From: Candidatus Woesearchaeota archaeon
GTDB taxonomy: Archaea > Nanobdellota > Nanobdellia > Woesearchaeales > WJIZ01
Length of the DNA stretch: 64,000 bases
Assembly: GCA_018303125.1 (NCBI GenBank)
Contig: JAGVYS010000001.1
Location: 5,886-69,885, forward strand
Direction: 5' to 3'
Shown: one piece after another, positions 1 through 64,000 of the stretch
How positions within the stretch are numbered: the stretch's first letter is position 1
How the letters are laid out: every line of letters starts with the position of its first letter
Position numbers and translations under genes: made by a program
Notes under the pieces: model-generated
What the model was told of the DNA's origin: nothing
The model's input: the letters and a program-made list of their open reading frames with translations, nothing else
Databases searched by the model: none

Positions 1-1
1 G

Positions 2-292
2 GCAAGGAGAACACTCAAGAAAGGGCTAACCCATGAGCACAAAGTTGTGCTTGAGAAGGTAAAGCTAAAAGATCCTAACCTAAAGACGCATTGCAGAAAC
101 ATGGTAGTGCTGCCTGAAATGGTAAACTCAACCATAAAGATACATAACGGTAAGGAGTTTGTTGCTGTTTTAATACAGCCTGAGATGATAGGCCATTACC
201 TGGGCGAGTTCGCCATGACAAGAAGAGGAGTTAAGCACTCTGCTCCAGGAATAGGGGCAACAAAATCTTCATCAAATTTATCGGTGAAATAA
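2..292 (+). CDS. rps19: 30S ribosomal protein S19 (uS19), 5'-truncated at window edge
   Basis: Translation ...RTHCRNMVVLPEMV...IHNGKEFV...PEMIGHYLGEFAMTR...GIGAT matches the conserved uS19 core; the frame stays open back to nt 2. Confidence 0.9.
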   Translation, partial: ARRTLKKGLTHEHKVVLEKVKLKDPNLKTHCRNMVVLPEMVNSTIKIHNGKEFVAVLIQPEMIGHYLGEFAMTRRGVKHSAPGIGATKSSSNLSVK

Positions 293-778
293 ATGGCATA
301 TAAGCACTCATACGAGGAATACAACGGGGAAAAGATGGCCAGAGCATTGGGTTATGCACTACCTGTTTCAAGAAAGCAGAGCATAGAAATCTGCAGTTCC
401 CTGCGCAATAAGCCTCTTGTAAGGGCAAAGGCAATACTTAATGATGCAATATCAATGAGAAAAGCCATTCCATTCAGGAGATTCACAAGCAGTATTAGCC
501 ACAAAAAAGGAATGGGCCCTGGAAAGTATCCTATAAATGCCGCTACCGAGATACTCAAGCTTGTAGAAAATGCAGAGGCAAATGCAAAGTTCAAAGGTCT
601 TAATGCCTCAAACCTCATAATAAAGCACATGTGCGCCCAGCATGGTGGAAACGTATGGAAAGCCGGAAGGTTCAGAAGAAGGAAGATGAAGAGAACACAT
701 ATAGAGATAGTCGTTACTGAAGGGAAAGCTAAAAAGGAGTCCAAAAAAAAGGAAAAGAAGGAAGTGGCTAATAAATGA
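293..778 (+). CDS. rpl22: 50S ribosomal protein L22 (uL22) with a K/E-rich C-terminal tail
   Basis: Archaeal uL22 signature (SRKQSIEICSSLRNKPL..., KFKGLNASNLII); sits between S19 and S3. Confidence 0.9.
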   Translation: MAYKHSYEEYNGEKMARALGYALPVSRKQSIEICSSLRNKPLVRAKAILNDAISMRKAIPFRRFTSSISHKKGMGPGKYPINAATEILKLVENAEANAKFKGLNASNLIIKHMCAQHGGNVWKAGRFRRRKMKRTHIEIVVTEGKAKKESKKKEKKEVANK

Positions 779-1425
779 TAGAGAGAAAATTCGTCGCTGC
801 AAATATGAAGGAGTTCCTTATACAGGAGTTCATAGGCAGCAGTATAAAGGGTGCCGAGCACAGTCACACAAAGCTCCAGAAAACCCCCCTAGGTGAAAGA
901 ATCGTGATATATTCATCCAAGCCAGGAATAATAGTTGGGAAAAAAGGCCAGAACATAAAGCAGCTTACAAAGGTCCTTAAGAAAAAGTTTGGGCTCGAGA
1001 ATCCGCAGATTGAGATTAGCGAAGTCGAAAATCCTTATTTTGACCCAAATATAATGGCAGAAAGGATTGTTAACTACCTTGAGAAATTCGGCACATCAAA
1101 ATTCAAGAGCATAGGCCATAAAGTGATGAGTGATGTAATGGGCGCAGGTGCAATGGGAATAGAGATACTAATCTCTGGAAAAATTCCTAGTGCAAGAGCA
1201 AAATCATGGAGATTTTACCAGGGCTACCTGAAAAAGTGCGGAGATATAGCCCTGACAGGAGTAAAAATCGCATATGCCACTGCTCAGCTGAAAACAGGTT
1301 CAATAGGCGTCAAGGTAAGCATAATGACTCCAGACACAATCCTGCCCGATAAGATAAAAATAAGGGTTAAGGAAGAAGAAAAAGAACCGGAGAAAAAGGA
1401 AGATGGTAAAGAAAAAGGAGCTTAA
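775..1425 (+). CDS. rps3: 30S ribosomal protein S3 (uS3)
   Basis: KH domain GIIVGKKGQNIKQL; 4-nt overlap with rpl22. Confidence 0.93.
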   Translation: MIERKFVAANMKEFLIQEFIGSSIKGAEHSHTKLQKTPLGERIVIYSSKPGIIVGKKGQNIKQLTKVLKKKFGLENPQIEISEVENPYFDPNIMAERIVNYLEKFGTSKFKSIGHKVMSDVMGAGAMGIEILISGKIPSARAKSWRFYQGYLKKCGDIALTGVKIAYATAQLKTGSIGVKVSIMTPDTILPDKIKIRVKEEEKEPEKKEDGKEKGA

Positions 1426-1600
1426 GGAAATGTCAAGCAGTGACCTTGACAAGCATCTTTCAGAGGTAAGAATGGACCTGCTAAAATCCAGTTCAGAAGC
1501 TTCGTCAGGAAATGCCGTCAAAAGCCCGGGAAGAATAGGTTACCTGAAGAAAACTATAGCAAGGATACTCACTATAAAAAACATAAAGGGAGGTAAGTGA
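1403..1600 (+). CDS. rpl29: 50S ribosomal protein L29 (uL29)
   Basis: 65 aa with ELKEMSSSDLDKHLSEVRMDLLK; conserved position after S3. Confidence 0.85.
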   Translation: MVKKKELKEMSSSDLDKHLSEVRMDLLKSSSEASSGNAVKSPGRIGYLKKTIARILTIKNIKGGK

Positions 1601-1917
1601 AAGGCATGAGTGAAATTTGCTCCAAGTGCGGTTTGCCAAAAGAGCTTTGCGTTTGCGAGGCAATAGCAAGGGAAAGCCAGGAGATAACCATCTCACTTGA
1701 CAAGAAAAAATTTGGCAAGACCTATACTGTGGTAAGAGGCATCGACGAAAAAGAAATCAACCTTGACGAACTGATAAAGAAGCTCAAATCAAAGCTTGCT
1801 TGCGGCGGAACAGCAAAAGAAGGCAGGATTGAGCTTCAGGGAAGCCATACCCAAAGGACAAAGGAAATACTCCTTGAGTTCGGTTTCCCACCAGGCAGAG
1901 TAGTGCTAAAGAAATGA
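1597..1917 (+). CDS. Translation initiation factor SUI1 (aSUI1/eIF1)
   Basis: N-terminal CxxCGxPxxLCxC zinc knuckle plus SUI1 fold (TYTVVRGID...LACGGT); archaeal position between L29 and Rpp29. Confidence 0.85.
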   Translation: MKGMSEICSKCGLPKELCVCEAIARESQEITISLDKKKFGKTYTVVRGIDEKEINLDELIKKLKSKLACGGTAKEGRIELQGSHTQRTKEILLEFGFPPGRVVLKK

Positions 1918-2156
1918 AAAACAAGCTGCTTAGGGAAGAGCTGATAGGCAAAAACGTTGAGGTCAACAAAACAAAAGGGAGCATAATAGACGAGACAAAA
2001 AACATGGTCACGATAAGAAGGGAAGATGGTGAAATTAAGAGGTTCATCAAGAATTCCAGCACCTTCGGGATATTGAGCAAGGGCGCCATGCATTATGTTG
2101 ACGGTAAAAGGCTGATTGGAAGGCCGGAAGAGAGGATAAAGAAAAGATTCAGATGA
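1914..2156 (+). CDS. rnp1: RNase P protein component Rpp29 (Rnp1/Pop4)
   Basis: 80 aa, ELIGKNVEVNKTKGSIIDETKNMVTIRREDGEIKRFIK matches the Rpp29 Sm-like fold; conserved synteny. Confidence 0.8.
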   Translation: MKNKLLREELIGKNVEVNKTKGSIIDETKNMVTIRREDGEIKRFIKNSSTFGILSKGAMHYVDGKRLIGRPEERIKKRFR

Positions 2157-2569
2157 AAAATAAAAAAAATGTTGGCTTGGGGATAACCTCGCCTGATAGT
2201 ACAGGCTCAACTGATAAGAAATCTCCTTTCAGCGGGAATATAAGGCTGCATGGAAGGAATTTCATAGGCACAGTCATATCTGCAAAGATGCAGAAAACGG
2301 CAACTATTGAATGGGAAAGAAAGGTCAAGGTCCAAAAATACGAGAGATATATGAAAAAAAGGAGCAGGATAAAGGCGCACAATCCAGATGAGATAAAGGC
2401 AAAGGAAGGAGATGTAGTCAGGATAATCGAGACAAGGCCGATAAGCAAGACAAAGAATTTTGTCATAGTTGAAAAGATAGGCAAGGAGAAAGGCTTCACG
2501 CAGAGAATGGAAGCCATAGAGGCTTCGAAGAAGAAGGTAAGGGAAGAAATGGAGGAAAAGCAGGAGTAA
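2153..2569 (+). CDS. rps17: 30S ribosomal protein S17 (uS17)
   Basis: GDVVRIIETRPISKTKNFVIVEKI OB-fold signature. Confidence 0.88.
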   Translation: MKNKKNVGLGITSPDSTGSTDKKSPFSGNIRLHGRNFIGTVISAKMQKTATIEWERKVKVQKYERYMKKRSRIKAHNPDEIKAKEGDVVRIIETRPISKTKNFVIVEKIGKEKGFTQRMEAIEASKKKVREEMEEKQE

Positions 2570-2570
2570 A

Positions 2571-2972
2571 ATGGAATCTGTAAAAGCACGAATAACTAAG
2601 GGACTTAATTTCGGCGCATGGATACCTACCTGTGATAATTCAGGAGCCAACATCATAAAGCTATACGGCTCAAAGACATGCAAGACCGTAAAGGGAAGGA
2701 TAGGAAAGGCAGGAGTTGGCGACCTTATACTTGCCTCAGTCGTAAGAGGAAAGCCAGAAATGAGAAAGCAGACTGTCTTGGCTGTTATTGTAAGGCAGAA
2801 GAAAGAATACAGAAGAGCAAACGGCATGAGGATAAAATTCGAAGACAATGCAGCAGTCGTTGTCAAAGATGAAAAGGGAAACCCTAAAGGCACCATACTA
2901 AAGGGGGCCATAGCGAAGGAAGCTGCAGAAAGATGGGGAAATGTGGCAAAAATAGCGAGGATAATAGTCTAA
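2571..2972 (+). CDS. rpl14: 50S ribosomal protein L14 (uL14)
   Basis: NFGAWIPTCDNSGA...GDLILASV signature. Confidence 0.93.
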   Translation: MESVKARITKGLNFGAWIPTCDNSGANIIKLYGSKTCKTVKGRIGKAGVGDLILASVVRGKPEMRKQTVLAVIVRQKKEYRRANGMRIKFEDNAAVVVKDEKGNPKGTILKGAIAKEAAERWGNVAKIARIIV

Positions 2973-3358
2973 TGAAAGAGTGGTCTGTTTCATGGAAATC
3001 GAGCAAGAGTCCGAGAAAGCAAAGGAAGTATAGGTTTACTGCTCCCATACATGTAAAGAGAAAATTCCTCTCATGCCATCTGGCATCTGACCTCAGGAAG
3101 AAATATGCGAGAAGAAACATCGTTGCTGTGGTTGGAGACAAGGCAAAGGTTGTACGAGGAGAGTACAAGGGGCATTCAGGAAAGGTAGAGCTAGTAAATT
3201 CAAGAAAAGGAAAGATATCTGTCTCGGGAATCGATATATCAAAGAAGGACGGTACAAAGTCAAATTATTTTTTCGCGCCAGCCTCTTTGGTGATAACAGA
3301 GCTCAACCTTGACAGCAAGAATAGGAACAATCTGCTAAAAAGAAAAAGTGAAAAGTGA
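2972..3358 (+). CDS. rpl24: 50S ribosomal protein L24 (uL24)
   Basis: KOW motif VAVVGDKAKVVRGEYKGHSGKV; ATG overlaps the rpl14 stop (taATG). Confidence 0.85.
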   Translation: MKEWSVSWKSSKSPRKQRKYRFTAPIHVKRKFLSCHLASDLRKKYARRNIVAVVGDKAKVVRGEYKGHSGKVELVNSRKGKISVSGIDISKKDGTKSNYFFAPASLVITELNLDSKNRNNLLKRKSEK

Positions 3359-4059
3359 AGAAAATGGGAAGAAACCACATAAAAACAATGGCAGCGCCAA
3401 AAAGTTGGCCTGTTGAAAGGAAAAGCAAGAAATTCATACTCTTACCTGAGCCAGGAAGGCATTCGAGAAACAGCAGCATTTCCCTCAACTTTCTGCTTAT
3501 CACTATGTTAGGGGTAGCTGAAAGTAAGAAAGAAACAACCTATATTGCCAAGGAAAAGGAAATAACTGTCAATGGCTCAAGGGTAACAAGAATCTCATAT
3601 CCTATTGGCCTCATGGATGTTATTTCCATCAAGGACATAAAGAAAAATTACAGGATACTCATAGACAGAAAGGGAAAGGTAATAGCAAAGGAAATCAAGG
3701 CTAGTGACTCTTCAATATTGTTGCACAGGGTCAAGGGAAAATCGTCTGTAAATGGAAAAACACAGTTAAATTTCCTTGACGGGACCAACATCATTGTTGA
3801 AAAGGATTCTTACAAGATAGGAGACACCGTCATCACAGAAGTAGGGAAAAATGACATTAAAGATCACCTGAAGCTTGAGAAGGGGAACACAATATTCCTT
3901 ATAGGTGGAAGGCACAGCGGGGAGCTCGGCAAGATTGAGAATATACACGAGAACAAGATAATCTACAAGACAAAGGAAAACGAGATGTATGAGACTTTGA
4001 AAGAGTATGCATTTGTTGTTGGAAAGGACAGCCCTCTGATAGAGATACAAAATGAATAA
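3355..4059 (+). CDS. rps4e: 30S ribosomal protein S4e (eS4)
   Basis: HIKTMAAPKSWPVERKSKKF... S4e N-terminus and KOW region. Confidence 0.9.
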   Translation: MKKMGRNHIKTMAAPKSWPVERKSKKFILLPEPGRHSRNSSISLNFLLITMLGVAESKKETTYIAKEKEITVNGSRVTRISYPIGLMDVISIKDIKKNYRILIDRKGKVIAKEIKASDSSILLHRVKGKSSVNGKTQLNFLDGTNIIVEKDSYKIGDTVITEVGKNDIKDHLKLEKGNTIFLIGGRHSGELGKIENIHENKIIYKTKENEMYETLKEYAFVVGKDSPLIEIQNE

Positions 4060-4561
4060 GATGAAAGAACTTAGGATAGAGAAGATAACGCTCAACATAG
4101 GAGCAGGAAAGGACCAAACTAGGCTTGAAAAGGCACAGATGCTCCTAAAGAACATAACAGGCATAGTGCCTGTCAGGACATTTGCCAAGAAAAGAATACC
4201 TAACTGGGGCCTCAGGCCTGGCTTACCGATAGGATGTAAGATTACTCTCAGGAAGGATAAGGCAAGTGCGCTGCTCCAGAAACTTCTGGAAGCAAAGGAG
4301 AAATCCTTCAAGGCAGACCAGTTCGACAGCTCAGGAAACATGGCTTTCGGAATACAGGAATATATAGAGATACCGACAGTTAGCTATGACCCAAAAATAG
4401 GGATTATGGGACTGCAAGTATGCGTCACGCTTGAGAGGCCTGGTTTCAGGGTGAAGAGAAGGTCTTACAAGAGAGCAGACATTTCAGCCAAGCATCTAAT
4501 AACAAAGGATGCGGCAATAGAATTTATGAGAAATAAATTTGGCATAAAGGTTGGTGAATAG
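4052..4561 (+). CDS. rpl5: 50S ribosomal protein L5 (uL5)
   Basis: [15 protein letters not shown]...[18 protein letters not shown] signature. Confidence 0.93.
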
Positions 4562-4562
4562 G

Positions 4563-4793
4563 ATGACTTACAGCGATTATAAAAAAGTGTTCAAGCAGCT
4601 GAAAAACAATCAGGTAAAGCTCAAGAAATTCATAAAGCATAATTCCCCGAAAGAAAGAAGCTGTGGAAGAGCTACTAAAAGATGCCAGAGATGCGGCAGG
4701 ATAAGAGGGCATATAGACAAATATGGAATTAATGTATGCAGACAGTGCTTCAGGGAAATAGCTACAAAGATAGGGTTCAAAAAATATTCGTAG
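4563..4793 (+). CDS. rps14: 30S ribosomal protein S14 (uS14, zinc type) with N-terminal extension
   Basis: [32 protein letters not shown] zinc ribbon; ATG at 4563 follows a GGTGA Shine-Dalgarno; the ORF track's TTG start at 4551 is less likely. Confidence 0.85.
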
Positions 4794-4804
4794 GTGAAAA
4801 AGAA

Positions 4805-5197
4805 ATGGCCTTAAACGATCCATTGGCTAACGCTTTGTCGAAGATAAATCAATTCGAAAAGCTAGGAAGGCAGGAATGCGCTTTGACACGCTCATCCTCT
4901 ATAATTAAGGAAGTATTGGGTGTGCTGAAGAGCTTTGAATACATTAGTGATTACTCTGTGTCTAAGGAAGGGGCAAAGGAGTCAATAATCATAAAGCTGA
5001 ATGGCTCTATAAATGAGTGTGGAGTCATAAAGCCAAGGTTCGCAATTAAGTTGCATGAGTTTGACAAATTTGAGAAAAGATATCTCCCTGCAGAGGGTAT
5101 GGGCATCCTTATCCTCAGCACAGTAGATGGCCTTAGTGACCAGAAGAAGGCAAGGGAGAAAAAAACAGGAGGAAGGCTAATAGCCTACTGCTACTGA
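4805..5197 (+). CDS. rps8: 30S ribosomal protein S8 (uS8)
   Basis: MALNDPLANALSKI...LSTVDGLSDQKKAREKKTGGRLIAYCY; first ATG in frame after rps14. Confidence 0.9.
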   Translation: MALNDPLANALSKINQFEKLGRQECALTRSSSIIKEVLGVLKSFEYISDYSVSKEGAKESIIIKLNGSINECGVIKPRFAIKLHEFDKFEKRYLPAEGMGILILSTVDGLSDQKKAREKKTGGRLIAYCY

Positions 5198-5198
5198 G

Positions 5199-5747
5199 AT
5201 GGCTGTCAAAAAAGGAGAGATTGGAATAGATCTTGGAACAGGAGTTCAAGCAAAGGTAGAGGCAGGCATGCTGATTGTTAAAGGACCAAAGGGAGAAGTC
5301 AAAAGAAACGTAAGCCACCCAAGGCTTGATGTTGAAGTAACGGAAGGCAAAGTTAAGGTTTCATCCGAGGGAAAAAGCCTGAGTGAAAAAAGGCTTTGCT
5401 GCACTTACAGGGCACATGTAAGGAACATGGTAAAGGGAGTAAAGGAAGGGCACGAGTACCTTATCAAGATATGCTCAAGTCACTTTCCAATGAATGTATC
5501 AATAAGCAATGGCCAGTTGGTTGTCAAAAACTTCTTGGGGGAGAAGCACCCAAGAAAACTTGAACTAAGTAAGGAAGTTGACGTAAAAGTAAATGGTGAC
5601 ACAATAGTCGTGACATGCCCTGACAAGGAAATGGCGGGAACTGTCGCATCACGAATAGAAGGATTGATGAGGCGGCCAGGGTTCGACCCAAGGATATTCC
5701 AAGATGGTTGCTACATAATGTCCAAGAGCGGAAAGGAATTGAAATGA
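5199..5747 (+). CDS. rpl6: 50S ribosomal protein L6 (uL6)
   Basis: Two-domain uL6 signature (KGPKGEV..., HVRNMVKGVKEGHEY). Confidence 0.92.
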   Translation: MAVKKGEIGIDLGTGVQAKVEAGMLIVKGPKGEVKRNVSHPRLDVEVTEGKVKVSSEGKSLSEKRLCCTYRAHVRNMVKGVKEGHEYLIKICSSHFPMNVSISNGQLVVKNFLGEKHPRKLELSKEVDVKVNGDTIVVTCPDKEMAGTVASRIEGLMRRPGFDPRIFQDGCYIMSKSGKELK

Positions 5748-6304
5748 TAAAAGATAGCCTAATCTTAAGAAAGAGAATAAAGGCAAAAAAGCCACATTTT
5801 GTAATGCAGGATGCTCATAAGCTAAAGTGTATTAAGATAAGATGGAGAAGGCCAAGAGGCATTGACTCAAAGATGAGGCTGTACCTTAAGGGATACAGGA
5901 AGTCTGTAGAGCCAGGTTACAAATCGCCAAGAGAAGTAAAAGGGCTTGACAGCACGGGCCTTGCTCCTATTTTAGCTTATTCGGAAAGAGACATAGAAAA
6001 GGCTGACAAGAACAAAAACAGCATCATTTTAGGAGGAAAGGTTGGCGCGAGGAAGAAACTGCTGCTTTTGGATGCCATAAAGAAAAAAGGGCTTAGGGTA
6101 ATCAACATAAAAGACACTGAGAAATACTTATCAGAGATCAAGGAAGAAATGAAGAAAAGGAAGGAAACAAAGGAAAAGAAAAAGAAGGAGATAAAAGAAA
6201 GCAAGGAAAAGGCCGAAAAGAAGGATGAAAAAAAGATAAGCGAAGATGAAAAATCAAAGCTTGAAAAGGCTGAAAAAGACAAGATATTGACAAAGAAGGA
6301 ATAA
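5744..6304 (+). CDS. rpl32e: 50S ribosomal protein L32e (eL32) with a ~55-aa K/E low-complexity C-terminal tail
   Basis: RKRIKAKKPHFVMQDAHKLKCIKIRWRRPRGIDSKMR; ATGA overlap with rpl6. Confidence 0.88.
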   Translation: MIKDSLILRKRIKAKKPHFVMQDAHKLKCIKIRWRRPRGIDSKMRLYLKGYRKSVEPGYKSPREVKGLDSTGLAPILAYSERDIEKADKNKNSIILGGKVGARKKLLLLDAIKKKGLRVINIKDTEKYLSEIKEEMKKRKETKEKKKKEIKESKEKAEKKDEKKISEDEKSKLEKAEKDKILTKKE

Positions 6305-6306
6305 AA

Positions 6307-6765
6307 ATGGAACTAAAAGTACAGAAAAGAATTGCCGCATCGTTGCTCAAGTGTTCCCCGAGCAAGATAAAAATGGATGTGAACAGGCTTGATGAGATGG
6401 AGGAGTCAATCACTAAAAAGGACATCATGTCCCTCATTAAAGACGGTGCCATACAAAAGAGGAGAGTAAATGCGAAGTCAAGGTCACGGGCAAGAAGGAT
6501 ACACAAGCAAAAAATAAAGGGCAAGAGAAAAGGCATGGGAAGCAGGAAAGGAAAAGCACATGCATCATTGTCAGGGAAAAGTAGGTGGATACTCAAGATA
6601 AGGGCCCAAAGGAAGCTTTTGGCAGATCTCAGGCAATCTGGGGGTATAGACAATAAAGTATATAGGGGCCTGTATAAAAAATCCGGCGGTGGCTTCTTTA
6701 GGAGCAAGAGGCACATAATGATTTATGCTGCGGAAAACAATCTGATGAGAAATGAAAAAAAGTAA
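6307..6765 (+). CDS. rpl19e: 50S ribosomal protein L19e (eL19)
   Basis: MELKVQKRIAASLLKCSPSKI...KRRVNAKSRSRARR. Confidence 0.9.
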   Translation: MELKVQKRIAASLLKCSPSKIKMDVNRLDEMEESITKKDIMSLIKDGAIQKRRVNAKSRSRARRIHKQKIKGKRKGMGSRKGKAHASLSGKSRWILKIRAQRKLLADLRQSGGIDNKVYRGLYKKSGGGFFRSKRHIMIYAAENNLMRNEKK

Positions 6766-7318
6766 AACATATTCGAAATACAGAAGAAAAAGGGAAGGGA
6801 AGACTGATTACAGGAAAAGGCTGAGTATTGTAATCTCAGGAAAGCCTAGGCTTGTGGTTAGGAAATCCCTTACAAGGATAATCGCCCAGATAGTAATTTA
6901 TGATGAGAAAGGCGACAGGACAGCTGTTGCTGTAAGAAGCGATGCTCTTAAGAAATACGGGTGGAATTTTAGCTTCAAGAACATTACCGCATCTTACTTG
7001 CTCGGTGTCTTCATAGGGCATATGGCAAAAAAGAAAGGCATAAAAGATGCTGTGCTTGACATAGGCATGAACAAGCCTGTCCCCGGCTCCAGACTATTCG
7101 CGGTACTGAAAGGTGCCATTGACTCTGGCATGACAATTCCACACTCTGAAGAGATACTGCCCAGCAAGGAAAGGCTTGAAGGAAAGCATGTGATGGATTA
7201 CGCAAAAATCGCAAAGGACAAGGGAAATCAGTTTAGCAACTACTCAAAAAACAAGGTCAATGTAGAGGATATATCAAAGGTATGCCAGGAGGTCAAGAAA
7301 AAGATTTTGGCAAGTTAA
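6752..7318 (+). CDS. rpl18: 50S ribosomal protein L18 (uL18)
   Basis: KTDYRKRLSI...RLVVRKSLTRIIAQIV...AVLKGAIDSGM. Confidence 0.9.
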   Translation: MKKSKTYSKYRRKREGKTDYRKRLSIVISGKPRLVVRKSLTRIIAQIVIYDEKGDRTAVAVRSDALKKYGWNFSFKNITASYLLGVFIGHMAKKKGIKDAVLDIGMNKPVPGSRLFAVLKGAIDSGMTIPHSEEILPSKERLEGKHVMDYAKIAKDKGNQFSNYSKNKVNVEDISKVCQEVKKKILAS

Positions 7319-7319
7319 A

Positions 7320-8072
7320 GTGGAAGAAAAAATAGTTAAGTCGGATAGAAGAAAGAGTTCTGGCCCGGAATGGAAGCCAAAGACAGAGATTGGCAGGAAA
7401 GTAAAAGCTGGGGAAATAACGAACATAGATGAGATACTCGACAATGGAATCAAGATACTTGAATCTGAGATAGTTGACACTTTGCTCCCTGGGCTTGAAT
7501 CAGAGCTTCTTTTGATTGGGCAGTCAAAAGGAAAGTTCGGCGGCGGGCAGAGAAGAGTATTCAAGCAGACCCAAAAGAAAACTGCAGAAGGAAACAGGCC
7601 GCAGTTTTCAACTGTTGTTGTGATTGGCAACAAAAATGGCTACATAGGTATAGGATTTGGCAAGGCAAAGGAAACGGTTCCGGCAAGAGAAAAGGCGATA
7701 AGGAACGCAAAGCTCAACATATTCAAGATTAAGCGTGGTTCGGGCTCCTGGGAAGATACAAGCTCAGAGCCGCACAGCCTCCCATTCAAGGTAAAAGGCA
7801 AGTCCGGCTCAGTGAGGGTTGTCTTGATGCCTGCTCCTCTTGGTACAGGATTGTGCGCCCACAAGGAACTGCAAAAATTGCTAAAGCTTGCCGGCATCCA
7901 AAATATATGGTCAAAATCATACGGAAAGAAAGATACAACAATTAACCTCGTGAAAGCCTGCGAGGAAGCGCTGAGAAGCCTTGTAAAGGTAAAATGCAAG
8001 AGCAACATTAACGCTGTGGAAGGTGCGTATGTTAAGAAGCAGGTCGTTATAGAAGAGAGGAAGGAAGAATGA
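7320..8072 (+). CDS. rps5: 30S ribosomal protein S5 (uS5), GTG start
   Basis: dsRBD and S5 C-domain (GQRRVFKQTQKK...VVIGNKNGYIGIGFGKAKE); GTG immediately after the rpl18 stop. Confidence 0.9.
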   Translation: MEEKIVKSDRRKSSGPEWKPKTEIGRKVKAGEITNIDEILDNGIKILESEIVDTLLPGLESELLLIGQSKGKFGGGQRRVFKQTQKKTAEGNRPQFSTVVVIGNKNGYIGIGFGKAKETVPAREKAIRNAKLNIFKIKRGSGSWEDTSSEPHSLPFKVKGKSGSVRVVLMPAPLGTGLCAHKELQKLLKLAGIQNIWSKSYGKKDTTINLVKACEEALRSLVKVKCKSNINAVEGAYVKKQVVIEERKEE

Positions 8073-8494
8073 TAGCTGTTGTAAGAATCAGAGGCCTTTG
8101 CAGAATAAGGAAGGATTTGGCTGATACTCTTTATATGATGAGACTCTACAACAAGAACCATGCAGTTGTGCTTGAGGAGACAAAGCAGAACTTGGGCATG
8201 ATAAAAAAAGTCAAGGATTTCGTTGCCTATGGTAAGATTGAAGAACCCTTGTTCAAGGAGCTTATTGAGAAGAGAGGGCAAGAATACGTTGGAAGGGAAA
8301 CTGATTCAAGCGGAAAAATAAGCTACAGCAGAAGATTTATAGAGTACAACGGCAAAAAATATCTCAAATACTTCAGGCTCTCGCCTCCGAAAAAAGGGTA
8401 TGGCAGGATGGGCATAAAGAAGCCTTTCAACAGGAGCGGTGCGCTTGGTGACAGGAAGGAAAAAATAAATGACTTGCTTAAAAGGATGATTTAG
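8069..8494 (+). CDS. rpl30: 50S ribosomal protein L30 (uL30)
   Basis: MIAVVRIRGL...LADTLYMMRLYNKNHAVV. Confidence 0.88.
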   Translation: MIAVVRIRGLCRIRKDLADTLYMMRLYNKNHAVVLEETKQNLGMIKKVKDFVAYGKIEEPLFKELIEKRGQEYVGRETDSSGKISYSRRFIEYNGKKYLKYFRLSPPKKGYGRMGIKKPFNRSGALGDRKEKINDLLKRMI

Positions 8495-8495
8495 G

Positions 8496-8927
8496 ATGCC
8501 AACAAGAAAAAGGAAGAAAAACAGCAGGCAGCGAGCATCACAAACCCATGGATGGGGCGCAAAGAAGAAACATAGGGGAAAGGGCAACAAAGGCGGTTCG
8601 GGGATGTCCGGCACTGGAAAAAGGGCAGATTCAAGAAAGCCTTCAATATGGAAGGATACAAAATATTTCGGCAAATACGGATTCAAATCAAAGGGAATTA
8701 AGAAAGAGATAAATACGATAAATGTGGGCCAGATTGAGACTGAACTAGCAAGGAGAAATATCAAGGATAGTTCGATTGACCTTGGAAAGATTGGGTATAA
8801 CAAGCTTCTTGGGGGAGGAGATTTAAACTCTAAGCTCAGCATAACCGTTGAGATGGCCAGTGGAAAGGCCGTAGAGAAGGTTAAGGCTGCTGGCGGAGAA
8901 GTCATTCTTAAAAAAGAGGAGCAGTGA
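8496..8927 (+). CDS. rpl15: 50S ribosomal protein L15 (uL15)
   Basis: HGWGAKKKHRGKGNKGGSGMSGTGKR glycine-rich N-terminus. Confidence 0.9.
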   Translation: MPTRKRKKNSRQRASQTHGWGAKKKHRGKGNKGGSGMSGTGKRADSRKPSIWKDTKYFGKYGFKSKGIKKEINTINVGQIETELARRNIKDSSIDLGKIGYNKLLGGGDLNSKLSITVEMASGKAVEKVKAAGGEVILKKEEQ

Positions 8928-8928
8928 C

Positions 8929-10368
8929 ATGTCTTTTTTTAAAAGCATAATATACAACTTGCCGGAGGTCGCCGGCCCTACGCAGAAAAAGCTGTCCTTC
9001 AAGGAAAAGCTGAAGTGGACGCTTATCATTCTTGTAATATATTTCGCTTTGGGACTTTTCCCACTGTTCGGGCTTGGTCAGAATTCCCTCCAGAATTTCG
9101 AATTCCTGTCCATAATCCTTGGCGCGCAGTTTGGCTCTATCATAAGCCTTGGAATAGGCCCAATAGTCACATCTTCAATAGTCCTGCAGCTCCTCAATGG
9201 CTCAGGCATAGTTAAATTCGACCTAAAAACCCCTGAGGGGAAAAAGACTTTTCAGGGAGTGCAGAAGCTGCTTTCCTACTTTTTCATAATATTTGAAAGC
9301 TCAATTTATGTATTCATGGGAGGTTTTTCTCCGCCGGTTATTGGCTCACAGTTAGGTACAACAATAGTTACTGGCCAGCTCTTCTTCAGGCTGCAGCTAA
9401 TCATGGTATTCCAGCTCATATTAGGAGGTATACTTATCCTTTTCATGGACGAGGTTGTTTCCAAGTGGGGATTCGGTTCAGGAATAGGCCTTTTCATAGC
9501 AGCAGGCGTATCCCAGTCAATATTCATCCAGGCCTTCAACTGGCTGCCTGGCCCTGATGGCGTCGAGGGCATTACTTATTCAGCTGGAAAACTCCCTGGA
9601 TTGTTTCAGGCATTGAGTGCTGGCGACCCGACAACCGCAGGCATAAATATCGCATCAATTCTTGCCACTATCCTTGTTTTCATGCTTGTTGTGTATATTC
9701 AGGCAATGAAAGTTGAGATTCCATTGTCATTCGGGAAGATAAGGGGCCATGGAATAAGGTGGCCGTTGAGTTTTATTTATACATCAAATATCCCAGTCAT
9801 ACTCGTAGCTGCCCTTCTTGCAAATCTCCAGCTTTGGGGAAGCCTTTTCCAGAATACGTTCTTCGGGCCTTTGCTAGGCCAGTATTCATCTGATGGCGTG
9901 CTTATAGGTGGCCTTGCTTATTGGCTAAGGGCACCTAACCTTGTCAGGACAATAATTGAGCAAAAAACATTATTCCTTAGCGCAGACATATACCTCCAGT
10001 CAATTGCATATGTTGTCTTTATGGTTGCAGGAGCAATTATATTCTCGATATTCTGGATGCAGACAGCGGGCATGGATGCGAGAACACAGGCAGGTAATAT
10101 GATGAGCTCTGGCTTGCAGATTCCTGGCTTCAGAAGAGATCAGAGAGTGCTGGAAAGCCTCCTTGGAAGGTATATCATGCCTCTAACAGTAATGGGCGGT
10201 GCAACTGTTGGTTTGCTTGCTGCCGTTGCTGACTTAAGTGGTGCATTATCTCAAGGTACAGGAATATTGCTTGCAGTCATGATAATTTACAGGCTGTATG
10301 AGGACATAGCAAAACAGCATGCTGTTGACATGAATCCAATGATGCGAAAGTTCATAGGGGAGAATTAA
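8929..10368 (+). CDS. secY: Preprotein translocase subunit SecY
   Basis: 10-TM protein with SecY plug and signature regions; conserved position after L15. Confidence 0.95.
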   Translation: MSFFKSIIYNLPEVAGPTQKKLSFKEKLKWTLIILVIYFALGLFPLFGLGQNSLQNFEFLSIILGAQFGSIISLGIGPIVTSSIVLQLLNGSGIVKFDLKTPEGKKTFQGVQKLLSYFFIIFESSIYVFMGGFSPPVIGSQLGTTIVTGQLFFRLQLIMVFQLILGGILILFMDEVVSKWGFGSGIGLFIAAGVSQSIFIQAFNWLPGPDGVEGITYSAGKLPGLFQALSAGDPTTAGINIASILATILVFMLVVYIQAMKVEIPLSFGKIRGHGIRWPLSFIYTSNIPVILVAALLANLQLWGSLFQNTFFGPLLGQYSSDGVLIGGLAYWLRAPNLVRTIIEQKTLFLSADIYLQSIAYVVFMVAGAIIFSIFWMQTAGMDARTQAGNMMSSGLQIPGFRRDQRVLESLLGRYIMPLTVMGGATVGLLAAVADLSGALSQGTGILLAVMIIYRLYEDIAKQHAVDMNPMMRKFIGEN

Positions 10369-11144
10369 TGGCATTCAGCAACATCCTTGACCCTGTCCTC
10401 GGGCCTTTGCTTCTCATTGATCCATTGCTTTCAATGTTCTTGATATCATTAGGAGTTTCCCTGCTCATGGTCCTCATTTACAAATTCACGACCAACCAGG
10501 AGCTCATGAAGAGGCTCAAGGAAGAAATGAAGGCCATGCAGAAGAAGGTAAGGGAGCTGAAAAATAATCCAGATGAGATGATGAAGGCAAACAAGGCTAT
10601 GATGGACTCAAACATGAAGTACATGAAACAGTCTTTCAAGTCAACGCTTTTCACGATGATTCCCTTACTGCTTATATTCGGCTGGATGGCGGCAAATTTT
10701 TCATACGAGCCAATTGGTCCGGGAGAGCAATTCTCCATAACGCTTCTCTTCAACAAGAACGCATCAGGCCAAGCAAAGGCTGAGGTTCCTGCAGGAATAA
10801 GCATCATAGGTGAAGCAGAAAAGAATATTACAGGAAGAATGGCAACATTCACATTCAAGGGCGAAAAAGGGGAGTATACAGGCACAAGCAGCATAAAGCT
10901 ATCCTACAAAAGCGCGGAACCGAAAATAGCGGAAACAGTTGAATTCAAGGACGTGCTGATAACTAATGGCCATAAATATTTACCAAAAGAAAAGCAGGTA
11001 AAAAACTCTGACCTCTCATTCATAAGCATTGATTACAAGAAAAGGATAGTGCTTCCTGGCCTTAACTGGGGCTGGCTCGGCACATACATTTTGTTCTCAA
11101 TTGTGTTCAGCCTTGTCCTGAGAAAGGCTATGAAGGTGTATTAG
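10368..11144 (+). CDS. DUF106-family membrane protein (archaeal YidC/Oxa1/EMC3-like insertase) carrying a ~125-aa extracytoplasmic insertion
   Basis: N-terminus ILDPVLGPLLLIDPLLSMFLISL...TNQELMKRLKEEMK...QKKVRELK is the DUF106 (MJ0480-like) signature; TM1, coiled coil, TM2, inserted domain, TM3. Confidence 0.7.
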   Translation: MAFSNILDPVLGPLLLIDPLLSMFLISLGVSLLMVLIYKFTTNQELMKRLKEEMKAMQKKVRELKNNPDEMMKANKAMMDSNMKYMKQSFKSTLFTMIPLLLIFGWMAANFSYEPIGPGEQFSITLLFNKNASGQAKAEVPAGISIIGEAEKNITGRMATFTFKGEKGEYTGTSSIKLSYKSAEPKIAETVEFKDVLITNGHKYLPKEKQVKNSDLSFISIDYKKRIVLPGLNWGWLGTYILFSIVFSLVLRKAMKVY

Positions 11145-11189
11145 AAAGTAACCCTAATATTTATATATCACAGGAGAATCCTGAAAAAC

Positions 11190-11468
11190 ATGGTAGGAAA
11201 GGCATTAAGGTCAAGGTCATTCAGAAGAATAAAGGTCAAGGTACCTGGTGGAAGAGTAGTAGTTAGTTTCAGGAAAAGAGTACCTAAGCTAGGTTCATGC
11301 CACATTACAGGCGAAAAGCTCAAGGGAGTTTCAAGAGGTTTTGATTACCAAGTTAGAAACATGTCAAAAAGCTCAAAGAGGCCCTCGAGACCTTATGGTG
11401 GAGTGCTCAGCTCAAGGGCAATGAGACTCCTGCTAAAGGAAAAGGCAAGGAGAACATTCGGGGAATAG
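11190..11468 (+). CDS. rpl34e: 50S ribosomal protein L34e (eL34)
   Basis: RSRSFRRIKVKVPGGR...CHITGEKL zinc-ribbon-like L34e. Confidence 0.85.
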   Translation: MVGKALRSRSFRRIKVKVPGGRVVVSFRKRVPKLGSCHITGEKLKGVSRGFDYQVRNMSKSSKRPSRPYGGVLSSRAMRLLLKEKARRTFGE

Positions 11469-11527
11469 CAGCTTCGGCAACGTGCTGAAAATGAAAACAA
11501 AAATTCTTATGATGGAGGTCGTTTAAA

Positions 11528-11914
11528 ATGTTTGATATAGGAAGAATAGTGATGAAAATAGCAGGAAGGGATGCAGGAAGAGAAGCAGTAATAGTAGATA
11601 CAATAGACAGCAATTATGTTCTTATTGACGGCAATGTAAGAAGGAAAAAATGCAATGTAAATCACCTTGAGCCAAGCCATAAAAAGATTGACATAAAGAA
11701 AGGTGCAGCCCATGAGGAGATTGCAAAGAAATTCGAGGAGCTGGGCTATGGGGTATGGTCAACAAAGCCAAAGCAGGTAGGAGAAAAGCCTGTAAAGGTC
11801 AGAAAGGAAAAGGTAGAGGAGCCAGCAGAGAAAAAGCCTAAGACAGCAAAAAAGAAGATAGTAAAGGATGCTGAAGTGACATCAGAGAAAAAGGCAGAGC
11901 CGAAGAAGAAGTAA
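11528..11914 (+). CDS. rpl14e: 50S ribosomal protein L14e (eL14) with a K/E/P-rich tail
   Basis: MFDIGRIVMKIAGRDAGREAVIVDTID KOW/SH3-like. Confidence 0.85.
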   Translation: MFDIGRIVMKIAGRDAGREAVIVDTIDSNYVLIDGNVRRKKCNVNHLEPSHKKIDIKKGAAHEEIAKKFEELGYGVWSTKPKQVGEKPVKVRKEKVEEPAEKKPKTAKKKIVKDAEVTSEKKAEPKKK

Positions 11915-11915
11915 A

Positions 11916-12095
11916 ATGCCATATATTGACATAAAGGTTGCTGGAAAGCTCACAAAGGAGCAAAAAGAAAAGATTTGCAGCGAAGTCACAAGGGTTATTT
12001 CTGAAATAACGAAAAAGAAGCCCGAAAGCCACTATGTTGTCATAGAGGAAGTGGAAAGGGAGAATTGGGCAGTTGGCGGCAAGCTTCTAGGATAA
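11916..12095 (+). CDS. 4-oxalocrotonate tautomerase family protein (59 aa), missed by the ORF track
   Basis: MPYIDIKVAGKLTKEQKEKICSEVTRVISEITKKKPESHYVVIEEVERENWAVGGKLLG has the N-terminal Pro1 and aligns along its whole length to YwhB/4-OT-type tautomerases. Confidence 0.7.
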   Translation: MPYIDIKVAGKLTKEQKEKICSEVTRVISEITKKKPESHYVVIEEVERENWAVGGKLLG

Positions 12096-13742
12096 TTAAT
12101 TCAAAACATCAAATAATTCTGTAAGGTTCAACTCAAATGCTGCAACAGGCATTGACAATTCCCAGTTGGATATTACTTGCGGAGATATCTCTCCAACATA
12201 TGCTACATCCTTTCCCTTGACAGATATCCTTGCAACCCTTCCGGGGATGAAGCTTGAATGATTTGTTTGATTTACAGTATACTCAATCCCGAGCATCCTC
12301 AGGAGATAATCAAATATCTGCCTTATCCTTGTATAGTCTGATATTTCATTGCATAATATGCATGCAAGCCTGTCATTCTCAATTACTCCTGTCTCTGAAT
12401 TGCCTTTCTTGAATACTGTGTTTATTGAAAATATGTTTTGCGGATACTCATTATGCTTGTTTTTCTTGAGCACATCCATGAGAGAAGGAAGTGCCCAGGC
12501 AAGCAAGACAGAATATTCCTCATTCAATGAATTGGCAAGAGGCAAAGGTGAAATATCACAATCCATGAGCTTTGACTGGCTGTCTTTGCTGGAAAGATGG
12601 TATGTCTTGCACTCAATCATGCCTATGCTGGCAAGTATCTCTGCTGCCCTTCTCTTGAAAACCTCAAACTTGTCCTCTCCTGCAATAGAATGTATCTTTG
12701 AAATCTTCTCAGGGAAGTTCTCATATCCATAAGCAATGGCAATATCGGTAGCAATGTCTGCCTGGTGGAGTATGTCAGCCCTGTAAGGGGGTATTGTTAT
12801 TTTTCCGTTGGAATAACCATGACCCATCCTGGACAATAATTCCTTTGCCTCTGATTCCTTGAGGCTAAGCCCTAGCCTTTTGTTGATATATGCAAGGTCG
12901 AGGCACATAAAAGAAGGTGAAAGGTCAGGAGAGGTTATATTCTTTCCATACATATCTATCTCAACAGAATAAACTGTTCCGCCCATGTCAGATAAGGCTG
13001 TGACTATTATGTTTAGGCATGTTGCCTGGACAGAGTAATCAAAACCAGAGCATTCAATGAAAACATCGGTTGTTGCTTCTGTTATCTTGCCTATGTCGTG
13101 CGAGTTTATGATGGGTGGCACGCTGAGCACCTTTCCTGTTGAGTCCAGGAATACAGGGAACTTCTCCATGCCATTAAGCAAATGCCCGTATTCCCTTCCT
13201 GCTGGGTGCTTTGAAAGCATCTGCATGGCGTTTATTTCTGTCGGGTATTCAAGAGGTCTGAATATTATCTCAGATGGCTTCATTGCCAGGAATCTTATCG
13301 GTGGCGTTATTCTCTCGAAGGGGTAAATGCCTACAGCTGCCTTCTTCCTGTTCCTTCCATATGTTACATGCAGCTTTTCCTGTATCTGAATTACTTCCCT
13401 TATCTTCTCGTCATCGAATTTTATGCCCTTCACTATTGCGCAGGCTGTGTATGGTCTAACGTTCTTTGCAGACTGCTCAACAATGACTTTTTGCCCTGAT
13501 TTCTTTACAGAATATTCCCTAAAGCCTTTCTTGGCTCCTATGAAACTTGCGAAAGCTCTTGCAAATCCCTGCTCCGAGAGCATGTCGGGCCTGTTTGGGA
13601 AAATCTCTACTATAATCTTATCAGCAGTTACATTCTCCAAGTCGGTTCCCAGATAGCTTATCCTATCCTTTAGCGTAGCATCATTCAGCTTCTTTCCGAC
13701 TAATTTTTCAAATGTTTTTCTGTTCAGTGTTACTGTTGGCAT
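12096..13742 (-). CDS. pheT: Phenylalanine--tRNA ligase beta subunit (archaeal type)
   Basis: B3/4 and B5 domains plus class II catalytic-like module; follows pheS. Confidence 0.9.
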   Translation of the reverse strand: MPTVTLNRKTFEKLVGKKLNDATLKDRISYLGTDLENVTADKIIVEIFPNRPDMLSEQGFARAFASFIGAKKGFREYSVKKSGQKVIVEQSAKNVRPYTACAIVKGIKFDDEKIREVIQIQEKLHVTYGRNRKKAAVGIYPFERITPPIRFLAMKPSEIIFRPLEYPTEINAMQMLSKHPAGREYGHLLNGMEKFPVFLDSTGKVLSVPPIINSHDIGKITEATTDVFIECSGFDYSVQATCLNIIVTALSDMGGTVYSVEIDMYGKNITSPDLSPSFMCLDLAYINKRLGLSLKESEAKELLSRMGHGYSNGKITIPPYRADILHQADIATDIAIAYGYENFPEKISKIHSIAGEDKFEVFKRRAAEILASIGMIECKTYHLSSKDSQSKLMDCDISPLPLANSLNEEYSVLLAWALPSLMDVLKKNKHNEYPQNIFSINTVFKKGNSETGVIENDRLACILCNEISDYTRIRQIFDYLLRMLGIEYTVNQTNHSSFIPGRVARISVKGKDVAYVGEISPQVISNWELSMPVAAFELNLTELFDVLN

Positions 13743-13743
13743 T

Positions 13744-15270
13744 TTATCGCACCCAAAACTTCATTTCCTTAGTCTGCCTGAGGTCATTTCCGTAAAGCTG
13801 CCTTATATCAGAGATGTTCCAGTATTCTGAGATTATTCTGTCGAGGCCAAGCCCCCAAGCAAGGACAGGTACTTCTTCGCCCAATAATGGAGAGGTAAGC
13901 TCTGGCCTGAATATTCCTGCTCCACCAAGCTCAATCCATTCCTTTCTTTTTGGATGCAATACCTCGACTTCGCAACTGCAATAGGTATATGGAAAGTGTG
14001 CAGGCCTTATTCTCACATCAGAGTATCCCATCTTTGTGAAGAACTCCCTTAAGTATCCTTTCAGGTTTGTGAAATTCAAATCCTTGTCTACCACAATTCC
14101 CTCGACCTGATAGAACTCGAAGAGGTGCTTGTAATCAATAGCTTCATTCCTGAATACCTTTCCTACTGAAAAAAGCTTGCATGGCATGTCAGACTTCTTT
14201 ATTCTTGATAATGCATGCGCAGATAAAACAGTTGTATGTGTCCTCAAGAGATTTTCCTTGGCGAGTTCCTCTGACCATCCCTTTCCCCATCCTTTTGACC
14301 CTGTGGAAGAGCCTGTCTCATGCACATCCTTTATCTTTTTCCAGAACAGGGGCAATTTTCCTACCTTTGGTTCCTTCAGGTAAAATGTGTCCTGCATCTG
14401 CCTGGCTGGATGGTCCTGTGGAACAAAAAGGCAATCCAAATCCCAGAAGCTAAGCTGTACCATGCTGCCTGTCATCTCCTTGAAGCCCATGTCAATCCAT
14501 ATGGATTTTATGTAATCAACAGCCTGGCTGACAAAATGCCTTTTCCCACCGCTAACTTTAGGGACATTTATTCCTACATCATATTCCCTGAATGTCTTAC
14601 CCTTCCATTGCCCTGCCCTAAGAAGAGAAGGAGTCAATCTATCCTCTGTCTGTATTGTAACCTTTACTCCCTTAAGCTCCTTGCCGAAATCAGTGAGGCT
14701 TATGGATTTTATTTTTTCCCTAGATAAGGATATTATGTCTTTCCTCTTTGCCAACTGCTCAAGTGCAAATTTTTCTTCGGGTGCTATTCCTGAGGCATCC
14801 ATGGGAAACTCTTTCTCGAGAAATGCCTCCTCAAGGCTTTTCTTTCCGATAATTTTCTTTCCGTTCTCAGATATCCTGAAAAAAGGCTCCTTTTCTTTCC
14901 TTATCTCTATTGCAGCTTTTGACCTCAGTATGCCTATGCACACATTAATCTCTTCCCTGTCCAAGCTGCTTTTTTCTGCAATCTGAGAAAGTGTCATCTC
15001 TTTTTTATCTATTGCCTCGAGAAATCTCCTTTCAGGCAAGCCATTTTCCCTGTACTTAACACCATTAGTACCCAATTGCACAACGTCTTTTTCCTTCTCG
15101 CTGATTGAAACAGCTCCCTTATTGGATAGCCACTGGATAGCCCTCATAGCCTCAACGTCAGAAATCCCTGAATTATCAGCCAATAGCCTTAAATCTATGC
15201 CGTCTGTTATGTTAGGCAATACTTTCCTCTCCAGTATATGGAGATTCTGCGCAAGCTTTTTTGCATCCAT
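13744..15270 (-). CDS. pheS: Phenylalanine--tRNA ligase alpha subunit
   Basis: Class II motifs (FRPE..., GLGLDRI) and archaeal N-terminal wH extension. Confidence 0.9.
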   Translation of the reverse strand: MDAKKLAQNLHILERKVLPNITDGIDLRLLADNSGISDVEAMRAIQWLSNKGAVSISEKEKDVVQLGTNGVKYRENGLPERRFLEAIDKKEMTLSQIAEKSSLDREEINVCIGILRSKAAIEIRKEKEPFFRISENGKKIIGKKSLEEAFLEKEFPMDASGIAPEEKFALEQLAKRKDIISLSREKIKSISLTDFGKELKGVKVTIQTEDRLTPSLLRAGQWKGKTFREYDVGINVPKVSGGKRHFVSQAVDYIKSIWIDMGFKEMTGSMVQLSFWDLDCLFVPQDHPARQMQDTFYLKEPKVGKLPLFWKKIKDVHETGSSTGSKGWGKGWSEELAKENLLRTHTTVLSAHALSRIKKSDMPCKLFSVGKVFRNEAIDYKHLFEFYQVEGIVVDKDLNFTNLKGYLREFFTKMGYSDVRIRPAHFPYTYCSCEVEVLHPKRKEWIELGGAGIFRPELTSPLLGEEVPVLAWGLGLDRIISEYWNISDIRQLYGNDLRQTKEMKFWVR

Positions 15271-15278
15271 TTTGCTAC

Positions 15279-16082
15279 TTAATATGCTCTTGGGTAACTC
15301 CCGAGCACCTTCAGGAAGAAGCTTTTACTTATTGATTTAAAAGCATTTTTGACATCCAAGTCAGACTCATGCCCCTGGAGGTCTATGAAGAAGATGTAAT
15401 CACCAAGCTTGCCTTTGGAGGGCCTTGACTCAATCTTTGTGAGGTTTATGCCCCTGTTGGCGAATTCACCTATGAGCCCATATAGCAATCCTGCCTTGTC
15501 TTTATGAGGGTATATTGCAATGCTTGTCCTGTCCTTGCCTGTCCTTGCATGCGACTTTTTATCGAGTACTACGAAGCGTGTTACATTGAACCTGCTGTCC
15601 TGTATGTCTCTTGCCACGCATTTGAGATTGTATTTTTTTATTGCCATCATTGGGACTATAGCTCCATATCCCTTCCCTTTGCTCATTGCAAGCTTCTCTG
15701 CAGATTTAGCATTGCTTTCAGTAGGAATAACTTCCACATCTCCCAAATGTGCCCTTATGAACTTCTCGCATTGGGCAAAGGCCTGCAGATTAGAATAAAT
15801 TTTCTTTATTTTTCCGTCGTTTGCCGCGAGATTGTGCCTCACTGGTATTATGATCTCTGCGCATATCTTCAGGTTGAAATCCATCAGTGCATCAAGCGTA
15901 AGCCCCACAGTTCCAGATACTGAATTCTCCAACGGCGCAATTCCCTTTTCTGCCTTTCCCTGCTTTACACAATTGAAAACATTCCATATCGTAGTCTGAA
16001 GAAGTATGCTTGTATTTCCGCTGTATTTTATTGCTGCCTCATGGCTGAACGTTCCTATCGGTCCAAGAGTTGCGATTTTCAT
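15279..16082 (-). CDS. pheA: Prephenate dehydratase with C-terminal ACT domain; no chorismate mutase domain
   Basis: IATLGPIGTFSHEAA...ENSVSGTV PDT signature; ACT-like C-terminus. Confidence 0.85.
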   Translation of the reverse strand: MKIATLGPIGTFSHEAAIKYSGNTSILLQTTIWNVFNCVKQGKAEKGIAPLENSVSGTVGLTLDALMDFNLKICAEIIIPVRHNLAANDGKIKKIYSNLQAFAQCEKFIRAHLGDVEVIPTESNAKSAEKLAMSKGKGYGAIVPMMAIKKYNLKCVARDIQDSRFNVTRFVVLDKKSHARTGKDRTSIAIYPHKDKAGLLYGLIGEFANRGINLTKIESRPSKGKLGDYIFFIDLQGHESDLDVKNAFKSISKSFFLKVLGSYPRAY

Positions 16083-16933
16083 TTTTTCTTTACTCTTCTT
16101 TTTGCCAATGTTTCAATAAGGTAGTTGGTATATTCAAATGCTTCCTTGTTGAACTCTTGGAAATAATCCGAGCCATGCTTGAAATATGTCGCAAATTCCT
16201 CTATGTTCTTATCCTTTATTATGCTATAGAGCTTTGTGCACTCCTCAAGGTATGCTTTGATGGCTTTCAGGCTATACTCATTGTTTATGCATATCTGCGC
16301 ATACAGATATGGGTTCTGGTAGAGAAGCCTGCCGATAACATCCATGTTAAGGCGATATGTTGGGCTGCTGTATTCCTCTCCTTGCATGACATTAACTCCC
16401 ATCCTCTCCCATACATGGCTTAGGGTTATAGAGCTAAAATGTGTTACGGACTGTATAACTGACATCATCTTGTCATGATCTGCTGCAGTGCTTATTTTCA
16501 ATTTTGCACCTTCCTTGAGCAGCATCTTGATTAACCATTCTCTCCATTTCTCCCCTCTTCCAGGGCAGATTACCATGGTCTGGTTTCTGAATGTTGAAAC
16601 ATATGGTCCGAAGACAGGATGAGTTCCTACTACTTCAGCTTTTGAATACTTAAGCATGGCTTCTATCGGCTTTTCCTTTATTGAAGTTACATCCATAAGA
16701 AGGGAAGATTCCTTGATTAATGGCCCTACTTCTCTTATTACATCGCATGTTGCCTCTATTGGGACTGATATGACCACAATGTCTGCATCAGACACTGCTT
16801 TCTTTGGATCATCATTTCTTCCTATTAGCATGACATCGCACTTGTGCCTCTCGAAAAATCTTCCAAGCCATCTTCCCATCTGGCCTTTTCCGCCTATTAT
16901 AGTTGCTTTAATTCTCATTGAAGTTTGCCCCAA
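16079..16933 (-). CDS. tyrA: Prephenate dehydrogenase
   Basis: Rossmann GGKGQMGRWLG plus PDH C-domain; 4-nt overlap with pheA. Confidence 0.8.
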   Translation of the reverse strand: MGQTSMRIKATIIGGKGQMGRWLGRFFERHKCDVMLIGRNDDPKKAVSDADIVVISVPIEATCDVIREVGPLIKESSLLMDVTSIKEKPIEAMLKYSKAEVVGTHPVFGPYVSTFRNQTMVICPGRGEKWREWLIKMLLKEGAKLKISTAADHDKMMSVIQSVTHFSSITLSHVWERMGVNVMQGEEYSSPTYRLNMDVIGRLLYQNPYLYAQICINNEYSLKAIKAYLEECTKLYSIIKDKNIEEFATYFKHGSDYFQEFNKEAFEYTNYLIETLAKRRVKKK

Positions 16934-18176
16934 TTTTTTTCATCTTTTCAACAAAGTAAGGGAATGTGACTGAAATGTGCTCTGCATCCTTTATTTCCGT
17001 AATGCCGCTTGCACACATGCCAGCACATGCAAGGGACATTATCACTCTATGGTCCTTGTATCCATCGACATTTGCGCCGTGAAGACTGCTGCGCTCTATT
17101 AATAGGCCATCTTCAAGTTCAGTTATTGACGCGCCCATCTTCTTCAACTCAGAGCACATCACAGCTATCCTGTCTGTTTCCTTTATCCTGGCCTGCGGAA
17201 CATTCTTAAGGACAGTTTTTCCTGATGCAAAGCATCCGACAATAGAGAGTATTGGCAAAAGGTCCGGAGTAGAATTAAGGTCTATCTCCCTGCCTTTTAG
17301 ATTTCCTGCTTTTATTGATACATCCATGCCTGAAATATTTATCTTGCATCCCATTTTCTTTAGTATTTCAATTATTTCCTTATCGCCTTGTGAATCATTT
17401 ATATCAACGCCGCTAACGGTTATTTCTGAGCCGGTTATAGCTGCTGCGCATAACGGGAATGCCGCCGAAGACCAATCCCCGGGAATCATTTTTGAAAATG
17501 ACTTATAACTTTGCTTTCCGTAAACTGTAAAATTTTTTATTCCTTCTCTCTTGTATCTTATCCCTTGTTCATCAAGCCACTCTAAAGTAACATCTACATA
17601 TGGCTGCTCATTTAACTGGTCATAGATTGTTATTTTAGTGTCCCCTTCAAGAAGAGGGCATGCCAGCAATAGGCTGCTTATGTACTGCGAGGTTTTGCCT
17701 GACACAGAAGTGCTTCCTGGAGTTATAGGTCCTTTTACTGATAAAGGTGCAAAACCATTCATGGATTTTGTTTTTGCACCTAGAATCTCCAGTGATTTAA
17801 GCAGAGGGCCCATCTGCCTTGTCCTCAGAGAGCCATCACCGTCAAAAGTGATCTCTTTTTCCTGAATGGCTGCCATGCTTGCCATAAACCTCAAAGTTGT
17901 GCCTGAATTCCCTACATCAATCTTGCTTGCCTTGAATTTTGGCTTGCCGCCAAGTCCGTGTACTTTCCACTCCGTGTCTTTTTCTTCCACTCTTGCGCCT
18001 GCTGCCTTTATTGCTGATAAAGCAGAAAGTCCATCCCCGGAATTAAGGGCATTTCGTATTGTGGAATCGCCATCTGCGAGCATAGCTATTACAGCAGCCC
18101 TTATTGTATGCGACTTTGAGCCAGGTACAATTATTGTCCCTTCAAGCTTCTTGGTAAACCCGCTTGCCAGCTTCAT
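16908..18176 (-). CDS. aroA: 3-phosphoshikimate 1-carboxyvinyltransferase (EPSP synthase)
   Basis: PGSKSHTIRA..., LGNSGTTLRF... signatures. Confidence 0.92.
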   Translation of the reverse strand: MKLASGFTKKLEGTIIVPGSKSHTIRAAVIAMLADGDSTIRNALNSGDGLSALSAIKAAGARVEEKDTEWKVHGLGGKPKFKASKIDVGNSGTTLRFMASMAAIQEKEITFDGDGSLRTRQMGPLLKSLEILGAKTKSMNGFAPLSVKGPITPGSTSVSGKTSQYISSLLLACPLLEGDTKITIYDQLNEQPYVDVTLEWLDEQGIRYKREGIKNFTVYGKQSYKSFSKMIPGDWSSAAFPLCAAAITGSEITVSGVDINDSQGDKEIIEILKKMGCKINISGMDVSIKAGNLKGREIDLNSTPDLLPILSIVGCFASGKTVLKNVPQARIKETDRIAVMCSELKKMGASITELEDGLLIERSSLHGANVDGYKDHRVIMSLACAGMCASGITEIKDAEHISVTFPYFVEKMKKIGANFNEN

Positions 18177-18180
18177 TATT

Positions 18181-19242
18181 CTAAGCTCTCACCAGTCTCT
18201 GCGCAAGAACAGCATCTGCAAGAACTATGTTGGTCATGTGTTCTATCACAGGAACTGCTCTTGGGCATAAGCAAGGGTCATGTCTCCCTTCCACGCTTAT
18301 CTTGGTAGCCTTGCCCTTATCATCAACTGTGCTCTGCTCCTTTGTTATTGAAGAAGGTGCTTTTATGACTGCCCTGAATATTATGTCCTGTCCTGTTGAT
18401 ATTCCCCCAGATATTCCTCCGGCATTGTTTGTGCGCGTGCTTATCTTCCCGGCCTTTGAATAAAAGGAATCGTTGTTCTCAGAACCTTTAAGGCCTGCTG
18501 CGCCAAATCCGGAGCCGAACTCTATGCCCTTTACTGCGCCTATGGAAAGTATGGCTTTTGCAATATCTGCATCAAGCTTGTCAAATACGGGGTCACCTAG
18601 CCCTTGGGGAGGATTCTTCACTACCACTTCAATTATCCCACCTATAGAATCACCTTCTTTCTTGACAGACTCAATCAGCTTCTCCATCTTCTTTGCAGCT
18701 GTCTTGTCAGGGCACCTTACGCTGTTCTTCTCTATTTCGCCATAATCAATTTTTTCTGCCCTTATGTTTCCTACCTGGAGCGTATACGCTATTACTTTTG
18801 TTCCTGTTATTATCTTCTTTGCCACTGCGCCTGCAGCCACCCTGCAAAGAGTCTCCCTTCCTGATGACCTTCCTCCGCCCCTATAATCCCTCATCCCATA
18901 CTTATTCAGGAATGCATAGTCTGCATGCCCTGGCCTGAAGAGGTGCTTTATTTGCTCATATTTGGAGGAATCAGCATCCTTGTTTCTAACAATAATGCAT
19001 ACTGGCGCTCCTGTTGTCTTTTCTTCGAATATCCCTGAAAGTATCTCTATCTCGTCTTTTTCAGTCCTTGGCGAAGTTACGTTGCTCTGTCCGGGCCTTC
19101 TCCTGTCCATCTCGGACTGAATGTCTTCCTTGGAGACTCTAAGCCCTGCTGGAACACCATCTATGACTGTCCCAAGCGCAACTCCATGCGATTCCCCGAA
19201 GGTTGTTACCCTAAAATGCCTTCCGAATGTGTTTCCCATCAT
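18181..19242 (-). CDS. aroC: Chorismate synthase
   Basis: FGESHG...GGRSSGRET signatures. Confidence 0.92.
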   Translation of the reverse strand: MMGNTFGRHFRVTTFGESHGVALGTVIDGVPAGLRVSKEDIQSEMDRRRPGQSNVTSPRTEKDEIEILSGIFEEKTTGAPVCIIVRNKDADSSKYEQIKHLFRPGHADYAFLNKYGMRDYRGGGRSSGRETLCRVAAGAVAKKIITGTKVIAYTLQVGNIRAEKIDYGEIEKNSVRCPDKTAAKKMEKLIESVKKEGDSIGGIIEVVVKNPPQGLGDPVFDKLDADIAKAILSIGAVKGIEFGSGFGAAGLKGSENNDSFYSKAGKISTRTNNAGGISGGISTGQDIIFRAVIKAPSSITKEQSTVDDKGKATKISVEGRHDPCLCPRAVPVIEHMTNIVLADAVLAQRLVRA

Positions 19243-19757
19243 TTCACCTTCGTGATTATCTCGTCTGCAATGACCTCAACTGAGCGCCCCTTTTGGTCTA
19301 TCTCAACATCGGCCGCATCAGAATAAATTCTGGACCTTTCCTTAAAAAGCTTTTCGAATGAGCCTCTCTTGTCTTTTCCAAAAAATGGTATGTCCTGCCA
19401 CTCAATCCTATTGTAAAGTATATCTGGATCTTCCTTTAGGTATACTATCTGGCCCATTAAGGCAATATTATCCCGATTTTCTGGGTCATCAAGCGCTCCT
19501 CCTCCAATGGAGATTATAGAATTTTTTGAATTCGTTATTTTGCCTATTGCCTCTTTCTCAATTTCCCTGAAATATTCCTTGCCTTGCCTCCTGTAAATCT
19601 CCCTGCAAGTTGCCTTCTCTCCATTTTTTCCTAGGTATATCTCCTCGATTATTGAATCTGTATCTATAAAGTATTTTGATAGCCTTTTTGCAAGAATCCT
19701 GCCCAAAGTTGTTTTTCCTGATGCTTTGAATCCTATCAGTATTATATTATTGCCCAT
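19239..19757 (-). CDS. aroK: Shikimate kinase, bacterial AroK/AroL P-loop type
   Basis: Walker A GFKASGKTT, DTD, ISIGGGA, VYL, and a C-terminus that aligns with E. coli AroK. Confidence 0.85.
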   Translation of the reverse strand: MGNNIILIGFKASGKTTLGRILAKRLSKYFIDTDSIIEEIYLGKNGEKATCREIYRRQGKEYFREIEKEAIGKITNSKNSIISIGGGALDDPENRDNIALMGQIVYLKEDPDILYNRIEWQDIPFFGKDKRGSFEKLFKERSRIYSDAADVEIDQKGRSVEVIADEIITKVK

Positions 19758-21207
19758 AAAGAACCTTCTCTATTACTCCCTCCTGATGCCTTATCCCTGT
19801 CCAAAGTTCAAACTGCATTGCTGCCTGGTAGGCAAACATCCTTGCTCCAGATATTGTAACACATCCATTTTGTTTTGCCATTTTTAGCAGCTTTGTTTCC
19901 ATCGGATTGTATATTGCATCGAATACCGTAATGCCTTTAAGGTGCTTTTTCTCTACTGGGGATTTATTTATGTTTGGATGCATTCCAACAGGTGTTGAAT
20001 TTATCAGTATCTCGACATCATCCCAATTTATCTTTGATAGTGACGTGAATTTGCAATTAAGTTTTTTTGCAAGCCTCCTCGCCTTTTCCTCTGTCCTGCT
20101 AGTTATAGTAATTTTCCCGCCTTTAAGTTTTATCCCGTATCCTATTGCCCTTGCTGCGCCACCTGCGCCAATCAATATTGTGCTCTTCCCCTTTATGCTT
20201 ATTTTATCTTCTATTGCACTAATTGCACCGTATGCATCTGTGTTATACCCTCTCATATTTTCTCCATCAACCAATACGGTATTTACTGCACCTATCTTCA
20301 TTGAATCTTCATGCGTGCTATCTAGATAACTCGTTATCTCTTCCTTATAAGGCATAGTTACACTGAATCCTGAGAGCATGCTCCTAAAACTCTTTACAAA
20401 CTCCCCCAGATTGTCTACATGAAAGTTAAGGTAGACTGCATTAAGATTGTGCTTCTTGAAAAGATAGTTATGCACTATGAATCCTTTGCTCTTTGAGACA
20501 GGATTGCCAACAAGGCCGTATATTTTCAGGTTTTTAATTTTAAGCTTGTCTGCCCTGTAGATTCTTTTAAGCTCCTCGCACGGTATCTGTCCGGGAGAGG
20601 TCTCCTTTCCTGTGGCTACTGAACCAAAAGTTAAGTATGCGCCATACGCAAGGTTCAGTATCCTCGATATCTCCCCCTTCTCTCCCATACACAATGCAAT
20701 TATCCTTACCCCTTCTTTTCTTGCCTTCTTTATTATGTCAAGCATGATAAGGTTGTCTGATATGCTTCTTGCCATACACGCTATCTTTATTATGTCCCCT
20801 CCCAAAGATTTCATTTCCTCATATATGGAATGGATATTTTTAGGCACCCCTGAAAAATTATGGTAGGAGATGATTATTTTTGTCCTTCCTTTTCCGCTCA
20901 GAATTCTGTCAATTGCTTTTTTTCCCGAACTCATCTCTATGTCAACATAATCCGCCCCACGAGCAATGCATTCTTGCAGCAATTCTATCCTATTCTTCTC
21001 CTTCCGGCTGAAAATCCCTCCATCTTTCTTTTTCCTACAGGTGAATATTATGGGCAATCTTTTCTTCGAAGATATCTTGCTTATGCCATTTTCTGGAATT
21101 TTCTTTATGCCGTCAAGCCTTATCTCGGCCAAATCAGCACAGTTTTCATTGGATAAAATCTTGATTATCTCATCTATAGAAGAAGCTACAACTGACCTGC
21201 ATATCAC
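19747..21207 (-). CDS. aroDE: Bifunctional 3-dehydroquinate dehydratase (type I) / shikimate dehydrogenase fusion
   Basis: N-terminal half is the type I DHQase TIM barrel; C-terminal half has SDH signatures (GAGGAARA Rossmann). Confidence 0.85.
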   Translation of the reverse strand: MICRSVVASSIDEIIKILSNENCADLAEIRLDGIKKIPENGISKISSKKRLPIIFTCRKKKDGGIFSRKEKNRIELLQECIARGADYVDIEMSSGKKAIDRILSGKGRTKIIISYHNFSGVPKNIHSIYEEMKSLGGDIIKIACMARSISDNLIMLDIIKKARKEGVRIIALCMGEKGEISRILNLAYGAYLTFGSVATGKETSPGQIPCEELKRIYRADKLKIKNLKIYGLVGNPVSKSKGFIVHNYLFKKHNLNAVYLNFHVDNLGEFVKSFRSMLSGFSVTMPYKEEITSYLDSTHEDSMKIGAVNTVLVDGENMRGYNTDAYGAISAIEDKISIKGKSTILIGAGGAARAIGYGIKLKGGKITITSRTEEKARRLAKKLNCKFTSLSKINWDDVEILINSTPVGMHPNINKSPVEKKHLKGITVFDAIYNPMETKLLKMAKQNGCVTISGARMFAYQAAMQFELWTGIRHQEGVIEKVLYGQ

Positions 21208-22283
21208 ATGAGTTCACCTATTGCTCTCTCGGCTATTTTCGAGCCGACCCTTACTCCAATTCTTGAGTTTCCTATCCCTACTGGAAGTACATATTTTACG
21301 CCATCTGAAGTATTCTTCTTGTCTGCTGATGTATTGAGCAATATCTTCTCTACAGGCTGCTTCTTGTAAGGAAGCAATAGCTTTCGTACTAATGAGGTTA
21401 TCCTAGAATAATCATTTTCTTGGACCATGCCAAGGTTTCTTGCCATCGCTGTCTCTGCCAGAATGCCAAGGGCAACAGCCTGCCCATGCTTGATTGAATA
21501 GCCGGAAGCTGATTCTATTGCATGCCCTATAGTATGCCCGAGATTTAGAACTTTCCTCAATGAAGATTCTTTCTCATCCTTCTCAACTATGCTTTTTTTT
21601 ATTGAGGTGCACCAGTAAACGGCTTTAATCAGCGTTTCTTTATCAAGGGAAATTATTTTTTCAACTGAATTTTCCATGAATATGAAGAATTTTTTGTCCA
21701 GGGCTATTGCATGCTTTACCATTTCAACTGTTCCATTTATCATCTCTTCCTTGGGAAGTGTCTTCAGCATATCCATGTCCATATATACTGCGGAAGGCTG
21801 GTAAAATGTCCCTATCATATTTTTCCCATATGGTATGTTTATCCCTGTCTTGCCGCCTATGCTGCTGTCCACCATTGCAAGAAGCGTTGTTGGGTACTGG
21901 ATGTAAGGGATACCCCTCATGTAAGTAGATGCAACATATCCTGTAATATCTCCTACAACCCCTCCTCCCAATGCTACGATAGCTGAATCCCTCCTGAATT
22001 CGAGCGAAAACAACTCATCCTCTATTGCCTCCTTCGTTTTCCTGTTCTTGCTCTTCTCTCCTGCTTCAAAGCTTATCAGTTCTGCCTTAATGCCTGAGCT
22101 GCGAAGCCTTTCCAGATGCGTGCTTCCATGAAATTTCTTTACTTCAGAATCTGTAATAATTGCAACCTTTGAGAATCCCCTGAGTTTTTCCGAAAGTTTA
22201 TGAATGAGCCCGGTGCCGAGCAGAATTGTATAGCTGTAATCTTTCTGCCTTATCCTTACCTTTAGCTCATTGTTGCGTGGCAT
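21204..22283 (-). CDS. aroB: 3-dehydroquinate synthase
   Basis: [14 protein letters not shown]...GGKTGIN..., HAIE... metal ligands. Confidence 0.9.
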
Positions 22284-22284
22284 A

Positions 22285-23295
22285 TCATAATGTCCTTCCT
22301 ATTGCCCTGGATAAGTCCTTCAACTCATGCATAAGCTTGCCGAAATCCTCTGTGCTTATTGTCTGGTCTGCATCAGAAACTGATTTTTCGGGGTGCGTAT
22401 GTACTTCCAGCAGCAGGCCATCTGCACCTGCGGCAACCGCTGCCTTGGCAATAGGATTCACAAGGCTCCTTCTTCCTGTGCCGTGGCTTGGGTCCGCTAT
22501 TACAGGAAGATGTGTAAGTTCCTTCAAAGCAGGAACAGCTGCTATGTCTATAGTGTTTCTTGTGTAATTCTCAAATGTTCTTATGCCTCTCTCGCAAAGT
22601 ATCACTTCCCTATTGCCGCTGGACATGATGTATTCTGCTGCAAGAAGCAATTCATTATAGGTTGCCCACATTCCTCTTTTTAGCAGCACAGGCTTCATTG
22701 TTTTGCCCACTTCCTTAAGAAGAGGGTAGTTCTGCATGTTTCTCGTGCCTATCTGCAGGATATCAGAATATTTTGAAACAATGCCGACGTACCTTGGGTC
22801 CATTACCTCTGTGACTATTGGCAAGCCGGTAGCTTTCCTTACTTTTGCAAGTATTTTCAGACCTTCTTCTCCAAGGCCCTGGAAGTCGTAAGGCCCTGTC
22901 CTTGGCTTGAATGCTCCTCCCCTTAATATCTTTGCTCCATATTTTTTTACCCTCATTCCTATCTCAAGCATCTGCTCTTCAGATTCCACAGAGCATGGCC
23001 CTGCTATAACGATTATTTCTTTCCCGCCAAATACAACATTGCCGACTCTTACTTTGCTTTGGCTCTTTCCCTCTTTGCTGGCAAGCTTGTAAGGCTTTAG
23101 AACCTCTATGACCTTCTCTACCCCGTCCATGGCTGACAGGGAATCCTTATGCAGAACCCTTTCATTCCCTACTATCGCAATTACAGTACGTTCAGTGCCT
23201 ACTATTGGCACAGGCTTAAGCTTCGATGCCTTGACAGCTTCGATTACTTTGTCAGCCTGTTTGGCTGTTGTGCCTTTCTTCATTATTATTATCAT
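22285..23295 (-). CDS. 3-deoxy-7-phosphoheptulonate (DAHP) synthase, class I-beta, with N-terminal ferredoxin-like regulatory domain
   Basis: Residues ~1-70 ([16 protein letters not shown]...[11 protein letters not shown]) align with the T. maritima DAHPS FL domain; the rest is a KDO8PS/DAHPS I-beta barrel (GPCSVES..., ADPSHG). Confidence 0.85.
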
Positions 23296-23353
23296 TCTCG
23301 CTCACCCACTGAAGTATTATGCAATAAGATATGCATGAAGAAAAATAAATATG

Positions 23354-24163
23354 CTACTTCTTCGCTATAGGCTTCATTTCATTCCATGCAAGGTCAAATA
23401 GCGTTGACATAGCCGAGGCAAAAAATGGCGTGTTCACCCATATCCCTACGTCATATGTCGGGTGTATGTCTACGTCATTCATAACCATGAAGATTATTTC
23501 TTCCCTGTCAACTATTATAAAGCGTGCATTTACATCTGTGTTCCTGACCTCGGCAACTGAGCCAAGGTCCTTGATGGCCTGCATGCATTCCTTGGTTGCA
23601 GGTACAGCTATTTTTATGTCCACTCCTCTTTTCTTAAGCTTTTCAAGAGTTGGCTTGAAGCCCTCAACTTTTCTTATGAGGCCCTGAGGAGTAGTCATTA
23701 TTATGACCTGTTCCTCTGCTTCCCTAATCGTCAATTCAAGGTGATTGTAGAGATTGTGCCTTCCCCTAATGCTTCCTGACAAATCAGATGGCTCAACTAA
23801 TTCCACTCCTTGCTTATGCAGGGCATTAAGCTCCTGGATAACGTCCGTGCTCTTCAATTCCTCGAGCCTCTTCATCTGCTCCTTTGCGTCCTTCTGTACA
23901 TTCTTCTTTACTCTCTCGAGCACTTCTGCAGGTTCTACGGCTATGTACTTTATCGGCTTCCCGAGCTTCATAATCACGAACCCTTTTTTCTCAAGGCTCT
24001 CGAGAACATCATAACTCCTAGATCTTGGAACATTTGCAATATCAGAAAGTTCACCTGCAGTAGAAACTCCCCTTGAAAGGAGCGCTGCCCATATTTTTAC
24101 CTCATAGAGATTAAGACCAAAGTACCTGCGCAATTTGCTTAAAAATTCATCTTTTACTATCAT
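23354..24163 (-). CDS. TrmB-family transcriptional regulator (paralog 1), at the head of the aromatic operon
   Basis: N-terminal TrmB wHTH (YEVKIWAALLSRGVSTAGELSDIANVPRSRSYDVLESLEKKGF) plus TrmB C-terminal effector-like domain; GAGGGGG Shine-Dalgarno before the ATG. Confidence 0.75.
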   Translation of the reverse strand: MIVKDEFLSKLRRYFGLNLYEVKIWAALLSRGVSTAGELSDIANVPRSRSYDVLESLEKKGFVIMKLGKPIKYIAVEPAEVLERVKKNVQKDAKEQMKRLEELKSTDVIQELNALHKQGVELVEPSDLSGSIRGRHNLYNHLELTIREAEEQVIIMTTPQGLIRKVEGFKPTLEKLKKRGVDIKIAVPATKECMQAIKDLGSVAEVRNTDVNARFIIVDREEIIFMVMNDVDIHPTYDVGIWVNTPFFASAMSTLFDLAWNEMKPIAKK

Positions 24164-24185
24164 TTTACACTACCCCCTCTTTTTT

Positions 24186-24207
24186 AACAGGAAAGCCTTT
24201 TCCTGTT
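24186..24207. promoter_or_regulatory. Perfect inverted repeat AACAGGAAA-N4-TTTCCTGTT in the acs/trmB-1 intergenic region, about 20-40 nt upstream of the trmB-1 ATG
   Basis: Read directly from the sequence; candidate operator or 5'-UTR hairpin. Confidence 0.3.
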
Positions 24208-24372
24208 ATTAAGGGGTAATCTGAATCTACTACTATTAATATATTACTATTTTTCACCATGCGATAGTACGCATAATCTATTCTAAGGATACGCTTTCCC
24301 CACTGAATAGTTTATACATCTTGCTTATATATAAAGATTTATATGTTAAAAAGACGAGAGAATATTAAGCGG

Positions 24373-26346
24373 TTATTTCTCAATCCCTTTTATTATCTCC
24401 TCAACAACAGAAGGGTCTGCCAAGGTTGTTATGTTGCCAACATCTTTCTTGCCCTCTGCCAATAACCTAAGGATTCTCCTCATTATTTTTCCAGATCTAG
24501 TCTTTGGAAGGGCTTCAACGAATTGTATCTTGTCCGGCTTTGCTATAGGGCCTGTCTCTCTTCCCACGTGTGCCCTTAGTGCTTCCTTGAGTGAATTGTC
24601 GCCATTTACTCCCTTCTTCAGTGTCACAAATGCGTAAAGGGCCTGTCCTTTTATTTCATGGGGAAAAGGGACTATTGCGGCCTCTGCAACTGCCTCATGG
24701 CTGACGATTGCACTCTCTACTTCTGCTGTGCCTATTCTGTGCCCTGAAACCTTGATGACATCATCTATCCTTCCCATCAGCCAATAATCTCCCTCTGCAT
24801 CCTTCTTTGCGCCGTCGCCTGTAAAATAAAATCCCCTGAACCTTTTCCAGTAAGCCTCTATGAACTTTTGATGGTCCCCATAGACAGTCCTCATCATTCC
24901 TGGCCATGGCTTCCTTATGCAAAGGTATCCTCCTGTATCTGCCTTTACTTCCTTACCGTCCTCTCCGAGGACAACCGGTTCTATCCCCGGAAACGGTTTT
25001 CCTGCAGAGCCCGGCTTTAAGGTAGATGCTCCCGGAAGAGGAGTTATCAGTATTCCGCCTGTTTCTGTCTGCCACCATGTGTCCACTATAGGGCATCTCC
25101 TGTCTCCGACAACTTCATAGTACCATAACCATGTTTTGGGGTTTATTGGCTCCCCTACTGTGCCAAGCAATCTTAGAGAACCAAGGTTGTGTCTCTTCAC
25201 AGGCTCTTCCCCGAACTTGGCTACAGCCCGGATGGCTGTTGGCGCTGTATAGAAAACTGTGACCTTGAACTTCTCTATTATCTTCCAAAACCTGTCGACA
25301 TCCGGAAAGGTTGGTGTGCCTTCAAACATAAGGATTGTCGCAGCATTGCTCAACGGGCCATATATTATGTAGCTATGGCCTGTAATCCACCCTATGTCAG
25401 CAGTGCACCAGTATACGTCGGTATCATGGTGGTCAAATATCCACCTGAATGTAAGGTTTACATAAGCAAGGTATCCTCCTGTTGTATGAAGGACTCCTTT
25501 TGGCTTGCCTGTTGTTCCTGAAGTATAAAGGATAAACAAGGGGTCTTCAGCATCATTCTCAGCAGGATTGCAGATATCTTTAATACTTCGAGAAGAGACT
25601 TCATCATGCCAATAAGAATCCCTTTTTCCCTTCATCTTTATTTTTTGGGAGGTATGCTTTACAACTATGACATGTTTGATGCAGTTGCATCCCTCCAAGG
25701 CAATATCCGCCATATCCTTGAGTGGCACGTCCTTGCCTGCCCTCCATAAGCCGTCTGAGGTTATAAGCAACTTGCATTTTGAGTCAAGTATCCTGTCTCT
25801 TAAAGCCTCCGAACTGAACCCTGCAAAAACAACGCTGTGTATCGCACCTATTCTTGCACATGCCAGCATTGCAATTGCTGCCTCAGGTATCATAGGAAGG
25901 TAAACGCACACCATATTGCCTTTGCGCACTCCCTTTTTCTTCAGGACATTGGCAAACCTGCATGTTTCTCTGTAAAGCTCACCATATGTTAGCCGCCTTA
26001 CCTGCTCTTCTGATTCTCCTTGCCATATTATGGCTGTCTTATCGGCGTTTTTCTCAAGATGCCTGTCAAGGCAATTACAGGATGCATTTATTTTTCCTCC
26101 ATCAAACCATGAAAAAACTGCCTTTCTTTTGTCCCACTTAAAAGTCCTTTTCCATTTCCTGAACCAGTGAAGCTCACTTGCTTTTTCTTCCCAGAATTTC
26201 TCAGGAGAGGATATAGAACGTTGGTATATAGAATTATACTCCTTCTCGCTCTTTACGTGTGCTCTCTTGCTGAATATTGCAATAGGCCTTATCTTTCTTT
26301 TTCCCTTGCTGAGGGAGCTTATTGCATCATTCATTACAAAAAACAA
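24373..26346 (-). CDS. acs: Acetyl-CoA synthetase (AMP-forming)
   Basis: YTSGTTGKPKGV AMP-binding motif and Acs N-terminus (PEKFWEE); alternative start 26334. Confidence 0.92.
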   Translation of the reverse strand: MFFVMNDAISSLSKGKRKIRPIAIFSKRAHVKSEKEYNSIYQRSISSPEKFWEEKASELHWFRKWKRTFKWDKRKAVFSWFDGGKINASCNCLDRHLEKNADKTAIIWQGESEEQVRRLTYGELYRETCRFANVLKKKGVRKGNMVCVYLPMIPEAAIAMLACARIGAIHSVVFAGFSSEALRDRILDSKCKLLITSDGLWRAGKDVPLKDMADIALEGCNCIKHVIVVKHTSQKIKMKGKRDSYWHDEVSSRSIKDICNPAENDAEDPLFILYTSGTTGKPKGVLHTTGGYLAYVNLTFRWIFDHHDTDVYWCTADIGWITGHSYIIYGPLSNAATILMFEGTPTFPDVDRFWKIIEKFKVTVFYTAPTAIRAVAKFGEEPVKRHNLGSLRLLGTVGEPINPKTWLWYYEVVGDRRCPIVDTWWQTETGGILITPLPGASTLKPGSAGKPFPGIEPVVLGEDGKEVKADTGGYLCIRKPWPGMMRTVYGDHQKFIEAYWKRFRGFYFTGDGAKKDAEGDYWLMGRIDDVIKVSGHRIGTAEVESAIVSHEAVAEAAIVPFPHEIKGQALYAFVTLKKGVNGDNSLKEALRAHVGRETGPIAKPDKIQFVEALPKTRSGKIMRRILRLLAEGKKDVGNITTLADPSVVEEIIKGIEK

Positions 26347-26376
26347 AACTTGGACTAATAAAAGTCTTTTGATTGC

Positions 26377-27426
26377 TTATTTCATCCTGTACCTTAAGAT
26401 GGCTGCTATCCCTCCTATGCCTTCAAGTTTCTTTCCGCCATCATGCTCTGACGATATAATTGCTATTTTTGAATTCTGTGACTCTGAGCGCTTCATTATT
26501 GACTCAACAGCTGCAAAATTATTGTCCTGCCTCTGCTGCCTAATGAATCCGTCTGCAATCAATAGTGTTTCTACTGCCCCACTAATAGATGCCTCTTCAA
26601 CATCCTTAAGTCCATATGCTGCCTTACCGTTCTTGCTTATTTCTGACATGAGTTCTTCCACGCAGCGCATCTCTTTTGTGATGCGCTCTGATGCTAGCGC
26701 CTTCCTCACTTCATCCCTTTTCAGGATTTCATTTATTCCTGTGATGTCAACTGAAGAGCATGTTGCAGGCACTATCTTTCTCTTAAGGGGCCCTTCACCA
26801 ATTGCCTTCATTAGCTCATCTTTCCAAAAGGCAGGGCTGCCTACAACTATGAAACTTGGGTTGAATCTTGAGTCATACTCCTTTATATGCAATACAATCT
26901 CTGAGTAAAAATCTGTATATGTCCCTTCCTCATGCCCCTTTTTCCTCACTTTCCCCTTTATATTGGTCAATACTTCATAGCCATATTTCTTCATTATTGC
27001 GAAATAGGCCTCTTCCCTGTCAAATACTACAATAATGACTGGTGGCGTCTTAGATTCCAGGGAGTCTTCCAGCCTATGCTTCTGGTAACTAAGCCACTCT
27101 TTCTCTATGAATATTTCTGAACCCTGCTCAAGAATGAGAGAATGGTACTGCCCGTGTGGAATATCCTCTGGTGCTTCCTCTATTGTACCAAGGATTTTGA
27201 GTGTTGGTGGGGAAAATTCTGTCTTCTCAACAAGCACCTTTATGAAAGCAGGTTTTTTTACTGTCTTCTGCCTGTCCTCAGCCTCGCCTATTTTTACCTT
27301 TCTGGCTGTCATGCTCCCGAGCTTGTCGCCAGGCGAGATAATCTGGCTCAGGCTCCATAAATCATCCTGGCTTTCAACAATCAGCCTTGCGTTCCCCTTC
27401 CTGTAATCAAGCAAAAGTTTCTTCAT
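26377..27426 (-). CDS. pelA: Pelota/Dom34 mRNA surveillance protein
   Basis: Three-domain eRF1-like architecture; Sm-like N-domain. Confidence 0.8.
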   Translation of the reverse strand: MKKLLLDYRKGNARLIVESQDDLWSLSQIISPGDKLGSMTARKVKIGEAEDRQKTVKKPAFIKVLVEKTEFSPPTLKILGTIEEAPEDIPHGQYHSLILEQGSEIFIEKEWLSYQKHRLEDSLESKTPPVIIVVFDREEAYFAIMKKYGYEVLTNIKGKVRKKGHEEGTYTDFYSEIVLHIKEYDSRFNPSFIVVGSPAFWKDELMKAIGEGPLKRKIVPATCSSVDITGINEILKRDEVRKALASERITKEMRCVEELMSEISKNGKAAYGLKDVEEASISGAVETLLIADGFIRQQRQDNNFAAVESIMKRSESQNSKIAIISSEHDGGKKLEGIGGIAAILRYRMK

Positions 27427-27493
27427 AATGGCACAAAACAGAAAATTTATATATAAAAATATTCATTTTTCAACTCTGGAGAGGTAAACGGCA

Positions 27494-28660
27494 ATGAGAA
27501 AGTCCCAATCGGCAATGAATGCGGCAGTGCTAATAACGATTGTTTCTGCCCTGATTATCCTCTATATAATACTGCTCCCTTCAGACAAAAGGCTGGAGCT
27601 TATAGGTGAAAACCGCTCATCATCCGAAACAGGCACAGAAGGGAAGATTCTTGTTGAGGACAAGGAAATAGTGATGGAGCACTTCAACGACGACAGCAAG
27701 GACTATGATAAAATTCCTTCTGTTAACCTCTACACAAAAAAAAGCTCTAAAGAGATATTCGAAGACAGCTCAGTTTATGTCAAAACATCTGTATTTGGAA
27801 AGGAAACAAAGGAGATTCCATTCAGTGTTGATGATGTGGATAATACAGATAATCTGCTTCTTTCATTTTTTGTAAAGAAGCATAGTGGCAGGCTCATGGT
27901 TTCTGTAAATGAGAGAGAAGTTTTCAATAATTATATAGAAAGCATAAACGTAGAGCCTATAAGCATACCTAATAGCATCCTGGCAAAGAGCAATATACTA
28001 AAACTTGAGGCTTCTGGGGTAGGCTTTGCATTCTGGGCAAAGAATGAGTATCTGCTTGAGGAGATTAAGATAACTGCCGACATAACAGATGTTTCTGCAA
28101 GGGGCTCAGAGGTTACTTTTAATGTTCCAAAATCAGAGATAAGCAACATTGACAAAGCAACACTTAGGTTTGTCCCTGAGTGCCAAGAGGGAAAGGTAGG
28201 CATACTTGAAGTTAGCATAAACGGAAAAGGAGTATTCTCTGGTGTGCCTGATTGTGGCATACCCAGGCCTTTGAGTTTTGCCCCTGAGCTTCTTGTTTCT
28301 GGGCCAAATAAGATATCCTTCCATAGCGATGAGGGTAGGTACCTTATAGACCAAATAAAGGTTACAACAGATTTTGACGAGCCGCCATCCTATACTTATT
28401 TCTTTGATGTTGACAATGCCTTGCTTAAGGATATAAACAGCAAAAAGAAAGTAGTCAATCTTACAATGTTCTTTGTGGATGATGAAGAAGACAAAGAAGC
28501 GGAGATTTTCATAAATGATAGAAAAACATTCATGAGAAGGCATAATGACTTCGAGTTCAGCAGAAACATAGGTGAATTCCTTGAAGTAGGGTCTAACTCC
28601 CTAAAAGTCGTGCCTGAGAGAAGGATGGAAGTCAGGAAGCTGGTTGTAAGGGCTGAATAG
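27494..28660 (+). CDS. Signal-anchored extracytoplasmic protein with three internal ~90-aa repeats (hypothetical)
   Basis: N-terminal hydrophobic anchor (AAVLITIVSALIILYIILL); repeat pattern L.F.V...V.N.R..F...G.N.LK recurs three times. Confidence 0.55.
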   Translation: MRKSQSAMNAAVLITIVSALIILYIILLPSDKRLELIGENRSSSETGTEGKILVEDKEIVMEHFNDDSKDYDKIPSVNLYTKKSSKEIFEDSSVYVKTSVFGKETKEIPFSVDDVDNTDNLLLSFFVKKHSGRLMVSVNEREVFNNYIESINVEPISIPNSILAKSNILKLEASGVGFAFWAKNEYLLEEIKITADITDVSARGSEVTFNVPKSEISNIDKATLRFVPECQEGKVGILEVSINGKGVFSGVPDCGIPRPLSFAPELLVSGPNKISFHSDEGRYLIDQIKVTTDFDEPPSYTYFFDVDNALLKDINSKKKVVNLTMFFVDDEEDKEAEIFINDRKTFMRRHNDFEFSRNIGEFLEVGSNSLKVVPERRMEVRKLVVRAE

Positions 28661-28766
28661 AGTTCTTTGAGTTGCGAAGATATATTTTTAAACATATATT
28701 GTTTTAGTCAACCTGCCTGATTCCAGGAGGTTTACAGGATAGGCTGCAATAAAAGAGGTTCAATTA

Positions 28767-31400
28767 ATGGTTTTCAAATGGATTAATAACAAACTGGGTG
28801 CTGGTAAAGCTAGGTTTGATAGTTCTGCGCCGGTGGTATGGACAAAGGACAAAGTAGATAGGACAAGGTCTACGATAGGCTCAGAGAGTGCCGAGGCAGA
28901 CAAGTTCAGGTCAAAAGGTGCCTTAACAACTATGCTAATTTTGGCCCTTTTAATAAATTATATTCTGGAAGGGTTCATTCCTGCATTCAGGTTTTCTGGC
29001 TTCGAGTTAAGTTTTTTCATCGGGACAATAGTCTACGGCGATTGGGTCGGAATATACAACCTTTTCCATTTCAACATTTTCTTCCTTCTTGTTGCATTTG
29101 CGGTATTCAATCTGAGAAACGGGAAGCCCCATATTCTCAGAGTATGGCTCGGTCTAATACTTATTGCTTACTTGCTTAGCTCAATACCCATACTCAACAC
29201 CTATATGGGCATAAGGAATTTTATTGAATTAATCATGCTGATAATTTCTGCCATTTACCTTTCCTTCAGTGAGACAACAAAAGAGGATTTCATATCTACT
29301 ATTGTTGTTATGTGGGCTTTCTACAACATTTTCTTCTTCGGCATTACTAGCACTATAGGAGGCCTGACTCATTTCATATTCATCATCCTTTTCTTCATAA
29401 TTTTCTGCATGGGAAACCACTTTGCAGAAGATAGGACTCAGATAAAATGGTGGCTCATAATACTAATCCTGTTTGATTTTTTCCTTCCGCAAATTCTTAA
29501 GGCGGCTTATCCTACTATACCTGTTGACTCCCTGCCATGGCTTACTTTCGGAATGGTAATATTTGGTAATGTCTACAAGCCGTATTGGTTCCCGAGATTT
29601 TTGCTTATAGCGCTGGTTGCATTCTATTTCCTGCAATATGCTTTCGCAGGCAATGATACATTTGCCCAGATAATTGGCCAGAGGGGTGCAGACCAGGAAA
29701 ACATAGCTGAGAGAATGAAGTTCCTAAACCCGAAAGAATGGTTAAACAGGATAACTCAGTGGACAAATCAATCTGTATATTATGCCTCAGGTCAAAACTA
29801 TTATGCGGGAAGGGTGGATGAGAACGCGAAGAAAGACCTTGGAGTGTTTATAGAGGGGATGGACCGTAACGATAAGATATTTTACGACAATGAAAGGATA
29901 ATAATCGATGCAAACCTAAAGGCCCAGAACTTCGTATCTGAAGAGGACGTTGGCTTTGAATCTCTCACCATACAGCTGGATTGCTGGGCGCAACAAAATG
30001 GGAAAAATTTCGCCCATGGAAAGATTTATCCGAAAAACAAGTATGAGATTGACGCATTTGATACTGAGAGCATACAGTGCATATTCGATCCATGGCAGCT
30101 CCAGCTTGGCTCATATGATATAATTATAGAGGCAACATTTAACTTCCAGACTCAGACATACCTCAAAAGATATTTTGTAAATACCCTGCTTTTAGACTCC
30201 CTCAAAAGTAAAAAAGTAATTGAAAAAGACTCAGACATATTGAAACTGAACAAGATAAGTGATACTATGCCTTCTGCAAAGAACAGCGCAGGTCCAGTGG
30301 AAATACGCGTGTCTGATCAGGTTCCAAGCATAATAGAGCTTAGCAATGAGATTGACACAAAGCAGATATTTGGCGTGCAGATTGCCAACAGATGGAGAGG
30401 CGAAATAAAGAGGATAAAGGGATTTGAGTTTTACCTACCGGACGGCATATATCTTGATGAAGGATACTGCACATTTGCTATGGGTATCGATGCTATAAGC
30501 GACAGCAGGTTTGAGGGCTACATCAAATACTCGCTCCAGGAAAAGAACAACATCAGGCTGAGAAACATAAAGAAGGAAATTGTACAGAGATGCTCGCTTG
30601 CCATGAAAAAAGGAGACATTGAAAAAGTCCTTGGGCCTGAGGATGTTACCACAAGGTATATACAATTGAAGACTGATTATGACTACCTTATGAAGGAAAG
30701 CGTAGGAATAACAGTTGCAGAGCCTCCTGGCGTAAACATGAAGATTTTCTCGCCTGACAGGGGCGCTATAGATTCAGGCAGCATGCCACTATGCAAGATA
30801 ACCTATGACAAAAAGGAGTCATTTATCCTATGGCTCCTTGGCGCAGCAGGAGTTGGCCTTAAGAACACTGTTGTTTTCGAGCTTTATGCTGGTGACAGTC
30901 TTGTAGAGCCTATGGTGCAGGAGCAATGTACCGAGGCAAGGTGCGAGCACTTTTACGAAAAAACGTTCCCTAAAGGCACAAAATTGAGATGCAAGGCAAC
31001 AGTGGATACTTCCAGATTTGATGAGCCTGCAGAGTGGCAGGAGCCAGAGGCTTACGTCATTGTGAAAAACAGCGCCCCAGTTGTTAAAAGCGTAGACTAT
31101 CTGAGGGATGCAAATTATGGTCTTACAACGAGAGAGTATGTCAAAGGTGACATTGCCATCTGTTCTGCAAGCGTTGAGGACAGAGATAATGATGAAATAA
31201 TTGCAGAGTTCAGCTTCGAGGGCTTTGATGTTGCCCCGACGACAAAGGAGTGCAGGGGCAACTGCTTCGTTGAAATCCCCACAGGAAGTGCACAAAAGGC
31301 AACAGCTATGACCTGCAAAGTAAGGGTTTTCGACGGAGAGGATTATAGCAAAGAAGTATCAACCAATGCGAATCTGGTTATGTTAGGTGCATCACCTTGA
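28767..31400 (+). CDS. Large polytopic membrane protein (about 8-9 TM in residues ~50-330) with a ~550-aa Cys-rich C-terminal ectodomain (hypothetical)
   Basis: Hydrophobic-helix pattern in the N-terminal third; many Cys in the C-terminal domain; no family recognised. Confidence 0.55.
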   Translation: MVFKWINNKLGAGKARFDSSAPVVWTKDKVDRTRSTIGSESAEADKFRSKGALTTMLILALLINYILEGFIPAFRFSGFELSFFIGTIVYGDWVGIYNLFHFNIFFLLVAFAVFNLRNGKPHILRVWLGLILIAYLLSSIPILNTYMGIRNFIELIMLIISAIYLSFSETTKEDFISTIVVMWAFYNIFFFGITSTIGGLTHFIFIILFFIIFCMGNHFAEDRTQIKWWLIILILFDFFLPQILKAAYPTIPVDSLPWLTFGMVIFGNVYKPYWFPRFLLIALVAFYFLQYAFAGNDTFAQIIGQRGADQENIAERMKFLNPKEWLNRITQWTNQSVYYASGQNYYAGRVDENAKKDLGVFIEGMDRNDKIFYDNERIIIDANLKAQNFVSEEDVGFESLTIQLDCWAQQNGKNFAHGKIYPKNKYEIDAFDTESIQCIFDPWQLQLGSYDIIIEATFNFQTQTYLKRYFVNTLLLDSLKSKKVIEKDSDILKLNKISDTMPSAKNSAGPVEIRVSDQVPSIIELSNEIDTKQIFGVQIANRWRGEIKRIKGFEFYLPDGIYLDEGYCTFAMGIDAISDSRFEGYIKYSLQEKNNIRLRNIKKEIVQRCSLAMKKGDIEKVLGPEDVTTRYIQLKTDYDYLMKESVGITVAEPPGVNMKIFSPDRGAIDSGSMPLCKITYDKKESFILWLLGAAGVGLKNTVVFELYAGDSLVEPMVQEQCTEARCEHFYEKTFPKGTKLRCKATVDTSRFDEPAEWQEPEAYVIVKNSAPVVKSVDYLRDANYGLTTREYVKGDIAICSASVEDRDNDEIIAEFSFEGFDVAPTTKECRGNCFVEIPTGSAQKATAMTCKVRVFDGEDYSKEVSTNANLVMLGASP

Positions 31401-32365
31401 AAAAGTTCTATTTGCTAATAATTGCAGTCATGCTAGTTTCAGCATGCCGGGGCTCAGGAGAGGGTTCTTTGGATGATAAGCTTCAGACAGGGATAGATGG
31501 GCTTACATTGAAATTCCTAAAAAATGGCGTTCCTGAGGTTATAGAAGGAAACAGGCTAAGCATGGCTCTTGAGATAAGGAACGAGGGTTTCAGCTACATT
31601 GAGGATTCCCTTCTTGTCCTATATACAGAGAAGGATGTCCTTAAACTAGAGAAATGGGATTTGCCTGGAAGGCTAAGGGTAAACAGCGACAACAGCCTTT
31701 CGTTTAACTTAAGGGGAAAGACTCTTGCCAATAGAAAGGGAGAGTTCGAGTTGCCAAGCTTCACTGTCAAGGCTGAAAAGATTGATGAATCAAGGAATAA
31801 GATTGAATCAATGGTGGGAATAAACGCCTGCTACAGGTATTATACTATATTCTCTGAGAGCCTCTGCATAGATACAGACCCATTTGGCAGGAAAATTGCA
31901 AGCAAGAGCTGCAAAGCAAAGGACATAAGCTCCTCAAGCCAAGGCGCTCCTGTAGCTATAACTAAAGTGGAGCAGAGCATATTCCCTGCTGAAACTCCAG
32001 ACTCCGCAATAATAGAATTGAATATATATATAGAGAATAAGGGCAAAGGCATTTTGATTGACCCTGAAAAGTATAAGGATGCCTGCCTCGGAAAAGGCCA
32101 AGGATTTAATTCTATATTGCTTACCAAGTTGAAGTTTTCATGGTATGAATACAATTATGAGGGCTTGTCTGATTTTGAATGCTCTCCCAACCCAATTGAG
32201 CAGAGAAAAAAGGAGTACGTTGTAAGGTGCAGGCTGAAGGAAGAAAGTGCAATCCCCTCTGAAACACTGACATTTGAAACTCCTCTCCTTATTGAGCTTT
32301 ATTATGGATATAAGATATCTGATTCCATAAGAATTGATGTGCTTAATGATGAAAGAAGCAACTAA
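31397..32365 (+). CDS. Putative lipoprotein, paralog A of a three-member family
   Basis: Signal peptide plus lipobox-like VSAC; motifs CYRYYT...LCID and SQGAPVAITKVE shared with the next two genes; TTG start overlaps the stop of the upstream gene. Confidence 0.55.
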   Translation: MKKFYLLIIAVMLVSACRGSGEGSLDDKLQTGIDGLTLKFLKNGVPEVIEGNRLSMALEIRNEGFSYIEDSLLVLYTEKDVLKLEKWDLPGRLRVNSDNSLSFNLRGKTLANRKGEFELPSFTVKAEKIDESRNKIESMVGINACYRYYTIFSESLCIDTDPFGRKIASKSCKAKDISSSSQGAPVAITKVEQSIFPAETPDSAIIELNIYIENKGKGILIDPEKYKDACLGKGQGFNSILLTKLKFSWYEYNYEGLSDFECSPNPIEQRKKEYVVRCRLKEESAIPSETLTFETPLLIELYYGYKISDSIRIDVLNDERSN

Positions 32366-32409
32366 GCGTAGAAAATTTTAAATAGGATGTTTCAGGGTAT
32401 TATGCTAAT

Positions 32410-33360
32410 ATGAGATTCCGCGTCATTTTGGCTATCCTTCTTATATCGCTTACCGTAATATCGTGCAGTCCTAACAGGAACAGAGAGGGGGAAAGGATAT
32501 CTGATAGAGATTATAGGCAAGGCACCAAGGGGCTTGAGCTGGAGTTTATGAGGAATGCTCCGCCGGATAGGGTATACTCTGGAGATGACATGAACTTAAT
32601 TGTTGAGATAAGAAACCTAGGTGCATACCCGACAACAGATTCATTCGATGGAAGATTAGAGGTTTATGGCTATGATGAAAAAGTCTTCCAAGGTGAAAGA
32701 TGGAATGGCGGCCCATTTATCTCGCCTACCTTGCAGGGAAGAAGCCAGTTTTCACCAGAAGGTGGTAGGGAAAACAAGGAGTTCCATGTTGATAAGGTAA
32801 CTACTCCCTTTGGTTCAGAAGCTTTCAAGCAAAGGATAATAGTTGCAGCATGCTACAAGTACAAGACAATAGCACAGCCGTTGGTGTGTATAGACCCTGA
32901 ACCACAGTCTGTTTTTGATGAAAGCAAGGTATGCACAGTAGACAGGAATGGAAAGACTTATGCCCTTGGAAGCCAAGGTGCGCCTGTGGCAGTTACAAGG
33001 GTAGAGGAAGAGATAAGTAGCAGCAACATCCATTTCAGCATAGAAATAAAGAATGTTGGAAGAGGCAAGGTTGTTGATGAGAACGTTAGGAAAGAATGCC
33101 CGCTTGGCCTTGATTTTAATGACGTTGACAGGGTTATGGCCTCAGTTAAGCTTCCCTATGATTCTTCTCCAAAATGCCAGCCAAAGGGGGATTATACTGA
33201 CCCTATAAGGCTGGATGAAAGCGGAAGAGGAACTATATTTTGTACATTCAAGAAGCCGCCATCCAAATCAGCCTTTGAGACGGTTCTGCAGATAACGCTT
33301 GATTATAGGTATGTTGACGAAGTATATAAGGACATTGAAGTCATAAACATTGATAGGTAG
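32410..33360 (+). CDS. Putative lipoprotein, paralog B
   Basis: Signal peptide plus VISC; CYKYKT...VCID, SQGAPVAVTRVE. Confidence 0.55.
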   Translation: MRFRVILAILLISLTVISCSPNRNREGERISDRDYRQGTKGLELEFMRNAPPDRVYSGDDMNLIVEIRNLGAYPTTDSFDGRLEVYGYDEKVFQGERWNGGPFISPTLQGRSQFSPEGGRENKEFHVDKVTTPFGSEAFKQRIIVAACYKYKTIAQPLVCIDPEPQSVFDESKVCTVDRNGKTYALGSQGAPVAVTRVEEEISSSNIHFSIEIKNVGRGKVVDENVRKECPLGLDFNDVDRVMASVKLPYDSSPKCQPKGDYTDPIRLDESGRGTIFCTFKKPPSKSAFETVLQITLDYRYVDEVYKDIEVINIDR

Positions 33361-33443
33361 GACCCTTTAAGCAAGATTATTCTGGTTAAATTATCATGGG
33401 ATAGAAGTAAGGTTTATATATTAAGAGATTATAAAGTAGCAAA

Positions 33444-34388
33444 ATGAGAAAAATCCTGATAGTGCTTCTTTTTGTATCGCTTGTCATGACTGCCTGTGAT
33501 GGAAAAGGGCCTAAGGGAAGCATAGAAAATCCTTGGATAGGCGGAACAAAAGGAGTCATTGTTTCTTTTGAGGAGAATGCTCCACAAGCAGAGGTTTTTG
33601 ATGGTGGTAATTACCCGTTTGGTGTTGTAACCAAGCTAAAGAACGAAGGAGAGTATGAGGTTCAAAAAGAGGACGTAAAAGTCACAATATCGGGAATACT
33701 CGCGCAGGAATTCGGAAGGGTTGAAAGCGACCTTGTAAAAGGTCCTGATGATTTACTGCCTGCAAAAAGGAAGGATTCTGAAGGACGGGCAGAGGACTCT
33801 GACCCCGTATTCGTGGATTTTGGTGATTTTACATTTGAGTCAAGCATTGTGGCACAGAATACTTACACTTTAAGGGCAGATGTATGCTATAAGTACCAGA
33901 CAACAGCAAACTCGCTCATATGCGTCCTAAAAGATAACTTAAAGGACAATGATGCAGTCTGTGCAGTAAATGAGCCAAAGGCTGTCTTCAATTCTGGTGC
34001 TCCAGTACAAATTTCTGATTTCAGAGAGTCTGCAAGAGGCAAAAACAAGATTGCGTTCACATTTATAGTCTCACACAAGGGAGCGGGCAAGATATTCAAG
34101 ATGGATTCAGGTTGCAACGTCACATCAAGAGACTTTGAGGACAGAGTTTTTGTGGACGTTTCAACAGGAATAGAAGGCAAGCTTGAGTGCACAGGACTCA
34201 AGGAAAGCACGATGACCAATGGTTCTGTCTCGGGTTTCCTCACATTGTTCTCGAGCCAGAAGGCAGTAAGCTGTTCGCAGGAAGTCTCTACCAATTCTGA
34301 TTACCAAAAGCCTGCAACAATAAAGGCAACATATGATTATTCTGATAATATAGTAACAGAAGTATTGGTAAAACACCAGCTTAATTAG
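33444..34388 (+). CDS. Putative lipoprotein, paralog C
   Basis: Signal peptide plus MTAC; CYKYQT...ICV, SGAPVQISDF. Confidence 0.55.
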   Translation: MRKILIVLLFVSLVMTACDGKGPKGSIENPWIGGTKGVIVSFEENAPQAEVFDGGNYPFGVVTKLKNEGEYEVQKEDVKVTISGILAQEFGRVESDLVKGPDDLLPAKRKDSEGRAEDSDPVFVDFGDFTFESSIVAQNTYTLRADVCYKYQTTANSLICVLKDNLKDNDAVCAVNEPKAVFNSGAPVQISDFRESARGKNKIAFTFIVSHKGAGKIFKMDSGCNVTSRDFEDRVFVDVSTGIEGKLECTGLKESTMTNGSVSGFLTLFSSQKAVSCSQEVSTNSDYQKPATIKATYDYSDNIVTEVLVKHQLN

Positions 34389-35340
34389 CTTTTCCTAAAA
34401 GTGCAGCTTGGGCAAGGAAGGCTTCAAGTTGTATGAATTCATCACTACCCTCACTCATCCTGAATTCTGTTTCTCCACACTTGCTTATAAGCTCCATCTT
34501 TGCCCTTGGAGACAAATCAAGGCTTATTATTTCCTTTTGCATCTGCTTTATGACATCAATTCCTGCAAGTCCATGAGAGAGCATTGTGTCCAGAAGCTTG
34601 CTTCTTGCATCTATAAACTTGCTAGAAACAGCAAGCTCAAGTATCTCCTTTATGTCCTTTGGCCTTGCTGCAGAAGAAAGGGAGTAGACAGTTTCCTCTG
34701 ATATGTTCTTGCCGAGTGCTGCGCTTGCCTGGAGAATGTTCTCTAGCTTCCTGCAGTCTCCCCCGGAAAAATCAACCAGCGCTTCCTTGGCCTTCTCGCT
34801 TATTGTAAGGTGCTCTGAATGAGTTACTGTTTCTATTATCTTAATGATGTCCTGCTTATCCAGGGGCTTGAACCTGAATACGCTGCATCTTGATTGCAAT
34901 GGCTCTATAATCTTGCTTGAATAGTTGCAGGAGAGTACGAACCTGCAGGTAGAAGTAAAATTCTCCATTGTCCTCCTTAAGGCCTGTTGTGCCTCCCTTG
35001 TGAGGGCATCGCACTCATCAAGAAAGATTATCTTGAAAGGCACATCGCCTATGGCCTTTGTCCTGGCAAAATCCTTCACCTTGACCCTTATGACATCTAT
35101 GCCTCTTTCATCAGAAGCATTAAGCTCCAGGAAGTTCTGGTGCCATGAATCAGAGAAAAGCTGTTTTGCTATAACAATAGCCATTGAGCTTTTTCCTGTT
35201 CCGGGAGGGCCTGCAAATAGCAGGTGAGGCATGTTTTTGCTCTCAACAAAGGACTTAACCCTGGCCACAATCTCTTTCTGCCCCTTAATTTCATTGAAAT
35301 TCTTTGGCCTGTATTTCTCTATCCAGATTGCGTGCTCCAT
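34381..35340 (-). CDS. rfcS: Replication factor C small subunit (clamp loader), intein-free
   Basis: WIEKYRP..., Walker A GPPGTGKS, Walker B DECD, SRC motif. Confidence 0.92.
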   Translation of the reverse strand: MEHAIWIEKYRPKNFNEIKGQKEIVARVKSFVESKNMPHLLFAGPPGTGKSSMAIVIAKQLFSDSWHQNFLELNASDERGIDVIRVKVKDFARTKAIGDVPFKIIFLDECDALTREAQQALRRTMENFTSTCRFVLSCNYSSKIIEPLQSRCSVFRFKPLDKQDIIKIIETVTHSEHLTISEKAKEALVDFSGGDCRKLENILQASAALGKNISEETVYSLSSAARPKDIKEILELAVSSKFIDARSKLLDTMLSHGLAGIDVIKQMQKEIISLDLSPRAKMELISKCGETEFRMSEGSDEFIQLEAFLAQAALLGKAN

Positions 35341-35402
35341 TGGGAAAGTGAAGCAAAATAGCTGTTATAAAGGTTTCGAAGATACGCTTAAATTCAAGAA
35401 AA

Positions 35403-35663
35403 TTAGATAATATCTTCTTCAGAAATAACGAGGAAGTCTCCTACAGCGATTACTGACGAAAAAGGTATAAGCAACTTCCCTTCTTTGTCCTTTTCCAACT
35501 CAATCTTCTCTGTATATGATGTCGGGTTGCCAAGAACTATATGGATGAGCTCACCGCTCCTTGTCTCAAATACTATGTCTGCCACATCACCGAATTTTTT
35601 CCCACTCTTGCTCACAACGGTCTTGCCAAGAATTTGCTTTGCGAACTTTTTGTCATCTACCAT
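35403..35663 (-). CDS. PRC-barrel domain protein
   Basis: 86 aa, GKTVVSKSGKKFGDVADIVFETRSGELIHIVL matches the archaeal PRC-barrel pattern. Confidence 0.6.
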   Translation of the reverse strand: MVDDKKFAKQILGKTVVSKSGKKFGDVADIVFETRSGELIHIVLGNPTSYTEKIELEKDKEGKLLIPFSSVIAVGDFLVISEEDII

Positions 35664-35780
35664 ATTATATCGTTTCGAATGATAGTTGATAAATATATAA
35701 ACTTTTTGTTTTTCTTAAGTAGAAACAAAAAAGCCGTGTGAACCGTTAAACTTTTAATCAACACTTGGGTTAGATATGTT

Positions 35781-37064
35781 ATGGACACCAAAGAAAGGCT
35801 TGCTTTGATTTCCCAGGTAGGAGAAGAGATAGTTACAAAAGACGACCTTGTAAAAATTCTGGATAAAAAACAAAATCCCATTGCTTATGACGGCTTTGAG
35901 CCTTCTGGCAAGAATATACACATAGCTCAGGGCCTACTTCGGGCAATAAACATCAACAAGATGACAAAGGCGGGGTGCAGGTTCAAGATTCTCATCGCGG
36001 ATTGGCATGCATGGGCTAATAACAAGATGAATGGCAACCTTGAGCACATACAGAAGGTTGGGGAGTACCTTATTGAGGTCTGGAGGGCCTGTGATATGGA
36101 CTTGAAGAACGTGGAGTTTGTTTGGGCATCTGACCTTGTGAAGGACAACAATTATTGGAAGGAAGTAATGCAAATAGCCAGGATTTCAACTGTGAAAAGA
36201 ATACAGAGGTGCTCACAGATAATGGGCAGGAAAGAAGGAGATGCGCAACAGGCTTCCCAGATTCTCTATCCTTGCATGCAGGCTGCTGATATCTTCTATC
36301 TTGGGGCAGACATCTGCCAGCTTGGCATGGACCAGAGAAAAGTTAATGTTTTGGCAAGGGAGGTATCGAAGAAGCTTGGTCATGCCGAACCAGTCATAGT
36401 ATCTCATCATATGCTAAGCGGCTTGCAAGGCCCACTTCCAAAAATAGAGGGAATAGAAACCCTATCAGATAAAATTCCGCTTGGAAAAGACATGCAAAAG
36501 ATTCTCAAGGATACAGGCATATTGATTAGCCAGCATTACCCATCATTATTGGGTGTTTTCAGGGCAATTGAAACTGATTTAGAGACTGCCAAAACCGGAA
36601 GCATGGATAAGATAAACCAAGCGGTGAAATCAATTAAGGAACTAAAAGAGAAATATTTCGAGGAAAGGCAGATTGGGCTTAAGATGTCAAAATCAAAGCC
36701 AGATACTGCAATTTTCATGAATGACAATCTGGAGAGCATAGAAAAAAAGCTCAGGAAGGCATATTGCCCTGAAGGCATAGTTGATGATAATCCGGTGCTT
36801 GAATATTGCAATTACATAATTTTTGAAAGATTCAAAAAGTTCAAGGTAGAAAGGTCTGAAAAATGGGGAGGCCCGATTGAGTTCAGCTCTTACATTGAGC
36901 TTAAAGATGCATTCAAAAAAAAGGAAGTCCATCCCATGGACCTAAAGGCCTCTGTTGTAAAGCACCTGCATATGCTGCTGGTGCCTGTGCAGGACAGGCT
37001 AAGCAAAAACAAGAAAGCAAAGCAGCTTGAAAAGGAAATTGAACCCTTCATTGTCACAAGCTAG
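35781..37064 (+). CDS. tyrS: Tyrosine--tRNA ligase (archaeal/eukaryal type) with a ~85-aa insertion before KMSKS and a HIAQ variant of the HIGH motif
   Basis: AYDGFEPSGK.IHIAQG, LYPCMQAADIFYLGADICQLGMDQRKVNVLARE, KMSKS and KAYCPEG align with M. jannaschii TyrRS. Confidence 0.8.
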   Translation: MDTKERLALISQVGEEIVTKDDLVKILDKKQNPIAYDGFEPSGKNIHIAQGLLRAININKMTKAGCRFKILIADWHAWANNKMNGNLEHIQKVGEYLIEVWRACDMDLKNVEFVWASDLVKDNNYWKEVMQIARISTVKRIQRCSQIMGRKEGDAQQASQILYPCMQAADIFYLGADICQLGMDQRKVNVLAREVSKKLGHAEPVIVSHHMLSGLQGPLPKIEGIETLSDKIPLGKDMQKILKDTGILISQHYPSLLGVFRAIETDLETAKTGSMDKINQAVKSIKELKEKYFEERQIGLKMSKSKPDTAIFMNDNLESIEKKLRKAYCPEGIVDDNPVLEYCNYIIFERFKKFKVERSEKWGGPIEFSSYIELKDAFKKKEVHPMDLKASVVKHLHMLLVPVQDRLSKNKKAKQLEKEIEPFIVTS

Positions 37065-38266
37065 CGTTGTTCTATTAAAGCCATTGTATATTTGTCATTG
37101 AAATATTTCCTGGACACTCTTGCAATATCTTTTTTTGTAACGCTCTTTATTCTCTTGATATACTCTTTCCCTAAGGTGTAGCTACCAAGCATCTCCCAAT
37201 AAGCAAGGTAATCCGCAAGATTGCATGTATCTTCATGCTCAAGCACATGCCTTCCTTCTATATACCCTATTGCTTCCCTTATATCTCTGGTGCTAATGGA
37301 TTGAAGAGAATTAAACTCCCTGAGGATTATGCTTCTTATTGCCTTCAGTTTAGATTTCTCAGCGCCTAAACCTACTGCAAAAAAGCCGAAATCTGTGCTG
37401 GATTCATGGATTACATTAACCTCATAGGACAATCCCCTCTTCCCCCTTATCTCATCAAATATCCTGCCTGATTGTCCTCTCCCAAGAATTGCTTGTATGA
37501 CGTCAAGGACAAAAGAGTCATGATGCAACCTTGATACTGTCTTGAAGCCTATCACCATATATGAATTCATTAGCTTCCTCTTTTCCTTTATGACATAGCG
37601 TATTTTATTCTCTGGCTCATGAAAATATATCTGCTTCACTGGTTTTCCTGTAACATATCCGTCAAAGTAATTTTTAACTATTTTTTTTGAATCATGAAAA
37701 TTTCCTACTATGGACAAAATAGAGTTCTTTGCTGTGTATTTTTCCTTATAGTAGCCAATAAGGTCATCACGAGTCATATTCATTACATTTTCTTCTTTAC
37801 CCAAAACAGGGTATTTCGCCGGGTGTTTTCTAAATAGTTGGCTTTGGAACATCATCCACTGGTGAAGCCTTGCCTCATCATTGAACATGTTTATCTCCTT
37901 GAGTATTACCCTCCTCTCCTTGTCTATATGCTTCTGCAAGAAAATAGGGTCCCGTATTATATCAGACAGTATGTCCATTGACTTTTCAAAATGTTTTTTC
38001 GGAACTTTTACATGATACGCTGTACGCACATTGTCGGTATATGCATTTATGTCTCCCCCTATAGACTCAATCTCATTTCCAATGATCATGGCATTGCTTC
38101 TTTTTTTTGTTCCCTCAAAAACCATGTGCTCTATGAAATGACTTATTCCTCTAATGCCTTCGCACTCATTGTTGCTTCCTGTCTTTACTGTAAGATGGAC
38201 CGTAACTGTGTCAGAAGGCATCCATTTCTCTATTACTATGAGCCCATTATCCAGATGGTATTTCAC
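37061..38266 (-). CDS. M16-family zinc peptidase (pitrilysin/insulinase-like)
   Basis: Inverted zinc motif HFIEHMVFEG (HxxEH) near the N-terminus. Confidence 0.75.
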   Translation of the reverse strand: MKYHLDNGLIVIEKWMPSDTVTVHLTVKTGSNNECEGIRGISHFIEHMVFEGTKKRSNAMIIGNEIESIGGDINAYTDNVRTAYHVKVPKKHFEKSMDILSDIIRDPIFLQKHIDKERRVILKEINMFNDEARLHQWMMFQSQLFRKHPAKYPVLGKEENVMNMTRDDLIGYYKEKYTAKNSILSIVGNFHDSKKIVKNYFDGYVTGKPVKQIYFHEPENKIRYVIKEKRKLMNSYMVIGFKTVSRLHHDSFVLDVIQAILGRGQSGRIFDEIRGKRGLSYEVNVIHESSTDFGFFAVGLGAEKSKLKAIRSIILREFNSLQSISTRDIREAIGYIEGRHVLEHEDTCNLADYLAYWEMLGSYTLGKEYIKRIKSVTKKDIARVSRKYFNDKYTMALIEQR

Positions 38267-38319
38267 ATTTTTATTGGTTTTGAGGAAGCTTTTTAAATTG
38301 TATTATTTGGGGTTAACTC

Positions 38320-39390
38320 ATGAACATAGCCATGCTTAAGGGATTTCTAATTCGAAAAAAAATAGAGGCTGCGTTATTTTGTTGCCTTGATTCAGAAATT
38401 GAGAGTAAGAGCATGTCATATTTTTCAGGTTATAATGGGATTGGGTGCCTCATAGTTCCGCGAAGTAATGAGCCTTTCCTTGTAGTGCCTAAAATGGAAT
38501 TTGAAAAGGCAAAGAAATCTGGAAAAGCTTATCTCTGGAAAAAAGGAGAGGGGCTATTTGAAACTGCTGTCAGGATAATGAAGGTGAAAAAGGCACCTAT
38601 GGGGGTTCTTGGACTGGAATGTAGAAATCTCAGCTTTTCTGCTTACAAATTAATTAAAAAATATGTCAAGTGCAGAATAAAGGATATAAGCCAAGATTGC
38701 CTTGCTATAAGGTCAATAAAAAAAGAAGATGAAATAGCCAAGATAAGGATTGCATGCAAAATAGCAGATAAGATATTAATGAGATGCGTAAACTCATTCC
38801 GCTCATTTGGCACAGAAGCAGATGTAGAAAAATTCCTTCATCTGGAAACAGTAAAGAGGGGTTGCAAGCTAGCTTTCAGGCCTATAGTTGCATCTGGAAA
38901 GAACTCTAGCATGCCACACTATGAACCTGCAAACACAAAAATATCTAAGGGTTTCTGTGTAATTGATTTTGGTGTTGAATACGAGGGGTATAATTCAGAC
39001 ATAACTAGGACAATATACTTGGGCAACCCTTCAAGTAAGGAGCAAGAAATCTATAATGCGGTTCTACGTGCAGAGGAAGAGGCAATTAAATCAATAAAAG
39101 TAGGTAACAAATGTTGTCATGCTAATGAAATCGCCTGCAGTGAGCTGGGGAAGCATGCAAAAAGGTTTATCCATGGCCTTGGGCACGGTATAGGATTAAA
39201 CGTTCACGAGCTGCCTAGCATCTCATCAAAATCTGCAGACATATTTGAAGACAGTATAGTATTCACAATAGAACCAGGAGTTTATTTTCCTGGTAAATTT
39301 GGAATTAGGATTGAAGACGATATACTACTTAGAAATGGAAAAGTTGAAATACTGACTAATTCGCCAAGAAACCTAATTGCAAAAGGGTAA
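38320..39390 (+). CDS. M24-family Xaa-Pro peptidase
   Basis: HGLGHGIGLNVHE and IEPGVY pita-bread fold motifs. Confidence 0.8.
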   Translation: MNIAMLKGFLIRKKIEAALFCCLDSEIESKSMSYFSGYNGIGCLIVPRSNEPFLVVPKMEFEKAKKSGKAYLWKKGEGLFETAVRIMKVKKAPMGVLGLECRNLSFSAYKLIKKYVKCRIKDISQDCLAIRSIKKEDEIAKIRIACKIADKILMRCVNSFRSFGTEADVEKFLHLETVKRGCKLAFRPIVASGKNSSMPHYEPANTKISKGFCVIDFGVEYEGYNSDITRTIYLGNPSSKEQEIYNAVLRAEEEAIKSIKVGNKCCHANEIACSELGKHAKRFIHGLGHGIGLNVHELPSISSKSADIFEDSIVFTIEPGVYFPGKFGIRIEDDILLRNGKVEILTNSPRNLIAKG

Positions 39391-39391
39391 A

Positions 39392-41152
39392 ATGGAAAAA
39401 TATAACCTTAAAAGATTCTCAAAAAGCGTCAGCAGATACAAGAGGATACTTGGAGATATAAGGGGAAAGAGCATTTTAGTGGTTCTTGATGTATCCCAAA
39501 AGGAAGCTTTCTACTCTGTTGCGCCACTATCAAGGGCAGTGCATGAAAAGGGAGCCGATATGCACGTGTATGTCATAGGAAGCTCATCTTCCAGTTTGGA
39601 CGTTCTCAAGAGTGTTTGGACAACATACAGCGAGATGAAATCCGGACTTAAGAGCAAAAAGGGATCTGCATTGAGAGATTTCATTAGCAAGGCAGACAAA
39701 AAATGCAATGGTGCCATAGAAGGTATTTTCAGACACCCTGAAAAGTTCGTAAAAGCAAGGGGAAAAGGGTTCGAAGGTTCTTTTAGTCTTCCATATGACA
39801 TCTCCTGGATGAAAGAATATAAGAAAAAGGAACTGCTTAAAACATGCAAAATAATCTGGAAACAAGTCTATAACTTGCAGAATAATGAAAAAGTGGGCAT
39901 AAACTTTGAGCTTGTAGGTTCTGTCTTAGGTTTGCCTATAGAAGACTATCTTGATTCTTTCCAGATAAGCTACAATATGATGCTTTCTGTTAAGTCACAA
40001 GTCACAGGGATGAGCAGCTCCACGCCTCGCAAATCGCAGCTTGATGCTCCTGAGAGGATTTCAGAGCTTAAGGCAACTTTGCTTGGGTGCGAACTTTCAA
40101 AGGGTTCAAAAGAGCCAATCTTTGCCAGTTTCAAAAAGCTTTCTAGTCTGCTAAGCATAAGCAAGATGACAATCTCAAGTGCTGTATTCGGGATACACGG
40201 TAAGGGTTATCCTGGAAAGCATTATTTCGGGGAATGTGTTGGCTACCCATCTCCAAATGGAAAGACAAGGTGGGAAACACCTGGCCAGATGGTATACAAG
40301 CTTGATTTTTATCCGCAAACTGCCCTTGACCCTAGGAAGCCCAGAGCTAGGATAGCATTCACGGAAACAGTCCCTATAGACATTTTCATAAAAACATGCA
40401 AAATAGACTGGCTTAAAATGAAAGAAAGAGATGACAGCATAATCAGGCTGGCTGATAAGTGCCAGTACATCATTGTCGAAGGCAAGAAGTTTGGAAAATA
40501 CAGGACAAGTCTCAAAGTATGGCTGGAAGACAAGGGAAAAAGGTACAGGTTCAGGGGTTCTGATGTTGAGACTAGGAACCTGATAAGCCCGCACTATCCT
40601 AATAAAAAAATAGTTGCAGGCACAATGGCCAATATACCTGGAGGAGAGGCTTTTACCACTCCAAAATATGTCAAGGGACAGTTTATAGGGGATGTTGTGA
40701 TAAGCCTTGACCAGAGTTATAAGCTCAATGCTAAAGATCCTTTTGTCATAAACTGCTATGGTAACCGCTATAAGGTAATAAGGGAACCTAAAATCATTGG
40801 GATGAAATTCAAGGAAAAGAAAAAGCAGGCATGGAAAAGGATATTGAACCAGGAAAAAAACAAGGCAGTGCCAATGAGCATTGTTAATCTTCAGAAAGAA
40901 AACTTTAATAACATAGGCGAATTCGCGATAAATACGAATCCAAAAGCAGAACTATGCAATTACCTCATTGTTAACGAGAAGATAGCAAACATGATTCATA
41001 TTGCGCTTGGTTCTGGTTTTGAAGCTGAACGCTCAACAACATACCATACTGATATTGTCATAGATGCGCCACGTCAGCAGTTGGACATATACGGTGTAGA
41101 TAATAATGGGAAAAAGTACTGGATACACAAGAAAGGCAAGTTTGTTATTTAA
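39392..41152 (+). CDS. M29-like aminopeptidase paralog with a long N-terminal extension
   Basis: C-terminal half shares NIPGGEAFTTP / IHIALGSGF / YHTDIVID with the downstream M29-like gene; ATG at 39392 follows the stop of the M24 gene. Confidence 0.45.
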   Translation: MEKYNLKRFSKSVSRYKRILGDIRGKSILVVLDVSQKEAFYSVAPLSRAVHEKGADMHVYVIGSSSSSLDVLKSVWTTYSEMKSGLKSKKGSALRDFISKADKKCNGAIEGIFRHPEKFVKARGKGFEGSFSLPYDISWMKEYKKKELLKTCKIIWKQVYNLQNNEKVGINFELVGSVLGLPIEDYLDSFQISYNMMLSVKSQVTGMSSSTPRKSQLDAPERISELKATLLGCELSKGSKEPIFASFKKLSSLLSISKMTISSAVFGIHGKGYPGKHYFGECVGYPSPNGKTRWETPGQMVYKLDFYPQTALDPRKPRARIAFTETVPIDIFIKTCKIDWLKMKERDDSIIRLADKCQYIIVEGKKFGKYRTSLKVWLEDKGKRYRFRGSDVETRNLISPHYPNKKIVAGTMANIPGGEAFTTPKYVKGQFIGDVVISLDQSYKLNAKDPFVINCYGNRYKVIREPKIIGMKFKEKKKQAWKRILNQEKNKAVPMSIVNLQKENFNNIGEFAINTNPKAELCNYLIVNEKIANMIHIALGSGFEAERSTTYHTDIVIDAPRQQLDIYGVDNNGKKYWIHKKGKFVI

Positions 41153-42107
41153 GTCCAGGCTTGATAAGGCTATAGAATCCGTGATTCTTAATAACTTGGG
41201 CATTAGAAAAGATGAGAGATTTCTAATAGTTTACGACAGTACAAAGGCACCACTGGCTGAAAGGTTCAAGAATGTTGCTTCTTCAATTGTGGAAGATGTT
41301 GTTCTAATGAGGATTCCGCAAACCAGCGTGGACGGCCAAGAGCCTTCAGCCAAGGCTTCGAAGGCACTGCTGGAGTGCGATGCTGCCATCATACTTACCT
41401 CAAGGTCAATCTCGCATACAAAAGCCAGAAGAAATGCCACAGCAAAGGGCGTCAGGATGGCTTCCATGCCAGGAATAACTGAAGAGATAATGAAGAGAAG
41501 CGTTAACATAGATTACAGCGGCCTGAAAAAGCGCATAGAAAAAATTGGTAGCTTGCTTGACAAAGCAAAGTACGTGAACATAAAGACCTCCTTTGGGACT
41601 GATATCTATTTCAGCATAAGCGGCAGGAAGTCGCACGGCCTGTCTGCAGGAATGTTCAATACAAAGGGAAAATGGGGTAACTTACCTGAAGGAGAATCAT
41701 ATATAGCGCCTGTCGAAGGTTCGGCAAATGGTGTCTTTGTTGTGGATGGTTCCATAGCAGGCATAGGAAAAATTAAGCACCCTGTGATTTTTTTCGTCAG
41801 AGATGGCATGATAGAAAAGATAACAAATGGGAAAAAGCCTTTGATTATAGAGGACATGATGAGTAGAATAGGCACAAAGGCAAGGAATATAGCAGAGTTC
41901 GGGATAGGGCTCAACAATAAGGCAAGAGTTACAGGCATTGTTCTTGAGGACGAGAAGGCTATTGGAACATGCCATATTGCTCTGGGTAACAATATAGGCT
42001 TTGGTGGGAAAGTCGACGTTCCTTTTCATGTCGACTGCGTTATAAGAAAGCCAAGCATCTGGCTTGACAATAAGAGAATAATGAAAAATGGGAAGTTGCT
42101 GGTTTAA
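41106..42107 (+). CDS. M29-family (AmpS/PepS-like) aminopeptidase
   Basis: LPEGESYIAP, CHIALGNNIGFGG and FHVDCVI resemble the thermophilic M29 aminopeptidase family; 5' start uncertain (overlaps the upstream gene by 47 nt). Confidence 0.5.
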   Translation: MGKSTGYTRKASLLFKSRLDKAIESVILNNLGIRKDERFLIVYDSTKAPLAERFKNVASSIVEDVVLMRIPQTSVDGQEPSAKASKALLECDAAIILTSRSISHTKARRNATAKGVRMASMPGITEEIMKRSVNIDYSGLKKRIEKIGSLLDKAKYVNIKTSFGTDIYFSISGRKSHGLSAGMFNTKGKWGNLPEGESYIAPVEGSANGVFVVDGSIAGIGKIKHPVIFFVRDGMIEKITNGKKPLIIEDMMSRIGTKARNIAEFGIGLNNKARVTGIVLEDEKAIGTCHIALGNNIGFGGKVDVPFHVDCVIRKPSIWLDNKRIMKNGKLLV

Positions 42108-42166
42108 CTCTTTATTTTCTAGAATGCTATTTGTTCAGATAATATCAAAATACCCTTGCAGAGTCT

Positions 42167-43570
42167 TCAAATTTTAGCTACGTGAACAGGTACATCATTT
42201 ATAGTAGTCTTATCCATTGTCTTTACAGCCCAAAAGTACCCTATCATGGACGCTACAATGTTTCCTGCTGCTATCGCTACCCATATGGAGGTTATAGGCA
42301 AGTGGAATAAATTCGTTAATACATAGCTCAGCGGGATAGAAATGACTATGAACTTTATGAAGAATATCCAAAAGCCTGGCCACGACTTGCCTTTGGCCTG
42401 GAATGCGCTGGCCTCCACCATAATTGCAGCCAGAAAGCCGTAGCTTAAAACAACTGTCCACATATAGGAGCGGGTATAGCTTGTCACAAGTGGGTCACTC
42501 GTAAATAATCTGATAATCCCACCAGCAAAAAGAAAGGCTAATATGCCTATGAAAGTTGCTGAAAAAAAGCTGTATTTTAACGCCATGTTCAGAATTTTCT
42601 TTGCGCGTTCTGGCTTTCCGGCACCTAAACTTTGGGCAATCATTGCCATTGCACCGAAGCCGAAGCCAACTGCAGGCAAGAAAGCAAAAAAATCTATCCT
42701 GAAGCCAAGACTGAAAGCTATTGCACCAGGTTCAAAAAACACGAGGGAGATGACAAAAGTAAGGGCAGCCATTCCGACCGGAAAAATAACCTGCGTCAAT
42801 GCTGCCGGGATGCCTATATCAAGAATTTTTTTCACAGATTCAATTTTGAGTGTGAGATTAGAGAAATGGAACCTTATATGCCTATGCTTGCCGGAGAGTG
42901 AAGGTATAGCTATCAATATAAATATCGTCTGGGAGACTAGCGTAGCGATTGCTGCTCCGGAAATGCCCATGGCAGGGAGTCCCCACCAACCGAATATCAT
43001 TATCGGGTCCATGATTGCATTAACCAGCGTCGATATTGCGAACAACTTTGTAAGGGTAAAGGTATCGCCTTGGGCATTGAAGGCAAACATTATGGTTATC
43101 AAAATGAAAAAAAGCACAGAGCCGCCTGCCGTGATTGTAAAGTAATCCAATGCAGGTTCAAAAATTGCGCCGCTGGCACCTGAAGCAATAAGAAGCTCGT
43201 TTCTGAATATCAAGGATATTACTGTAAACAAAATACCTGCGATGACAGCTAGAACAAATGATTGCCCCAGAACACGCTCTGCTTCTTTTTTGTCTTTTGC
43301 TCCAATGTGCATAGACATGATTACGCCAGAGCCAATTGTAATGCCGAACCCCAGTGAGATCATAACGAACAAGGTAATCTGTGAAATACTCACTGCTGCT
43401 ATAGCTTCTGGTGATAATTTGCTTACCCAGTATGCATCTACTAAATTATAAAGCGTATAAAAGAATACTGACAGCATCATAGGCCATGCTAAAGACCATA
43501 GTTCTTTCAGAATATCTCCTTTCGTCAGGTCTTTATCGTGCCATTCCTGATGTTTATTATTATGTTCCAT
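42167..43570 (-). CDS. MATE-family efflux transporter
   Basis: 12-TM MATE architecture; start set at MEHNNKHQEW (43570) to leave a promoter gap before divergent pan; the ORF track extends to 43624. Confidence 0.8.
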   Translation of the reverse strand: MEHNNKHQEWHDKDLTKGDILKELWSLAWPMMLSVFFYTLYNLVDAYWVSKLSPEAIAAVSISQITLFVMISLGFGITIGSGVIMSMHIGAKDKKEAERVLGQSFVLAVIAGILFTVISLIFRNELLIASGASGAIFEPALDYFTITAGGSVLFFILITIMFAFNAQGDTFTLTKLFAISTLVNAIMDPIMIFGWWGLPAMGISGAAIATLVSQTIFILIAIPSLSGKHRHIRFHFSNLTLKIESVKKILDIGIPAALTQVIFPVGMAALTFVISLVFFEPGAIAFSLGFRIDFFAFLPAVGFGFGAMAMIAQSLGAGKPERAKKILNMALKYSFFSATFIGILAFLFAGGIIRLFTSDPLVTSYTRSYMWTVVLSYGFLAAIMVEASAFQAKGKSWPGFWIFFIKFIVISIPLSYVLTNLFHLPITSIWVAIAAGNIVASMIGYFWAVKTMDKTTINDVPVHVAKI

Positions 43571-43631
43571 TATTGTTAAAAATAAATAAGCTATATAAAA
43601 ATGTAGCTGATTTATTTCCTGCAAATGTTTT

Positions 43632-44810
43632 ATGCAAAAGAATATAAAGGGATTCGTTTTACTTATACCTATGAGTAGTAAGGAGAAAAATATAATTGAC
43701 TCCGTGATTTACAATTATACTGCTACTTCTTCAGCGCTGGAAGAGGAAAACCAGCTCCTTAAAGATACTATCAGTAAAATGAAGGAGGAGCTTGACAGGC
43801 TAAAGACTCCTCCCTTAATGATTTGCGAAGTAATGGATATCCATGACGACAATGCAGTAATCAGGATACCAAACGGAAACCAATTCTATGTTACTTACAA
43901 CGCTGAAGCAAATCTAAAAGCAGGCGACAGCGTTCTTTGCGACCAGAAAAATCTTAACATCGTAAAAAAGATAGACACATCAAGAAAATTCAATGTAGAA
44001 AAATTTGTTATTGTTGAAAAGCCAGATATAAAGTGGGAAAGCGTAGGCGGCCTAAAGGAGCAGGAAAACGAGATAAGAGAAGTTATAGAATTGCCTCTCA
44101 AGAAGCCAGAGCTTTTCAGGAAAGTTGGTATTACTCCTCCCAAAGGCATTCTTCTTCATGGTCCGCCAGGAACAGGCAAGACTTTGCTTGCAAAAGCTGT
44201 GGCCGCATCAACAAATTCCACCTTCATTGAGGTCGTGGGCTCTGAACTTGTACAGAAGTTTATAGGAGAAGGTGCAAAGCTAGTTAAGGAAATTTTCGAT
44301 ATGGCGAGAAAAAAGGCTCCTGCAATTATCTTTATCGATGAGATTGATTCATTGGCTGCCTGTAGGATGGAAGTAGGCACTTCAGGAGAAAGGGAAGCAA
44401 ACAGGACTTTCATGCAGCTGCTTGCAGAGATAGACGGATTCAAATCATTGGATGATGTCAAGATTATAGGCGCAACAAACAGGAAAGATATATTGGACCC
44501 TGCGGTTATAAGGCCTGGCAGGCTTGACAGGATTATCTCTGTGCCAAATCCAAATAATGAAGGGAGAAAAGAGATTTTCAAGATACATTCCAGCAAGATG
44601 AACATCGATGATGACGTTGATATAGATATTGTTGTGGAAAAAATGGACGGATTCTCAGGTGCGGAAATAAAATCTGTTTGCACTGAAGCAGGTTATTTCG
44701 CAATAAGGGACAACAGGTCAAATGTAAAGAGGAGTGATATTCTTAAGGCAGTAATCAAAGTAAGGAAAGAAGAAGAACTTGATGAAGAACACTTGAATAT
44801 GTTCGGATAG
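43632..44810 (+). CDS. pan: Proteasome-activating nucleotidase (PAN, AAA+ ATPase)
   Basis: N-terminal coiled coil, OB domain, AAA Walker A GPPGTGKT, Walker B IIFIDEID. Confidence 0.92.
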   Translation: MQKNIKGFVLLIPMSSKEKNIIDSVIYNYTATSSALEEENQLLKDTISKMKEELDRLKTPPLMICEVMDIHDDNAVIRIPNGNQFYVTYNAEANLKAGDSVLCDQKNLNIVKKIDTSRKFNVEKFVIVEKPDIKWESVGGLKEQENEIREVIELPLKKPELFRKVGITPPKGILLHGPPGTGKTLLAKAVAASTNSTFIEVVGSELVQKFIGEGAKLVKEIFDMARKKAPAIIFIDEIDSLAACRMEVGTSGEREANRTFMQLLAEIDGFKSLDDVKIIGATNRKDILDPAVIRPGRLDRIISVPNPNNEGRKEIFKIHSSKMNIDDDVDIDIVVEKMDGFSGAEIKSVCTEAGYFAIRDNRSNVKRSDILKAVIKVRKEEELDEEHLNMFG

Positions 44811-44921
44811 CGGAATTGTGCAGTGCTAACAAGTTACTTCCTTTCATCATCCTTGCGTCAGATGGTGTTCACAAGTATCATCGCACTGATGCACTCCGTA
44901 ATAGCCTGAAATCATTCTTGG

Positions 44922-45758
44922 TTAAAATATCTTTGCATCCACACATACCCGGTATTTCCCAGGACCATATTGGCCACATTTTACAATCCTAAATATATCT
45001 GCGCTTCTTTTTGCAATAGCGCAGGCGCGGATTACCTTTTCGGCACTTTCGCTCATATTTTTTTCATGAGAAAAATCGTAAAAATGAAGAATGCCGTTTT
45101 TCTTAACCTTGGGTATGGCTATCCCAAGAAAATCCTCTGAAGATTTTGGAAGAGGCATCAGCACCCTGTCAAAAGATTTTCTCATTTTTGGTAAAACAAT
45201 CTTTGCGTCCCCGAGTACAAGCATGATGTTCTCTGCTTTATTTAGCTTCAAGTTTTCAGTTGCGTATTTATGCGCCTTTGGATTTACCTCTATTCCGTAA
45301 ATTTTTTTTGCCTTTGTATTCTTTGCCATATTGAGCGGATACACACCTGAACCTGAAAACATGACAAGCACTTCTTCCCCTTCCTTTATTTCCTTGTTTA
45401 TCCTCTCCCTTTCATGGGCAAGGCGAGGAGAAAAATAAACATCCTGGACATGAAGCTTCACTATAACACCATTTTCCCTGTGCGTTGTTTCCTTTCTTCT
45501 TTCGCCTGCTATAATTCTTAGAATAGGCGTCCTGTATTTCCCGCTATAGCTGCCTGTCTTTTTGCACACCACTCTAAGATGTTTGAAATTTTTAAGTATC
45601 TCCTCGCCTATAATCTTCTCCTTCTTCTCCAGTTTTTCAGGGAAATCTGCAAATATCAATATATCTCCCACTATGTCAAAGCTTGTAGGCAATAGTGAAA
45701 GTTCGCTCTGGCTTAGCTGTCCTTTCATCATATCCTTTAAAGATTGTTTCCCTGCCAT
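44922..45758 (-). CDS. trm5: tRNA (m1G37) methyltransferase Trm5/Taw2 family
   Basis: Class I MTase motif I VLVMFSGSGVYPL and FDRVLMPLP typical of Trm5/Tyw2. Confidence 0.7.
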   Translation of the reverse strand: MAGKQSLKDMMKGQLSQSELSLLPTSFDIVGDILIFADFPEKLEKKEKIIGEEILKNFKHLRVVCKKTGSYSGKYRTPILRIIAGERRKETTHRENGVIVKLHVQDVYFSPRLAHERERINKEIKEGEEVLVMFSGSGVYPLNMAKNTKAKKIYGIEVNPKAHKYATENLKLNKAENIMLVLGDAKIVLPKMRKSFDRVLMPLPKSSEDFLGIAIPKVKKNGILHFYDFSHEKNMSESAEKVIRACAIAKRSADIFRIVKCGQYGPGKYRVCVDAKIF

Positions 45759-45762
45759 TTTT

Positions 45763-46797
45763 TCAGAAAAAATCCCGGAGGCCGCGCTGGGCTTGGCTGC
45801 TCTGACCTAAACTTATCCTGTCCAATGTGATATCCACTCTTTCAGGTGAGAAGTCATGCTCTTCCACAAGTATCTTGTACACCTCTTTTCTGTCTACCTC
45901 TTCCCATGATAAGGAATAATCATCCGTCACAGGTATGTTCTTGAATAATCTGAATACATCCTGCCATGGATAGTCAAAGTATTCTTTCCATCCTGCTGCC
46001 TCAAACAGCTTGTCGAAATTTCTGTCGTGCTCTTTCACAAGCTTTAGGGCTTTATGTGGCCCTATTCCCTTTATACCCCCCATATTAAAATCTGTGCCTA
46101 CCAGAATGCCAAGTGCTATAAGCTGGTCCTGGTCTATGCCTAGATTGTTTAGTGTATCTGACAGGCTAACTATCTCTGGATTTATTGCTTCAAATGCGAG
46201 CTTGTTGGCTTTTTTCCTTTTTCCTGCAAGCGAAAGATTTCTCAGCAGCCTTGTTGAGCCGAAAAGCAAGCTGTCTGCATCCTGAGAAGCTACCGCAAAT
46301 GCCTTTTCCTGCTTAACCATATGCGAAGCCTGCGCCTCGCCTTCAGAAGGTGCATCTACTATGGGTATCCCCATAGCCACAATAAGCCTCTTTGATTCCG
46401 ATACCATTTCGCTTGTCAGCCTTGCTGTCCTCGCTGCATATTTTCTCATCTCATCTATGTTTTCCTGTGCCTTTGCCTCATCATATTTTATGGCTGCTGA
46501 AGCTTTCAGGCTTTTGCGCCTTTCTCTTTCCTTGAGCTTTAATTCAGGCGGCTTGCCATCAAAAATATATGCAAGGCGAATGCCTTTTTGCATCAGGTTT
46601 GCATTTCTTGAAAAAATGCCAGATAAGTGTGAAGTTACTCTTCCCTTGGAATCAGTAAGAGGGCTTCCATCCCTCTGCCTTATTGTGGTTATAAACTGAT
46701 AAAGGAACAGATGTGCATCTACGGCGATTACCTTGCCGCTTAATGAATCTAGGCTGATTTCTTTTGCCGAAACTATCTCAGTTATGTTTACTCCCAT
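45763..46797 (-). CDS. fen: Flap endonuclease 1
   Basis: XPG-N and XPG-I domains and helix-3-turn-helix; GKVIAVDAHLFLYQF. Confidence 0.92.
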   Translation of the reverse strand: MGVNITEIVSAKEISLDSLSGKVIAVDAHLFLYQFITTIRQRDGSPLTDSKGRVTSHLSGIFSRNANLMQKGIRLAYIFDGKPPELKLKERERRKSLKASAAIKYDEAKAQENIDEMRKYAARTARLTSEMVSESKRLIVAMGIPIVDAPSEGEAQASHMVKQEKAFAVASQDADSLLFGSTRLLRNLSLAGKRKKANKLAFEAINPEIVSLSDTLNNLGIDQDQLIALGILVGTDFNMGGIKGIGPHKALKLVKEHDRNFDKLFEAAGWKEYFDYPWQDVFRLFKNIPVTDDYSLSWEEVDRKEVYKILVEEHDFSPERVDITLDRISLGQSSQAQRGLRDFF

Positions 46798-46798
46798 T

Positions 46799-47650
46799 TT
46801 ACAGGCTGCTAAAATGCATTCCCTTGAATTCCTTATCCATCATTTCCTTTGCTTTCTTTGTCAGGCTTCCTTTTGAAATGAAAAGGACGGGTAACCTTCT
46901 TGACTGCCCTTCTATGAATGCTGAGCTTATGTCACCATCATTGATTGTTTTTTTCCCCTTGGCTTTTGCAAAGTATCTCAGGTTTCCAACACCCGTCGGG
47001 ACTTCTATAATAAACTCAAGTTCAGATTTTTTTGATTTGATTGTTTCCAGTACAATTATGCTCTTCCTTGAGAAGTAATCGCTTACTTCCTTGTAAAGGT
47101 CTGACTTTGCGTTTTTCTCTTCTTTTCTTACTTCATTGTAAAGTTCTGGCTCTACACTTTTCTCTTCTTTCTTTTCCTGCTTTTCAATTGTCTTTTCTAT
47201 CTGTTTATTTTCAATTCCTGATTTGAGTATATTTGAAACTTCCTCGTTAGTCGATAGGTACCATTTCCAGAACAATTCTTTGTTTCCCTTTATTTCAATA
47301 AGAAGAGGGAAAGCAAAATCCTTGATTGCTCTTATAGCTGCCCTAAAAACAGGGACAAGCGTAGAGTCCTTTAAGATTTTCTTCTCTTTAAGGAGTTCGT
47401 AAACTTTCTTTTCTTTTTCTCCAAGATTGTCAGCAAATTTTTGGAGGTGCTGTTCCTGGCCAGGAAGATAATATAGCGGAGAGCCGCCGCCTACCTTTAT
47501 ATTAGATATCTTTAGCTTTCCTAGCTCCTTTAGTTCAGAAAGATATGCAGAAACAAAGAGGCTGTTCTGGCCAAAACTAGAAGCCATTACGTTAGGGAGA
47601 GATGGCCCATTCTGGCTGATGTAGGACAAAATAGCATCTTTCATTTTCAT
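46799..47650 (-). CDS. Hypothetical protein with tandem winged-helix-like N-terminus, K/E-rich linker and alpha/beta C-terminal domain
   Basis: Translation only; no family recognised; abuts fen with a 1-nt gap. Confidence 0.35.
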   Translation of the reverse strand: MKMKDAILSYISQNGPSLPNVMASSFGQNSLFVSAYLSELKELGKLKISNIKVGGGSPLYYLPGQEQHLQKFADNLGEKEKKVYELLKEKKILKDSTLVPVFRAAIRAIKDFAFPLLIEIKGNKELFWKWYLSTNEEVSNILKSGIENKQIEKTIEKQEKKEEKSVEPELYNEVRKEEKNAKSDLYKEVSDYFSRKSIIVLETIKSKKSELEFIIEVPTGVGNLRYFAKAKGKKTINDGDISSAFIEGQSRRLPVLFISKGSLTKKAKEMMDKEFKGMHFSSL

Positions 47651-47784
47651 TATGGATAATGCTACCCAGATTTATATAGTTTGTGAAGACTTTTTCTGTT
47701 AATGTTTGAGTACAATTTTCAATAAGGCTAGGTATATTCACTCATTCATTTGAATATACGTGTCTACTCCTACTTATTGCTTCG

Positions 47785-48156
47785 CTACCTTCTTGGCATC
47801 CATCCTATCATTGCATCGATAAATATGCAAAAAGGAATGAGTGCCCAGCCATAGGCATAAGCCATGGAGGTAATCAATCCGCAAAGGTCTCCTTCGCGCC
47901 CAAGCGAAAAGCATTGTGCATCATTTGAGTACGCGAGAATAATCAAAAGAAGATAAAGAACTCCTCCGCTAATTGCTCCCCATCTTCTGGAGCGATTGCA
48001 GATTATAAGAAGCATTCCTGTTGCTACAACAGCTGCAAAGAAGTTGATTAGGAATCTAATCTCTTGAAAGACTCCTAAAAACCATAAGGCTAGAAATATA
48101 GACGATAAAACAAGCTGGAATTCAAACTGGCCTTTCTTTCCATCCCATGATTCCAC
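47785..48156 (-). CDS. Small integral membrane protein (hypothetical, 3-4 TM)
   Basis: Hydrophobic helices only. Confidence 0.4.
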   Translation of the reverse strand: MESWDGKKGQFEFQLVLSSIFLALWFLGVFQEIRFLINFFAAVVATGMLLIICNRSRRWGAISGGVLYLLLIILAYSNDAQCFSLGREGDLCGLITSMAYAYGWALIPFCIFIDAMIGWMPRR

Positions 48157-48208
48157 GCTCTTTAATATCTGTTGAAGCTAAGTTCTTACTGCCTATGTTA
48201 AGTCGCTA

Positions 48209-48793
48209 TTACGGCCTCAGCCACCTTATCTCCCAATATGTGACATCCCCTTCTTCATCCACGCAGCCTATAAGCAGGCGCTTTCTTGTGGAATGTGCTA
48301 CCCTGTTTTTTGCTGAGAATTCGTGCCACGTTAGCGAAGATGTCTCGTGAACAGGAAACACAACCCATTTTGCGTGGTCCTCCCCTGGCTTTACGCCCCT
48401 GTCATATACTCTAAAATCTGCGCCGAATTTCATTGCTGTCTTGACAATATACCCTCTATTCCTCAGGTCCTTAAAGATGCTATACCTTACATAAAAATTA
48501 GGCTCAAGTGCCTCTGCCTTCTTCATGAATTTTTCAGTGGGTATCTCTTTTTGTTTGCTGTCAAATAGCTGTATCTTTCCCTTTTCGAGAAGATACATTG
48601 TTTCGATAAGTGAAATTTGTAGCTTTGAGTCTTCAAGAATTGTCCCGAATCTGCTTTGGTCATACAGGAGCCTTGCCTCATTTGAGTCTTCAAGTATGGT
48701 CCTTTCCTTCAGGAAAAGTGCCTTAATCTTCTCTTCTTCTTTTTTGTCTGTCATTCCGTTGAAAAAAGCGCCCTGTTTTAAAAACATTCCCAT
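48209..48793 (-). CDS. endA: tRNA-splicing endonuclease catalytic subunit
   Basis: YLLEKGKI and C-terminal catalytic domain (AYRDLRNRGY..., GADFRVYDRG, HAKWVV). Confidence 0.8.
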   Translation of the reverse strand: MGMFLKQGAFFNGMTDKKEEEKIKALFLKERTILEDSNEARLLYDQSRFGTILEDSKLQISLIETMYLLEKGKIQLFDSKQKEIPTEKFMKKAEALEPNFYVRYSIFKDLRNRGYIVKTAMKFGADFRVYDRGVKPGEDHAKWVVFPVHETSSLTWHEFSAKNRVAHSTRKRLLIGCVDEEGDVTYWEIRWLRP

Positions 48794-48840
48794 GCTGCAC
48801 GAGGATAAATTTATATAAACATATAGAAATTAGGTGCACC

Positions 48841-49737
48841 ATGATAGAAGTTGTTTTTCTTGGTACATCTTCTATGGTACCGACAAAGGAGAGGAACCAA
48901 ACAGGTCTTTTGATTAGCTACGGCTCCTGTGGGATTTTAGTGGATTGTGGAGAAGGTACACAAAGGCAGTTGAAGCTTGCCAATATTTCAATTACTAAAA
49001 TAGACAAGATACTCATAACTCATTGGCATAGTGACCATGTTCTTGGATTGCCTGGCCTTATACAGTCCCTTGGGGCGTCTGAATACGGCAAAACACTTGA
49101 AATCTACGGTCCAGAAGGCACAAAGAGCCATATAGAATATATGTTCAAGGCATTTGTTTTTGACAGGCGTATAAACATGAAGATAACGGAGATAGGCCAG
49201 AGCAAGTTTTTTGATGGAAGGGATTTTTATCTGGAGAGTTACCTGCTTGAGCACGGCATTACTACACTTGGGTATAATTTCGTTGAGAAAGACAAAAGAA
49301 AAGTCGTTATGTCAAAGATAGATAAATTTGGCTTGCCAAGCGGCCCATTGGTAGGAGATCTCCAGAATGGAAAGGATATTGTCTTCAAGGGTAAAAAGAT
49401 AAGGAGCGACGAAGTCACTAATAGTGTAGCTGGAAAAAAGATAAGCATAATATCAGATACACTGCTCTGCAAAAATTGTTACGAGATGTCAAAGAATGCT
49501 GATTTGCTAATATCAGAGTCAACATACTCTTCGAACCTTGAGGAAAAGAGCGAAAGCTATAACCATATGACATCAAAGCAGGCTGCCCTAATTGCCAGTA
49601 AATCCGATGTCAAAAAGCTAATACTCACTCATTTTAGTGCAAGATACAAGTCAACTCTGGAGCTAAATGAAGATGCTAGGAACTACTTTGAAAACACAGA
49701 GTGTGCATTTGACCTGATGAGAATAAAGCTCAAATGA
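48841..49737 (+). CDS. rnz: Ribonuclease Z (tRNA 3' processing)
   Basis: Metallo-beta-lactamase HxHxDH (THWHSDHVLG) and tRNase Z length. Confidence 0.85.
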   Translation: MIEVVFLGTSSMVPTKERNQTGLLISYGSCGILVDCGEGTQRQLKLANISITKIDKILITHWHSDHVLGLPGLIQSLGASEYGKTLEIYGPEGTKSHIEYMFKAFVFDRRINMKITEIGQSKFFDGRDFYLESYLLEHGITTLGYNFVEKDKRKVVMSKIDKFGLPSGPLVGDLQNGKDIVFKGKKIRSDEVTNSVAGKKISIISDTLLCKNCYEMSKNADLLISESTYSSNLEEKSESYNHMTSKQAALIASKSDVKKLILTHFSARYKSTLELNEDARNYFENTECAFDLMRIKLK

Positions 49738-50123
49738 GCAGGAAAAGCAAGGGAATAAATGGCGAAAGGGAGATAATAAAATTCTTCAACCAGACAGGAA
49801 AATGGTGTGCGTGCAGGGTTGCGGGTTCTGGTTCATCTCGATATCTCTCCCCGGACATTATAGCAGGAAATATATTGAGAAAGCTTGCAATAGAGTGCAA
49901 GACAACAAAGGAAAGGACAAAATACATTGAGAAGGCAGATGTAGAGCAGCTTCTTAATTTCTCATCTATTTTTGGAGCAGAGCCATGGCTTGCTGTTCGT
50001 TTTGACAGAATTGGATGGTATTTCCTACCTCCTTCAGATATAGAAAGAAGTGGTGAATGCTATGTGGTTAGAGAGGAAACTGTAAGGCATACTGGGATTA
50101 TTTTTGATGAATTGATAAAATAA
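49734..50123 (+). CDS. hjc: Holliday junction resolvase Hjc
   Basis: GxxGEREI...CACRVAGSGSS...PDIIAG...IECKTTK matches the archaeal Hjc PD-(D/E)xK signature. Confidence 0.8.
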   Translation: MSRKSKGINGEREIIKFFNQTGKWCACRVAGSGSSRYLSPDIIAGNILRKLAIECKTTKERTKYIEKADVEQLLNFSSIFGAEPWLAVRFDRIGWYFLPPSDIERSGECYVVREETVRHTGIIFDELIK

Positions 50124-50125
50124 AA

Positions 50126-50335
50126 TTATTTCTTTCTCTTAGATAGTTCCTTTTCTATCTTTGTTTCTTCCTTCATGAGCCTATCAACAACTCGCTCTAT
50201 GTGCATCTCTATCCTTGCAATCCTGCGCTCCATTGAAACAAGCACCCTTAAAGAATAGACTATTGCCGCTAAAGTTCCCACAATAATTGCAAGAATTACA
50301 TCCAATTTATCAAGGCCCACTTCTCCTAATGCCAT
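50126..50335 (-). CDS. Small single-TM protein with charged coiled-coil C-terminus (hypothetical)
   Basis: 69 aa; TM (ILAIIVGTLAAIVYSL) then ERRIARIEMHIERVVDRLMKEE. Confidence 0.3.
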   Translation of the reverse strand: MALGEVGLDKLDVILAIIVGTLAAIVYSLRVLVSMERRIARIEMHIERVVDRLMKEETKIEKELSKRKK

Positions 50336-50420
50336 ATGACAACACCTCTTTGCAATAATATTCTAAGACGACCTATTTAAATCTTTGCATAAGTCTGTAA
50401 AGTAAACTTCAAGGCAAATA

Positions 50421-51233
50421 TCAGTTAAGCTTGCCGGATAATGGCTGCATGCTATTCCACTTTGTCTCGAATGCTTCTGCAAACGCCTTTGAGAAGAATG
50501 GTGAATTTATCCATATCCCCATATCGTAATTCTGGTGCACCACAGAATCATGCTGTAGCATAAATGTCACTTCAGAATTGTCTATTATGCAAAATCTGCC
50601 CTCAAAATTGCTTTGGCGGATTTCAGAGTACTGGGACAACTGATCTACTATCACCCGTGCCTCCTTCAGGTTATGTGTGGCTATTCTTACTGAAACACCT
50701 TTCTTCCTGAGCTTCTTGAACAATGGCAACAAAAACTCTGCTTTCTTCATAAGCCCCGATGGTGTTGCAAGGATTACGACAGATGAAGAAGCCTTTGAAA
50801 CTCTTGATTCGAGATGATTGTATATGTTTCCCCTGCCAGTTATGACTCCTGTTAGCTCATCTGGCTCAATAAGGTCTGTGCCTTTTGAATGCAGCAAAGA
50901 TAACTCTTCAAGCAGTTCGCTCTCCTTCAGGTTCTCTATTGTCATAAGGTGCTTCTCTGCATCGCTTTTCACCCTTAGCTTTACTCTATCAAGAACCTCT
51001 TCAGGTGGAACAGCTATGTACTTTATCGGCTTGCCGAGCTTCCTTAGGATAAACCCTTTTCTCTCAAGGCTCTCTAAGACATCATATGCTCTTGATCTAG
51101 GCACATTCGCCATATCAGAAAGCTCTCCTGCTGTTGATGACCCTCTTGAGAGCAAAGCTGCCCATAGCTTGGACTCATAGCTATTCAGGCCAAATTCTCT
51201 TAATTTTGACAAAAAGTTTTCTTGGACTATCAT
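50421..51233 (-). CDS. TrmB-family transcriptional regulator (paralog 2), divergent from cimA
   Basis: About 55% identical to the TrmB-like gene at 23354-24163 along its whole length. Confidence 0.75.
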   Translation of the reverse strand: MIVQENFLSKLREFGLNSYESKLWAALLSRGSSTAGELSDMANVPRSRAYDVLESLERKGFILRKLGKPIKYIAVPPEEVLDRVKLRVKSDAEKHLMTIENLKESELLEELSLLHSKGTDLIEPDELTGVITGRGNIYNHLESRVSKASSSVVILATPSGLMKKAEFLLPLFKKLRKKGVSVRIATHNLKEARVIVDQLSQYSEIRQSNFEGRFCIIDNSEVTFMLQHDSVVHQNYDMGIWINSPFFSKAFAEAFETKWNSMQPLSGKLN

Positions 51234-51434
51234 GATGGATGCTTAAGACAGGAAGCAAAATTTGTTTATAAAGCTTTTCATTTTTGCTACTATAAAATAG
51301 TAAACTTTTCACATTTTCTGACAAGAGAAGTTTATCCGAAAGTATTATATATATTATTGCATCTTAAGACGACATGGCAGTAGATTATATGTCAACAAGC
51401 AAATTTTCAGGAATTTCAATCATTATATCGTAGA

Positions 51435-51458
51435 GCTATAGCGAGCTTCTGCTATAGC
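51435..51458. promoter_or_regulatory. Two copies of the self-palindromic octamer GCTATAGC spaced by 8 nt, just downstream of a TATA-like CATTATAT and ~30-50 nt upstream of the cimA ATG
   Basis: Read directly from the sequence; candidate operator. Confidence 0.3.
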
Positions 51459-51486
51459 ATAAAAATGACCTAGAAGGAAAACTAAA

Positions 51487-53034
51487 ATGCAAAAAATCAG
51501 AATTTTGGACACAACATTGAGAGATGGCACTCAAGGTACAGACATAAGCCTTACTGTCAGGGATAAAGTTGAATTGGTTAAAGCGTTCGACAATTTCGGT
51601 ATAGATTACATAGAACTTGGTTGGCCATGGTCCAACAAGAAAGAAGTGGAGGCTTTCAGGGAAGCGGGAGCTTTAAAGTTGAAGCAGGCTAAGATTGTTG
51701 CTTTCGGTTCCACAAAAAGGATAGGAATAGATGCTAAAGATGACAAAAATCTCCTGGCCATCGTGGAGAGTAAGGCAGCCGTAGCATGCATATTTGGAAA
51801 GACATGGATAGAGCACATAAAGAAGCAGCTTAAGACAACAGAAGAAGAGAACCTTAAAGCAATAGAGGATAGTATAAAGTTCCTTAAGTCAAGAAATCTG
51901 GAAGTGATGTATGATGCAGAACACTATTTTGACGGATTCAAGGACAATAGCAAATATGCTCTGAAAACTCTTGAATGTGCAGTAAACGCTGGGGCCGATT
52001 CCGTTGTATTGTGCGATACAAACGGAGGTACCCTTGTAGATGAACTTGGAAAAATAACTGAAGAAACTGTAAAGTTCCTTAAGGGAAAAAAAGTTGAGAT
52101 AGGCATACACTGCCACAATGATTCTGGCCTTGCTGTCGCTAACACAGTTGAGGCTGTTGTAAAAGGATGTACGCTTATACATGGAACCATCAATGGGATA
52201 GGTGAAAGGACAGGAAACGTTGACTTATGCCAGGTCTTGCCTATACTTGCCATAAAGAAAAATATGCCCTTGCCGCAGCTAAAGCTCAAGGATATAAAGA
52301 AAGTATCAGAGCTGGTTAATACGCTCACTAATAAGAAGCCAAACAATTACCAGCCTTTTGTGGGCAGGTTTGCATTCTCGCATAAGGGAGGGGTGCATGT
52401 TGATGCCATGATGAAGGGTGCAAGCTATGAGCACATAAATCCTGCATTAGTCGGCAACGCTACCCATACTATACTTTCTGAACTCTCAGGAAAGGCCAAT
52501 GTTGTTGGTGTCCTTAAGGAGTTCGGGATACTGGTGGAGAAGGATGATGATAAGGCTATAGCCATGCTGAATAAAGTTGAGGAAATGGAAAGAAAAGGAT
52601 ATGATATAGGCCAACTTGATGCTGAAAAATTTCTTCTGAAAGAAGATTTCTTTGGCAAGGAAAGATTCAAGATACTTTCCTGGAGTTCTGTAAGTGAGCA
52701 AAATAACGGCGAGAGGTCTGAATGTTCTTTGGTGGGTAAAGTTAACGGAAAGAAGAGAGAGGCTCTTGCAAAAGTTGAAGGCGGTCCTGTAGATGCCATG
52801 TTCCATGCAGTAATAAAGCTTCTTGCCGATAATTACAAAGATGTAAAAAAAGTAAGGCTCTTGAACTATAAGGTAAGGATAGCTGAAGACAAGGGAGCAG
52901 AAAGCTCTGTAAGGGTATATATTGAGTTCAGTGGTGATGGTAAGGAATGGGGAACTGTGGGGGTTTCAACCAACATACTGGAGGCAAGTATAGAAGCGCT
53001 CTACAAGGGTTTTAGGTACTTTATCTCTAGTTAG
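51487..53034 (+). CDS. cimA: (R)-citramalate synthase / LeuA-family (Geobacter CimA-type, DRE-TIM) with C-terminal LeuA-dimer regulatory domain
   Basis: TLRDGTQ (T in place of E) and GWPWSN match the CimA-type clade rather than canonical LeuA (RDGEQ/GFPASS). Confidence 0.65.
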   Translation: MQKIRILDTTLRDGTQGTDISLTVRDKVELVKAFDNFGIDYIELGWPWSNKKEVEAFREAGALKLKQAKIVAFGSTKRIGIDAKDDKNLLAIVESKAAVACIFGKTWIEHIKKQLKTTEEENLKAIEDSIKFLKSRNLEVMYDAEHYFDGFKDNSKYALKTLECAVNAGADSVVLCDTNGGTLVDELGKITEETVKFLKGKKVEIGIHCHNDSGLAVANTVEAVVKGCTLIHGTINGIGERTGNVDLCQVLPILAIKKNMPLPQLKLKDIKKVSELVNTLTNKKPNNYQPFVGRFAFSHKGGVHVDAMMKGASYEHINPALVGNATHTILSELSGKANVVGVLKEFGILVEKDDDKAIAMLNKVEEMERKGYDIGQLDAEKFLLKEDFFGKERFKILSWSSVSEQNNGERSECSLVGKVNGKKREALAKVEGGPVDAMFHAVIKLLADNYKDVKKVRLLNYKVRIAEDKGAESSVRVYIEFSGDGKEWGTVGVSTNILEASIEALYKGFRYFISS

Positions 53035-53172
53035 TTTCTGTCAAGAAAGTTCCATAGGAAATAAGGGGTTTATAGTATGCAAAATAGCTGTTTATAAATA
53101 GGAGTATTTAAATACCCTGAAGCGTTTATAAACAAGAATACACAATTTCACAATTCGTTGGGGGGATAAAAA

Positions 53173-53742
53173 GTGATAAAAAAGAAGGTAAAGTCCAAAA
53201 AGGAAGAGAAGAAGGAAATAAAGATAGTAAACATAGTAGTGTCTACATCGCTTGAGCATGACATCCCGCTTGAAAAGATGGCTGCGACTTTGTCAAATAC
53301 AGAATACAATCCTGAGCAGTTCCCTGGCCTAGTCATAAGGATTAAGGAGCCAAAAACATCTGCCCTTATATTCAGTTCTGGTAAAGTTGTTTGCACAGGG
53401 GCAAGGACAATGAAGGAAGTGGAAGAGTCCTTAAGAAAAATCATAAAGAGCCTTGAGAAGATAAACATAAAGATAACCGTCAAGCCTGAGCTTAACATAC
53501 AAAACATAGTTGCTTCAGGAAGCGTTGGCATGGTCCTCAACCTAAACACCTTGGCAATGAAGCTGGAAAACACAGAGTATGAGCCTGAACAGTTCCCTGG
53601 CCTTGTCTACAAGCTTAGGGAAGCAAAGGCAACGTTCCTGCTTTTCAGCAATGGCAAGATTGTTTGCACAGGAACCAAGAGTGAGGAAGAGGTTTCTCAG
53701 GCAGTGGACATGCTCATTGTCAACCTAAAGAAAGTCAAATAA
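53173..53742 (+). CDS. tbp: TATA-box binding protein, GTG start
   Basis: Two direct TBP repeats (EYNPEQFPGLVIR...ALIFSSGKVVCTGA / EYEPEQFPGLVYK...FLLFSNGKIVCTGT); GGGGGG Shine-Dalgarno before the GTG. Confidence 0.9.
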   Translation: MIKKKVKSKKEEKKEIKIVNIVVSTSLEHDIPLEKMAATLSNTEYNPEQFPGLVIRIKEPKTSALIFSSGKVVCTGARTMKEVEESLRKIIKSLEKINIKITVKPELNIQNIVASGSVGMVLNLNTLAMKLENTEYEPEQFPGLVYKLREAKATFLLFSNGKIVCTGTKSEEEVSQAVDMLIVNLKKVK

Positions 53743-53783
53743 TTTTTTCCTGTTAAGAAGATAGAAGGGGGAGCTATCTTGAA

Positions 53784-56700
53784 ATGGACGTCACTGAGCA
53801 GATAAGGAGATTTACGGAATTTATAGATAGTTTTTGCAAGGAGCAGATACTTGCAAGGATAAAAAAAGACGAAAAGTTCCTTAACCTAGATTTTGTGGAA
53901 CTGATAAGGTTCGAGCCTGAGCTTGCTGATATAATTCTTGAGCAGCCTGAAGAGGCAATCAAGGCCGCTGAAACTGCTGTAGGGCATTTTGATACTCTTG
54001 GTGATGTTTCAAAATTCAAAGCAAGATTTTGCAATGTTTCGTTAAGCCATAAGGTAGTTATCAGGAATATCAGAAGCAAGATGCTGGATAAATTCCTCCT
54101 TTTGGAAGGAGTGGTAAGGCAGAAATCAGATGTAAGGCCGCAAGTAATTTTGGCGAAGTTTGAGTGCCCAGGCTGCGGCAACATACTCTCTGTCTTGCAG
54201 TTGGAGTCAAAATTCAGGGAGCCAACTAGATGCGGCTGTGGTAGAAAGGGAAAATTTAGGCCTATTGATAAGGAGATGGTTGATGCACAAGGTATAGTTC
54301 TAGAGGAATCTGCTGATGACCTTGAAGGGGGAGAGCAACCAAAGAGGATAAATCTCCTGCTTAAGAATGACCTAGTAAGTCCAATGTCAGAAAAAAAAAC
54401 TAATCCTGGAAGCAGGATAAGGGTAGGGGGCATACTGAAGGAAGTGCCCATTCTTGCCAAGGACGGAGGGAAGCTTACAAGGTTTGATGTCATGATTGAT
54501 GTAAATTACGTAGAAAGCATTGATGAGGATTTTTCCAGCATAGAAATATCCGATCATGAATCAAATGAAATACTGAAGATTTCAAGAGACCCCCACCTTA
54601 GAGAGAAGCTCATCAATTCCGTTGTGCCGTCTATTTACGGCCATGAGAGAATAAAAGAAGCTGTTCTTTTGCTAATGGCAGGAGGTGTAAGGAAAACAAG
54701 GGACGATGGTTCTGTGACAAGGGGAGACATCCACATACTCCTTATAGGAGACCCTGGCGCTGGCAAATGCGTTGCAGGAAATACAAAAATAATGCTCCAG
54801 AACGGAGAGATTGTAAGAATAGATGATTTCTCTGAAAGGGCTGGCATAATTGAGGAAAGCAAAAAAATAGAAGCTACTCTGTTGCCAACTCTTTTCTATA
54901 ATGGGAAAATGAACACAGGAAAGGCTGTCAGGGTATGGAAAAGACAATGCAATGAAAAACTAATAAAGATTATTACACGCTCAGGAAAGGAGCTTAACGT
55001 TACACAAGACCATCCCTTATTTACTGTTGACTCTGGCTTCATTATATCAAAAAAGGCAAGAGATTTCTCTATTGGGGAAAGAATTGCCGCCCCCAGAATG
55101 ATTGAAATATCCGGTGAGATACAGATACTTTCTGGGTTTGTTTATAAAAAATACTCCAATAACTTAAAGAAATTATCTTATCCTGTGGTTCTTGATAAGA
55201 AACTTGCAAGGTTCCTGGGATACCTATGTGGTGATGGCTACATATCGTATTCAAAAACAAGCGGATATGCCTCTATAACAAATAATGATACATATGTACT
55301 AAAGGATTTTTCGACGCTTTTACAACTTCTTTTCAGGGCAGAGGCCAGATTTAGGCAGCCGAATAAATCAAAATCATGCTGTGAAGTGGCTTCGTATGGA
55401 AAATCCCTTGTTGATTTTGTGAAATTTTACTTTGTAAGCCTGGTAAATCTGGCAGCAAAAAAAGACATCCCTGAGAAGGTACTGCGCTCACCTGATGACG
55501 TCCTTGCAGAATTCATCAAAGGGTTGTTTGAGTGCGACAGTCATGTAAATATAAAAAAGAGGCAGATAGAGTTTTCAAGCATAAGCAAATCTCTTGCTGA
55601 AAATCTCCAGATGTGCCTTTTGCGCTTTGGGGTAGTTTCATTCTTTAAAACAAAGGAGAAGTACGCAACAAATTCCAAAGATAAGAGAAAAGTAAAAAGC
55701 TATGAGATAGTCATCGGAGGCATATTTGCATCTGACTATGTCAAAAAAATAGGCTATATATCTGAAAAAAAGAGAAAACAGGGAGAAATATTGCTAGAAA
55801 AAATAACTTATTTCAATACCAATGTTGACTTAATCCCTAACATCAACTCATTGCTTAAGTGCATAAGAAGGGAACATGCACTTTATCAGAGAGGTATGGG
55901 TGTTTCTAGGTCTTGCTTTGCTCATCTTGACCATGGCGATAGGTTACCAAGTGTTGAAACTGCCAGGAAGATTGTCAGACACCTAAAGTTAAATGGTTAC
56001 AAGTCAACTTTAATCAGCCTATTAGAAGAGATTGCCAATGCAGAAATATTCTGGGATGAAATAACAAGTATAATTGAAACACCAGATGAAAGCAATTACG
56101 TATATGACCTTGAAGTAGAAGGAACACATAATTATGTTGCTAACGGTATAGTTATCCACAACTCTCAAATCCTTAAGCGCGTATCAAAGATTGCTCCGAA
56201 AGGCAGGTTTGTCTCGGGTAAGGGCGTTTCTGGAGCAGGCCTTACTGCTTCAGTAGTCAAAGACGAGTTCCTTTCCGGCTGGAGCCTTGAAGCAGGAGCC
56301 CTTGTCCTGGGTAACAAAGGAGTGGTTTGTGTGGATGAGCTTGACAAGATGAACAGTGAAGACAGGGATGCCATGCATGAGGCCCTTGAAGGACAGCAAG
56401 TTACAATAGCCAAAGCAAATATACAGGCCACCTTAAGGGCGGAAACAACTATGCTTGCTGCTGCTAACCCAAAATTCGGAAGATTCGACCCATATGAAGT
56501 TATACCCAAGCAGATTGACCTTCCTTCAACTCTCATAAACAGATTCGACCTGATTTTCCCTGTGAGGGATTTGCCAAGCGGAGACAAGGACGAGAAGCTG
56601 GCGAGCTTCGTTCTCAACCTGCACCAGAGTCCGAATATGGTCTCCCCCGATATAGATTCGGTTCTCCTGAGAAAGTATTTCGTCTATGCCAGGCAAAAGA

Positions 56701-57197
56701 TAAGGCCTGACCTAAGTGACGGCGCGGTTGATGAGATTAAGAAATATTACCTGAAAATGAGAAGCTCTTCATCTGGCGATAATGAGATAAAAGCCATCCC
56801 TATATCCGCAAGACAGCTTGAGGCACTTATCAGGATGTCTGAGGCCAATGCAAAGTTGAGGCTCGATACTAAAGTTACGAGAGAAGATTCCAAAAAGGCA
56901 ATAGACCTCATGCACTATTGCCTAAGCCAAGTCGGCCTTGACCCAGAAACTGGCCAGATTGATATAGACAGAATTTCAACAGGTATAACTGCATCAGAAA
57001 GGGGAAAAATATCATTGATAAAGGAGCTCATAACAGAACTCGAAGGCAGGTTAGGGAAGACGATACCACTTGAAAAATTGTCTGAGGCTGCCAAGGAAAA
57101 GGGAATTTCAGAAGAAGATGTCAATGATATAGTGGAAAAGCTAAAAAGGGCAGGAGACATATTTTCGCCACGCCCGGATATAATATCCAAGCTGTAA
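53784..57197 (+). CDS. mcm: MCM replicative helicase (extein 672 aa) interrupted by an intein in the Walker A P-loop
   Basis: C4 zinc finger CPGCG...CGCG; Walker A GDPGAGK|[intein]|S; Walker B CVDELDKM. Confidence 0.92.
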   Translation: MDVTEQIRRFTEFIDSFCKEQILARIKKDEKFLNLDFVELIRFEPELADIILEQPEEAIKAAETAVGHFDTLGDVSKFKARFCNVSLSHKVVIRNIRSKMLDKFLLLEGVVRQKSDVRPQVILAKFECPGCGNILSVLQLESKFREPTRCGCGRKGKFRPIDKEMVDAQGIVLEESADDLEGGEQPKRINLLLKNDLVSPMSEKKTNPGSRIRVGGILKEVPILAKDGGKLTRFDVMIDVNYVESIDEDFSSIEISDHESNEILKISRDPHLREKLINSVVPSIYGHERIKEAVLLLMAGGVRKTRDDGSVTRGDIHILLIGDPGAGKCVAGNTKIMLQNGEIVRIDDFSERAGIIEESKKIEATLLPTLFYNGKMNTGKAVRVWKRQCNEKLIKIITRSGKELNVTQDHPLFTVDSGFIISKKARDFSIGERIAAPRMIEISGEIQILSGFVYKKYSNNLKKLSYPVVLDKKLARFLGYLCGDGYISYSKTSGYASITNNDTYVLKDFSTLLQLLFRAEARFRQPNKSKSCCEVASYGKSLVDFVKFYFVSLVNLAAKKDIPEKVLRSPDDVLAEFIKGLFECDSHVNIKKRQIEFSSISKSLAENLQMCLLRFGVVSFFKTKEKYATNSKDKRKVKSYEIVIGGIFASDYVKKIGYISEKKRKQGEILLEKITYFNTNVDLIPNINSLLKCIRREHALYQRGMGVSRSCFAHLDHGDRLPSVETARKIVRHLKLNGYKSTLISLLEEIANAEIFWDEITSIIETPDESNYVYDLEVEGTHNYVANGIVIHNSQILKRVSKIAPKGRFVSGKGVSGAGLTASVVKDEFLSGWSLEAGALVLGNKGVVCVDELDKMNSEDRDAMHEALEGQQVTIAKANIQATLRAETTMLAAANPKFGRFDPYEVIPKQIDLPSTLINRFDLIFPVRDLPSGDKDEKLASFVLNLHQSPNMVSPDIDSVLLRKYFVYARQKIRPDLSDGAVDEIKKYYLKMRSSSSGDNEIKAIPISARQLEALIRMSEANAKLRLDTKVTREDSKKAIDLMHYCLSQVGLDPETGQIDIDRISTGITASERGKISLIKELITELEGRLGKTIPLEKLSEAAKEKGISEEDVNDIVEKLKRAGDIFSPRPDIISKL
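54768..56162 (+). mobile_element. Intein (465 aa) with LAGLIDADG homing-endonuclease domain inserted in the MCM P-loop
   Basis: Begins with Cys (CVAGNTKIML); block B TQDHPLFT; LAGLIDADG blocks LARFLGYLCGDGYIS and LAEFIKGLFECDSHV; ends YVYDLEVEGTHNYVANGIVIHN followed by the Ser of GAGKS. Confidence 0.85.
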
Positions 57198-57198
57198 A

Positions 57199-57813
57199 AT
57201 GGAAAATATAAAAGCCAGGGCAACTGCGTATATTGTTCCTATAAAAGCTATACACCAAGGGGAATTCGTGAAGGATGAAGGAGAATATGGATCGAGTTAT
57301 TTATCTGTAGACAAGAAAAAGATGTCAAGGGTAAATCTTATAGGGATCATAATATCCAAAGACCAATCAAATGACGCTTTCCTGCTGGATGATGGTGAAG
57401 ATAAGGTATCTATAAGGAATTTTGAATATGCCTTTGCATCCAGCGATTTAAAGGTGGGAGATGTTGTGCTTGTAATAGGCAGGATAAGGGATTTCGATGG
57501 TGACAGGTATATAATGCCGGAGATTGTGAAAGGAATTTCAAGTAAATGGCTTAAAGTCAGGAAGAAGGAGATAGGTTCATTTATGTGCGTTAAACCAATA
57601 GATAATAAGGAAGGCTATGCTGCTGAGACTGTTCCAGATGTCCATAAAAGGATAATTTCTTCTGTCAGGGAATTTGACCATGGAGAAGGCGCTCACCTTG
57701 GTGATGTGCTGGCCAATGTAAACATACCTGATTGTGAGAAGCTTATTGATGATATGCTAAAGGAAGGCGAATTGTTCGAGAACATGCCTGGCAAAATAAA
57801 AGTTCTGGATTAA
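57199..57813 (+). CDS. OB-fold nucleic-acid-binding protein with C-terminal winged helix (RPA32-like), hypothetical
   Basis: OB-like region LIGIIISKDQSNDAFLLDDGEDKVSIRNF...VGDVVLVIGRIRDFDGDRYI plus C-terminal wH; starts 2 nt after mcm. Confidence 0.4.
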   Translation: MENIKARATAYIVPIKAIHQGEFVKDEGEYGSSYLSVDKKKMSRVNLIGIIISKDQSNDAFLLDDGEDKVSIRNFEYAFASSDLKVGDVVLVIGRIRDFDGDRYIMPEIVKGISSKWLKVRKKEIGSFMCVKPIDNKEGYAAETVPDVHKRIISSVREFDHGEGAHLGDVLANVNIPDCEKLIDDMLKEGELFENMPGKIKVLD

Positions 57814-57822
57814 TGGATTAAG

Positions 57823-58584
57823 TCACGATAAAAGAGCAGGGTAAAGGTATATCTTAAAAACCGCACTAATGCTTAGGAAGCCAAGAGAGATGAAAAGAAG
57901 TTCTCCTGCTTCCATGAGTATCTTGTGTCTCTTACCGGCAAAGAAATGATTTCTTATGATTGCAACTGATATTATTCCGCCTGCAATTCCTCCATAAATA
58001 TACGCCAGTATCTCAGGCATGCCATAGATAAGATAGCTTGCTCCTGACCAAACTTGTCTTATGGCACTGCCTATTGCAGCTGCCAAAAGCGTCGCTCCCC
58101 ATACAACAAGAAATACGGCACCTGCACCATAAAAAAATGCAAAAATAATTCCAATAACAAGCACGCTCAGGCTTCCAAGAAAGGTGTTCAATAACAGTGT
58201 TTCTTCTGCTGTTCCTGATGCGATTGCTCCTGTTTCGTCGTTAAGTATTTCGCTGTGTATACCTGGCAGAAAAGAATACCAGATTATCCCAGATAGTATT
58301 ACACCGAGAAAAAGCAGGGAAAAGGATAATATAGCGTTGCCATGCTCATGTGAAATGCTCTCATGCATGCTGCTTGCTTTTGGCACATTCCATTTCTCAA
58401 TTGCTTTGTATGCGATGGCAGAGCAAAACAAGGTTGTAAGGATTGCAATAGAGATTCCTGCATAGCTTCTGAAAAGAAGGAGGGAGATGGCAACTGCAGC
58501 ACTATTACATGCAAAGCCAAGCAATGCAGTCTTTAAAGAGGATTCTGATGCGTTAAAATGACTGAATAACGAAACAAGTGCCAT
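57823..58584 (-). CDS. Integral membrane protein (6 TM, SpoIIM/DUF95-like), hypothetical
   Basis: Hydrophobicity pattern only. Confidence 0.4.
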   Translation of the reverse strand: MALVSLFSHFNASESSLKTALLGFACNSAAVAISLLLFRSYAGISIAILTTLFCSAIAYKAIEKWNVPKASSMHESISHEHGNAILSFSLLFLGVILSGIIWYSFLPGIHSEILNDETGAIASGTAEETLLLNTFLGSLSVLVIGIIFAFFYGAGAVFLVVWGATLLAAAIGSAIRQVWSGASYLIYGMPEILAYIYGGIAGGIISVAIIRNHFFAGKRHKILMEAGELLFISLGFLSISAVFKIYLYPALLS

Positions 58585-58782
58585 ACCCTACCTTCCTTAA
58601 GAGGATATTTAAGCTTTGCGCGTTACTCATTAACGAAGTGCCGCATTGCTCCAACTGTCTTTATAGGGGCACCCTAGGCATATCCAAAATTGAAATCCCT
58701 GCTTAGGTAGACTGATGTTGTGCTTGAAGGTGCATTCCCGGGAACAATCCCTGAAAAATGAACAGGAATTAATCCAAGCCCG

Positions 58783-59400
58783 CTATTTTGCAATGTTGCT
58801 GCTGCATCTACATGGCCAGTCAGAATTATCAAGTATTATAAATCCTTTAGGCGCAAGCCTTGCAAGAGCCTGTTCTGCCATCTTCCTCCTGTTGAAATTT
58901 CCATCAACAAACACCACATCATATTTTCCACTACTTTCAAATATTGAATTGACATAGGGTTGTTCTGTCTCTCGTAGGAGAAGCTTGGCCTCAAGGTTGC
59001 TGGTTGTAAGAGATTGTGTTACGTTAGTATACCAGGCCATATTATTCTCAACACTTGTTACAGCCATTCCTCTCCTTGCCCAATAAAGAGTTGAAGTTCC
59101 TGAACCATACTCAAAAATAGTTTTCCCACTCAGAACAAGGTTATCAAGAAAAGCAATGGCAGGGTAAGTTATCCATGGTATTGGTTCGCCTTTTCCATCA
59201 ACAGCCACAGAATTTCTTGCTGAAGCGACAAATCCAGAATTGATAAGAATATGTAGTACTGACCTAAGATTTGGAGTTTTTAATGCTTCAAGAAGTACTG
59301 CATGCTTACCCTCATCAACCATTTTGCCACCCTCCAGAAAGGTTTCCAAAGTTGTGGCTAAAGGTTCTATTGTGTCCACGCCCAATCCATCTAAGTTCAT
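58783..59400 (-). CDS. Putative class I SAM-dependent methyltransferase
   Basis: Motif I-like IFEYGSGTSTLYW and acidic-loop YDVVFVDG; start set at MNLDG (59400) preceded by a TATA ~25 nt upstream; the ORF track extends to 59541, which would overlap aIF2-beta. Confidence 0.4.
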   Translation of the reverse strand: MNLDGLGVDTIEPLATTLETFLEGGKMVDEGKHAVLLEALKTPNLRSVLHILINSGFVASARNSVAVDGKGEPIPWITYPAIAFLDNLVLSGKTIFEYGSGTSTLYWARRGMAVTSVENNMAWYTNVTQSLTTSNLEAKLLLRETEQPYVNSIFESSGKYDVVFVDGNFNRRKMAEQALARLAPKGFIILDNSDWPCRCSSNIAK

Positions 59401-59495
59401 AATTCCGATAGTAGTTAGGCTGACTTTATAAATAATGGCGCATATATTTTCAGCACCAACATAATTTATAAACATGCCCTCGCCCCAAAGGCAAA

Positions 59496-59903
59496 ATGGA
59501 CTACCTAGAATTATTGAAAAGCGCAAGGGAGAGCTTGCCAAAGGCCGCGTTCGAGAAACAGAGATTCGAGATACCTATTGCACGGGGCCACATACAGGGC
59601 AACATGACAGTAATAAGCAATTTCAGGCAGATTGCTGACTCCCTTGGAAGGCCACCCGAGCATCTTCTCAAATTCATACTGAAAGAGCTTGCTGCGCCCG
59701 GTGACCTCAAGCCAAAGGGCCTGCTTATTGGAACAAAAGTGCCTGCATCAAAGGTCAATGAAAAAGTCAGACAGTATGCACAGGAATATGTTCTATGCCA
59801 TGATTGTGGTAAGCCAGACACAAAGATAGAGAAAGATGGCCAGCTTGCTTTCCTAAAATGCTCGGCATGTGGTGCAAGGCATCCTGTTAAGTCGAAGATA
59901 TGA
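59496..59903 (+). CDS. eif2b: Translation initiation factor 2 beta subunit (aIF2-beta)
   Basis: eIF2-beta/eIF5 core with C-terminal C4 zinc ribbon CHDCGKPDT...CSACG. Confidence 0.9.
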   Translation: MDYLELLKSARESLPKAAFEKQRFEIPIARGHIQGNMTVISNFRQIADSLGRPPEHLLKFILKELAAPGDLKPKGLLIGTKVPASKVNEKVRQYAQEYVLCHDCGKPDTKIEKDGQLAFLKCSACGARHPVKSKI

Positions 59904-60193
59904 TTGCAAAAAAACATTTTTATGGCGGAAGGATGGTTCTTGCATTGTGTGATTCTTCTCTCCTAGGGAAAAAGTTCGAGGAAGGGAAATTGCGGCTTGA
60001 TTTGTCTGGTGGATTTTACAGGGGAGAGGAAGTATCAGAAAAGATGCTTGAATCTATGGTTAGCCGCGCTTATATTTTGAACGCAGTAGGTGAAGAATCC
60101 GTGGTCTGGATTATTACTCGCAGGCTTGCAAAAAAGGATGACATCAAGCGTATAAGTGATGTGCCGCACGTACAAATAATTATAAATCAATGA
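59900..60193 (+). CDS. DUF424-family protein (conserved archaeal neighbour of aIF2-beta)
   Basis: MIAKKHFYGGRMVLALCDSSLLGKKFEEGKLRLD... matches the DUF424 N-terminal pattern; 4-nt overlap with the aIF2-beta gene. Confidence 0.55.
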   Translation: MIAKKHFYGGRMVLALCDSSLLGKKFEEGKLRLDLSGGFYRGEEVSEKMLESMVSRAYILNAVGEESVVWIITRRLAKKDDIKRISDVPHVQIIINQ

Positions 60194-60200
60194 TAACCTT

Positions 60201-63200
60201 TCAAAACCATGCCTTGAGAGCCTCTTGTCTTTCCTTATCCCTGCCAAAAATGCTTTCAATGCTTTCCTGGGTTATCTCAAGATTCTGCTTTAGGTAATTA
60301 GGCAAGTTATATTTCTTCGCCATGTCCAAGGCAGGCTGGAGATATTTAACTATTGAGCCCTCTGAAACAGTGAAGAGCAGCCTGCCCTTGCACTTCAGGC
60401 ATTTTCCTGCAAGAGGCGGCCTCCTGTACTTCTCATTGCAACTAACGCATCTGAACTGCTGTTGGGAAAATTTTCTTAAGTTTCCCTTTATGTCGCGCAT
60501 AAAATGCTTCTCTATGACTATCTTCGCCACTTCCTGCTCGTCCACTGCCCGTATCTTGTGCGCTATCTGCATCTGGCCGAAAAGTTTCTGTTCCATTGTT
60601 GGCAAAAGCTTGTAGGCAGAGCACCTCACTCCCATGTTTATGTCTTCCGTATCATGAGTGAATAAGGAACCTTCATACTGTCCTTCTGTGTTGAGCCGGC
60701 TCTTAAGCTGTTCAATTCTTATTTCCCAGGGAAATTTATACTCCAGACAGGCATTGTAGAATTCAACTGGATATTGGCTACATATGTCCATATCAAATAC
60801 CATGTCATCTACTTCAGAAGGTATGAGCTTTGATGTAAGGACAAGGGGTGCATCCTGGGTTGCTCCTCTTGAATTAGGCAAGTATTGCCTTGAGAAATTT
60901 AACAAGGCATCAGCAAGCAGAGTCACGCATGCCTCATCACCATCGCAATCCCTCCTTGTGGCAGCATGCAGCATTGGGTGAGCATAGAATCCCTGAGTGG
61001 CAGAGAACCCTATTATCCTGCCGATTATTCCGGCTGATGTATGCGGTGCCAAAGCTACGATAAGGTGTCCAACCAGATCTTCTTTTGATTTCAGGCCATA
61101 GTAAGGCTTCAGTAAATATAGTCTTTTAAGTAAGTCATCTATGAACAGAGAAACCCTGAAAAGTATCTCGTCAGATCCTTTGTCAGGAGATTCATTGCAT
61201 GCAGGTAATATAACATCCTGAGGCATTAACTCTATAATTTGGCTATCATCTGCAAGGTCATTGCCTGCTATGTCTTTACTATACCCCATCTCTTTCAGTC
61301 TTTCTATGCTGGTGCCTATCTCCCTCGGCTTGAAATGAGTTATGGCAAGTTGGGTCATGTCATATCTTGTCGTGCCATCCTTGTTAACCGGAATGTCGTG
61401 AACTGCCCTCAATATCCCCTTGGCCAAGTGCTCCATTGCGTGGCTTTTGTTTGATGTTCCTTTTACTCCCTTAACAAGTTCAGGAGGCATTTTCAGCTTG
61501 AGATTTTTTAAAACGTCCGTATATAACTCAGGTATATTTATTCCTCTGGATGAATAAGGCACTGTGTCTTTCTGCTCCTCCTGAAACCACCCTCTCTGCT
61601 TGGAGTAGAACTGCTTCTTTGTTCTCTGGCCGCATTTCTCGCAAACTCCAAGTACAGTATCATTGCCGCATGCTTGGCACAAATACCTGGGAAAATCAGA
61701 GGTTACGCTGCCTGAACTAATTGCCTCCTGGAACGACCTAAGCCTGCCGCCTTCTGTACCGACAGGAAATAGGCAATGTGGCTGCCCATCAAGTTTCCTT
61801 ACTTTGGCTTTTTCAGGCCTGCCCATCCTCGCGCCTATGAATGTGCCACACCTGTCCCTAATTCCCACTCCCATTAATTTGCTTATGTCCGATAGTAAGC
61901 TTTCAGATGAGAACAAAGGCTGGCTTTTTCTGTATCCGGATAAAAGAGCCGCTATTATTATTGAATCATTTTGGCCAATAACCACATACTCATTAGCTGT
62001 CACAGAATGTGGCACACCGAGTAGTTCCAGCAATATCTTTTCCGGCTTTGATATCCCTATTACGATTTTTTGTAGCTTGCTTCCTTCATAAATTTCCTTG
62101 CCGGTAAGAAGCCATGAGAAAAGTGTCGGGATTTCATTTAGTGGAACTGAATTCCAATAATATGTGTATCTTGGGTGTAATGGAACAGAAAGCGATTTTG
62201 ACATTAACAGTGCTTCGTCTCCCTTTATGCTCGGATTATGTGTTTCCTTAAAAATCTCAAGTATCCTTTCATGCTCTATGCCAGTTGATGCTGAAAAGGA
62301 TGAAAAGTCCAAAGAGCCATATTTATTCTCTATGGCATTCTTGGCTTCCTGAGCCCACCATTCCTCACAATATCCTGGAGGCACCAAAGGATGAGCCCTG
62401 TTGAAAAAGTCTCCATAATTGAAAAGTATGTCGCCTAGATAGACTATTTCTTCCACGCTGCTGGAAATCCTTTTCGCTTCAACAACAGTGTTTATTCTTA
62501 CCAAGCTCCCATCATTCAGCCTGACAAGCGGCCCCTCAATGCTACTGCATGTTGATATTGATGTTGCCTTACCAGGCCGCTCAACTTTAAGTTGCGTACC
62601 TATCGCTATGTATTTGTCCAGAATATAAGTAAGTGCAGGATTTATCCCCCCGGATGAAAGCCCCGTATTCCTGCATCTCCCGTATCTTAGCCTGAATCCG
62701 CCGTTTCTAAGTGGAAAACCGAGTATCGGCCTGCCGGCCACAAGATCCTTTATATACGTGTAATCGGGCTGAAGTTTTGAATCCTTCCCTTCTACCTTCT
62801 TCGCTTTTTTCAGTTTCTGGAGTTTGACAAAATCTGAAAGGAATTTCCATTGTGACATATCAAATTCATTGCCCCATTCATCAATCTGCTTCCATATTTT
62901 TTGGGCTTTTTGGCAGAGGCATTCACCCATAACCAGGCAATATCCGCTCCTTATTAGGTTGGTGTTTATCCTTGGGATATCCTTGTAATTGCTCACTTCC
63001 AATTCCTCTGATGGGTCTCCATCAATCTGCACTGGAAGATGTTTGGCCATGAAGATTATTTCCTCTTCACTAGGAAGATATTGCAAATTGGTTATTCTGT
63101 CATGGTAATCATAAAGCTCAGATACTCCTCTCCTGGCCTCATCGTCTGTCGGGTCATATTCATCATACCCCATCTTTTTCCTTACATAGTCGGCCACTAA

Positions 63201-63713
63201 AACAGAAACCGCTGCAGCTGTTCCGCCTGCCGACCTTATTGGTCCGGAGTACATAAGGCAGAAATATTCTTTGCCGTTGTCAAATCTTTTCTTCAGCTTC
63301 AGTTCAACAAACCCTTCTAATGGAGAAGCAACAACTCCAAGGGTTAGGTATGCCAACCCTATTCTTATGCCTGTTTCGATTGCCTTCATCTTTGATTCAA
63401 ATTTGCAGAATTTTTCTTCGGCTGTTTCCAAAGCAATTGCAAGGGCCACTTTCCAGCTAAGCTTCCCAAATTTTTCCTCAAGTTCGTTTATCCTGGTTGA
63501 TATGCCTGAGCCCTTCACTTTAGGCTCGACAACTGCTATAAGCCCCTCTACCCTTTCCGCCATGTTCTTGGCAAGCGGCATTGAAACATCGTCCTCTGGA
63601 TCATATCCTTTCTTCCTTGCCTCTGAGCATATGGCATACGCCCTGGTTACTTCATCATCTATTATTGAGAAATACTTCTCCATCCTTTCGCTTGCGGATT
63701 TTGTCATGTTCAT
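60201..63713 (-). CDS. polD2: DNA polymerase II (PolD) large subunit DP2, intein-free
   Basis: 1170 aa with DP2 signature regions and zinc fingers; 4-nt overlap with the DP1 gene. Confidence 0.92.
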   Translation of the reverse strand: MNMTKSASERMEKYFSIIDDEVTRAYAICSEARKKGYDPEDDVSMPLAKNMAERVEGLIAVVEPKVKGSGISTRINELEEKFGKLSWKVALAIALETAEEKFCKFESKMKAIETGIRIGLAYLTLGVVASPLEGFVELKLKKRFDNGKEYFCLMYSGPIRSAGGTAAAVSVLVADYVRKKMGYDEYDPTDDEARRGVSELYDYHDRITNLQYLPSEEEIIFMAKHLPVQIDGDPSEELEVSNYKDIPRINTNLIRSGYCLVMGECLCQKAQKIWKQIDEWGNEFDMSQWKFLSDFVKLQKLKKAKKVEGKDSKLQPDYTYIKDLVAGRPILGFPLRNGGFRLRYGRCRNTGLSSGGINPALTYILDKYIAIGTQLKVERPGKATSISTCSSIEGPLVRLNDGSLVRINTVVEAKRISSSVEEIVYLGDILFNYGDFFNRAHPLVPPGYCEEWWAQEAKNAIENKYGSLDFSSFSASTGIEHERILEIFKETHNPSIKGDEALLMSKSLSVPLHPRYTYYWNSVPLNEIPTLFSWLLTGKEIYEGSKLQKIVIGISKPEKILLELLGVPHSVTANEYVVIGQNDSIIIAALLSGYRKSQPLFSSESLLSDISKLMGVGIRDRCGTFIGARMGRPEKAKVRKLDGQPHCLFPVGTEGGRLRSFQEAISSGSVTSDFPRYLCQACGNDTVLGVCEKCGQRTKKQFYSKQRGWFQEEQKDTVPYSSRGINIPELYTDVLKNLKLKMPPELVKGVKGTSNKSHAMEHLAKGILRAVHDIPVNKDGTTRYDMTQLAITHFKPREIGTSIERLKEMGYSKDIAGNDLADDSQIIELMPQDVILPACNESPDKGSDEILFRVSLFIDDLLKRLYLLKPYYGLKSKEDLVGHLIVALAPHTSAGIIGRIIGFSATQGFYAHPMLHAATRRDCDGDEACVTLLADALLNFSRQYLPNSRGATQDAPLVLTSKLIPSEVDDMVFDMDICSQYPVEFYNACLEYKFPWEIRIEQLKSRLNTEGQYEGSLFTHDTEDINMGVRCSAYKLLPTMEQKLFGQMQIAHKIRAVDEQEVAKIVIEKHFMRDIKGNLRKFSQQQFRCVSCNEKYRRPPLAGKCLKCKGRLLFTVSEGSIVKYLQPALDMAKKYNLPNYLKQNLEITQESIESIFGRDKERQEALKAWF

Positions 63714-64000
63714 TTACCAAATTTCAGTATCTTTACCTGCCTTGTCGCAAGGTTCACTGCAGGGACCCTACTAGGCTCAGGATGGTGCCCTACTTTCTCC
63801 TGAAAGGCTGTTGTGCTTTGCCAGCAGCTTGCACAAATCAAGGTGATCCCCCTGTAATTTGAGACAGCAGACTTATGTATGTGGCCTGAAACAAAGAAAT
63901 CCGGCACCTTGTCTATAACTAGGGAATCAGGGGACATTGGCATGTAAGGGGTCGAGGTATGAGTTGGCGCAAGATGCCTTCTTTTCAGGAGGTATTTCAT
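63710..64000 (-). CDS. polD1: DNA polymerase II (PolD) small subunit DP1, C-terminal end only (gene continues past the window)
   Basis: Calcineurin-like phosphoesterase C-terminal motifs (FFVSGHIHKS); overlaps the DP2 start. Confidence 0.8.
   Translation of the reverse strand: MKYLLKRRHLAPTHTSTPYMPMSPDSLVIDKVPDFFVSGHIHKSAVSNYRGITLICASCWQSTTAFQEKVGHHPEPSRVPAVNLATRQVKILKFGK

Follow-up and report, generated by a model that had tools for sequence, protein, structure and literature searches.

Insertases of the YidC/Oxa1 type belong to the few universal machines of membrane biogenesis, and their archaeal branch is the least studied. Family members adopt an N-out/C-in topology with a cytosolic coiled coil, and YidC-type insertases handle substrates whose translocated regions are small (PMC5868721). 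Lewis and Hegde described the H5 helix of archaeal YidC by an aliphatic residue at the end of the groove, an aromatic residue at position -1, polar residues at +3, +7 and +11, and an interfacial Trp (PMC8675477). The h4h5 connector that joins H4 to H5 corresponds to EH2 in eukaryotes and in archaea other than those described here, and to a TM hairpin in bacteria (PMC8675477, Table 1). Gram-negative YidC carries P1, a periplasmic β-supersandwich that is non-essential for core insertase activity (PMC4252904). The experimental evidence for the archaeal protein MJ0480 consists of RNC binding and crosslinking, short of direct proof of insertion (PMC6098224).

The window analysed here, a 64-kb stretch of Woesearchaeota DNA taken as a whole, encodes an archaeal member of this family (Table 1). 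In agreement with the first-pass annotation, which had recognised a DUF106 (YidC/Oxa1/EMC3-like) protein directly after secY, both genes are identified by their Pfam matches, and reading of the sequence reveals that the secY stop codon and the DUF106 ATG have one base in common (TAATG, 10366–10370). This overlap and the GGGGAG element upstream of it suggest that the two genes may be translationally coupled. The DUF106 ORF (10368..11144, + strand) is one unbroken frame, and an ORF on the opposite strand (10478..10894) is a mere shadow of this coding frame. The 64-kb window holds no second DUF106 copy. An identical protein is deposited in NCBI as a DUF106 protein of Candidatus Woesearchaeota archaeon, and the database labels of its relatives read simply DUF106 or EMC3/TMCO1 family.

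Table 1. Features of the secY–DUF106 locus, with coordinates of the window and residues of the DUF106 protein (AF2, AlphaFold2).
Feature	Residues	Position	Strand	Basis or remark
secY (479 aa)		8929..10368	+	Pfam SecY E=3e-61, Plug_translocon; directly upstream of the DUF106 gene
Shine-Dalgarno-like GGGGAG		10357..10362	+	Within the 3' end of secY, 5 nt before the DUF106 ATG
DUF106/EMC3-TMCO1-family (archaeal YidC-like, Ylp1-type) insertase gene, complete	258 aa + stop	10368..11144	+	
N-terminal extracytoplasmic helix EH1 (2–16) and TM1 (19–41)	1–41	10368..10490	+	AF2, hydropathy
Cytoplasmic coiled-coil hairpin CH1/CH2, lysine-rich	42–88	10491..10631	+	AF2 helices 44–63, 68–111
TM2 (H4), conserved IFGW motif (W106)	89–111	10632..10700	+	AF2, hydropathy, conservation
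Predicted Ig-like β-sandwich ectodomain in place of the h4h5 connector (EH2)	112–235	10701..11072	+	
TM3 (H5), groove motif, basic C-tail RKAMKVY	236–258 + stop	11073..11144	+	Aligns to MJ0480 169–195
Ribosomal protein L34e gene		11190..11468	+	Downstream neighbour; Pfam Ribosomal_L34e E=3e-19
KOW-domain ribosomal protein gene (L14e-type)		11528..11914	+	Second downstream neighbour; Pfam KOW

The ORF list and Pfam matches give a gene order of S5-L30-L15-SecY-DUF106-L34e-L14e, the S5-, L30- and L15-like ORFs lying farther upstream of secY. These flanking genes place the DUF106 gene in the tail section of the archaeal spc ribosomal-protein operon. Canonical archaeal DUF106 genes, including MJ0480-type YidC orthologs, are likewise found after secY where the spc operon ends. 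In Methanocaldococcus infernus the order is L30-L15-SecY-adk-like-DUF106, and this synteny supports orthology of the window gene with the canonical archaeal DUF106 gene. Unlike M. infernus, the window has no adenylate kinase gene between secY and DUF106, and no gene separates DUF106 from L34e. Among related Woesearchaeota loci, secY lies directly upstream of the DUF106 gene in 56 of 80, and the KOW gene is co-located with that of L34e. The spacing varies in these genomes, from 5 bp to 2.2 kb between DUF106 and L34e and occasionally 0.6–2 kb between secY and DUF106; in one locus (L010), the latter gap contains two small membrane-protein ORFs on the opposite strand.

The protein matches the Pfam family EMC3_TMCO1 (PF01956, formerly DUF106) with 61.5 bits, well above the gathering cutoff of 27.1 (E=1e-16), over residues 7–121 only, and all listed homologues carry PF01956. 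A search against PDB sequences returned a single significant match, MJ0480 (Ylp1) of Methanocaldococcus jannaschii (5c8j, 207 aa, E=1e-11), in which residues 6–112 align to MJ0480 12–122 and residues 229–255 to MJ0480 169–195. From the limits of the Pfam and MJ0480 alignments it follows that the family match is split by an insert. Hydropathy analysis revealed three hydrophobic segments (~10–40, 90–112 and 232–255) with a hydrophilic stretch between the last two. An AlphaFold2 model of the whole protein, calculated from a 31-sequence alignment (mean pLDDT 91.6, pTM 0.77), comprises helices at residues 2–16, 19–41, 44–63 and 68–111, 11 β-strands across residues 121–221, and a helix at 236–255. 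The helices 19–41, 44–63, 68–111 and 236–255 reproduce the arrangement of the PF01956 family, and the core is structurally similar to solved members. Besides belonging to PF01956, the protein has the three-TM core, cytoplasmic coiled coil and H5 groove motif in common with MJ0480/Ylp1 and canonical archaeal DUF106 proteins.

K39 and Q44, which end TM1, are both invariant; for K39 this extends to Methanocaldococcus homologues. W106 is present in 99% of sequences. Of the soluble parts, the coiled coil is conserved best, with a mean pairwise identity of 61%. Among relatives, each of the TM3 residues W236, Y240, I241, S244, S248 and R252 is either invariant or conserved to at least 94%, and Methanocaldococcus homologues have most of these motif residues as well. 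They coincide with the archaeal H5 pattern: I241 as the aliphatic residue, Y240 at -1, S244, S248 and R252 at +3, +7 and +11, and W236 as the Trp. Position -3 is a Gly in the window protein and not polar. The conserved TM3 pattern and the invariance of K39 and Q44 argue that the insertase core looks intact.

The first-pass annotation had placed a hydrophilic, β-rich segment of about 125 aa between TM2 and TM3, at positions 10701–11075, which correspond exactly to residues 112–236 (SYEPIGPGEQ...LNWGW). Hydropathy and AlphaFold2 bear out this description. Within residues 112–235, the model contains no helix except for one short turn, and the insert modelled alone reached a mean pLDDT of 86.8. 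The insert is predicted to be a folded Ig-like β-sandwich of ~115–125 aa. The counterpart of residues 112–235 measures 110–133 aa (mode 115) across 189 distinct sequences, the sole length exception among distinct relatives being one truncated fragment; the insertion is hence present in relatives, which the annotation had asked to be checked. The mean pairwise identity of the insert is 36%, compared with 49–67% in the TM and coiled-coil parts (core ~60%). Its conserved positions are P118, F122, F128, G134, G165, G168, I198, Y204 (invariant) and I219. Among the aligned relatives, conservation in the insert thus falls on glycines, prolines and core positions of hydrophobic or aromatic character, and on no acidic or basic residue, His or Cys. 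The faster evolution of the insert than of the core fits a scaffold, and also fits a lineage-specific binding role.

To place the insert relative to canonical proteins, we used a control search seeded with the full Methanocaldococcus infernus protein, which returned 103 clusters; an earlier control seed, the MJ0480 fragment from the HMMER alignment, had yielded 2 matches only. The 103 clusters come from Methanococcales, Methanobacteriales and other Euryarchaeota and, apart from fragments, measure 165–205 aa. The exceptions in this search are three Woesearchaeota-type proteins of 249–254 aa. Measured as the number of residues between the TM2 aromatic (W106) and the TM3 Trp (W236), the connector is 26–59 residues long in canonical proteins (median 43, n=92), 118–128 in Woesearchaeota-type proteins and 129 in the window protein. 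In MJ0480, 46 aa connect TM2 and TM3. Contrary to the first-pass annotation, the canonical loop is therefore not a short one, and it carries EH2. In the alignment, the partly hydrophobic canonical connector has no counterpart in the window protein. Taken together, the connector counts, the alignment and the helix-free model show that the β domain replaces EH2, with a net gain of ~70–85 aa, and is not the 125-aa addition that the first-pass annotation had described. Whereas canonical DUF106 proteins are 165–207 aa long with an EH2 connector, the window protein has 258 aa and an Ig-like domain of ~120 residues as predicted.

Comparison with more distant insertases reveals that this is not the only elaboration of the H4-H5 connector. 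Bacterial YidC carries the h4h5 hairpin at the same place (TM3/4 in monoderms, TM4/5 in diderms; PMC8675477). However, the bacterial hairpin consists of membrane-embedded helices over the distal face of H5, whereas the archaeal element would be a soluble β domain outside the membrane. The H4-H5 position shows tolerance of lineage-specific elaboration. The eukaryotic TMCO1, EMC3 and GET1 proteins have short lumenal TM2-TM3 connectors, unlike the window protein with its β-sandwich within the insertase chain. Lumenal β-sandwich or β-propeller domains of the EMC are supplied in trans by other subunits (EMC1/7/10).

The variant is real and lineage-wide in a DPANN clade comprising Woesearchaeota, Pacearchaeota and Nanoarchaeota. 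The best 120 of 235 homologous clusters measure 245–265 aa, save for one 193-aa fragment, and show 39–57% identity from end to end. Their records bear the names Woesearchaeota, Pacearchaeota or Nanoarchaeota, and it is from such names among the best matches that the variant's taxonomic limit was read. Scanning one genome per GTDB species identified at least 491 genomes with a relative, of which the best 80 all match residues 1–258 and belong to the same groups. When 1.84 billion representative proteins were searched with a profile built from the insert only, 380 clusters (50% identity) matched at E<=1e-3, and 262 did so at the stricter E<=1e-10. The full-length matches are 240–278 aa long with the domain at about residues 105–240, and the shorter ones (~97–208 aa) are N-terminally truncated gene calls starting in the coiled coil or TM2. 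The domain was not found outside the DUF106 context among the 1.84 billion representatives searched. The first-pass annotation had named a common occurrence of DUF106 proteins this large as a refutation, and within one clade this is the case: 243–278 aa is the standard size in Woesearchaeota, Pacearchaeota and Nanoarchaeota, whereas the canonical forms sampled lack members of this size.

Two peculiarities of the database records deserve mention. A 2081-aa match (P0172, 20 matched stretches) was rejected as a genuine carrier of the insert and looks like a translated tandem DNA repeat. It consists of ~20 near-identical 70-residue repeats and reached E=3.5e-24 by the summing of weak repeat matches, illustrating that repeat proteins can give spurious significant profile matches. 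Several loci (L007, L014, L015, L019 and others) are titled 'uncultured Methanosarcinales archaeon' and stem from binchicken/SRP co-assemblies. These titles conflict with the Woesearchaeota-type DUF106 and operon at the loci, and look like taxonomic mislabels.

This distribution also bears on the question of whether the architecture could be an artefact, that is, a missed stop, a frameshift or a fusion of DUF106 with an unrelated β-rich ORF. The end of the Pfam match at residue 121 would agree with such an event, and the C-terminal half alone looks unrelated to the family. However, the frame is uninterrupted, and the TM3 that follows the insert aligns to TM3 of MJ0480 and carries the H5 motif. 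The 189 distinct sequences, which stem from assemblies made independently, repeat this architecture and length, as do at least 80 species genomes, and the AlphaFold2 model is confident for the whole chain. Nor are the relatives copies of one misassembly, being only 40–57% identical to the window protein. Conservation, TM3 homology and the confident full-length model rule out a frameshift or fusion artefact, whose probability we consider negligible. The missed stop or frameshift that the first-pass annotation named as a possible refutation is hereby eliminated, frame and segment being conserved in hundreds of relatives.

Residues 112–235 lie between two full TM helices, opposite the coiled coil across TM2, and should therefore be extracytoplasmic. 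The same placement follows from homology with the N-out/C-in family members and from the positive-inside pattern: K/R residues number 0 in residues 1–18, 12 in the coiled coil (42–90) and 3 of 7 in the C-tail. The outward orientation put forward in the first-pass annotation is thus retained as a prediction from family topology. The insert itself contains 17 K/R, which could point to a cytoplasmic or re-entrant segment and a different topology in this clade. This reading is very improbable: with 14 D/E the insert is near neutral, two full-length hydrophobic helices enclose it, and the coiled coil, which the family conserves as its basic cytoplasmic element, lies on the other side of TM2. Large folded domains, moreover, are not governed by the positive-inside rule. 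For family members, N-out/C-in has been shown experimentally (PMC5868721). The predicted ectodomain contains sequons at N131 (NAS, ~10758–10766) and N153 (NIT, ~10824–10832), which are not conserved among relatives and so speak weakly at best for an outside location.

The relationship of the insert to known domains was assessed by sequence and structure. Pfam scans of 24 insert sequences revealed no consistent family. Against PDB sequences, the insert profile matched only a gingipain C-terminal domain, at a non-significant E=0.02, and Foldseek returned nothing at E<=1e-3 for the whole model against the PDB. One conceivable function for such a fold is that of a PapD/MSP-like extracytoplasmic chaperone module that would use β-strand augmentation to capture translocated segments of pilins, archaellins or S-layer anchors and so widen the substrate range. 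The scores of the insert with PapD-like/MSP Ig-fold chaperones are matched or beaten by those of many Ig-like domains with no relation to them, such as those of complement MG, GH2, intimin and S-layer proteins, so that the fold evidence is generic. The insert has no sequence similarity to PapD-like families, and it lacks the conserved basic pair or polar motif used by chaperone-usher chaperones. A chaperone module of this kind is improbable.

The closest functional parallel is P1 of E. coli YidC (PDB 3wvf / 3bs6), likewise an all-β extracytoplasmic domain on a YidC-family insertase. However, P1 structures and EMC lumenal subunits are absent from the top structure matches, and the insert is not a galactose-mutarotase-like β-supersandwich of ~260–320 aa located N-terminal to the core. 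As P1 and the insert differ in size, fold and position, they represent independent acquisitions. The first-pass annotation had called an ectodomain on an insertase unusual. P1 is a precedent for such a domain as such (PMC4252904); what stays unusual is the position in the h4h5 loop, the fold and the lineage. In the literature on archaeal YidC/Ylp1, DPANN and Woesearchaeota insertases, we found no description of a DUF106 variant with an Ig-like insert, and the variant is apparently undescribed.

Considering all lines of evidence, we propose, with a probability of roughly 80%, that the protein is a Woesearchaeota-type ortholog of the archaeal YidC/Oxa1 insertase in which the connector has been replaced by a non-catalytic Ig-like ectodomain. 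The gene would be expressed from the tail of the spc operon, probably coupled in translation to secY. The core would consist of EH1, TM1, a basic coiled coil for docking of ribosome and substrate, TM2, and TM3 with its hydrophilic-groove motif. Given an intact insertase core, the protein should be able, like its relatives, to insert simple membrane proteins, whether by itself or together with SecY. The Ig-like β-sandwich would sit on the outer face of the membrane, beside the exit of the groove. It is most likely non-catalytic, judging from the alignment, because it has no conserved polar or charged residues. There it may brace the three-helix bundle, and it may present an outward-facing surface at which translocated segments of substrates, or partner proteins, dock or which acts on them as a holdase. 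We infer this role by analogy and from the absence of catalytic-looking residues; it would be analogous to that of Gram-negative YidC P1 and of the EMC lumenal β-sandwich subunits, with homology to neither. A translocated hydrophilic domain of ~120 aa would exceed the small translocated regions that YidC-type insertases are described as handling (PMC5868721), so that SecY is probably required for the biogenesis of the protein itself.

The ectodomain could alternatively serve as a specific docking site, for SecY/SecE/Sec61β, SecDF, the S-layer or a DPANN host-contact structure, or compensate for a lost EMC6-like partner. In favour of such contacts, E. coli YidC P1 contacts SecF, SecD, SecG and YajC (PMC4252904), an EMC6-like protein has been predicted as a partner of archaeal YidC, joined to it by H5 (PMC8675477), the gene is tightly linked to secY, and the variant is confined to the DPANN clade. 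However, the secY linkage is ancestral and common to canonical forms without the domain, and docking overlaps with an Ig-like ectodomain on an orthologous insertase rather than excluding it. We regard a dedicated docking site as possible yet doubtful. A similarly tentative extension of the Ig-like ectodomain reading is that the domain acts as a holdase or docking platform that alters the range of substrates or couples the insertase to SecY, SecDF, the envelope or host contact, that it arose once at the base of the Woesearchaeota/Pacearchaeota, and that it is the cis-encoded counterpart of P1 and the EMC subunits.

What is new here is a lineage-wide domain replacement in a universal insertase, which is not unique to this genome. 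A very large clade of uncultured archaea uniformly carries a folded ectodomain at h4h5, as modelled, so that, with the β domain beside the TM hairpin and the short helix, a single structural hot spot would have been filled in three independent ways. The clade lends itself naturally to testing what insertases gain from extracytoplasmic domains, and the domain could be a simple sequence marker for the clade. A further implication is that the insertase in these cells would itself rely on Sec to be assembled. The finding demonstrates no new mechanism, and we consider its importance moderate.

Several other features of the window may be of interest. ARAGORN detected no tRNA genes in the 64 kb, and no Rfam family reached the gathering threshold there. 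Two long ORFs, 28767–31400 (+, 877 aa) and 39377–41152 (+, 591 aa), have no Pfam match at E<=1e-5. The MCM helicase gene (53784–57197, +, 1137 aa) contains an intein with a LAGLIDADG homing-endonuclease domain, located at about aa 337–793 within the P-loop region. DPANN genomes are usually described as biosynthetically reduced. The reverse strand at 15279–23295 nevertheless encodes prephenate dehydratase with an ACT domain, prephenate dehydrogenase, EPSP synthase, chorismate synthase and a fused type I dehydroquinase/shikimate dehydrogenase, a full cluster for shikimate and aromatic amino-acid biosynthesis that is notable for a DPANN (Woesearchaeota) genome.

Follow-up and report, generated by a model that had tools for sequence, protein, structure and literature searches.

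TrmBL2 is the sole TrmB member in all Thermococcales, a highly conserved and abundant protein without the sugar subdomain (PMC4877046) that functions as a chromosomal protein and global repressor (PMC3031468). The TrmB of Halobacterium is autoregulated, has shikimate genes as direct targets, and uses an operator with TACT/AGTA half-sites (PMC2710871). Tar, whose relatives are MarR-like, is encoded inside the aro operon and has a TGGACA-N8-TGTCCA operator in its target promoters (PMC6737238). The locus analyzed here lies in a 64,000-nucleotide stretch of woesearchaeal DNA (the window), in whose list of open reading frames (ORFs) positions 23354 to 24163 of the minus strand form an ORF with an ATG start and 269 aa. 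According to the original prediction, this gene encodes a TrmB-family regulator that heads the aromatic amino acid operon and, by its placement, controls it. We give somewhat more credence than doubt to a different reading, in which the product is a general DNA-binding protein or global regulator and not an aro operon switch.

Pfam searches recovered the TrmB HTH domain (PF01978) at aa 14 to 78 (E = 8.5e-20; 70.8 bits against a gathering score of 25.6), which places the protein in the TrmB family, and a partial match to Regulator_TrmB (PF11495; profile positions 5 to 133 of 233, aa 132 to 264). Among the NCBIfam models the best alignment was with TrmBL2 (aa 3 to 258), and those with TrmB, TrmBL1, and halo-TrmB scored 50 to 64 bits against cutoffs of 500 to 650 and ended at aa 165 to 223. 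In phmmer searches against the PDB, the protein aligned end to end with the TrmBL2 structures 5bpd, 5box, and 5bqt (E about 2e-21; for 5bpd of P. furiosus, 4 to 262 against 3 to 260, E = 1.9e-21), and TrmB (3qph) was matched only at aa 14 to 101, i.e., in the HTH. The top eight Foldseek matches, obtained with a structure model of modest confidence (pLDDT 73, pTM 0.53), were all TrmBL2 (E = 1e-15; 273 to 276 aligned columns), and the C-terminal domain resembled the PLD/Zucchini/NucT folds. The protein is composed of an extended winged HTH (wHTH), a coiled-coil helix, and a PLD-like C-terminal domain, without a sugar-binding barrel. This is the TrmBL2 arrangement of a wHTH, a dimerization helix, and a single PLD-like domain in about 264 aa; the sugar-sensing TrmB and TrmBL1 carry a sugar-binding subdomain after the PLD-like one and reach about 340 aa, and the present protein ends at aa 269. 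It is a TrmBL2-type member of the TrmB family without the effector-sugar subdomain found in TrmB and TrmBL1, and the C-terminal effector pocket that had been envisaged as in TrmB has no counterpart in this architecture. Because it is 28 to 29% identical to P. furiosus TrmBL2 and its score against the NCBIfam TrmBL2 equivalog (NF041141; 81.3 bits against a cutoff of 530) is far below the level that marks orthologs, a TrmBL2-like function here is a matter of analogy and not of orthology. The wHTH is invariant among orthologs and the motifs of the C-terminal domain are strongly conserved; their alignment identifies GRHNLYNH, HPTYD, and W-N-PFF as invariant in the PLD-like domain. These could constitute a ligand or partner site, an observation that runs against our preferred reading.

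As predicted, the gene lies just upstream of that for DAHP synthase on the same (minus) strand. The latter, DAHPS(FXD) (22285 to 23295), combines PF00793 (E = 4e-80) with a ferredoxin-like N-terminal domain (PF18152) and belongs to an aro-Phe/Tyr-PheRS operon (12096 to 23295, minus strand; Pfam and ORF coordinates) of DAHPS(FXD), DHQS, a fused AroD-AroE, AroK, AroC, AroA, PDH, PDT-ACT, PheRS-alpha, and PheRS-beta. The genes of this operon, all on the minus strand, are separated by no more than 8 nt or overlap, and the gap between the TrmBL2-like gene and DAHPS (23296 to 23353) measures 58 nt. The AT-rich, promoter-like stretch ascribed to this gap is also borne out, with 67% A+T against 58% in the whole window and, within the proximal upstream region of DAHPS (23296 to 23337, minus strand), a weak TATA-like element (GCATAATA, 23315 to 23322) and an SD-like GGGTGAG (23301 to 23307), both read from the sequence. 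Directly after the stop codon of the TrmBL2-like gene stands a T-run (TTTATTTTTCTT, 23338 to 23349, minus strand) that resembles an archaeal oligo-T terminator. A run of at least five T within 30 nt of the stop is found in 85% of 80 orthologs against 18% of other ORFs and 0 to 14% of the aro genes. Given this run and the gaps of at most 8 nt among the aro-PheRS genes, the operon more likely starts at DAHPS, with the TrmBL2-like gene as a separate putative transcription unit; the notion that the gene heads the operon as one such unit sits poorly with its own promoter blocks (see below) and with the oligo-T run in most orthologs. Five TrmBL2-like-to-DAHPS gaps have only T-runs as 7-mers in common. 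A 9-mer (TTCAGTGGG) present upstream of both the regulator and DAHPS (chance expectation about 0.05 by our own arithmetic) was dropped in view of this comparison, and apart from it no motif is common to the upstream regions of these two genes. A scan for sigma-70 promoters and hairpin terminators returned counts at the shuffle level, and its model is inapplicable to archaea. On the other side, 209 nt from the TrmBL2-like gene, lies an acetyl-CoA synthetase gene (ACS; 24373 to 26346, minus strand; Pfam), a conserved neighbor that is upstream in 32 of 80 loci.

Comparison with relatives revealed a conserved order, Pelota-(ACS)-TrmBL2-like-[CM-Tkt-Tal-(Drg)-aro-PDH-PDT]-PheRS, of which the bracketed CM-to-PDT block occurs at roughly half of the 113 loci that could be evaluated and PheRS comes directly in the others. 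Such linkage is the starting point for one alternative, which we regard as unlikely, namely, that the protein is a dedicated local regulator that binds the promoter of the adjacent PPP-shikimate-Phe/Tyr-PheRS genes, switches them on or off, and senses an aromatic amino acid or intermediate through its C-terminal domain. This would agree with the presence of PPP and/or shikimate genes downstream on the same strand at 38 of the 72 species loci and 17 of the 41 metagenome loci that could be evaluated, with the recovery of the TrmBL2-like gene upstream in all three woesearchaeal aro clusters reached from the DAHPS side, with gaps to the next gene of 17 to 32 nt in some loci, and, in the fullest relatives, with a single co-directional run of 17 kb (ACS-TrmB-CM-Tkt-Tal-Drg-aro-PDH-PDT-PheRS). 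It also has precedents in Tar, inside the Thermococcus aro operon (PMC6737238), and in Halobacterium TrmB, which acts at shikimate genes (PMC2710871). Two of these points count against our preferred reading as well: a co-directional position upstream of the PPP-shikimate-PheRS block in about half of the loci goes beyond chance rearrangement, and shikimate genes are under TrmB-family control in Halobacterium (PMC2710871).

Several observations oppose such a local regulator, beginning with the missing effector-binding barrel and the gene's own terminator signal. PheRS lies downstream with no aro or PPP genes between or nearby at 18 of the 72 species loci and 16 of the 41 metagenome loci; in 10 of the 72 it follows without any gene in between. 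DAHPS is the immediate neighbor in just 4 of 80 species loci, and in other lineages the homologs are not linked to aro genes, the distant ones (41 to 56% identical) adjoining housekeeping genes such as those for the r-proteins L13/S9, Trm1/RNase H/FtsZ/GatD, DNA ligase/Pelota, FKBP, and a HAD hydrolase. The single DAHPS context from outside the Woesearchaeota has no TrmB gene within 10 kb. Moreover, synteny with the TrmBL2-like gene is equally strong for Pelota and two unknown genes, without any functional link. The adjacency to DAHPS is more likely inherited gene order, and DAHPS abuts the TrmBL2-like gene because the CM-Tkt-Tal segment is missing in the window genome; where gene order is conserved to this extent, adjacency alone is not indicative of regulation. 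As counterevidence, the original prediction had named orthologs consistently placed beside sugar ABC transporters with no aro linkage, and this pattern did not emerge: no sugar ABC transporter gene was found among the neighbors compared or annotated in 160 loci (these are Pelota, ACS, CM, Tkt, Tal, aro genes, and PheRS), and no glycolytic gene was seen near the TrmBL2-like gene in the loci examined. Transketolase and transaldolase act on sugar phosphates, but in this setting they are part of the aro supply route.

The conservation of the protein bears on the same question. Its homologs number more than 8,000, which establishes the gene as real, the best 120 of these being 76 to 100% identical; relatives were confirmed at no fewer than 552 candidate sites in species-representative genomes, and woesearchaeal orthologs are 72 to 88% identical. 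At 80 species loci it is 72 to 86% identical, against 31 to 51% for Pelota, 39 to 55% for PheRS-alpha, and 47 to 71% for DAHPS, and in the neighborhood comparison it is the slowest-evolving gene (PheRS-alpha, about 51%; Pelota, about 45%). The TrmBL2-like gene is thus a clade-wide core gene of the Woesearchaeota (DPANN archaea) under unusually strong purifying selection, matching the high conservation and clade-wide presence that distinguish TrmBL2. This conservation is independent of nearby aro genes: at loci without aro or PPP genes, meaning within 6 to 8 kb on each side of the gene and not in whole genomes, pairwise identity has a median of 77%, compared with 51% for PheRS-alpha. Equal conservation without the supposed targets nearby, and slower evolution than PheRS and Pelota, would be unusual for a pathway-specific factor. 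Of the aro control first read from the gene's placement, then, the co-directional linkage to PPP and shikimate genes stands, but the protein is retained at about 77% identity where they are not close by.

The region upstream of the TrmBL2-like gene is itself conserved. A near-invariant promoter-like block, P2 (GGTGAAAAATAGTAATATATTAATAGTAGT, 24229 to 24258, minus strand), combines a BRE/TATA-like element with a conserved TAGTAGT; of 81 orthologous upstream regions, 69 contain it with five or fewer mismatches in 19 positions, and it is unique in the window. A flanking AAAAA is also conserved, though outside the search pattern, and of the 44 occurrences of TAATAGTAG in 1.02 Mb of loci, 33 are upstream of the TrmBL2-like gene. 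Farther out, 172 nt before the ATG, lies a distal canonical TATA box, P1 (TTTATATA, 24328 to 24335, minus strand), and about 50 of the 81 loci have a TTTAWATA element at a fixed distance (155 to 190 nt). A degenerate copy (AAACTATTCAGTGG, 24300 to 24313, minus strand) of a clade-wide palindrome, TWACT-N4-AGTWA, coincides with the predicted P1 start site or follows it closely; all 30 exact matches to this palindrome in the 1.02 Mb fall upstream of the TrmBL2-like gene. None precedes CM, Tkt, DAHPS, or PheRS in these loci, and the P2 motifs are likewise absent from the upstream regions of these four genes, which speaks further against a local regulator.

The palindrome suggests sequence-specific binding, which would fit an ordinary transcription factor equally well. 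On this basis the protein could instead be a sequence-specific global metabolic regulator like Halobacterium TrmB, autoregulated via TWACT-N4-AGTWA and governing a scattered regulon, with or without aro genes, in response to a signal that reaches it by way of the PLD-like domain or of a partner protein and not through a sugar barrel. We hold this to be improbable. The palindrome does resemble the TrmB-family operator TACT-N7-8-GAGTA and would be located where archaeal repressors act, the Halobacterium TrmB is autoregulated (PMC2710871), and the invariant wHTH and strongly conserved C-terminal motifs are as expected of such a factor. However, the palindrome occurs only before its own gene in the 1.02 Mb, and TAACT-N4-AGTTA has four one-mismatch matches in the 64-kb window against 2.25 expected, none near aro genes; there is no enrichment, so no regulon is visible. 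The window copy is, moreover, degenerate and predicted to pair inside a longer hairpin, and part of the upstream region shows base-pair covariation, pointing to RNA rather than to a protein site. The window copy may serve as an operator for autoregulation or, alternatively, form the 5' arm of a hairpin in the RNA.

A second TrmBL2-like paralog in the window (50421 to 51233, minus strand; 270 aa; 52% identity over 269 aa in tblastn, E = 9e-92; Pfam) touches both alternatives. Its gene and that of a LeuA/CimA-type synthase (51487 to 53034, plus strand) stand in divergent orientation, an arrangement in keeping with local control, and it has a palindrome of its own, TACTAT-N3-ATAGTA, over its TATA-like region, in keeping with autoregulation in a global regulator. 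A metagenome scan with this paralog recovered mostly orthologs of the first one (68 to 84% identity); only two loci, L154 and L160, share its synteny, and their syntenic orthologs are just about 53% identical.

Between P2 and the start codon, the leader is predicted to fold into a hairpin (24171 to 24219, minus strand; minimum free energy, -24.7 kcal/mol; z = -4.6 against 200 dinucleotide shuffles) in which the SD G-run (24172 to 24179) pairs with an upstream C-run (24213 to 24216) around an inner stem (AACAGGAAA/TTTCCTGTT, 24199 to 24207 and 24186 to 24194). Of 53 distinct orthologous leaders, 36 likewise pair the SD G-run with a C-run; the inner stem sequences vary between loci. When the long leaders were aligned with MAFFT, the inner stems fell out of register, and RNAalifold therefore returned no pairs other than the outer C:G ones. 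Rfam gave nothing above noise for the whole window, the locus, or the upstream region of one relative. A C/D-box sRNA was considered and set aside, as the putative C box is, by eye, not conserved between loci. These features could be taken further, in a joint proposal that strikes us as quite unlikely, in which the upstream 150 to 170 nt would be a new cis-regulatory RNA, the protein would be the master regulator of a super-operon, or both. The distal promoter would then yield a transcript with a 5' hairpin, a long-range helix, and an SD-hiding hairpin, the proximal promoter an unstructured, translatable mRNA, and the leader would govern how much of a chromatin-like protein is made in DPANN archaea. 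As master regulator, the protein would control an ancestral 17-kb PPP-shikimate-Phe/Tyr-PheRS super-operon by sensing a metabolite via its invariant PLD-like domain and not a sugar barrel.

Under our preferred reading of a general DNA-binding protein or global regulator, the TrmBL2-like protein would have the role of TrmBL2 in Thermococcales, that of a general DNA-binding protein or a global repressor, probably coating or bridging DNA through its paired wHTH domains. Its own synthesis is probably controlled via the conserved elements present only before its gene, with a leader that would sequester the Shine-Dalgarno sequence and with its own promoter region and oligo-T terminator. The protein would probably have no dedicated role at the aro promoter, and flux through the aro-PheRS operon is probably controlled at the enzyme level, by FXD in DAHPS and by ACT in PDT. 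A computed pI of 8.4, a strong SD, and the conserved promoter block hint at abundance; a role in abundant coating, tetramer formation, and repression is itself a prediction. If the preferred reading is right, a TrmBL2-like DNA-binding protein belongs to the core set of the Woesearchaeota, and probably of other DPANN archaea, and outconserves an aminoacyl-tRNA synthetase subunit. It would then be a candidate for a chromatin protein or a global regulator in a large group that is uncultured and has tiny genomes in which regulators are few, and the automatic label "sugar-specific regulator TrmB" would be misleading. Were it a local regulator, it would be the first proposed for aromatic amino acid synthesis in DPANN archaea and a TrmB-family protein that works without the usual effector subdomain.

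Among known systems, Tar (TK0271), the aromatic amino acid regulator of Thermococcales, is alike in that a regulator gene is placed with aro genes. It differs in being, by the description in the paper, MarR-like and inside the aro operon, whereas the window gene is TrmB-like and outside the packed operon, behind a T-run; furthermore, the Tar operator recurs in its target promoters, and none of the motifs tested here is shared in this way. The Halobacterium salinarum TrmB (VNG1451C) is a member of the same family, and its TACT/AGTA half-sites resemble the palindrome described above, but its sugar-sensing C-terminal part responds to glucose, its targets are defined by ChIP and any targets here are hypothetical, and the halo-TrmB model of NCBIfam covers only aa 8 to 192 of the window protein (62 bits against a cutoff of 500). 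TrmB and TrmBL1 (Tgr) of Thermococcales share the N-terminal wHTH, the coiled coil, and the first (PLD-like) half of the C-terminal region, and the window protein is about 70 residues shorter, without the effector-binding subdomain. Unlike TrmBL2 (P. furiosus PF0496, PDB codes 5bpd, 5box, and 5bqt; T. kodakarensis TK0471), which comes from hyperthermophiles, the window protein comes from mesophilic DPANN archaea; its genome has two paralogs, its palindrome, dual promoter-like region, and SD-sequestering leader are not described for TrmBL2, and its DNA coating, tetramers, and abundance are predicted by analogy. The two nonetheless agree in length, domain order, and the lack of a sugar subdomain, and their high conservation and ubiquity in the respective clade run parallel (PMC4877046, PMC3031468).

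The TrmBL2-like gene (23354..24163, minus strand) encodes a 269-aa protein from an ATG start, in which Pfam searches placed a TrmB winged-helix domain (PF01978; aa 14-78, E = 8.5e-20) and, at aa 132-264, a match to only the first 133 of the 233 profile positions of Regulator_TrmB (PF11495). The next minus-strand gene is that of a DAHP synthase (DAHPS) with a ferredoxin-like N-terminal domain (22285..23295), across a gap of 58 nt (23296-23353) with an A+T content of 67% versus 58% for the window. Once the strand is corrected to minus, the ORF coordinates and Pfam assignments bear out the original prediction of a TrmB-family gene directly upstream of DAHPS with a 58-nt gap. DAHPS opens an aro-Phe/Tyr-PheRS cluster (12096-23295, minus strand), which continues, with overlaps or gaps of ≤8 nt, through DHQ synthase (DHQS), an AroD-AroE fusion, AroK, AroC, AroA, prephenate dehydrogenase (PDH), prephenate dehydratase (PDT)-ACT, PheRS-alpha, and PheRS-beta. 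Its DAHPS (FXD), DHQS, and AroK are of the bacterial type; the archaeal AroA'/AroB' route occupies the same slot in some relatives (loci L009, L036, and L061). Acetyl-CoA synthetase (ACS) is encoded 209 nt upstream of the TrmBL2-like gene. No homologs of chorismate mutase (CM), transketolase (Tkt), or transaldolase (Tal) were found anywhere in the 64-kb window, and DAHPS adjoins the TrmBL2-like gene here because this CM-Tkt-Tal segment is missing.

Among NCBIfam models, TrmBL2 gave the best alignment (aa 3-258), and those of TrmB, TrmBL1, and halo-TrmB aligned with the N-terminal part alone. Searches of all PDB sequences matched Pyrococcus furiosus TrmBL2 end to end (4-262 versus 3-260 of 264; E = 1.9e-21) and limited the TrmB alignment to the HTH. 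The eight best PDB matches of the AlphaFold model, whose confidence is modest (pLDDT 73), were TrmBL2 chains (E of ~1e-15), and in this model the C-terminal domain resembles PLD-fold proteins. Identity to P. furiosus TrmBL2 is, however, just 28-29%, and the NCBIfam score lies far under the equivalog cutoff; the window protein shares the TrmBL2 architecture but does not qualify as an ortholog by that cutoff. TrmB and TrmBL1 bind their effector sugar with an extra C-terminal domain that TrmBL2 lacks (PMC4877046; PMC3031468). Therefore, the C-terminal effector pocket that was proposed for modeling is absent in its usual form, in line with the truncated PF11495 match.

More than 8000 homologs were scored, and the best 120 (76-100% identical) came from Woesearchaeota/Nanoarchaeota (DPANN) assemblies; species-representative genomes yielded ≥552 candidate sites at which a relative was confirmed. 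In the best 80 of these loci (L001-L080), the TrmBL2-like protein is 72-86% identical to that of the window, compared with 31-51% for Pelota, 39-55% for PheRS-alpha, 54-69% for ACS, and 47-71% for DAHPS. Its wHTH is almost invariant, and its C-domain bears the invariant motifs GRHNLYNH, HPTYD, and W-N-PFF. The wider family comprises 197 representatives after 50% clustering (E ≤1e-30), mostly of 255-275 aa. At 24 loci without aro or pentose phosphate (PPP; Tkt, Tal) genes, median pairwise identity is 77% for the TrmBL2-like protein versus 51% for PheRS-alpha; between loci with and without such genes, it is 77.5% versus 43%. Conservation of the protein is independent of nearby aro genes.

Comparison of the 80 species loci by tblastn, ORF clustering, and Pfam revealed a kept order (orf877< orf388< Pelota> (ACS>) TrmBL2-like>), then a bracketed block of CM or a 181-aa protein, split transketolase N and C, (EamA half-transporter), transaldolase, (Drg GTPase), DAHPS/DHQS or archaeal AroA'/AroB', and AroDE ... 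PDH, PDT, and finally PheRS-alpha> PheRS-beta>. In seven species loci (L010:3961-4506 and six others), the conserved 181-aa protein, which has no Pfam match, occupies the position after the TrmBL2-like gene and before transketolase; CM takes this slot in other loci. The 388-aa (27494-28660, plus strand) and 877-aa (28767-31400, plus strand) proteins, encoded divergently from Pelota, retain synteny across most loci with just 21-57% identity. Some relatives (L177:1166-21014; L131; L174; L175) show a co-directional run of ~17 kb, Pelota-ACS-TrmBL2-like-CM-TktN-TktC-Tal-Drg-DAHPS-DHQS-AroDE-AroA-AroK-AroC-PDH-PDT-PheRS-alpha-PheRS-beta, in which PheRS forms part of the aromatic amino-acid cluster, only a few nucleotides lying between the genes.

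Aro and/or PPP genes follow on the same strand in 38 of the 72 species loci with ≥1.2 kb of downstream sequence, PheRS without them in 18, and neither in 16; the 41 evaluable metagenomic loci (≥68% identical) divide into 17, 16, and 8. PheRS-alpha directly follows the TrmBL2-like gene in 10 of the 72, and DAHPS in just 4 of the 80 species loci. Approached from the DAHPS side, each of the three Woesearchaeota clusters found carries the TrmBL2-like gene upstream, and in one the entire stretch between Pelota and PheRS is co-directional; no TrmB gene was present within 10 kb of a fourth DAHPS, which belongs to another type of genome. The DAHPS homolog P0377 at locus L176 forms a 60%-identical DAHPS-PDT pair beside a Ser/Thr kinase, TPR proteins, Roadblock/LC7, and an Arf-like GTPase, a quite different context that suggests a DAHPS type shared across distant lineages. 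The orthologs at the species and metagenome loci showed no neighboring sugar ABC transporter genes, and so the neighborhood that would have told against the predicted aro association, such transporters with no aro linkage, is not what we observed. Distant homologs (41-56% identical) adjoin ribosomal protein L13/S9, Trm1/RNase H/FtsZ/GatD, DNA ligase/Pelota, FKBP, or HAD hydrolase genes, with neither aro genes nor sugar transporters close to any of those examined. Linkage to the aro genes is real, yet it is restricted to one clade and no stronger than that to Pelota or PheRS.

Oligo-T is the archaeal intrinsic terminator signal. A T run (≥5) lies within 30 nt past the stop in 85% of the 80 orthologs (in the window, TTTATTTTTCTT; 23338-23349, minus strand) versus 18% of other ORFs and 0-14% for DAHPS, DHQS, AroDE, AroA, AroK, and AroC. 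CM and PheRS of relatives are preceded by TATA boxes of their own, ~25 nt from the ATG. On this evidence, the TrmBL2-like gene does not lead the operon as its first co-transcribed gene. A few relatives have a gap of just 17-32 nt after the gene, and some read-through may occur there. Five TrmBL2-like-to-DAHPS gaps have only T-runs in common. The FXD and ACT domains, through which aromatic amino acids exert feedback inhibition in characterized homologs, are present on the window DAHPS and PDT, respectively, making a control layer without a transcription factor plausible. We consider it unlikely that the protein is dedicated to regulating the PPP-shikimate-PheRS block: adjacency and aro linkage in one clade speak for the predicted control of the aro genes, and the lack of the usual effector pocket, of a shared operator, and of co-transcription speaks against it.

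The region upstream of the TrmBL2-like gene (24164-24372, minus strand) has a dual promoter-like architecture with hairpins, kept in L001-L080: a distal TATA (P1), a palindrome or 5' hairpin, a near-invariant 30-nt block (P2), often a T-run, and a hairpin pairing CCCC with the Shine-Dalgarno GGGGG. P2 (GGTAAAAAAnCGTAACATATTAATAGTAGT; 24229-24258, minus strand) is unique in the window and scarcely varies in 69 of the 81 loci; canonical TTTAWATA lies 155-190 nt before the ATG in ~50 of 81 (window P1, 24328-24335, minus strand). The palindrome TWACT-N4-AGTWA (degenerate in the window) coincides with, or closely follows, the start site predicted for the distal promoter; its 30 exact matches in 1.02 Mb of loci are all upstream of the TrmBL2-like gene. 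Neither this palindrome nor the P2 motifs occur before CM, Tkt, DAHPS, or PheRS in these loci. The palindrome resembles TrmB-family operators (TACT-N7-8-GAGTA; PMC2710871), as might suit a sequence-specific global metabolic regulator like Halobacterium TrmB, a reading that we regard as unlikely; its exact matches are confined to the gene's own upstream region. The predicted leader hairpin of the window reaches −24.7 kcal/mol (z = −4.6), and 36 of the 53 distinct leaders are predicted to form this C-run:Shine-Dalgarno pairing, their inner stems differing in sequence. A long-range helix in 24 related loci shows compensatory changes in 17 cells versus 6.7 ± 2.3 in shuffles, a figure that relatedness can inflate. 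Folding is somewhat more favorable for these upstream regions than for control upstream regions (mean z, −1.33 versus −0.47; Mann-Whitney p = 0.0035), with z = −6.1 for the window's 152 nt; Rfam yielded no match for the region. It may comprise tandem promoters with operators or a structured/attenuating leader RNA, and the gene is probably autoregulated, with the elements acting as DNA operators, RNA structure, or both.

A second TrmBL2-like paralog (50421-51233, minus strand; 270 aa, 52% identical to the first) is set among Hjc, EndA, FEN1, and MCM, divergent from a LeuA/CimA-type synthase gene (51487-53034, plus strand). Its syntenic orthologs (L154, L160) are just ~53% identical, and its evolution is that of an ordinary regulator, in contrast to that of the first paralog. 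A TACTAT-N3-ATAGTA palindrome spans a TATA-like stretch upstream of it, and two GCTATAGC palindromes lie near the leuA start. The MCM helicase gene (53784-57197, plus strand; 1137 aa in all) is split by an intein that carries a LAGLIDADG homing-endonuclease domain.

On balance, we lean toward a TrmBL2-type, clade-wide protein that would serve as a general DNA-binding protein or global regulator, transcribed apart from the aro genes and likely autoregulated, its adjacency to DAHPS probably being inherited gene order. This ultra-conserved protein and its control region hold somewhat more interest than the original claim of aro control. Among the papers searched, none connects TrmB-like proteins with DPANN aro clusters; shikimate genes under TrmB-family control (PMC2710871) and a regulator inside an archaeal aro operon, Tar (PMC6737238), are already documented.

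What the first reader, a model, noticed from the sequence alone, without database searches (positions are those of the whole stretch)
31397..34388. Three tandem paralogous ~315-aa lipoproteins sharing CY[RK]Y.T...[LI]C[IV] and QGAPV[A/Q][IV][TS] motifs
The three adjacent genes share a signal peptide with a Cys lipobox (VSAC, VISC, MTAC), an N-terminal G..G[LV].[LV].F..N.P block, a CY(R/K)Y(Y/K/Q)T...C(I/V) block that is a likely disulfide, an (S)QGAPV motif and a C-terminal L.Y.Y motif. The paralogs have diverged to roughly 25-35% identity, which points to an old local triplication.
Basis: seen in the sequence. Interest (0 to 1): 0.55.

Follow-up and report, generated by a model that had tools for sequence, protein, structure and literature searches.

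The report
Conserved Woesearchaeota five-gene surface-protein operon
The three neighbouring lipoprotein genes are real, anciently triplicated paralogs with no known family. They are the last three genes of a five-gene cell-surface operon kept in the same order in the Woesearchaeota/Nanoarchaeota-labelled genomes examined, and in many relatives one partner protein carries bacterial-cell-wall-cutting enzyme domains.

Summary
ORFs 31397-32365 (A), 32410-33360 (B) and 33444-34388 (C) are full-length homologs: BLASTP 9e-26, 1e-14 and 2e-5; profile-profile 1e-39 to 3e-73. All the listed motifs align in register, and the lipobox Cys is kept in 98-100% of orthologs.

An AlphaFold2 model of B (pLDDT 90) shows two beta-sandwich domains. 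It has only generic Ig/CARDB-like structural neighbours and no Pfam, NCBIfam, PHROG or PDB sequence match.

The unit is larger than reported. In about 80 related genomes the order is Pelota | g1-g2-A-B-C | RFC.
- g1 (27494-28660) has a prepilin-like N-terminus and three carbohydrate-binding-like jelly rolls.
- g2 (28767-31400) has a multi-helix membrane anchor, then probably a fourth, divergent copy of the A/B/C module, then a variable C-terminal end.
- In at least 18 relatives that end is a lytic transglycosylase (SLT) or an M23 peptidase; two more carry a glucosaminidase domain (position not mapped). The window's own end has no identifiable domain.

Each paralog has its own orthologs (216 of 219 best hits), so the triplication predates the sampled radiation.

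My best reading is inferred, not shown: A, B and C are lipid-anchored subunits of one extracellular complex with g1 and g2. That complex would display a variable, often murein-lytic head.

Covariation pairs that first Cys with a domain-2 Cys instead.

The parts
27447..27459 (+). AT-rich TATA-box-like element (TTTATATATAAAA) about 40 nt upstream of g1, followed by a GGAGAGGT Shine-Dalgarno-like site; candidate operon promoter
   Evidence: Read directly from the sequence. Not tested: the promoter tool covers only bacterial sigma-70 sites.
27494..28660 (+). g1: 388-aa protein. The N-terminus MRK-S|QSAMNAAVLITIVSALIILYIILLPS resembles a class III (prepilin-like) signal or membrane anchor. After a short disordered linker come three tandem jelly-roll (galactose-binding / CBM-like) domains.
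28767..31400 (+). g2: 877-aa polytopic membrane protein, 100% identical over 97% of its length to NCBI J4401_00240, a hypothetical protein of a Candidatus Woesearchaeota archaeon
   Evidence: No Pfam, NCBIfam or PDB sequence hit for the window copy.
28911..29654 (+). g2 membrane anchor: about 8 hydrophobic segments (aa 49-296). Poorly conserved in sequence and variable in number among orthologs (0-9, median 5).
   Evidence: Hydropathy scans. Alignment A5 has almost no conserved columns here.
29685..30812 (+). g2 conserved core (aa 307-682): probably a divergent fourth copy of the A/B/C two-domain module. Matching blocks: EATFNFQTQTYLKRYF ~ AACYKYKTIAQPLVCI; NSAGPVEIRV ~ SQGAPVAVTRV; FGVQIANRWRGEIK ~ FSIEIKNVGRGKVV; DYDY ~ DYRY.
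   Evidence: hhalign in global mode against the combined A/B/C profile: E 5.2e-5, probability 39%, 281 columns, all motif blocks collinear. Local hhalign against C: E 4.8e-4. This is the best-conserved part of g2.
30813..31397 (+). g2 variable C-terminal end (aa 683-877). Here it is Cys-rich and Ig-like by eye, with no identifiable domain. In orthologs this position holds 0-492 aa and often a peptidoglycan hydrolase.
   Evidence: Pfam on 41 orthologs: SLT in 10, Peptidase_M23 in 2, Glucosaminidase in 2. Iterated local HMMs: SLT in 15 and M23 in 3 ORFs at the g2 position, always C-terminal to the core wherever the core is on the same ORF. The E-S and GLMQ catalytic motifs are kept.
31397..32365 (+). 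Paralog A: 322-aa lipobox protein (V-S-A-C17; Cys codon 31445-31447). Its TTG start overlaps the g2 stop by 4 nt.
   Evidence: The 4-nt g2-A overlap is the median arrangement in 52 genomes. Lipobox Cys is kept in 98% of orthologs.
32410..33360 (+). Paralog B: 316-aa lipobox protein (V-I-S-C19; Cys codon 32464-32466). It has two beta-sandwich domains (about aa 40-165 and 180-312).
33444..34388 (+). Paralog C: 314-aa lipobox protein (M-T-A-C18; Cys codon 33495-33497). Its 3' end overlaps the convergent RFC small-subunit gene by 8 nt.
   Evidence: Lipobox Cys is kept in 99% of orthologs.

Best explanation
A, B and C are Sec-exported, lipobox (probably lipid-anchored) extracellular proteins. Each is built of two CARDB-like beta-sandwich domains stabilised by three disulfides.

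They are non-redundant subunits of one membrane-anchored extracellular complex, encoded by the conserved operon g1-g2-A-B-C of Woesearchaeota-type (class Nanoarchaeia) DPANN archaea.
- g2 supplies a multi-helix membrane anchor, probably a fourth copy of the same module, and a lineage-variable distal end.
- g1 supplies three carbohydrate-binding-like jelly rolls on a prepilin-like N-terminal helix.

The most likely role is a cell-surface scaffold that positions g2's variable head and g1's glycan-binding domains at the cell surface. In many lineages that head is a murein hydrolase (SLT lytic transglycosylase, M23 endopeptidase or glucosaminidase). The scaffold would then serve to bind and locally open the cell wall of a bacterial partner.

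Shown: homology, fold, conserved anchoring signals, operon conservation, and the hydrolase domains in orthologs.
Inferred: lipidation, physical assembly, glycan binding and the host-wall role.
For: - Full-length paralogy.
- The lipobox Cys is conserved in 98-100% of about 200 orthologs, and there are six further conserved Cys.
- The two beta-sandwich model is confident.
- The order Pelota | g1 g2 A B C | RFC recurs in nearly every one of 85 loci that has enough flank.
- 270 GTDB species genomes encode a relative. The family comprises 3349 clusters at 50% identity.
- Each paralog has its own orthologs: A 70/73, B 73/73, C 73/73. All three have therefore been retained since before the sampled radiation, as expected for distinct subunits.
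- The 4-nt g2/A overlap is conserved, which suggests coupled translation.
- The g2 core aligns collinearly with the A/B/C module.
- g2 orthologs carry SLT, M23 or glucosaminidase domains; SLT and M23 lie distal to the core, and the SLT catalytic motifs are intact.
- g1 is made of three jelly rolls that resemble sugar-binding domains, including BcsB and GH2 domains and CBMs.
- Lipobox proteins and the candidate lipidation enzyme AliA are reported as prevalent in DPANN (PMC12462473).
- Large murein-transglycosylase proteins of Woesearchaeota and Pacearchaeota have been proposed to attach to bacterial walls (PMC8204110).
Against: - No direct evidence of physical interaction. No multimer prediction or coevolution analysis could be run.
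- The window's own g2 has no recognisable hydrolase domain.
- About a third of g2 orthologs have no C-terminal extension at all. The conserved core function therefore cannot be murein hydrolysis itself.
- The g2-core to A/B/C homology rests on a weak score (probability 39%).
- Jelly-roll and Ig-like folds are generic, so fold similarity alone does not establish glycan binding or adhesion.
- Conserved synteny in a reduced genome could persist without functional coupling.
- Lipidation and prepilin-type processing are untested.
Confidence: 0.5

Rival explanations
1. A, B and C are independent surface-coat or adhesin proteins (S-layer-like or pseudo-periplasmic structural lipoproteins). They are syntenic with g1 and g2 only through genome stasis, and each acts alone.
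Against: Strict retention of all three paralogs with position-specific orthology. Conserved start/stop overlap with g2. A homologous module inside g2. Mean pairwise identity among orthologs is 33-37% across the sampled genomes, about the same as g1 and higher than g2; to my knowledge this is high for a coat protein.
Confidence: 0.25
2. The cluster is a machine that remodels the cell's own envelope. The SLT and M23 heads would act as autolysins on a murein-like wall made by the archaeon itself, with A, B and C as scaffold or regulators, in the way FtsX-EnvC or NlpD control hydrolases in bacteria.
For: Peptidoglycan hydrolase domains on a polytopic membrane protein, next to lipoproteins. The locus is core-chromosomal and universal in the genomes examined.
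Against: No murein synthesis genes were seen in the window. The DPANN genome paper I read treats murein as a bacterial wall component and murein transglycosylases as normally absent from Archaea. Hydrolase heads are present in only about a third of lineages. No ATPase partner is present.
Confidence: 0.1
3. The cluster encodes a type IV pilus-like or pseudopilus structure. g1 would be a large pilin-like subunit, and A, B and C would be accessory or assembly proteins.
For: The g1 N-terminus matches the archaeal class III signal pattern ([KR][GAS] then Q or A, then about 20 hydrophobic residues) across orthologs, and it is modelled as a long helix.
Against: No assembly ATPase, PilC/ArlJ-like platform or prepilin peptidase was found in or next to the cluster, either among the ORFs scanned in the window or in the annotated related loci. 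A, B and C have lipoboxes, not class III signals. g2 has no T2SSF hit.
Confidence: 0.05
4. The similarity is chance, or the ORFs are not genes.
For: None beyond the low pairwise identity (22-34%).
Against: E-values down to 1e-73, thousands of homologs, confident models and conserved synteny.
Confidence: 0.01

Closest known systems
CARDB domain (Pfam PF07705) and other Ig-like beta-sandwich surface domains (alpha-2-macroglobulin MG domains, integrin leg domains)
   Different: All Pfam scores are below threshold: the best of 43 members has E 0.0094, and A has E 0.17 against a 22.7-bit cut-off. No solved structure matches both domains together (at most 128 of 316 residues aligned; TM-score at most 0.21). 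The family has its own conserved inter-domain GAPV segment and three-disulfide pattern.
Archaeal lipobox lipoproteins (AliA/AliB pathway; PMC12462473)
   Same: Positively charged N-terminus, hydrophobic core and a [LVI][ASTVI][GAS]C lipobox. The paper predicts such proteins to be prevalent in DPANN.
   Different: Lipidation has been shown only in Haloferax. Here it is inferred from sequence. Paralog C has Met at position -3.
Large extracellular murein lytic-transglycosylase proteins of Woesearchaeota and Pacearchaeota (fam00969 in Castelle et al. 2021, PMC8204110)
   Same: g2 orthologs carry SLT domains on large membrane-anchored extracellular proteins in the same lineages.
   Different: I could not verify that g2 is fam00969, because the supplementary table is not held. 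The paper describes single proteins of up to 3000 aa. It describes no operon, lipoprotein paralogs or pilin-like partner. The window's g2 has no SLT domain.
Virion-associated or secretion-machine-associated peptidoglycan hydrolases (phage tail lysins with SLT, M23 or glucosaminidase heads; VirB1, FlgJ)
   Same: A structural scaffold that carries interchangeable SLT, M23 or glucosaminidase heads to breach a wall locally. This comparison rests on my own knowledge of those systems and is an analogy only.
   Different: No sequence or fold relationship of A, B, C or g1 to phage or secretion-system proteins. There is no match in 50,697 phage records or in PHROGs. The locus is chromosomal and housekeeping-flanked.
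BcsB (cellulose synthase periplasmic subunit) and CBM / GH2 sugar-binding jelly rolls, compared with g1
   Different: Pfam BcsB is hit weakly by only 2 of 43 orthologs (E 0.037). There are no flavodoxin-like domains and no synthase partner, and the anchor is N-terminal rather than C-terminal.

Membership tests
Lipobox lipoproteins (bacterial-type signal, archaeal AliA/AliB pathway) | N-terminal basic region, hydrophobic core, then [LVI][ASTVI][GAS]-C | tested here: met
   A has V-S-A-C17 and B has V-I-S-C19. C has M-T-A-C18, with a non-canonical -3 residue. The Cys is conserved in 98-100% of 62-70 orthologs per paralog.
Lipobox lipoproteins (bacterial-type signal, archaeal AliA/AliB pathway) | Covalent lipid on the Cys, with the lipidation enzymes present in the genome | not testable with these tools
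   Only a 64-kb window is available. AliA is reported in DPANN generally (PMC12462473).
CARDB (PF07705) | Pfam score above the gathering threshold (22.7 bits) | tested here: not met
   A scores 12.5 bits (E 0.17). B has no hit, and C has no CARDB hit. Only 5 of 43 family members reach E 0.5 or better; the best is 0.0094.
CARDB (PF07705) | CARDB-type beta-sandwich fold | tested here: inconclusive
Archaeal type IV pilin-like proteins (class III signal), for g1 | [KR][GAS] cleavage motif followed by a hydrophobic helix of about 20 residues | tested here: met
   The window has MRK-S|QSAMNAAVLITIVSALIILYI. Most orthologs, read by eye, show [KR][GAS]Q. A helix at residues 6-27 is modelled.
Archaeal type IV pilin-like proteins (class III signal), for g1 | Associated assembly ATPase, platform protein or prepilin peptidase; processing by PibD or EppA | tested here: not met
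   None is present in or beside the cluster in five annotated loci or among the window ORFs scanned. Processing itself is not testable here.
SLT lytic transglycosylase (PF01464), for g2 | SLT domain with the catalytic E-S and GLMQ motifs | tested here: not met
   The window's g2 has no hit. The feature is met in 10 of 41 orthologs by Pfam and in 15 ORFs at the g2 position by an iterated HMM, with the motifs intact.
S-layer proteins | Forms a 2-D lattice and is an abundant outermost protein | not testable with these tools
A/B/C family itself (unnamed; no Pfam or NCBIfam model) | About 310 aa; lipobox; G..GL.L.F..N.PP; CYKY.T...C.DP.P; (S)QGAPV; I.N.G.G; Y.Y at the C-terminus; six non-lipobox Cys | tested here: met
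   All three window proteins carry every block. The invariant columns come from a 43-sequence alignment. hmmsearch finds exactly these three ORFs in the window.

The most novel reading that the evidence does not exclude
The five-gene cluster encodes a lineage-defining host-contact organelle of Woesearchaeota-type DPANN archaea. A, B, C and the g2 core would form a pseudo-symmetric four-module stalk anchored by lipids and by g2's helices. The three jelly rolls of g1 would bind the partner's wall glycan. g2's interchangeable distal head (SLT, M23, glucosaminidase, or Ig-like as in this window) would locally breach bacterial peptidoglycan. This would be a cellular analogue of phage tail lysins, enabling archaeon-on-bacterium episymbiosis, with the head type tracking host range.
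Probability: 0.2. Interest if true: 0.8.

Novelty: new variant of a known kind. Interest (0 to 1): 0.55.

Why it matters
Woesearchaeota-type DPANN archaea are abundant, and to my knowledge they are uncultivated and thought to live attached to other cells. How they attach is not known, and their hosts are unidentified.

This analysis turns three anonymous hypothetical proteins into part of a defined, near-universal five-gene surface module with three useful properties:
- it has no Pfam, NCBIfam or PDB counterpart, yet it spans thousands of sequence clusters;
- it links the murein-hydrolase proteins already noted in these lineages to a fixed set of partner proteins;
- it gives a concrete target for multimer modelling, metaproteomics, cryo-tomography and heterologous expression.

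If the head type on g2 tracks the host, the locus could also serve as a genomic marker of whether a given lineage lives on bacteria or on archaea.

Tried and rejected
- Pfam, NCBIfam and PHROGs gave no significant hit for A, B, C, g1 or g2. A profile search of PDB sequences with the A/B/C family gave only a signal-peptide artefact. A single-sequence PDB search with g2 gave nothing.
- The afdb50 fold library was unavailable, so relatives among predicted structures could not be surveyed.
- A phage origin was rejected: there is no tblastn match in 50,697 phage records and the context is a housekeeping chromosome.
- A substrate-binding-protein or transporter role was rejected: the fold is not SBP-like and there are no ABC genes nearby.
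- The first search for related loci attempt, with the wide alignment, failed for lack of a conserved stretch. It was repeated with closer sequences.
- Rosetta-stone fusions in the ten longest family members gave only an Fn3 domain.
- Homology between domain 1 and domain 2 of the module is only a weak hairpin match (probability 11%) and I make no claim from it.
- The sigma-70 promoter and terminator scan is not applicable to archaea.
- The supplementary table of PMC8204110 that lists module-98 families is not held, so I could not check whether these families were already catalogued.
- Model coordinates are not exposed to scripts, so disulfide geometry could not be measured. Cys covariation was used instead.


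Full report

Yes. The window carries three consecutive + strand ORFs at exactly the reported coordinates:
- A, 31397-32365, 322 aa, TTG start;
- B, 32410-33360, 316 aa;
- C, 33444-34388, 314 aa.

Pairwise BLASTP gives A-B 9e-26 (28% identity), B-C 1e-14 (25%) and A-C 2e-5 (23%). I built family profiles from about 60-70 orthologs each. With those profiles the three align over their full length with probability 100%, at E 2.7e-73, 7.8e-46 and 1.4e-39.

A 43-sequence alignment of the wider family keeps them as invariant or near-invariant positions. These are the lipobox Cys, G38/G41/F46, N69-x-G71, Y149/Y151/T153, C160-x-D-P-x-P, Q189-G-A-P192, I211/N215/G217/G219 and Y299/Y301.

An hmmsearch with the family profile finds these three ORFs and no others in the 64-kb window. 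The two antisense ORFs inside the region (31840-32154 and 33887-34294) are shadow ORFs with no support.

**2. What the proteins are**

No Pfam, NCBIfam or PHROG model matches significantly. No PDB sequence matches either.

AlphaFold2 on B, with the 43-sequence alignment, gives a confident model (pLDDT 89.8, pTM 0.82). It has an N-terminal helix (the signal peptide), a disordered linker, and two beta-sandwich domains at about residues 40-165 and 180-312.

Seven Cys are conserved in each paralog, the lipobox Cys plus six others.
- C148 and C230 (B numbering) occur together in 155 orthologs and are absent together in 44. They are never found singly.
- C160, C175, C256 and C278 are essentially invariant.

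The likely disulfides are therefore 148-230 (inter-domain), 160-175 and 256-278.

The signal peptides end in V-S-A-C, V-I-S-C and M-T-A-C. The Cys is retained in 98-100% of orthologs. Lipobox proteins and the candidate lipidation enzyme AliA are reported as prevalent in DPANN archaea (PMC12462473). Lipidation here is inferred, not shown.

**3. The organism and the real unit**

The window is a core chromosomal segment of a Woesearchaeota-type DPANN archaeon. g2 is 100% identical over 97% of its length to NCBI J4401_00240 of a Candidatus Woesearchaeota archaeon.

The neighbours are housekeeping genes. They include a SecY gene, PheRS, a shikimate pathway operon, TrmB, acetyl-CoA synthetase, Pelota, RFC small subunit, TyrRS, an intein-containing MCM and PolD.

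Homologs of B are all unnamed hypothetical proteins. Those that carry an organism name are from Woesearchaeota or Nanoarchaeota. 270 GTDB species-representative genomes encode a relative. An exhaustive profile search finds 3349 clusters at 50% identity, of which 2619 have E of 1e-10 or better.

In five annotated contigs, and in my ORF/BLAST survey of 85 loci, the arrangement is almost invariably Pelota(-) | g1 g2 A B C (+) | RFC(-).

For each paralog I took the best hit in another genome. It falls in the same position in 70/73 cases for A, 73/73 for B and 73/73 for C. Within-genome identities are only 20-38%. The triplication therefore predates the divergence of all sampled genomes, and each copy has been kept. 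This argues for non-redundant roles.

The g2 stop and the A start overlap by 4 nt in the window, and -4 nt is also the median gap over 52 genomes. This suggests translational coupling.

**4. The partners**

*g1 (27494-28660).* It begins MRK-S-QSAMNAAVLITIVSALIILYIILLPS. Most orthologs, read by eye, show [KR][GAS]-Q followed by a hydrophobic stretch and a conserved LY.LFLPPEER motif (alignments A4 and A6). This matches the archaeal class III (prepilin-like) signal pattern. No pilus ATPase, platform protein or prepilin peptidase lies nearby.

*g2 (28767-31400).* It has three parts.
- The N-terminus has about eight hydrophobic segments. This region is barely conserved and varies from 0 to 9 segments in orthologs, so it behaves as an anchor rather than an enzyme.
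- The best-conserved part is an ectodomain core at aa 307-682. It aligns collinearly with the A/B/C module: global hhalign E 5.2e-5, probability 39%, 281 columns, with all five motif blocks in register. The local match to C has E 4.8e-4. I read this as a divergent fourth copy and flag the weak score.
- Distal to the core, orthologs carry 0-492 further residues.

Pfam finds SLT in 10 of 41 orthologs (best E 1e-11), Peptidase_M23 in 2 (4.8e-27) and Glucosaminidase in 2. Iterated local HMMs find SLT in 15 and M23 in 3 ORFs at the g2 position, always C-terminal to the core wherever the core is on the same ORF. The catalytic E-S and GLMQ motifs are present.

The window's own C-terminal end (aa 683-877) is Cys-rich and has no identifiable domain.

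Castelle et al. 2021 (PMC8204110) had noted large murein-transglycosylase proteins in Woesearchaeota and Pacearchaeota and proposed attachment to bacterial walls. They also described a module of 51 mostly unknown families specific to those lineages. They did not describe this operon or the lipoprotein paralogs. I could not check whether their family numbers correspond to these proteins.

**5. Mechanism**

My best-supported reading, at confidence about 0.5, is this. A, B and C are lipid-anchored subunits that assemble with the homologous g2 core and with g1 into one extracellular complex on the cytoplasmic membrane. The complex is a scaffold. It presents g2's variable head, which is a murein hydrolase in roughly a third of sampled lineages, together with g1's glycan-binding-like domains.

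Shown:
- homology among A, B and C, and their fold;
- conserved anchoring signals;
- operon conservation and gene overlap;
- position-specific orthology;
- hydrolase domains in g2 orthologs.

Inferred:
- physical assembly;
- lipidation and prepilin-type processing;
- carbohydrate binding;
- action on a bacterial partner's wall.

Because many g2 orthologs lack any head, the conserved function must lie in the scaffold itself. The murein-lytic role is an add-on in some lineages.

Rivals:
- independent coat or adhesin lipoproteins (0.25);
- a machine that remodels the cell's own wall (0.1);
- a pilus-related structure (0.05);
- chance (about 0).

**6. Comparison with known systems and novelty**

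The domains resemble CARDB and Ig-like surface domains but fail the Pfam threshold. The signals fit the lipobox definition. g1 fits the class III signal motif but lacks the associated machinery. The g2 orthologs, though not the window's copy, are SLT or M23 proteins.

The nearest functional analogy is a structural scaffold that carries interchangeable peptidoglycan-hydrolase heads, as in phage tail lysins or VirB1/FlgJ. This analogy rests on my own knowledge. There is no homology to phage proteins.

I rate this a new variant of a known kind: surface lipoproteins built from Ig-like domains, organised here in an undescribed, lineage-wide five-gene module. Interest is 0.55. On its own it is an ordinary paralog family. 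The conserved operon and its link to murein hydrolases give a testable candidate for the DPANN host-contact apparatus.

Noticed in passing
window 53784-57197 (+): The MCM helicase gene is interrupted by an intein with a LAGLIDADG homing-endonuclease domain (Intein_splicing at aa 337-793; LAGLIDADG_3 at 572-657).
   Followed up: no
window 15279-23295 (-): There is a contiguous aromatic amino-acid operon: DAHP synthase, DHQ synthase, fused DHQase/shikimate dehydrogenase, chorismate synthase, EPSP synthase, prephenate dehydrogenase and prephenate dehydratase. It sits next to PheRS alpha and beta. This is notable biosynthetic capacity for a DPANN genome. No shikimate kinase was among the ORFs scanned.
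   Followed up: no
window 39377-41152 (+): A 591-aa ORF with no Pfam hit is conserved in the same position (between the M24 and M29 peptidase genes) in related Woesearchaeota contigs L001 and L002. It is another lineage-conserved unknown.
   Followed up: no
window 27494-28660 (g1): g1 is itself an internal triplication of a jelly-roll domain (d1-d2 E 1.8e-9, d2-d3 E 7e-5). Three repeats in g1 parallel the three lipoprotein paralogs. Whether each repeat docks one paralog is unknown.
   Followed up: partly
window 33414-33423 (B-C intergenic) and 34381-34388: A second TATA-like element (TTTATATATT) lies about 20 nt upstream of the C start, so C may have its own promoter. The C stop region overlaps the convergent RFC small-subunit gene by 8 nt.
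   Followed up: no
L058 (JAFCCF010000001.1); L012, L015, L022 and many other CAY*/CAZ* records: Contigs that carry this archaeal cluster with its DPANN-type flanking genes (RFC; Pelota where the flank reaches it) are titled 'Candidatus Aminicenantes bacterium' or 'uncultured Methanosarcinales archaeon'. These are probably mis-binned or placeholder taxonomy labels.
   Followed up: no
L005, L062, L069 (A and B positions): In one sub-lineage A and B are about 100 aa longer (405-438 aa) and g1 is about 560-700 aa. The same genomes carry the longest SLT-bearing g2 proteins (about 990-1110 aa). The whole module seems to have expanded together.
   Followed up: no
window 10368-11144 (+): An EMC3/TMCO1/YidC-like membrane insertase gene lies directly downstream of SecY.
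   Followed up: no

Follow-up and report, generated by a model that had tools for sequence, protein, structure and literature searches.

A nine-helix membrane protein with an exchangeable distal module, encoded in a conserved five-gene block of Woesearchaeota, as candidate base of an envelope complex for contact with other cells

Several envelope-spanning machines of monoderm bacteria carry membrane-anchored hydrolases, such as the VirB1-like proteins PrgK, TraG, TcpG and CwlT of Gram-positive conjugation and the SpoIID/M/P engulfment complex. Their tethered SLT, NlpC/P60, M23 or amidase modules face outward and open the peptidoglycan locally, often together with a polytopic partner. In Woesearchaeota and Pacearchaeota large extracellular murein-lytic-transglycosylase proteins have been described (fam00969; 'Module 98', 51 families; Castelle et al., 2021; Vigneron et al., 2022), and it was proposed that these archaea attach to or attack bacteria by means of extracellular murein hydrolases (PMC8204110, PMC9723730, PMC12352652).

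The gene studied here, B, is part of a block of five genes (A to E) in a window of 64,000 nucleotides, i.e. the whole stretch of DNA that was analysed. Its family and the proteins described by Castelle and Vigneron are found in the same lineages, carry SLT/GH23 and other peptidoglycan hydrolases on extracellular proteins rich in PKD/Ig domains, and share a proposed role in the attachment to or attack on bacterial walls. The latter proteins, however, are described as secreted or surface-bound enzymes of great size, reaching about 3,000 aa, whereas the B family is set apart from their descriptions by a base of nine transmembrane (TM) helices, a core of two beta-sandwiches and a fixed five-gene block, and the member in the window is without a hydrolase. 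With the monoderm machines the B orthologs have the set of catalytic domains in common, but no relation in sequence or fold to B was found, and at the loci examined the block contains no ATPase, other energising gene or secretion gene (VirB4/VirD4). Because the producer is an archaeon without peptidoglycan, the target wall must be that of another organism. B also resembles the csg protein of Haloferax volcanii (PDB 7ptp) and archaeal PKD/Ig surface proteins in its tandem Ig-like ectodomain and its lipid or membrane anchoring, and both 7ptp_A and archaeal PKD domains are among its fold matches. Csg, however, is anchored by a C-terminal lipid and B by an N-terminal nine-TM domain with conserved polar residues. 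Literature searches returned no description of an A-E cluster. The genes of the block are as follows.

27494 to 28660, forward strand: gene A, coding for a bitopic protein of 388 aa whose ectodomain is beta-rich (ORF; N-terminus MRKSQSAMNAAVLITIV)
28767 to 31400, forward strand: gene B, an 877-aa ORF with an ATG start
31397 to 32365, forward strand: gene C, a predicted lipoprotein of 322 aa (ORF; lipobox VSAC, Cys17)
32410 to 33360, forward strand: gene D, a predicted lipoprotein of 316 aa, paralog of C and E (ORF, BLASTP; lipobox VISC, Cys19)
33444 to 34388, forward strand: gene E, a predicted lipoprotein of 314 aa, paralog of C and D (ORF, BLASTP, synteny; lipobox MTAC, Cys18)

The 877-aa frame of B was present as the preliminary description had claimed. 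It is preceded by a Shine-Dalgarno-like GAGGT 8-12 nt 5' of the start; the form deposited at NCBI (hypothetical protein J4401_00240, Candidatus Woesearchaeota archaeon) starts 22 codons downstream and has 855 aa. Searches with the Pfam and NCBIfam models gave nothing at E<=1, in agreement with the earlier assignment of B to no known family. The protein can be divided into the following parts.

28767 to 28922, forward strand: residues 1-52 of B, basic N-terminal tail, predicted to be cytoplasmic (low model confidence)
28923 to 29654, forward strand: residues 53-296, membrane domain with nine TM helices and no known fold relative
29655 to 29837, forward strand: residues 297-357, hydrophilic helical linker with a conserved junction motif (model secondary structure, conservation)
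29838 to 30731, forward strand: residues 358-655, conserved core ectodomain of two beta-sandwiches, the family signature (model, conservation)
30732 to 31400, forward strand: residues 656-877 and stop codon, variable distal module with two PKD-like Ig domains (fold comparison)

The N-terminal tail contains 11 Lys and Arg residues within 50 aa, differs in sequence and length from ortholog to ortholog, and has a pLDDT below 50 at residues 1-44 of the full-length model. The N-terminal multi-TM module that had been postulated for B was recovered: about eight hydrophobic peaks were seen between residues 49 and 297, and the AlphaFold model of residues 40-350 was wholly helical (pLDDT 86.3) and could be fitted with nine TM helices. 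The positive-inside counts agree with nine helices, an inner N-terminus and an outer C-terminus. Together with the presence of 12 invariant cysteines, two or four to a domain, these counts argue for an extracellular ectodomain, which would leave the N-terminus in the cytoplasm and the entire beta-rich part outside the cell. Family-wide conserved positions in the membrane domain are D/E68, F76, G78, Y135, H202, D237-F-F and P257, all located in its extracellular half and none of them an arginine. The near-invariance of the outward-facing D/E68, Y135, H202 and D237 suggests, somewhat less firmly, that this domain may be more than an anchor; it might be a conduit, or handle lipid or glycan at the outer leaflet. 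B thus adds a confidently modelled nine-TM domain without a solved structural relative.

The linker enters the ectodomain through the junction motif (A340, G342, Y345, Y346, G348 and V350). In the core (pLDDT 80-93), on which nearly all profile matches centre, sandwich 1 (about 358-472) contains C406/C438 and sandwich 2 (about 511-651) C568/C609, with a short helical segment between them; its fold matches are generic Ig, FN3 and MG domains. G359, C406, C438, F458, P510, G545, P558, C568, C609 and Y638 are invariant across 52 diverse members at about 22% identity. The ectodomain had been called Cys-rich in the preliminary description, with two pair-like contexts. Both contexts exist (C721/C726 and C829/C833), and 12 of the 13 cysteines of B fall in residues 331-877, but the excess itself (12/547, or 2.2%, vs 1.31% in the long ORFs of the window; binomial p=0.06) lies within chance, and 'Cys-rich' as a statistical claim was dropped. 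All 12 ectodomain cysteines are invariant in every ortholog having the region; judged from the alignments, it is the conservation of the cysteines rather than their number that is non-random. B would rise from the membrane as a stalk made up of some four Ig-sized domains; in the full-length model (pTM 0.46) the inter-domain geometry is unreliable. The earlier reading of a multi-TM module joined to a large Cys-bearing ectodomain, unassigned to a family, is on the whole borne out.

The distal module has eight conserved cysteines (676, 721, 726, 742, 799, 829, 833 and 850), and its two PKD-like domains are stapled by disulfides. The C-terminal region of B has a PKD-type beta-sandwich fold, and since the Pfam PKD model does not match at E<=1 its PKD membership is structural only. 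PKD-like domains are common in archaeal S-layer and surface proteins, so that a purely structural role would suit this B just as well. In the Pfam and NCBIfam searches no peptidoglycan hydrolase domain (SLT/GH23, NlpC/P60, Amidase_2/3, M23, GH73) was detected in B itself; this B might therefore be directed at an archaeal host, at a polymer or at another subunit next to it. About one fifth of the orthologs have peptidoglycan hydrolases at the distal position, of five or six unrelated catalytic types. Directly past the core, and each within the same gene cluster, P0051 has SLT (648-744) and Amidase_3 (825-1008), P0035 has M23 (823-922) and P0138 has NlpC/P60 (637-731). A weak match was obtained in P0052, and beyond these four proteins there are about 20 further hydrolase bearers. 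Sixty further members yielded SLT (12), NlpC/P60 (3), Amidase_2 (2), M23 (1) and glucosaminidase (1), besides fn3 and PKD; 52 others yielded SLT (5, at the permissive E<=1), Amidase_3 (1) and M23 (1). The distal module of the family is swappable between orthologs.

The B family numbers 1,905 representatives at E<=1e-3, of which 430 also reach E<=1e-30 (conserved core, window protein residues about 150-654), and all named members and genome loci belong to Woesearchaeota or Nanoarchaeota. A second protein search with a broad alignment gave the same 10 proteins again, and the locus search with alignment A1 gave only five close loci. Representatives of about 360 aa that match the core only were considered as standalone modules and rejected, being truncated gene calls without signal peptides. 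The order Pelota-A-B-C-D-E-RFC-small was found in the window and in L001, L002, L009 and L010/L011; the A-B-C-D-E block was also present in L012 and L013/L014, with flanks absent or unconfirmed, and L008 shows Pelota-A-B up to the contig end. The order is kept even where members are only 22-24% identical, and neither the linkage of the five genes nor their position on the chromosome changes down to about 22% identity.

Gene A, which has no match in Pfam or NCBIfam, follows a TATA-like AT-rich stretch at about 27443-27459, and an A ortholog of 390-400 aa is always found directly upstream of B. At its N-terminus it looks like a protein with a class III (prepilin-type) signal, or else with a signal anchor. 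The motif (K/R)K(S/G/A)Q(S/G)x(M/L)NAA(V/I)L, conserved in five full-length orthologs, fits the class III pattern in its basic residues, in [G/A/S] at -1 (break before Q) and in the hydrophobic helix; a plain signal anchor is equally possible. The start of C overlaps the stop of B (TTGA). C is a paralog of D (BLASTP E=1e-23) and aligns with E (hhalign E=3e-26), and E closes the block, convergent with RFC-small. C, D and E have no Pfam match. They are predicted to be lipid-anchored: each has a signal peptide and a lipobox of the type [LVI][ASTVI][GAS]C, the +1 cysteine is invariant in 31 of 31 homologs, and a strict lipobox pattern is found in 25 of the 31, the remainder having G at -1. D has six further cysteines that are conserved across 31 homologs. 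The order of motifs in the B core and in C/D/E looks collinear (FNFxT/CYxYxT, NGPV/GAPV, NxWxG/NxGxG and a terminal YxY), but homology between them is without statistical support (hhalign E=0.01-0.06; with 8.0 bits the real sequences score no better by HMM than reversed decoys with 7.1 bits).

We propose, with a probability of roughly 0.45, that B forms both the polytopic base in the membrane and the stalk of an envelope complex of five proteins, A-E, specific to the tiny, symbiotic DPANN archaea of the Woesearchaeota/Pacearchaeota type, the tip of which engages other cells. The synteny suggests that A-E associate physically, and the complex would serve contact with other cells. The nine-TM base of B would carry the two-sandwich stalk followed by the exchangeable tip, and the lipid-anchored paralogs C, D and E and the pilin-like A would assemble around it. 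The distal module would reach the envelope of another cell, where a PKD-like tip, as in the B of the window, may bind and the hydrolase tips of orthologs may cut the bacterial cell wall. The published murein-hydrolase proposal lends independent support to a role in cell contact. Woesearchaeota and Pacearchaeota belong to the most abundant uncultured archaea; they have no known host, and whether some of them live on bacteria is debated. A positionally fixed five-gene module would offer a tangible candidate, at the molecular level, for their contact apparatus. The type of tip (PKD-like binder vs five or six kinds of murein hydrolase) would be a marker, readable from sequence, of a binding or a wall-cutting lifestyle, and A-E together with D/E68, H202 and D237 are defined targets for follow-up. 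A bolder form of the proposal, which we think unlikely, is that A-E form an unrecognised DPANN-specific host-contact machine, in which a new-fold nine-TM conduit bears a stalk stapled by disulfides, the three lipoproteins make a collar and a pilin-like subunit is added. With its interchangeable tip the machine would dock onto the envelope of the partner (a bacterium in the case of a murein hydrolase) or breach it enzymatically, and material would be taken up through the membrane domain or beside it. In that case the type of tip would read out the type of host in uncultured Woesearchaeota and Pacearchaeota.

A somewhat doubtful alternative is that B, C, D, E and perhaps A make up an S-layer-like wall or pseudo-periplasmic scaffold of the cell itself, with B as integral anchor, C/D/E as lipid-anchored lattice subunits and the hydrolase tips as add-ons in some lineages. 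An essential housekeeping structure would be expected to be encoded, like this block, throughout the lineage and at a fixed position. The three paralogous lipoproteins have conserved disulfides, and the strings of Ig-like sandwiches recall the lipid-anchored S-layer glycoprotein of Haloferax volcanii. This likeness, however, is generic (TM-score 0.11 to 7ptp, sequence E=2.6), a lattice subunit has no need of a nine-TM domain with invariant polar residues, and the repeated, independent gain of hydrolases of five or six types in a single place points to a distal end that faces a foreign wall. Such a layer is compatible with our proposal, and if it were only an S-layer-type scaffold the block would still identify the envelope proteins of the clade. 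We regard as improbable that B acts in the membrane as an enzyme on lipid-linked glycans or polymers, i.e. as a Wzy/EpsG-like polymerase or an O-antigen-ligase-like or GT-C-like transferase, with the ectodomain as a module for chain length or substrate handling. Like such enzymes, B has a polytopic domain with conserved acidic, His and Tyr residues on the side of the outer leaflet, and one family member (P0049) is named 'EpsG family protein' by NCBI; no member of the family, though, matches the EpsG model (PF14897) at E<=1, another member goes by the name 'ABC transporter permease', and EpsG, Wzy_C and O-antigen ligase were rejected as assignments. STT3/AglB (GT-C), a fold that the preliminary description had put forward for testing, was likewise rejected: B matches neither the STT3 Pfam model nor the GT-C membrane fold, and on reading through the sequence WWD(YG) was absent, as had been stated before, the sole WW lying in KWWLII (residues 227-232).

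Equally improbable is a transporter or channel, in which the nine-TM domain would translocate solutes, lipids or ions, with the ectodomain and C/D/E capturing the substrate in the manner of the lipoprotein binding proteins of ABC importers. A polytopic domain encoded beside three lipoproteins, a nearly invariant mid-membrane D237, a nearly invariant H202 and the need of DPANN cells for import of lipids and metabolites (general knowledge; PMC8204110) would agree with it. The block, however, has no energising partner, C/D/E are beta-sandwich proteins rather than periplasmic-binding-protein folds, and the hydrolase tips would be left unexplained. No transporter family (ABC permease, MFS, RND, MatE and others) was matched by sequence or by fold, which upholds the earlier statement on this point. 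That B matures or sorts the lipoproteins C/D/E, like Lgt/AliA, a signal peptidase or a sortase, is very improbable, even though it is encoded directly upstream of three lipobox proteins and translationally coupled to them and its conserved polar residues lie at the outer leaflet, the site of action of such enzymes. AliA, by its description, lacks a large ectodomain, is marked by a conserved pair of arginines in its pocket (histidines in AliB) and already occurs in DPANN as archaeal lipidation enzyme (PMC12462473). The B membrane domain has no conserved arginine, and on this residue pattern AliA/AliB (arCOG02177/02178) do not fit. A profile match to presenilin/GxGD intramembrane aspartyl proteases (E=0.006) was compositional, with the catalytic Asp pair (YD in TM6, GxGD in TM7) unaligned. 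Moreover, processing has no need of a 580-aa stalk with swappable tips.

One element is peculiar to the B of the window.

30816 to 30860, forward strand: residues 684-698 of B, hydrophobic Gly/Ala-rich insertion SFILWLLGAAGVGLK inside the distal module (hydropathy, model, ortholog comparison)

It coincides with a hydropathy peak at residues 686-705 and has a pLDDT below 50 at 692-697. The insertion is missing in seven of the eight orthologs that have the region, and the eighth is not hydrophobic there. A tenth TM helix at 686-705 was rejected, being absent from the orthologs and placing conserved disulfide-type domains in the cytoplasm. In the bolder form of our proposal this loop of the tip could be a membrane-inserting element.

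The open reading frame of B, the 877-aa membrane protein under study, was confirmed at 28767..31400 (+); it opens with ATG and is preceded by a GAGGT motif 8-12 nt upstream of the start. An identical protein is on deposit as 'hypothetical protein J4401_00240 [Candidatus Woesearchaeota archaeon]' with a start 22 codons later, and taken by itself B is a hypothetical protein of putative function. In the preliminary description it figured as a multi-spanning protein with a Cys-rich ectodomain, its family not recognised. This observation was borne out: about 8 hydropathy peaks fall within aa 49-297, 12 of the 13 cysteines lie beyond aa 330, and both cysteine contexts quoted there were found. By count 'Cys-rich' was overstated (2.2% vs 1.31% background, p=0.06), but the cysteines are non-random, since all 12 of the ectodomain are strictly conserved in each ortholog possessing the region, and C406, C438, C568 and C609 do not vary across 52 family members (identity about 22%). 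The cautious reading given at that time was supported but incomplete.

The full-length AlphaFold2 model reached a pLDDT of 72 (80-93 in the ectodomain) and a membrane-only model built from 79 sequences a pLDDT of 86.3 and a pTM of 0.78.

Segments of B in the models
aa 1-52, basic tail, modelled with low confidence
aa 53-296, helical membrane domain
aa 297-357, linker, hydrophilic and helical
aa 358-472 and 511-651, two beta-sandwiches (the core)
aa 656-871, two more beta-sandwiches

Lysine and arginine are concentrated in the N-terminal tail and in the loops 117-122, 168-174, 215-227 and 271-277. By the positive-inside rule this clustering fits nine transmembrane helices, the chain starting inside the cell and ending outside it. 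The same rule, together with the conserved cysteine pairs, suggests that the beta-rich part is extracellular. The positions of the membrane domain that are conserved family-wide (D/E68, F76, G78, Y135, H202, D237-F-F and P257) all lie in its extracellular half. All membership tests on this domain failed and it matched no known family or fold; the C-terminal domains, which appear PKD-like by structure, are the only part of B assignable to a named group.

B is the second of five co-directional genes, in the order A-B-C-D-E, and its stop overlaps the start of C (TTGA).

Genes accompanying B in the window
27494-28660 (+), A, 388 aa, a single N-terminal hydrophobic helix with a beta-rich remainder
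31397-32365 (+), C, 322 aa, paralog of D and E
32410-33360 (+), D, 316 aa, paralog of C and E
33444-34388 (+), E, 314 aa, paralog of C and D

The order Pelota(-), A to E, RFC-small(-) was also found in the related loci L001 and L002, where B is 43% identical to that of the window, and in L009, where B (P0050) is only 22-24% identical; in L008 Pelota-A-B is present and the contig ends at B (P0025). The block is a deeply conserved core block and not a mobile island. In one related genome (L001, 13545-14417, +) an additional gene for a 290-aa membrane protein (DUF6159/DUF7544) stands between E and RFC-small, so insertions at the 3' end of the block are occasionally tolerated.

The mutual paralogy of C, D and E was evident from BLASTP (1e-23 and 2e-13) and from hhalign of C against E (3e-26). 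A cysteine preceded by G, A or S ends the N-terminal hydrophobic segment in 31/31 of their homologs, which have six further conserved cysteines in common; from these residues the three are predicted to be lipoproteins, each with some three disulfides. The enzyme that lipidates archaeal lipoproteins, AliA, is present in DPANN (PMC12462473). The N-terminal sequence of A, (K/R)K(S/G/A)Q(S/G)x(M/L)NAA(V/I)L and then the hydrophobic helix (27494-27590, +), is conserved in five full-length orthologs and is similar to the class III (prepilin-type) signal peptides of archaea; by eye, about three repeats of a beta-rich unit of ~100 aa can be seen in A. In profile-profile comparison the core of B was collinear with C/D/E over 172-266 columns with the signature motifs aligned, at E values of only 0.01-0.06, and the scores of B members against a C/D/E HMM did not exceed those of reversed decoys. 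In L010 a gene for a DsbD_TM (CcdA-like) thiol-disulfide membrane protein (16490-17206, -) lies about 2 kb beyond the block on its downstream side, which bears on the possible oxidation or isomerisation of the many conserved extracellular cysteines; no equivalent was seen adjoining the block in the window.

Beyond the conserved core the orthologs vary, and many have a peptidoglycan hydrolase there.

Distal modules of three relatives of B
P0051, SLT 648-744 and Amidase_3 825-1008
P0035, Peptidase_M23 823-922
P0138, NlpC/P60 637-731

All three lie within an A-B-C-D-E block, that of P0051 also with the Pelota and RFC-small flanks. Among the first 52 members SLT was found in 5 (at a permissive threshold of E<=1) and Amidase_3 and M23 in 1 each; among 60 further members (E<=1e-3) there were 12 SLT, 3 NlpC/P60, 2 Amidase_2, 1 M23 and 1 glucosaminidase, and some others had fn3 or PKD domains. 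On these counts roughly one fifth of this family of membrane-anchored platforms has gained a catalytic domain at this site, drawn from five or six unrelated types that all act on bacterial murein. The distal module of the window protein has no hydrolase and consists instead of two PKD-like domains with eight conserved cysteines. Within it a Gly/Ala-rich hydrophobic insertion, SFILWLLGAAGVGLK (aa 684-698; 30816-30860, +), is unique to this protein, being missing in 7 orthologs and replaced by a polar insert in an eighth. The TM-like hydropathy peak at this site is false; the loop might be a membrane-interacting element.

We tentatively propose, with a probability of about 0.45, that B is a contact platform. 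Its ectodomain would form a stalk with the length of some four Ig domains, with which A and C/D/E would assemble, to judge from synteny and translational coupling. The distal module would touch the envelope of another cell, binding it in this organism and cutting its murein in hydrolase-bearing lineages. This group of archaea is not known to synthesise murein. Extracellular murein hydrolases have already been proposed for the attachment of Woese/Pacearchaeota to bacteria or for attack on them (PMC8204110, PMC9723730, PMC12352652). More speculatively, the 9-TM domain, in which D/E68, Y135, H202 and D237 are near-invariant and outward-facing, could have an activity of its own, as a conduit or in lipid or glycan handling, and not be a mere anchor. 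A structural, S-layer-like scaffold, with which much of the evidence is compatible and alongside which the contact platform can hold, is somewhat unlikely as the explanation. That B is a glycan or lipid enzyme is improbable, and that it is a transporter equally so. A lipoprotein-maturation enzyme is very improbable, as B does not have the AliA-type arginines.

In its way of working B is likest to proteins that, tethered to a membrane, present adhesive or wall-lytic modules, and the large extracellular SLT proteins known from these archaeal groups are its nearest described relatives in biology. It belongs to no named family, and literature searches did not find the five-gene block or the B family described. 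Surface proteins of DPANN that have modules for adhesion or murein hydrolysis are already known; new are the polytopic base, the core and the fixed set of operon partners. It is doubtful that the system represents a host-contact machine of a truly new type. The family, the fixed operon and the swappable murein-hydrolase tip together make B a concrete candidate, open to testing, for the means by which uncultured Woese/Pacearchaeota engage with other cells. The automated NCBI names of two relatives, 'EpsG family protein' (P0049) and 'ABC transporter permease' (P0020), contradict each other and are probably spurious, since Pfam and NCBIfam scans back neither.

As a whole the window is an ordinary stretch of the chromosome of a DPANN archaeon, on which lie SecY, PheRS, a shikimate operon, acetyl-CoA synthetase, Pelota, RFC-small, TyrRS, an intein-containing MCM and PolD DP2. 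The MCM helicase gene (1137 aa; 53784-57197, +) is interrupted within the P-loop domain by its intein (Intein_splicing 337-793), which includes a homing endonuclease of the LAGLIDADG type (LAGLIDADG_3 572-657). A 591-aa ORF (39377-41152, +) that comes next after the M24 peptidase gene gave no Pfam match at E<=1e-3; it may likewise be a conserved unknown specific to the lineage, because a 589-aa gene of L002, likewise devoid of Pfam matches and cut by the locus end, starts at the same relative position. The shikimate-pathway operon (16079-23295, -) includes EPSP synthase and a fusion of dehydroquinase with shikimate dehydrogenase, and DAHP synthase and DHQ synthase are found in L001 (1-3297). 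Its presence and synteny among relatives suggest that this small-genome archaeon has more biosynthetic capacity than the most reduced DPANN. Two TrmB-family transcriptional regulators are encoded (23354-24163, -; 50421-51233, -), the first upstream of the acetyl-CoA synthetase, Pelota and A-E region; in several related loci a TrmB gene lies near Pelota, with or without the intervening acetyl-CoA synthetase. The SecY gene has directly downstream of it, with a 1-nt overlap, a gene for an EMC3/TMCO1-like (Oxa1/YidC-superfamily) insertase, and the two (8929-11144, +) are a compact membrane-protein biogenesis pair.
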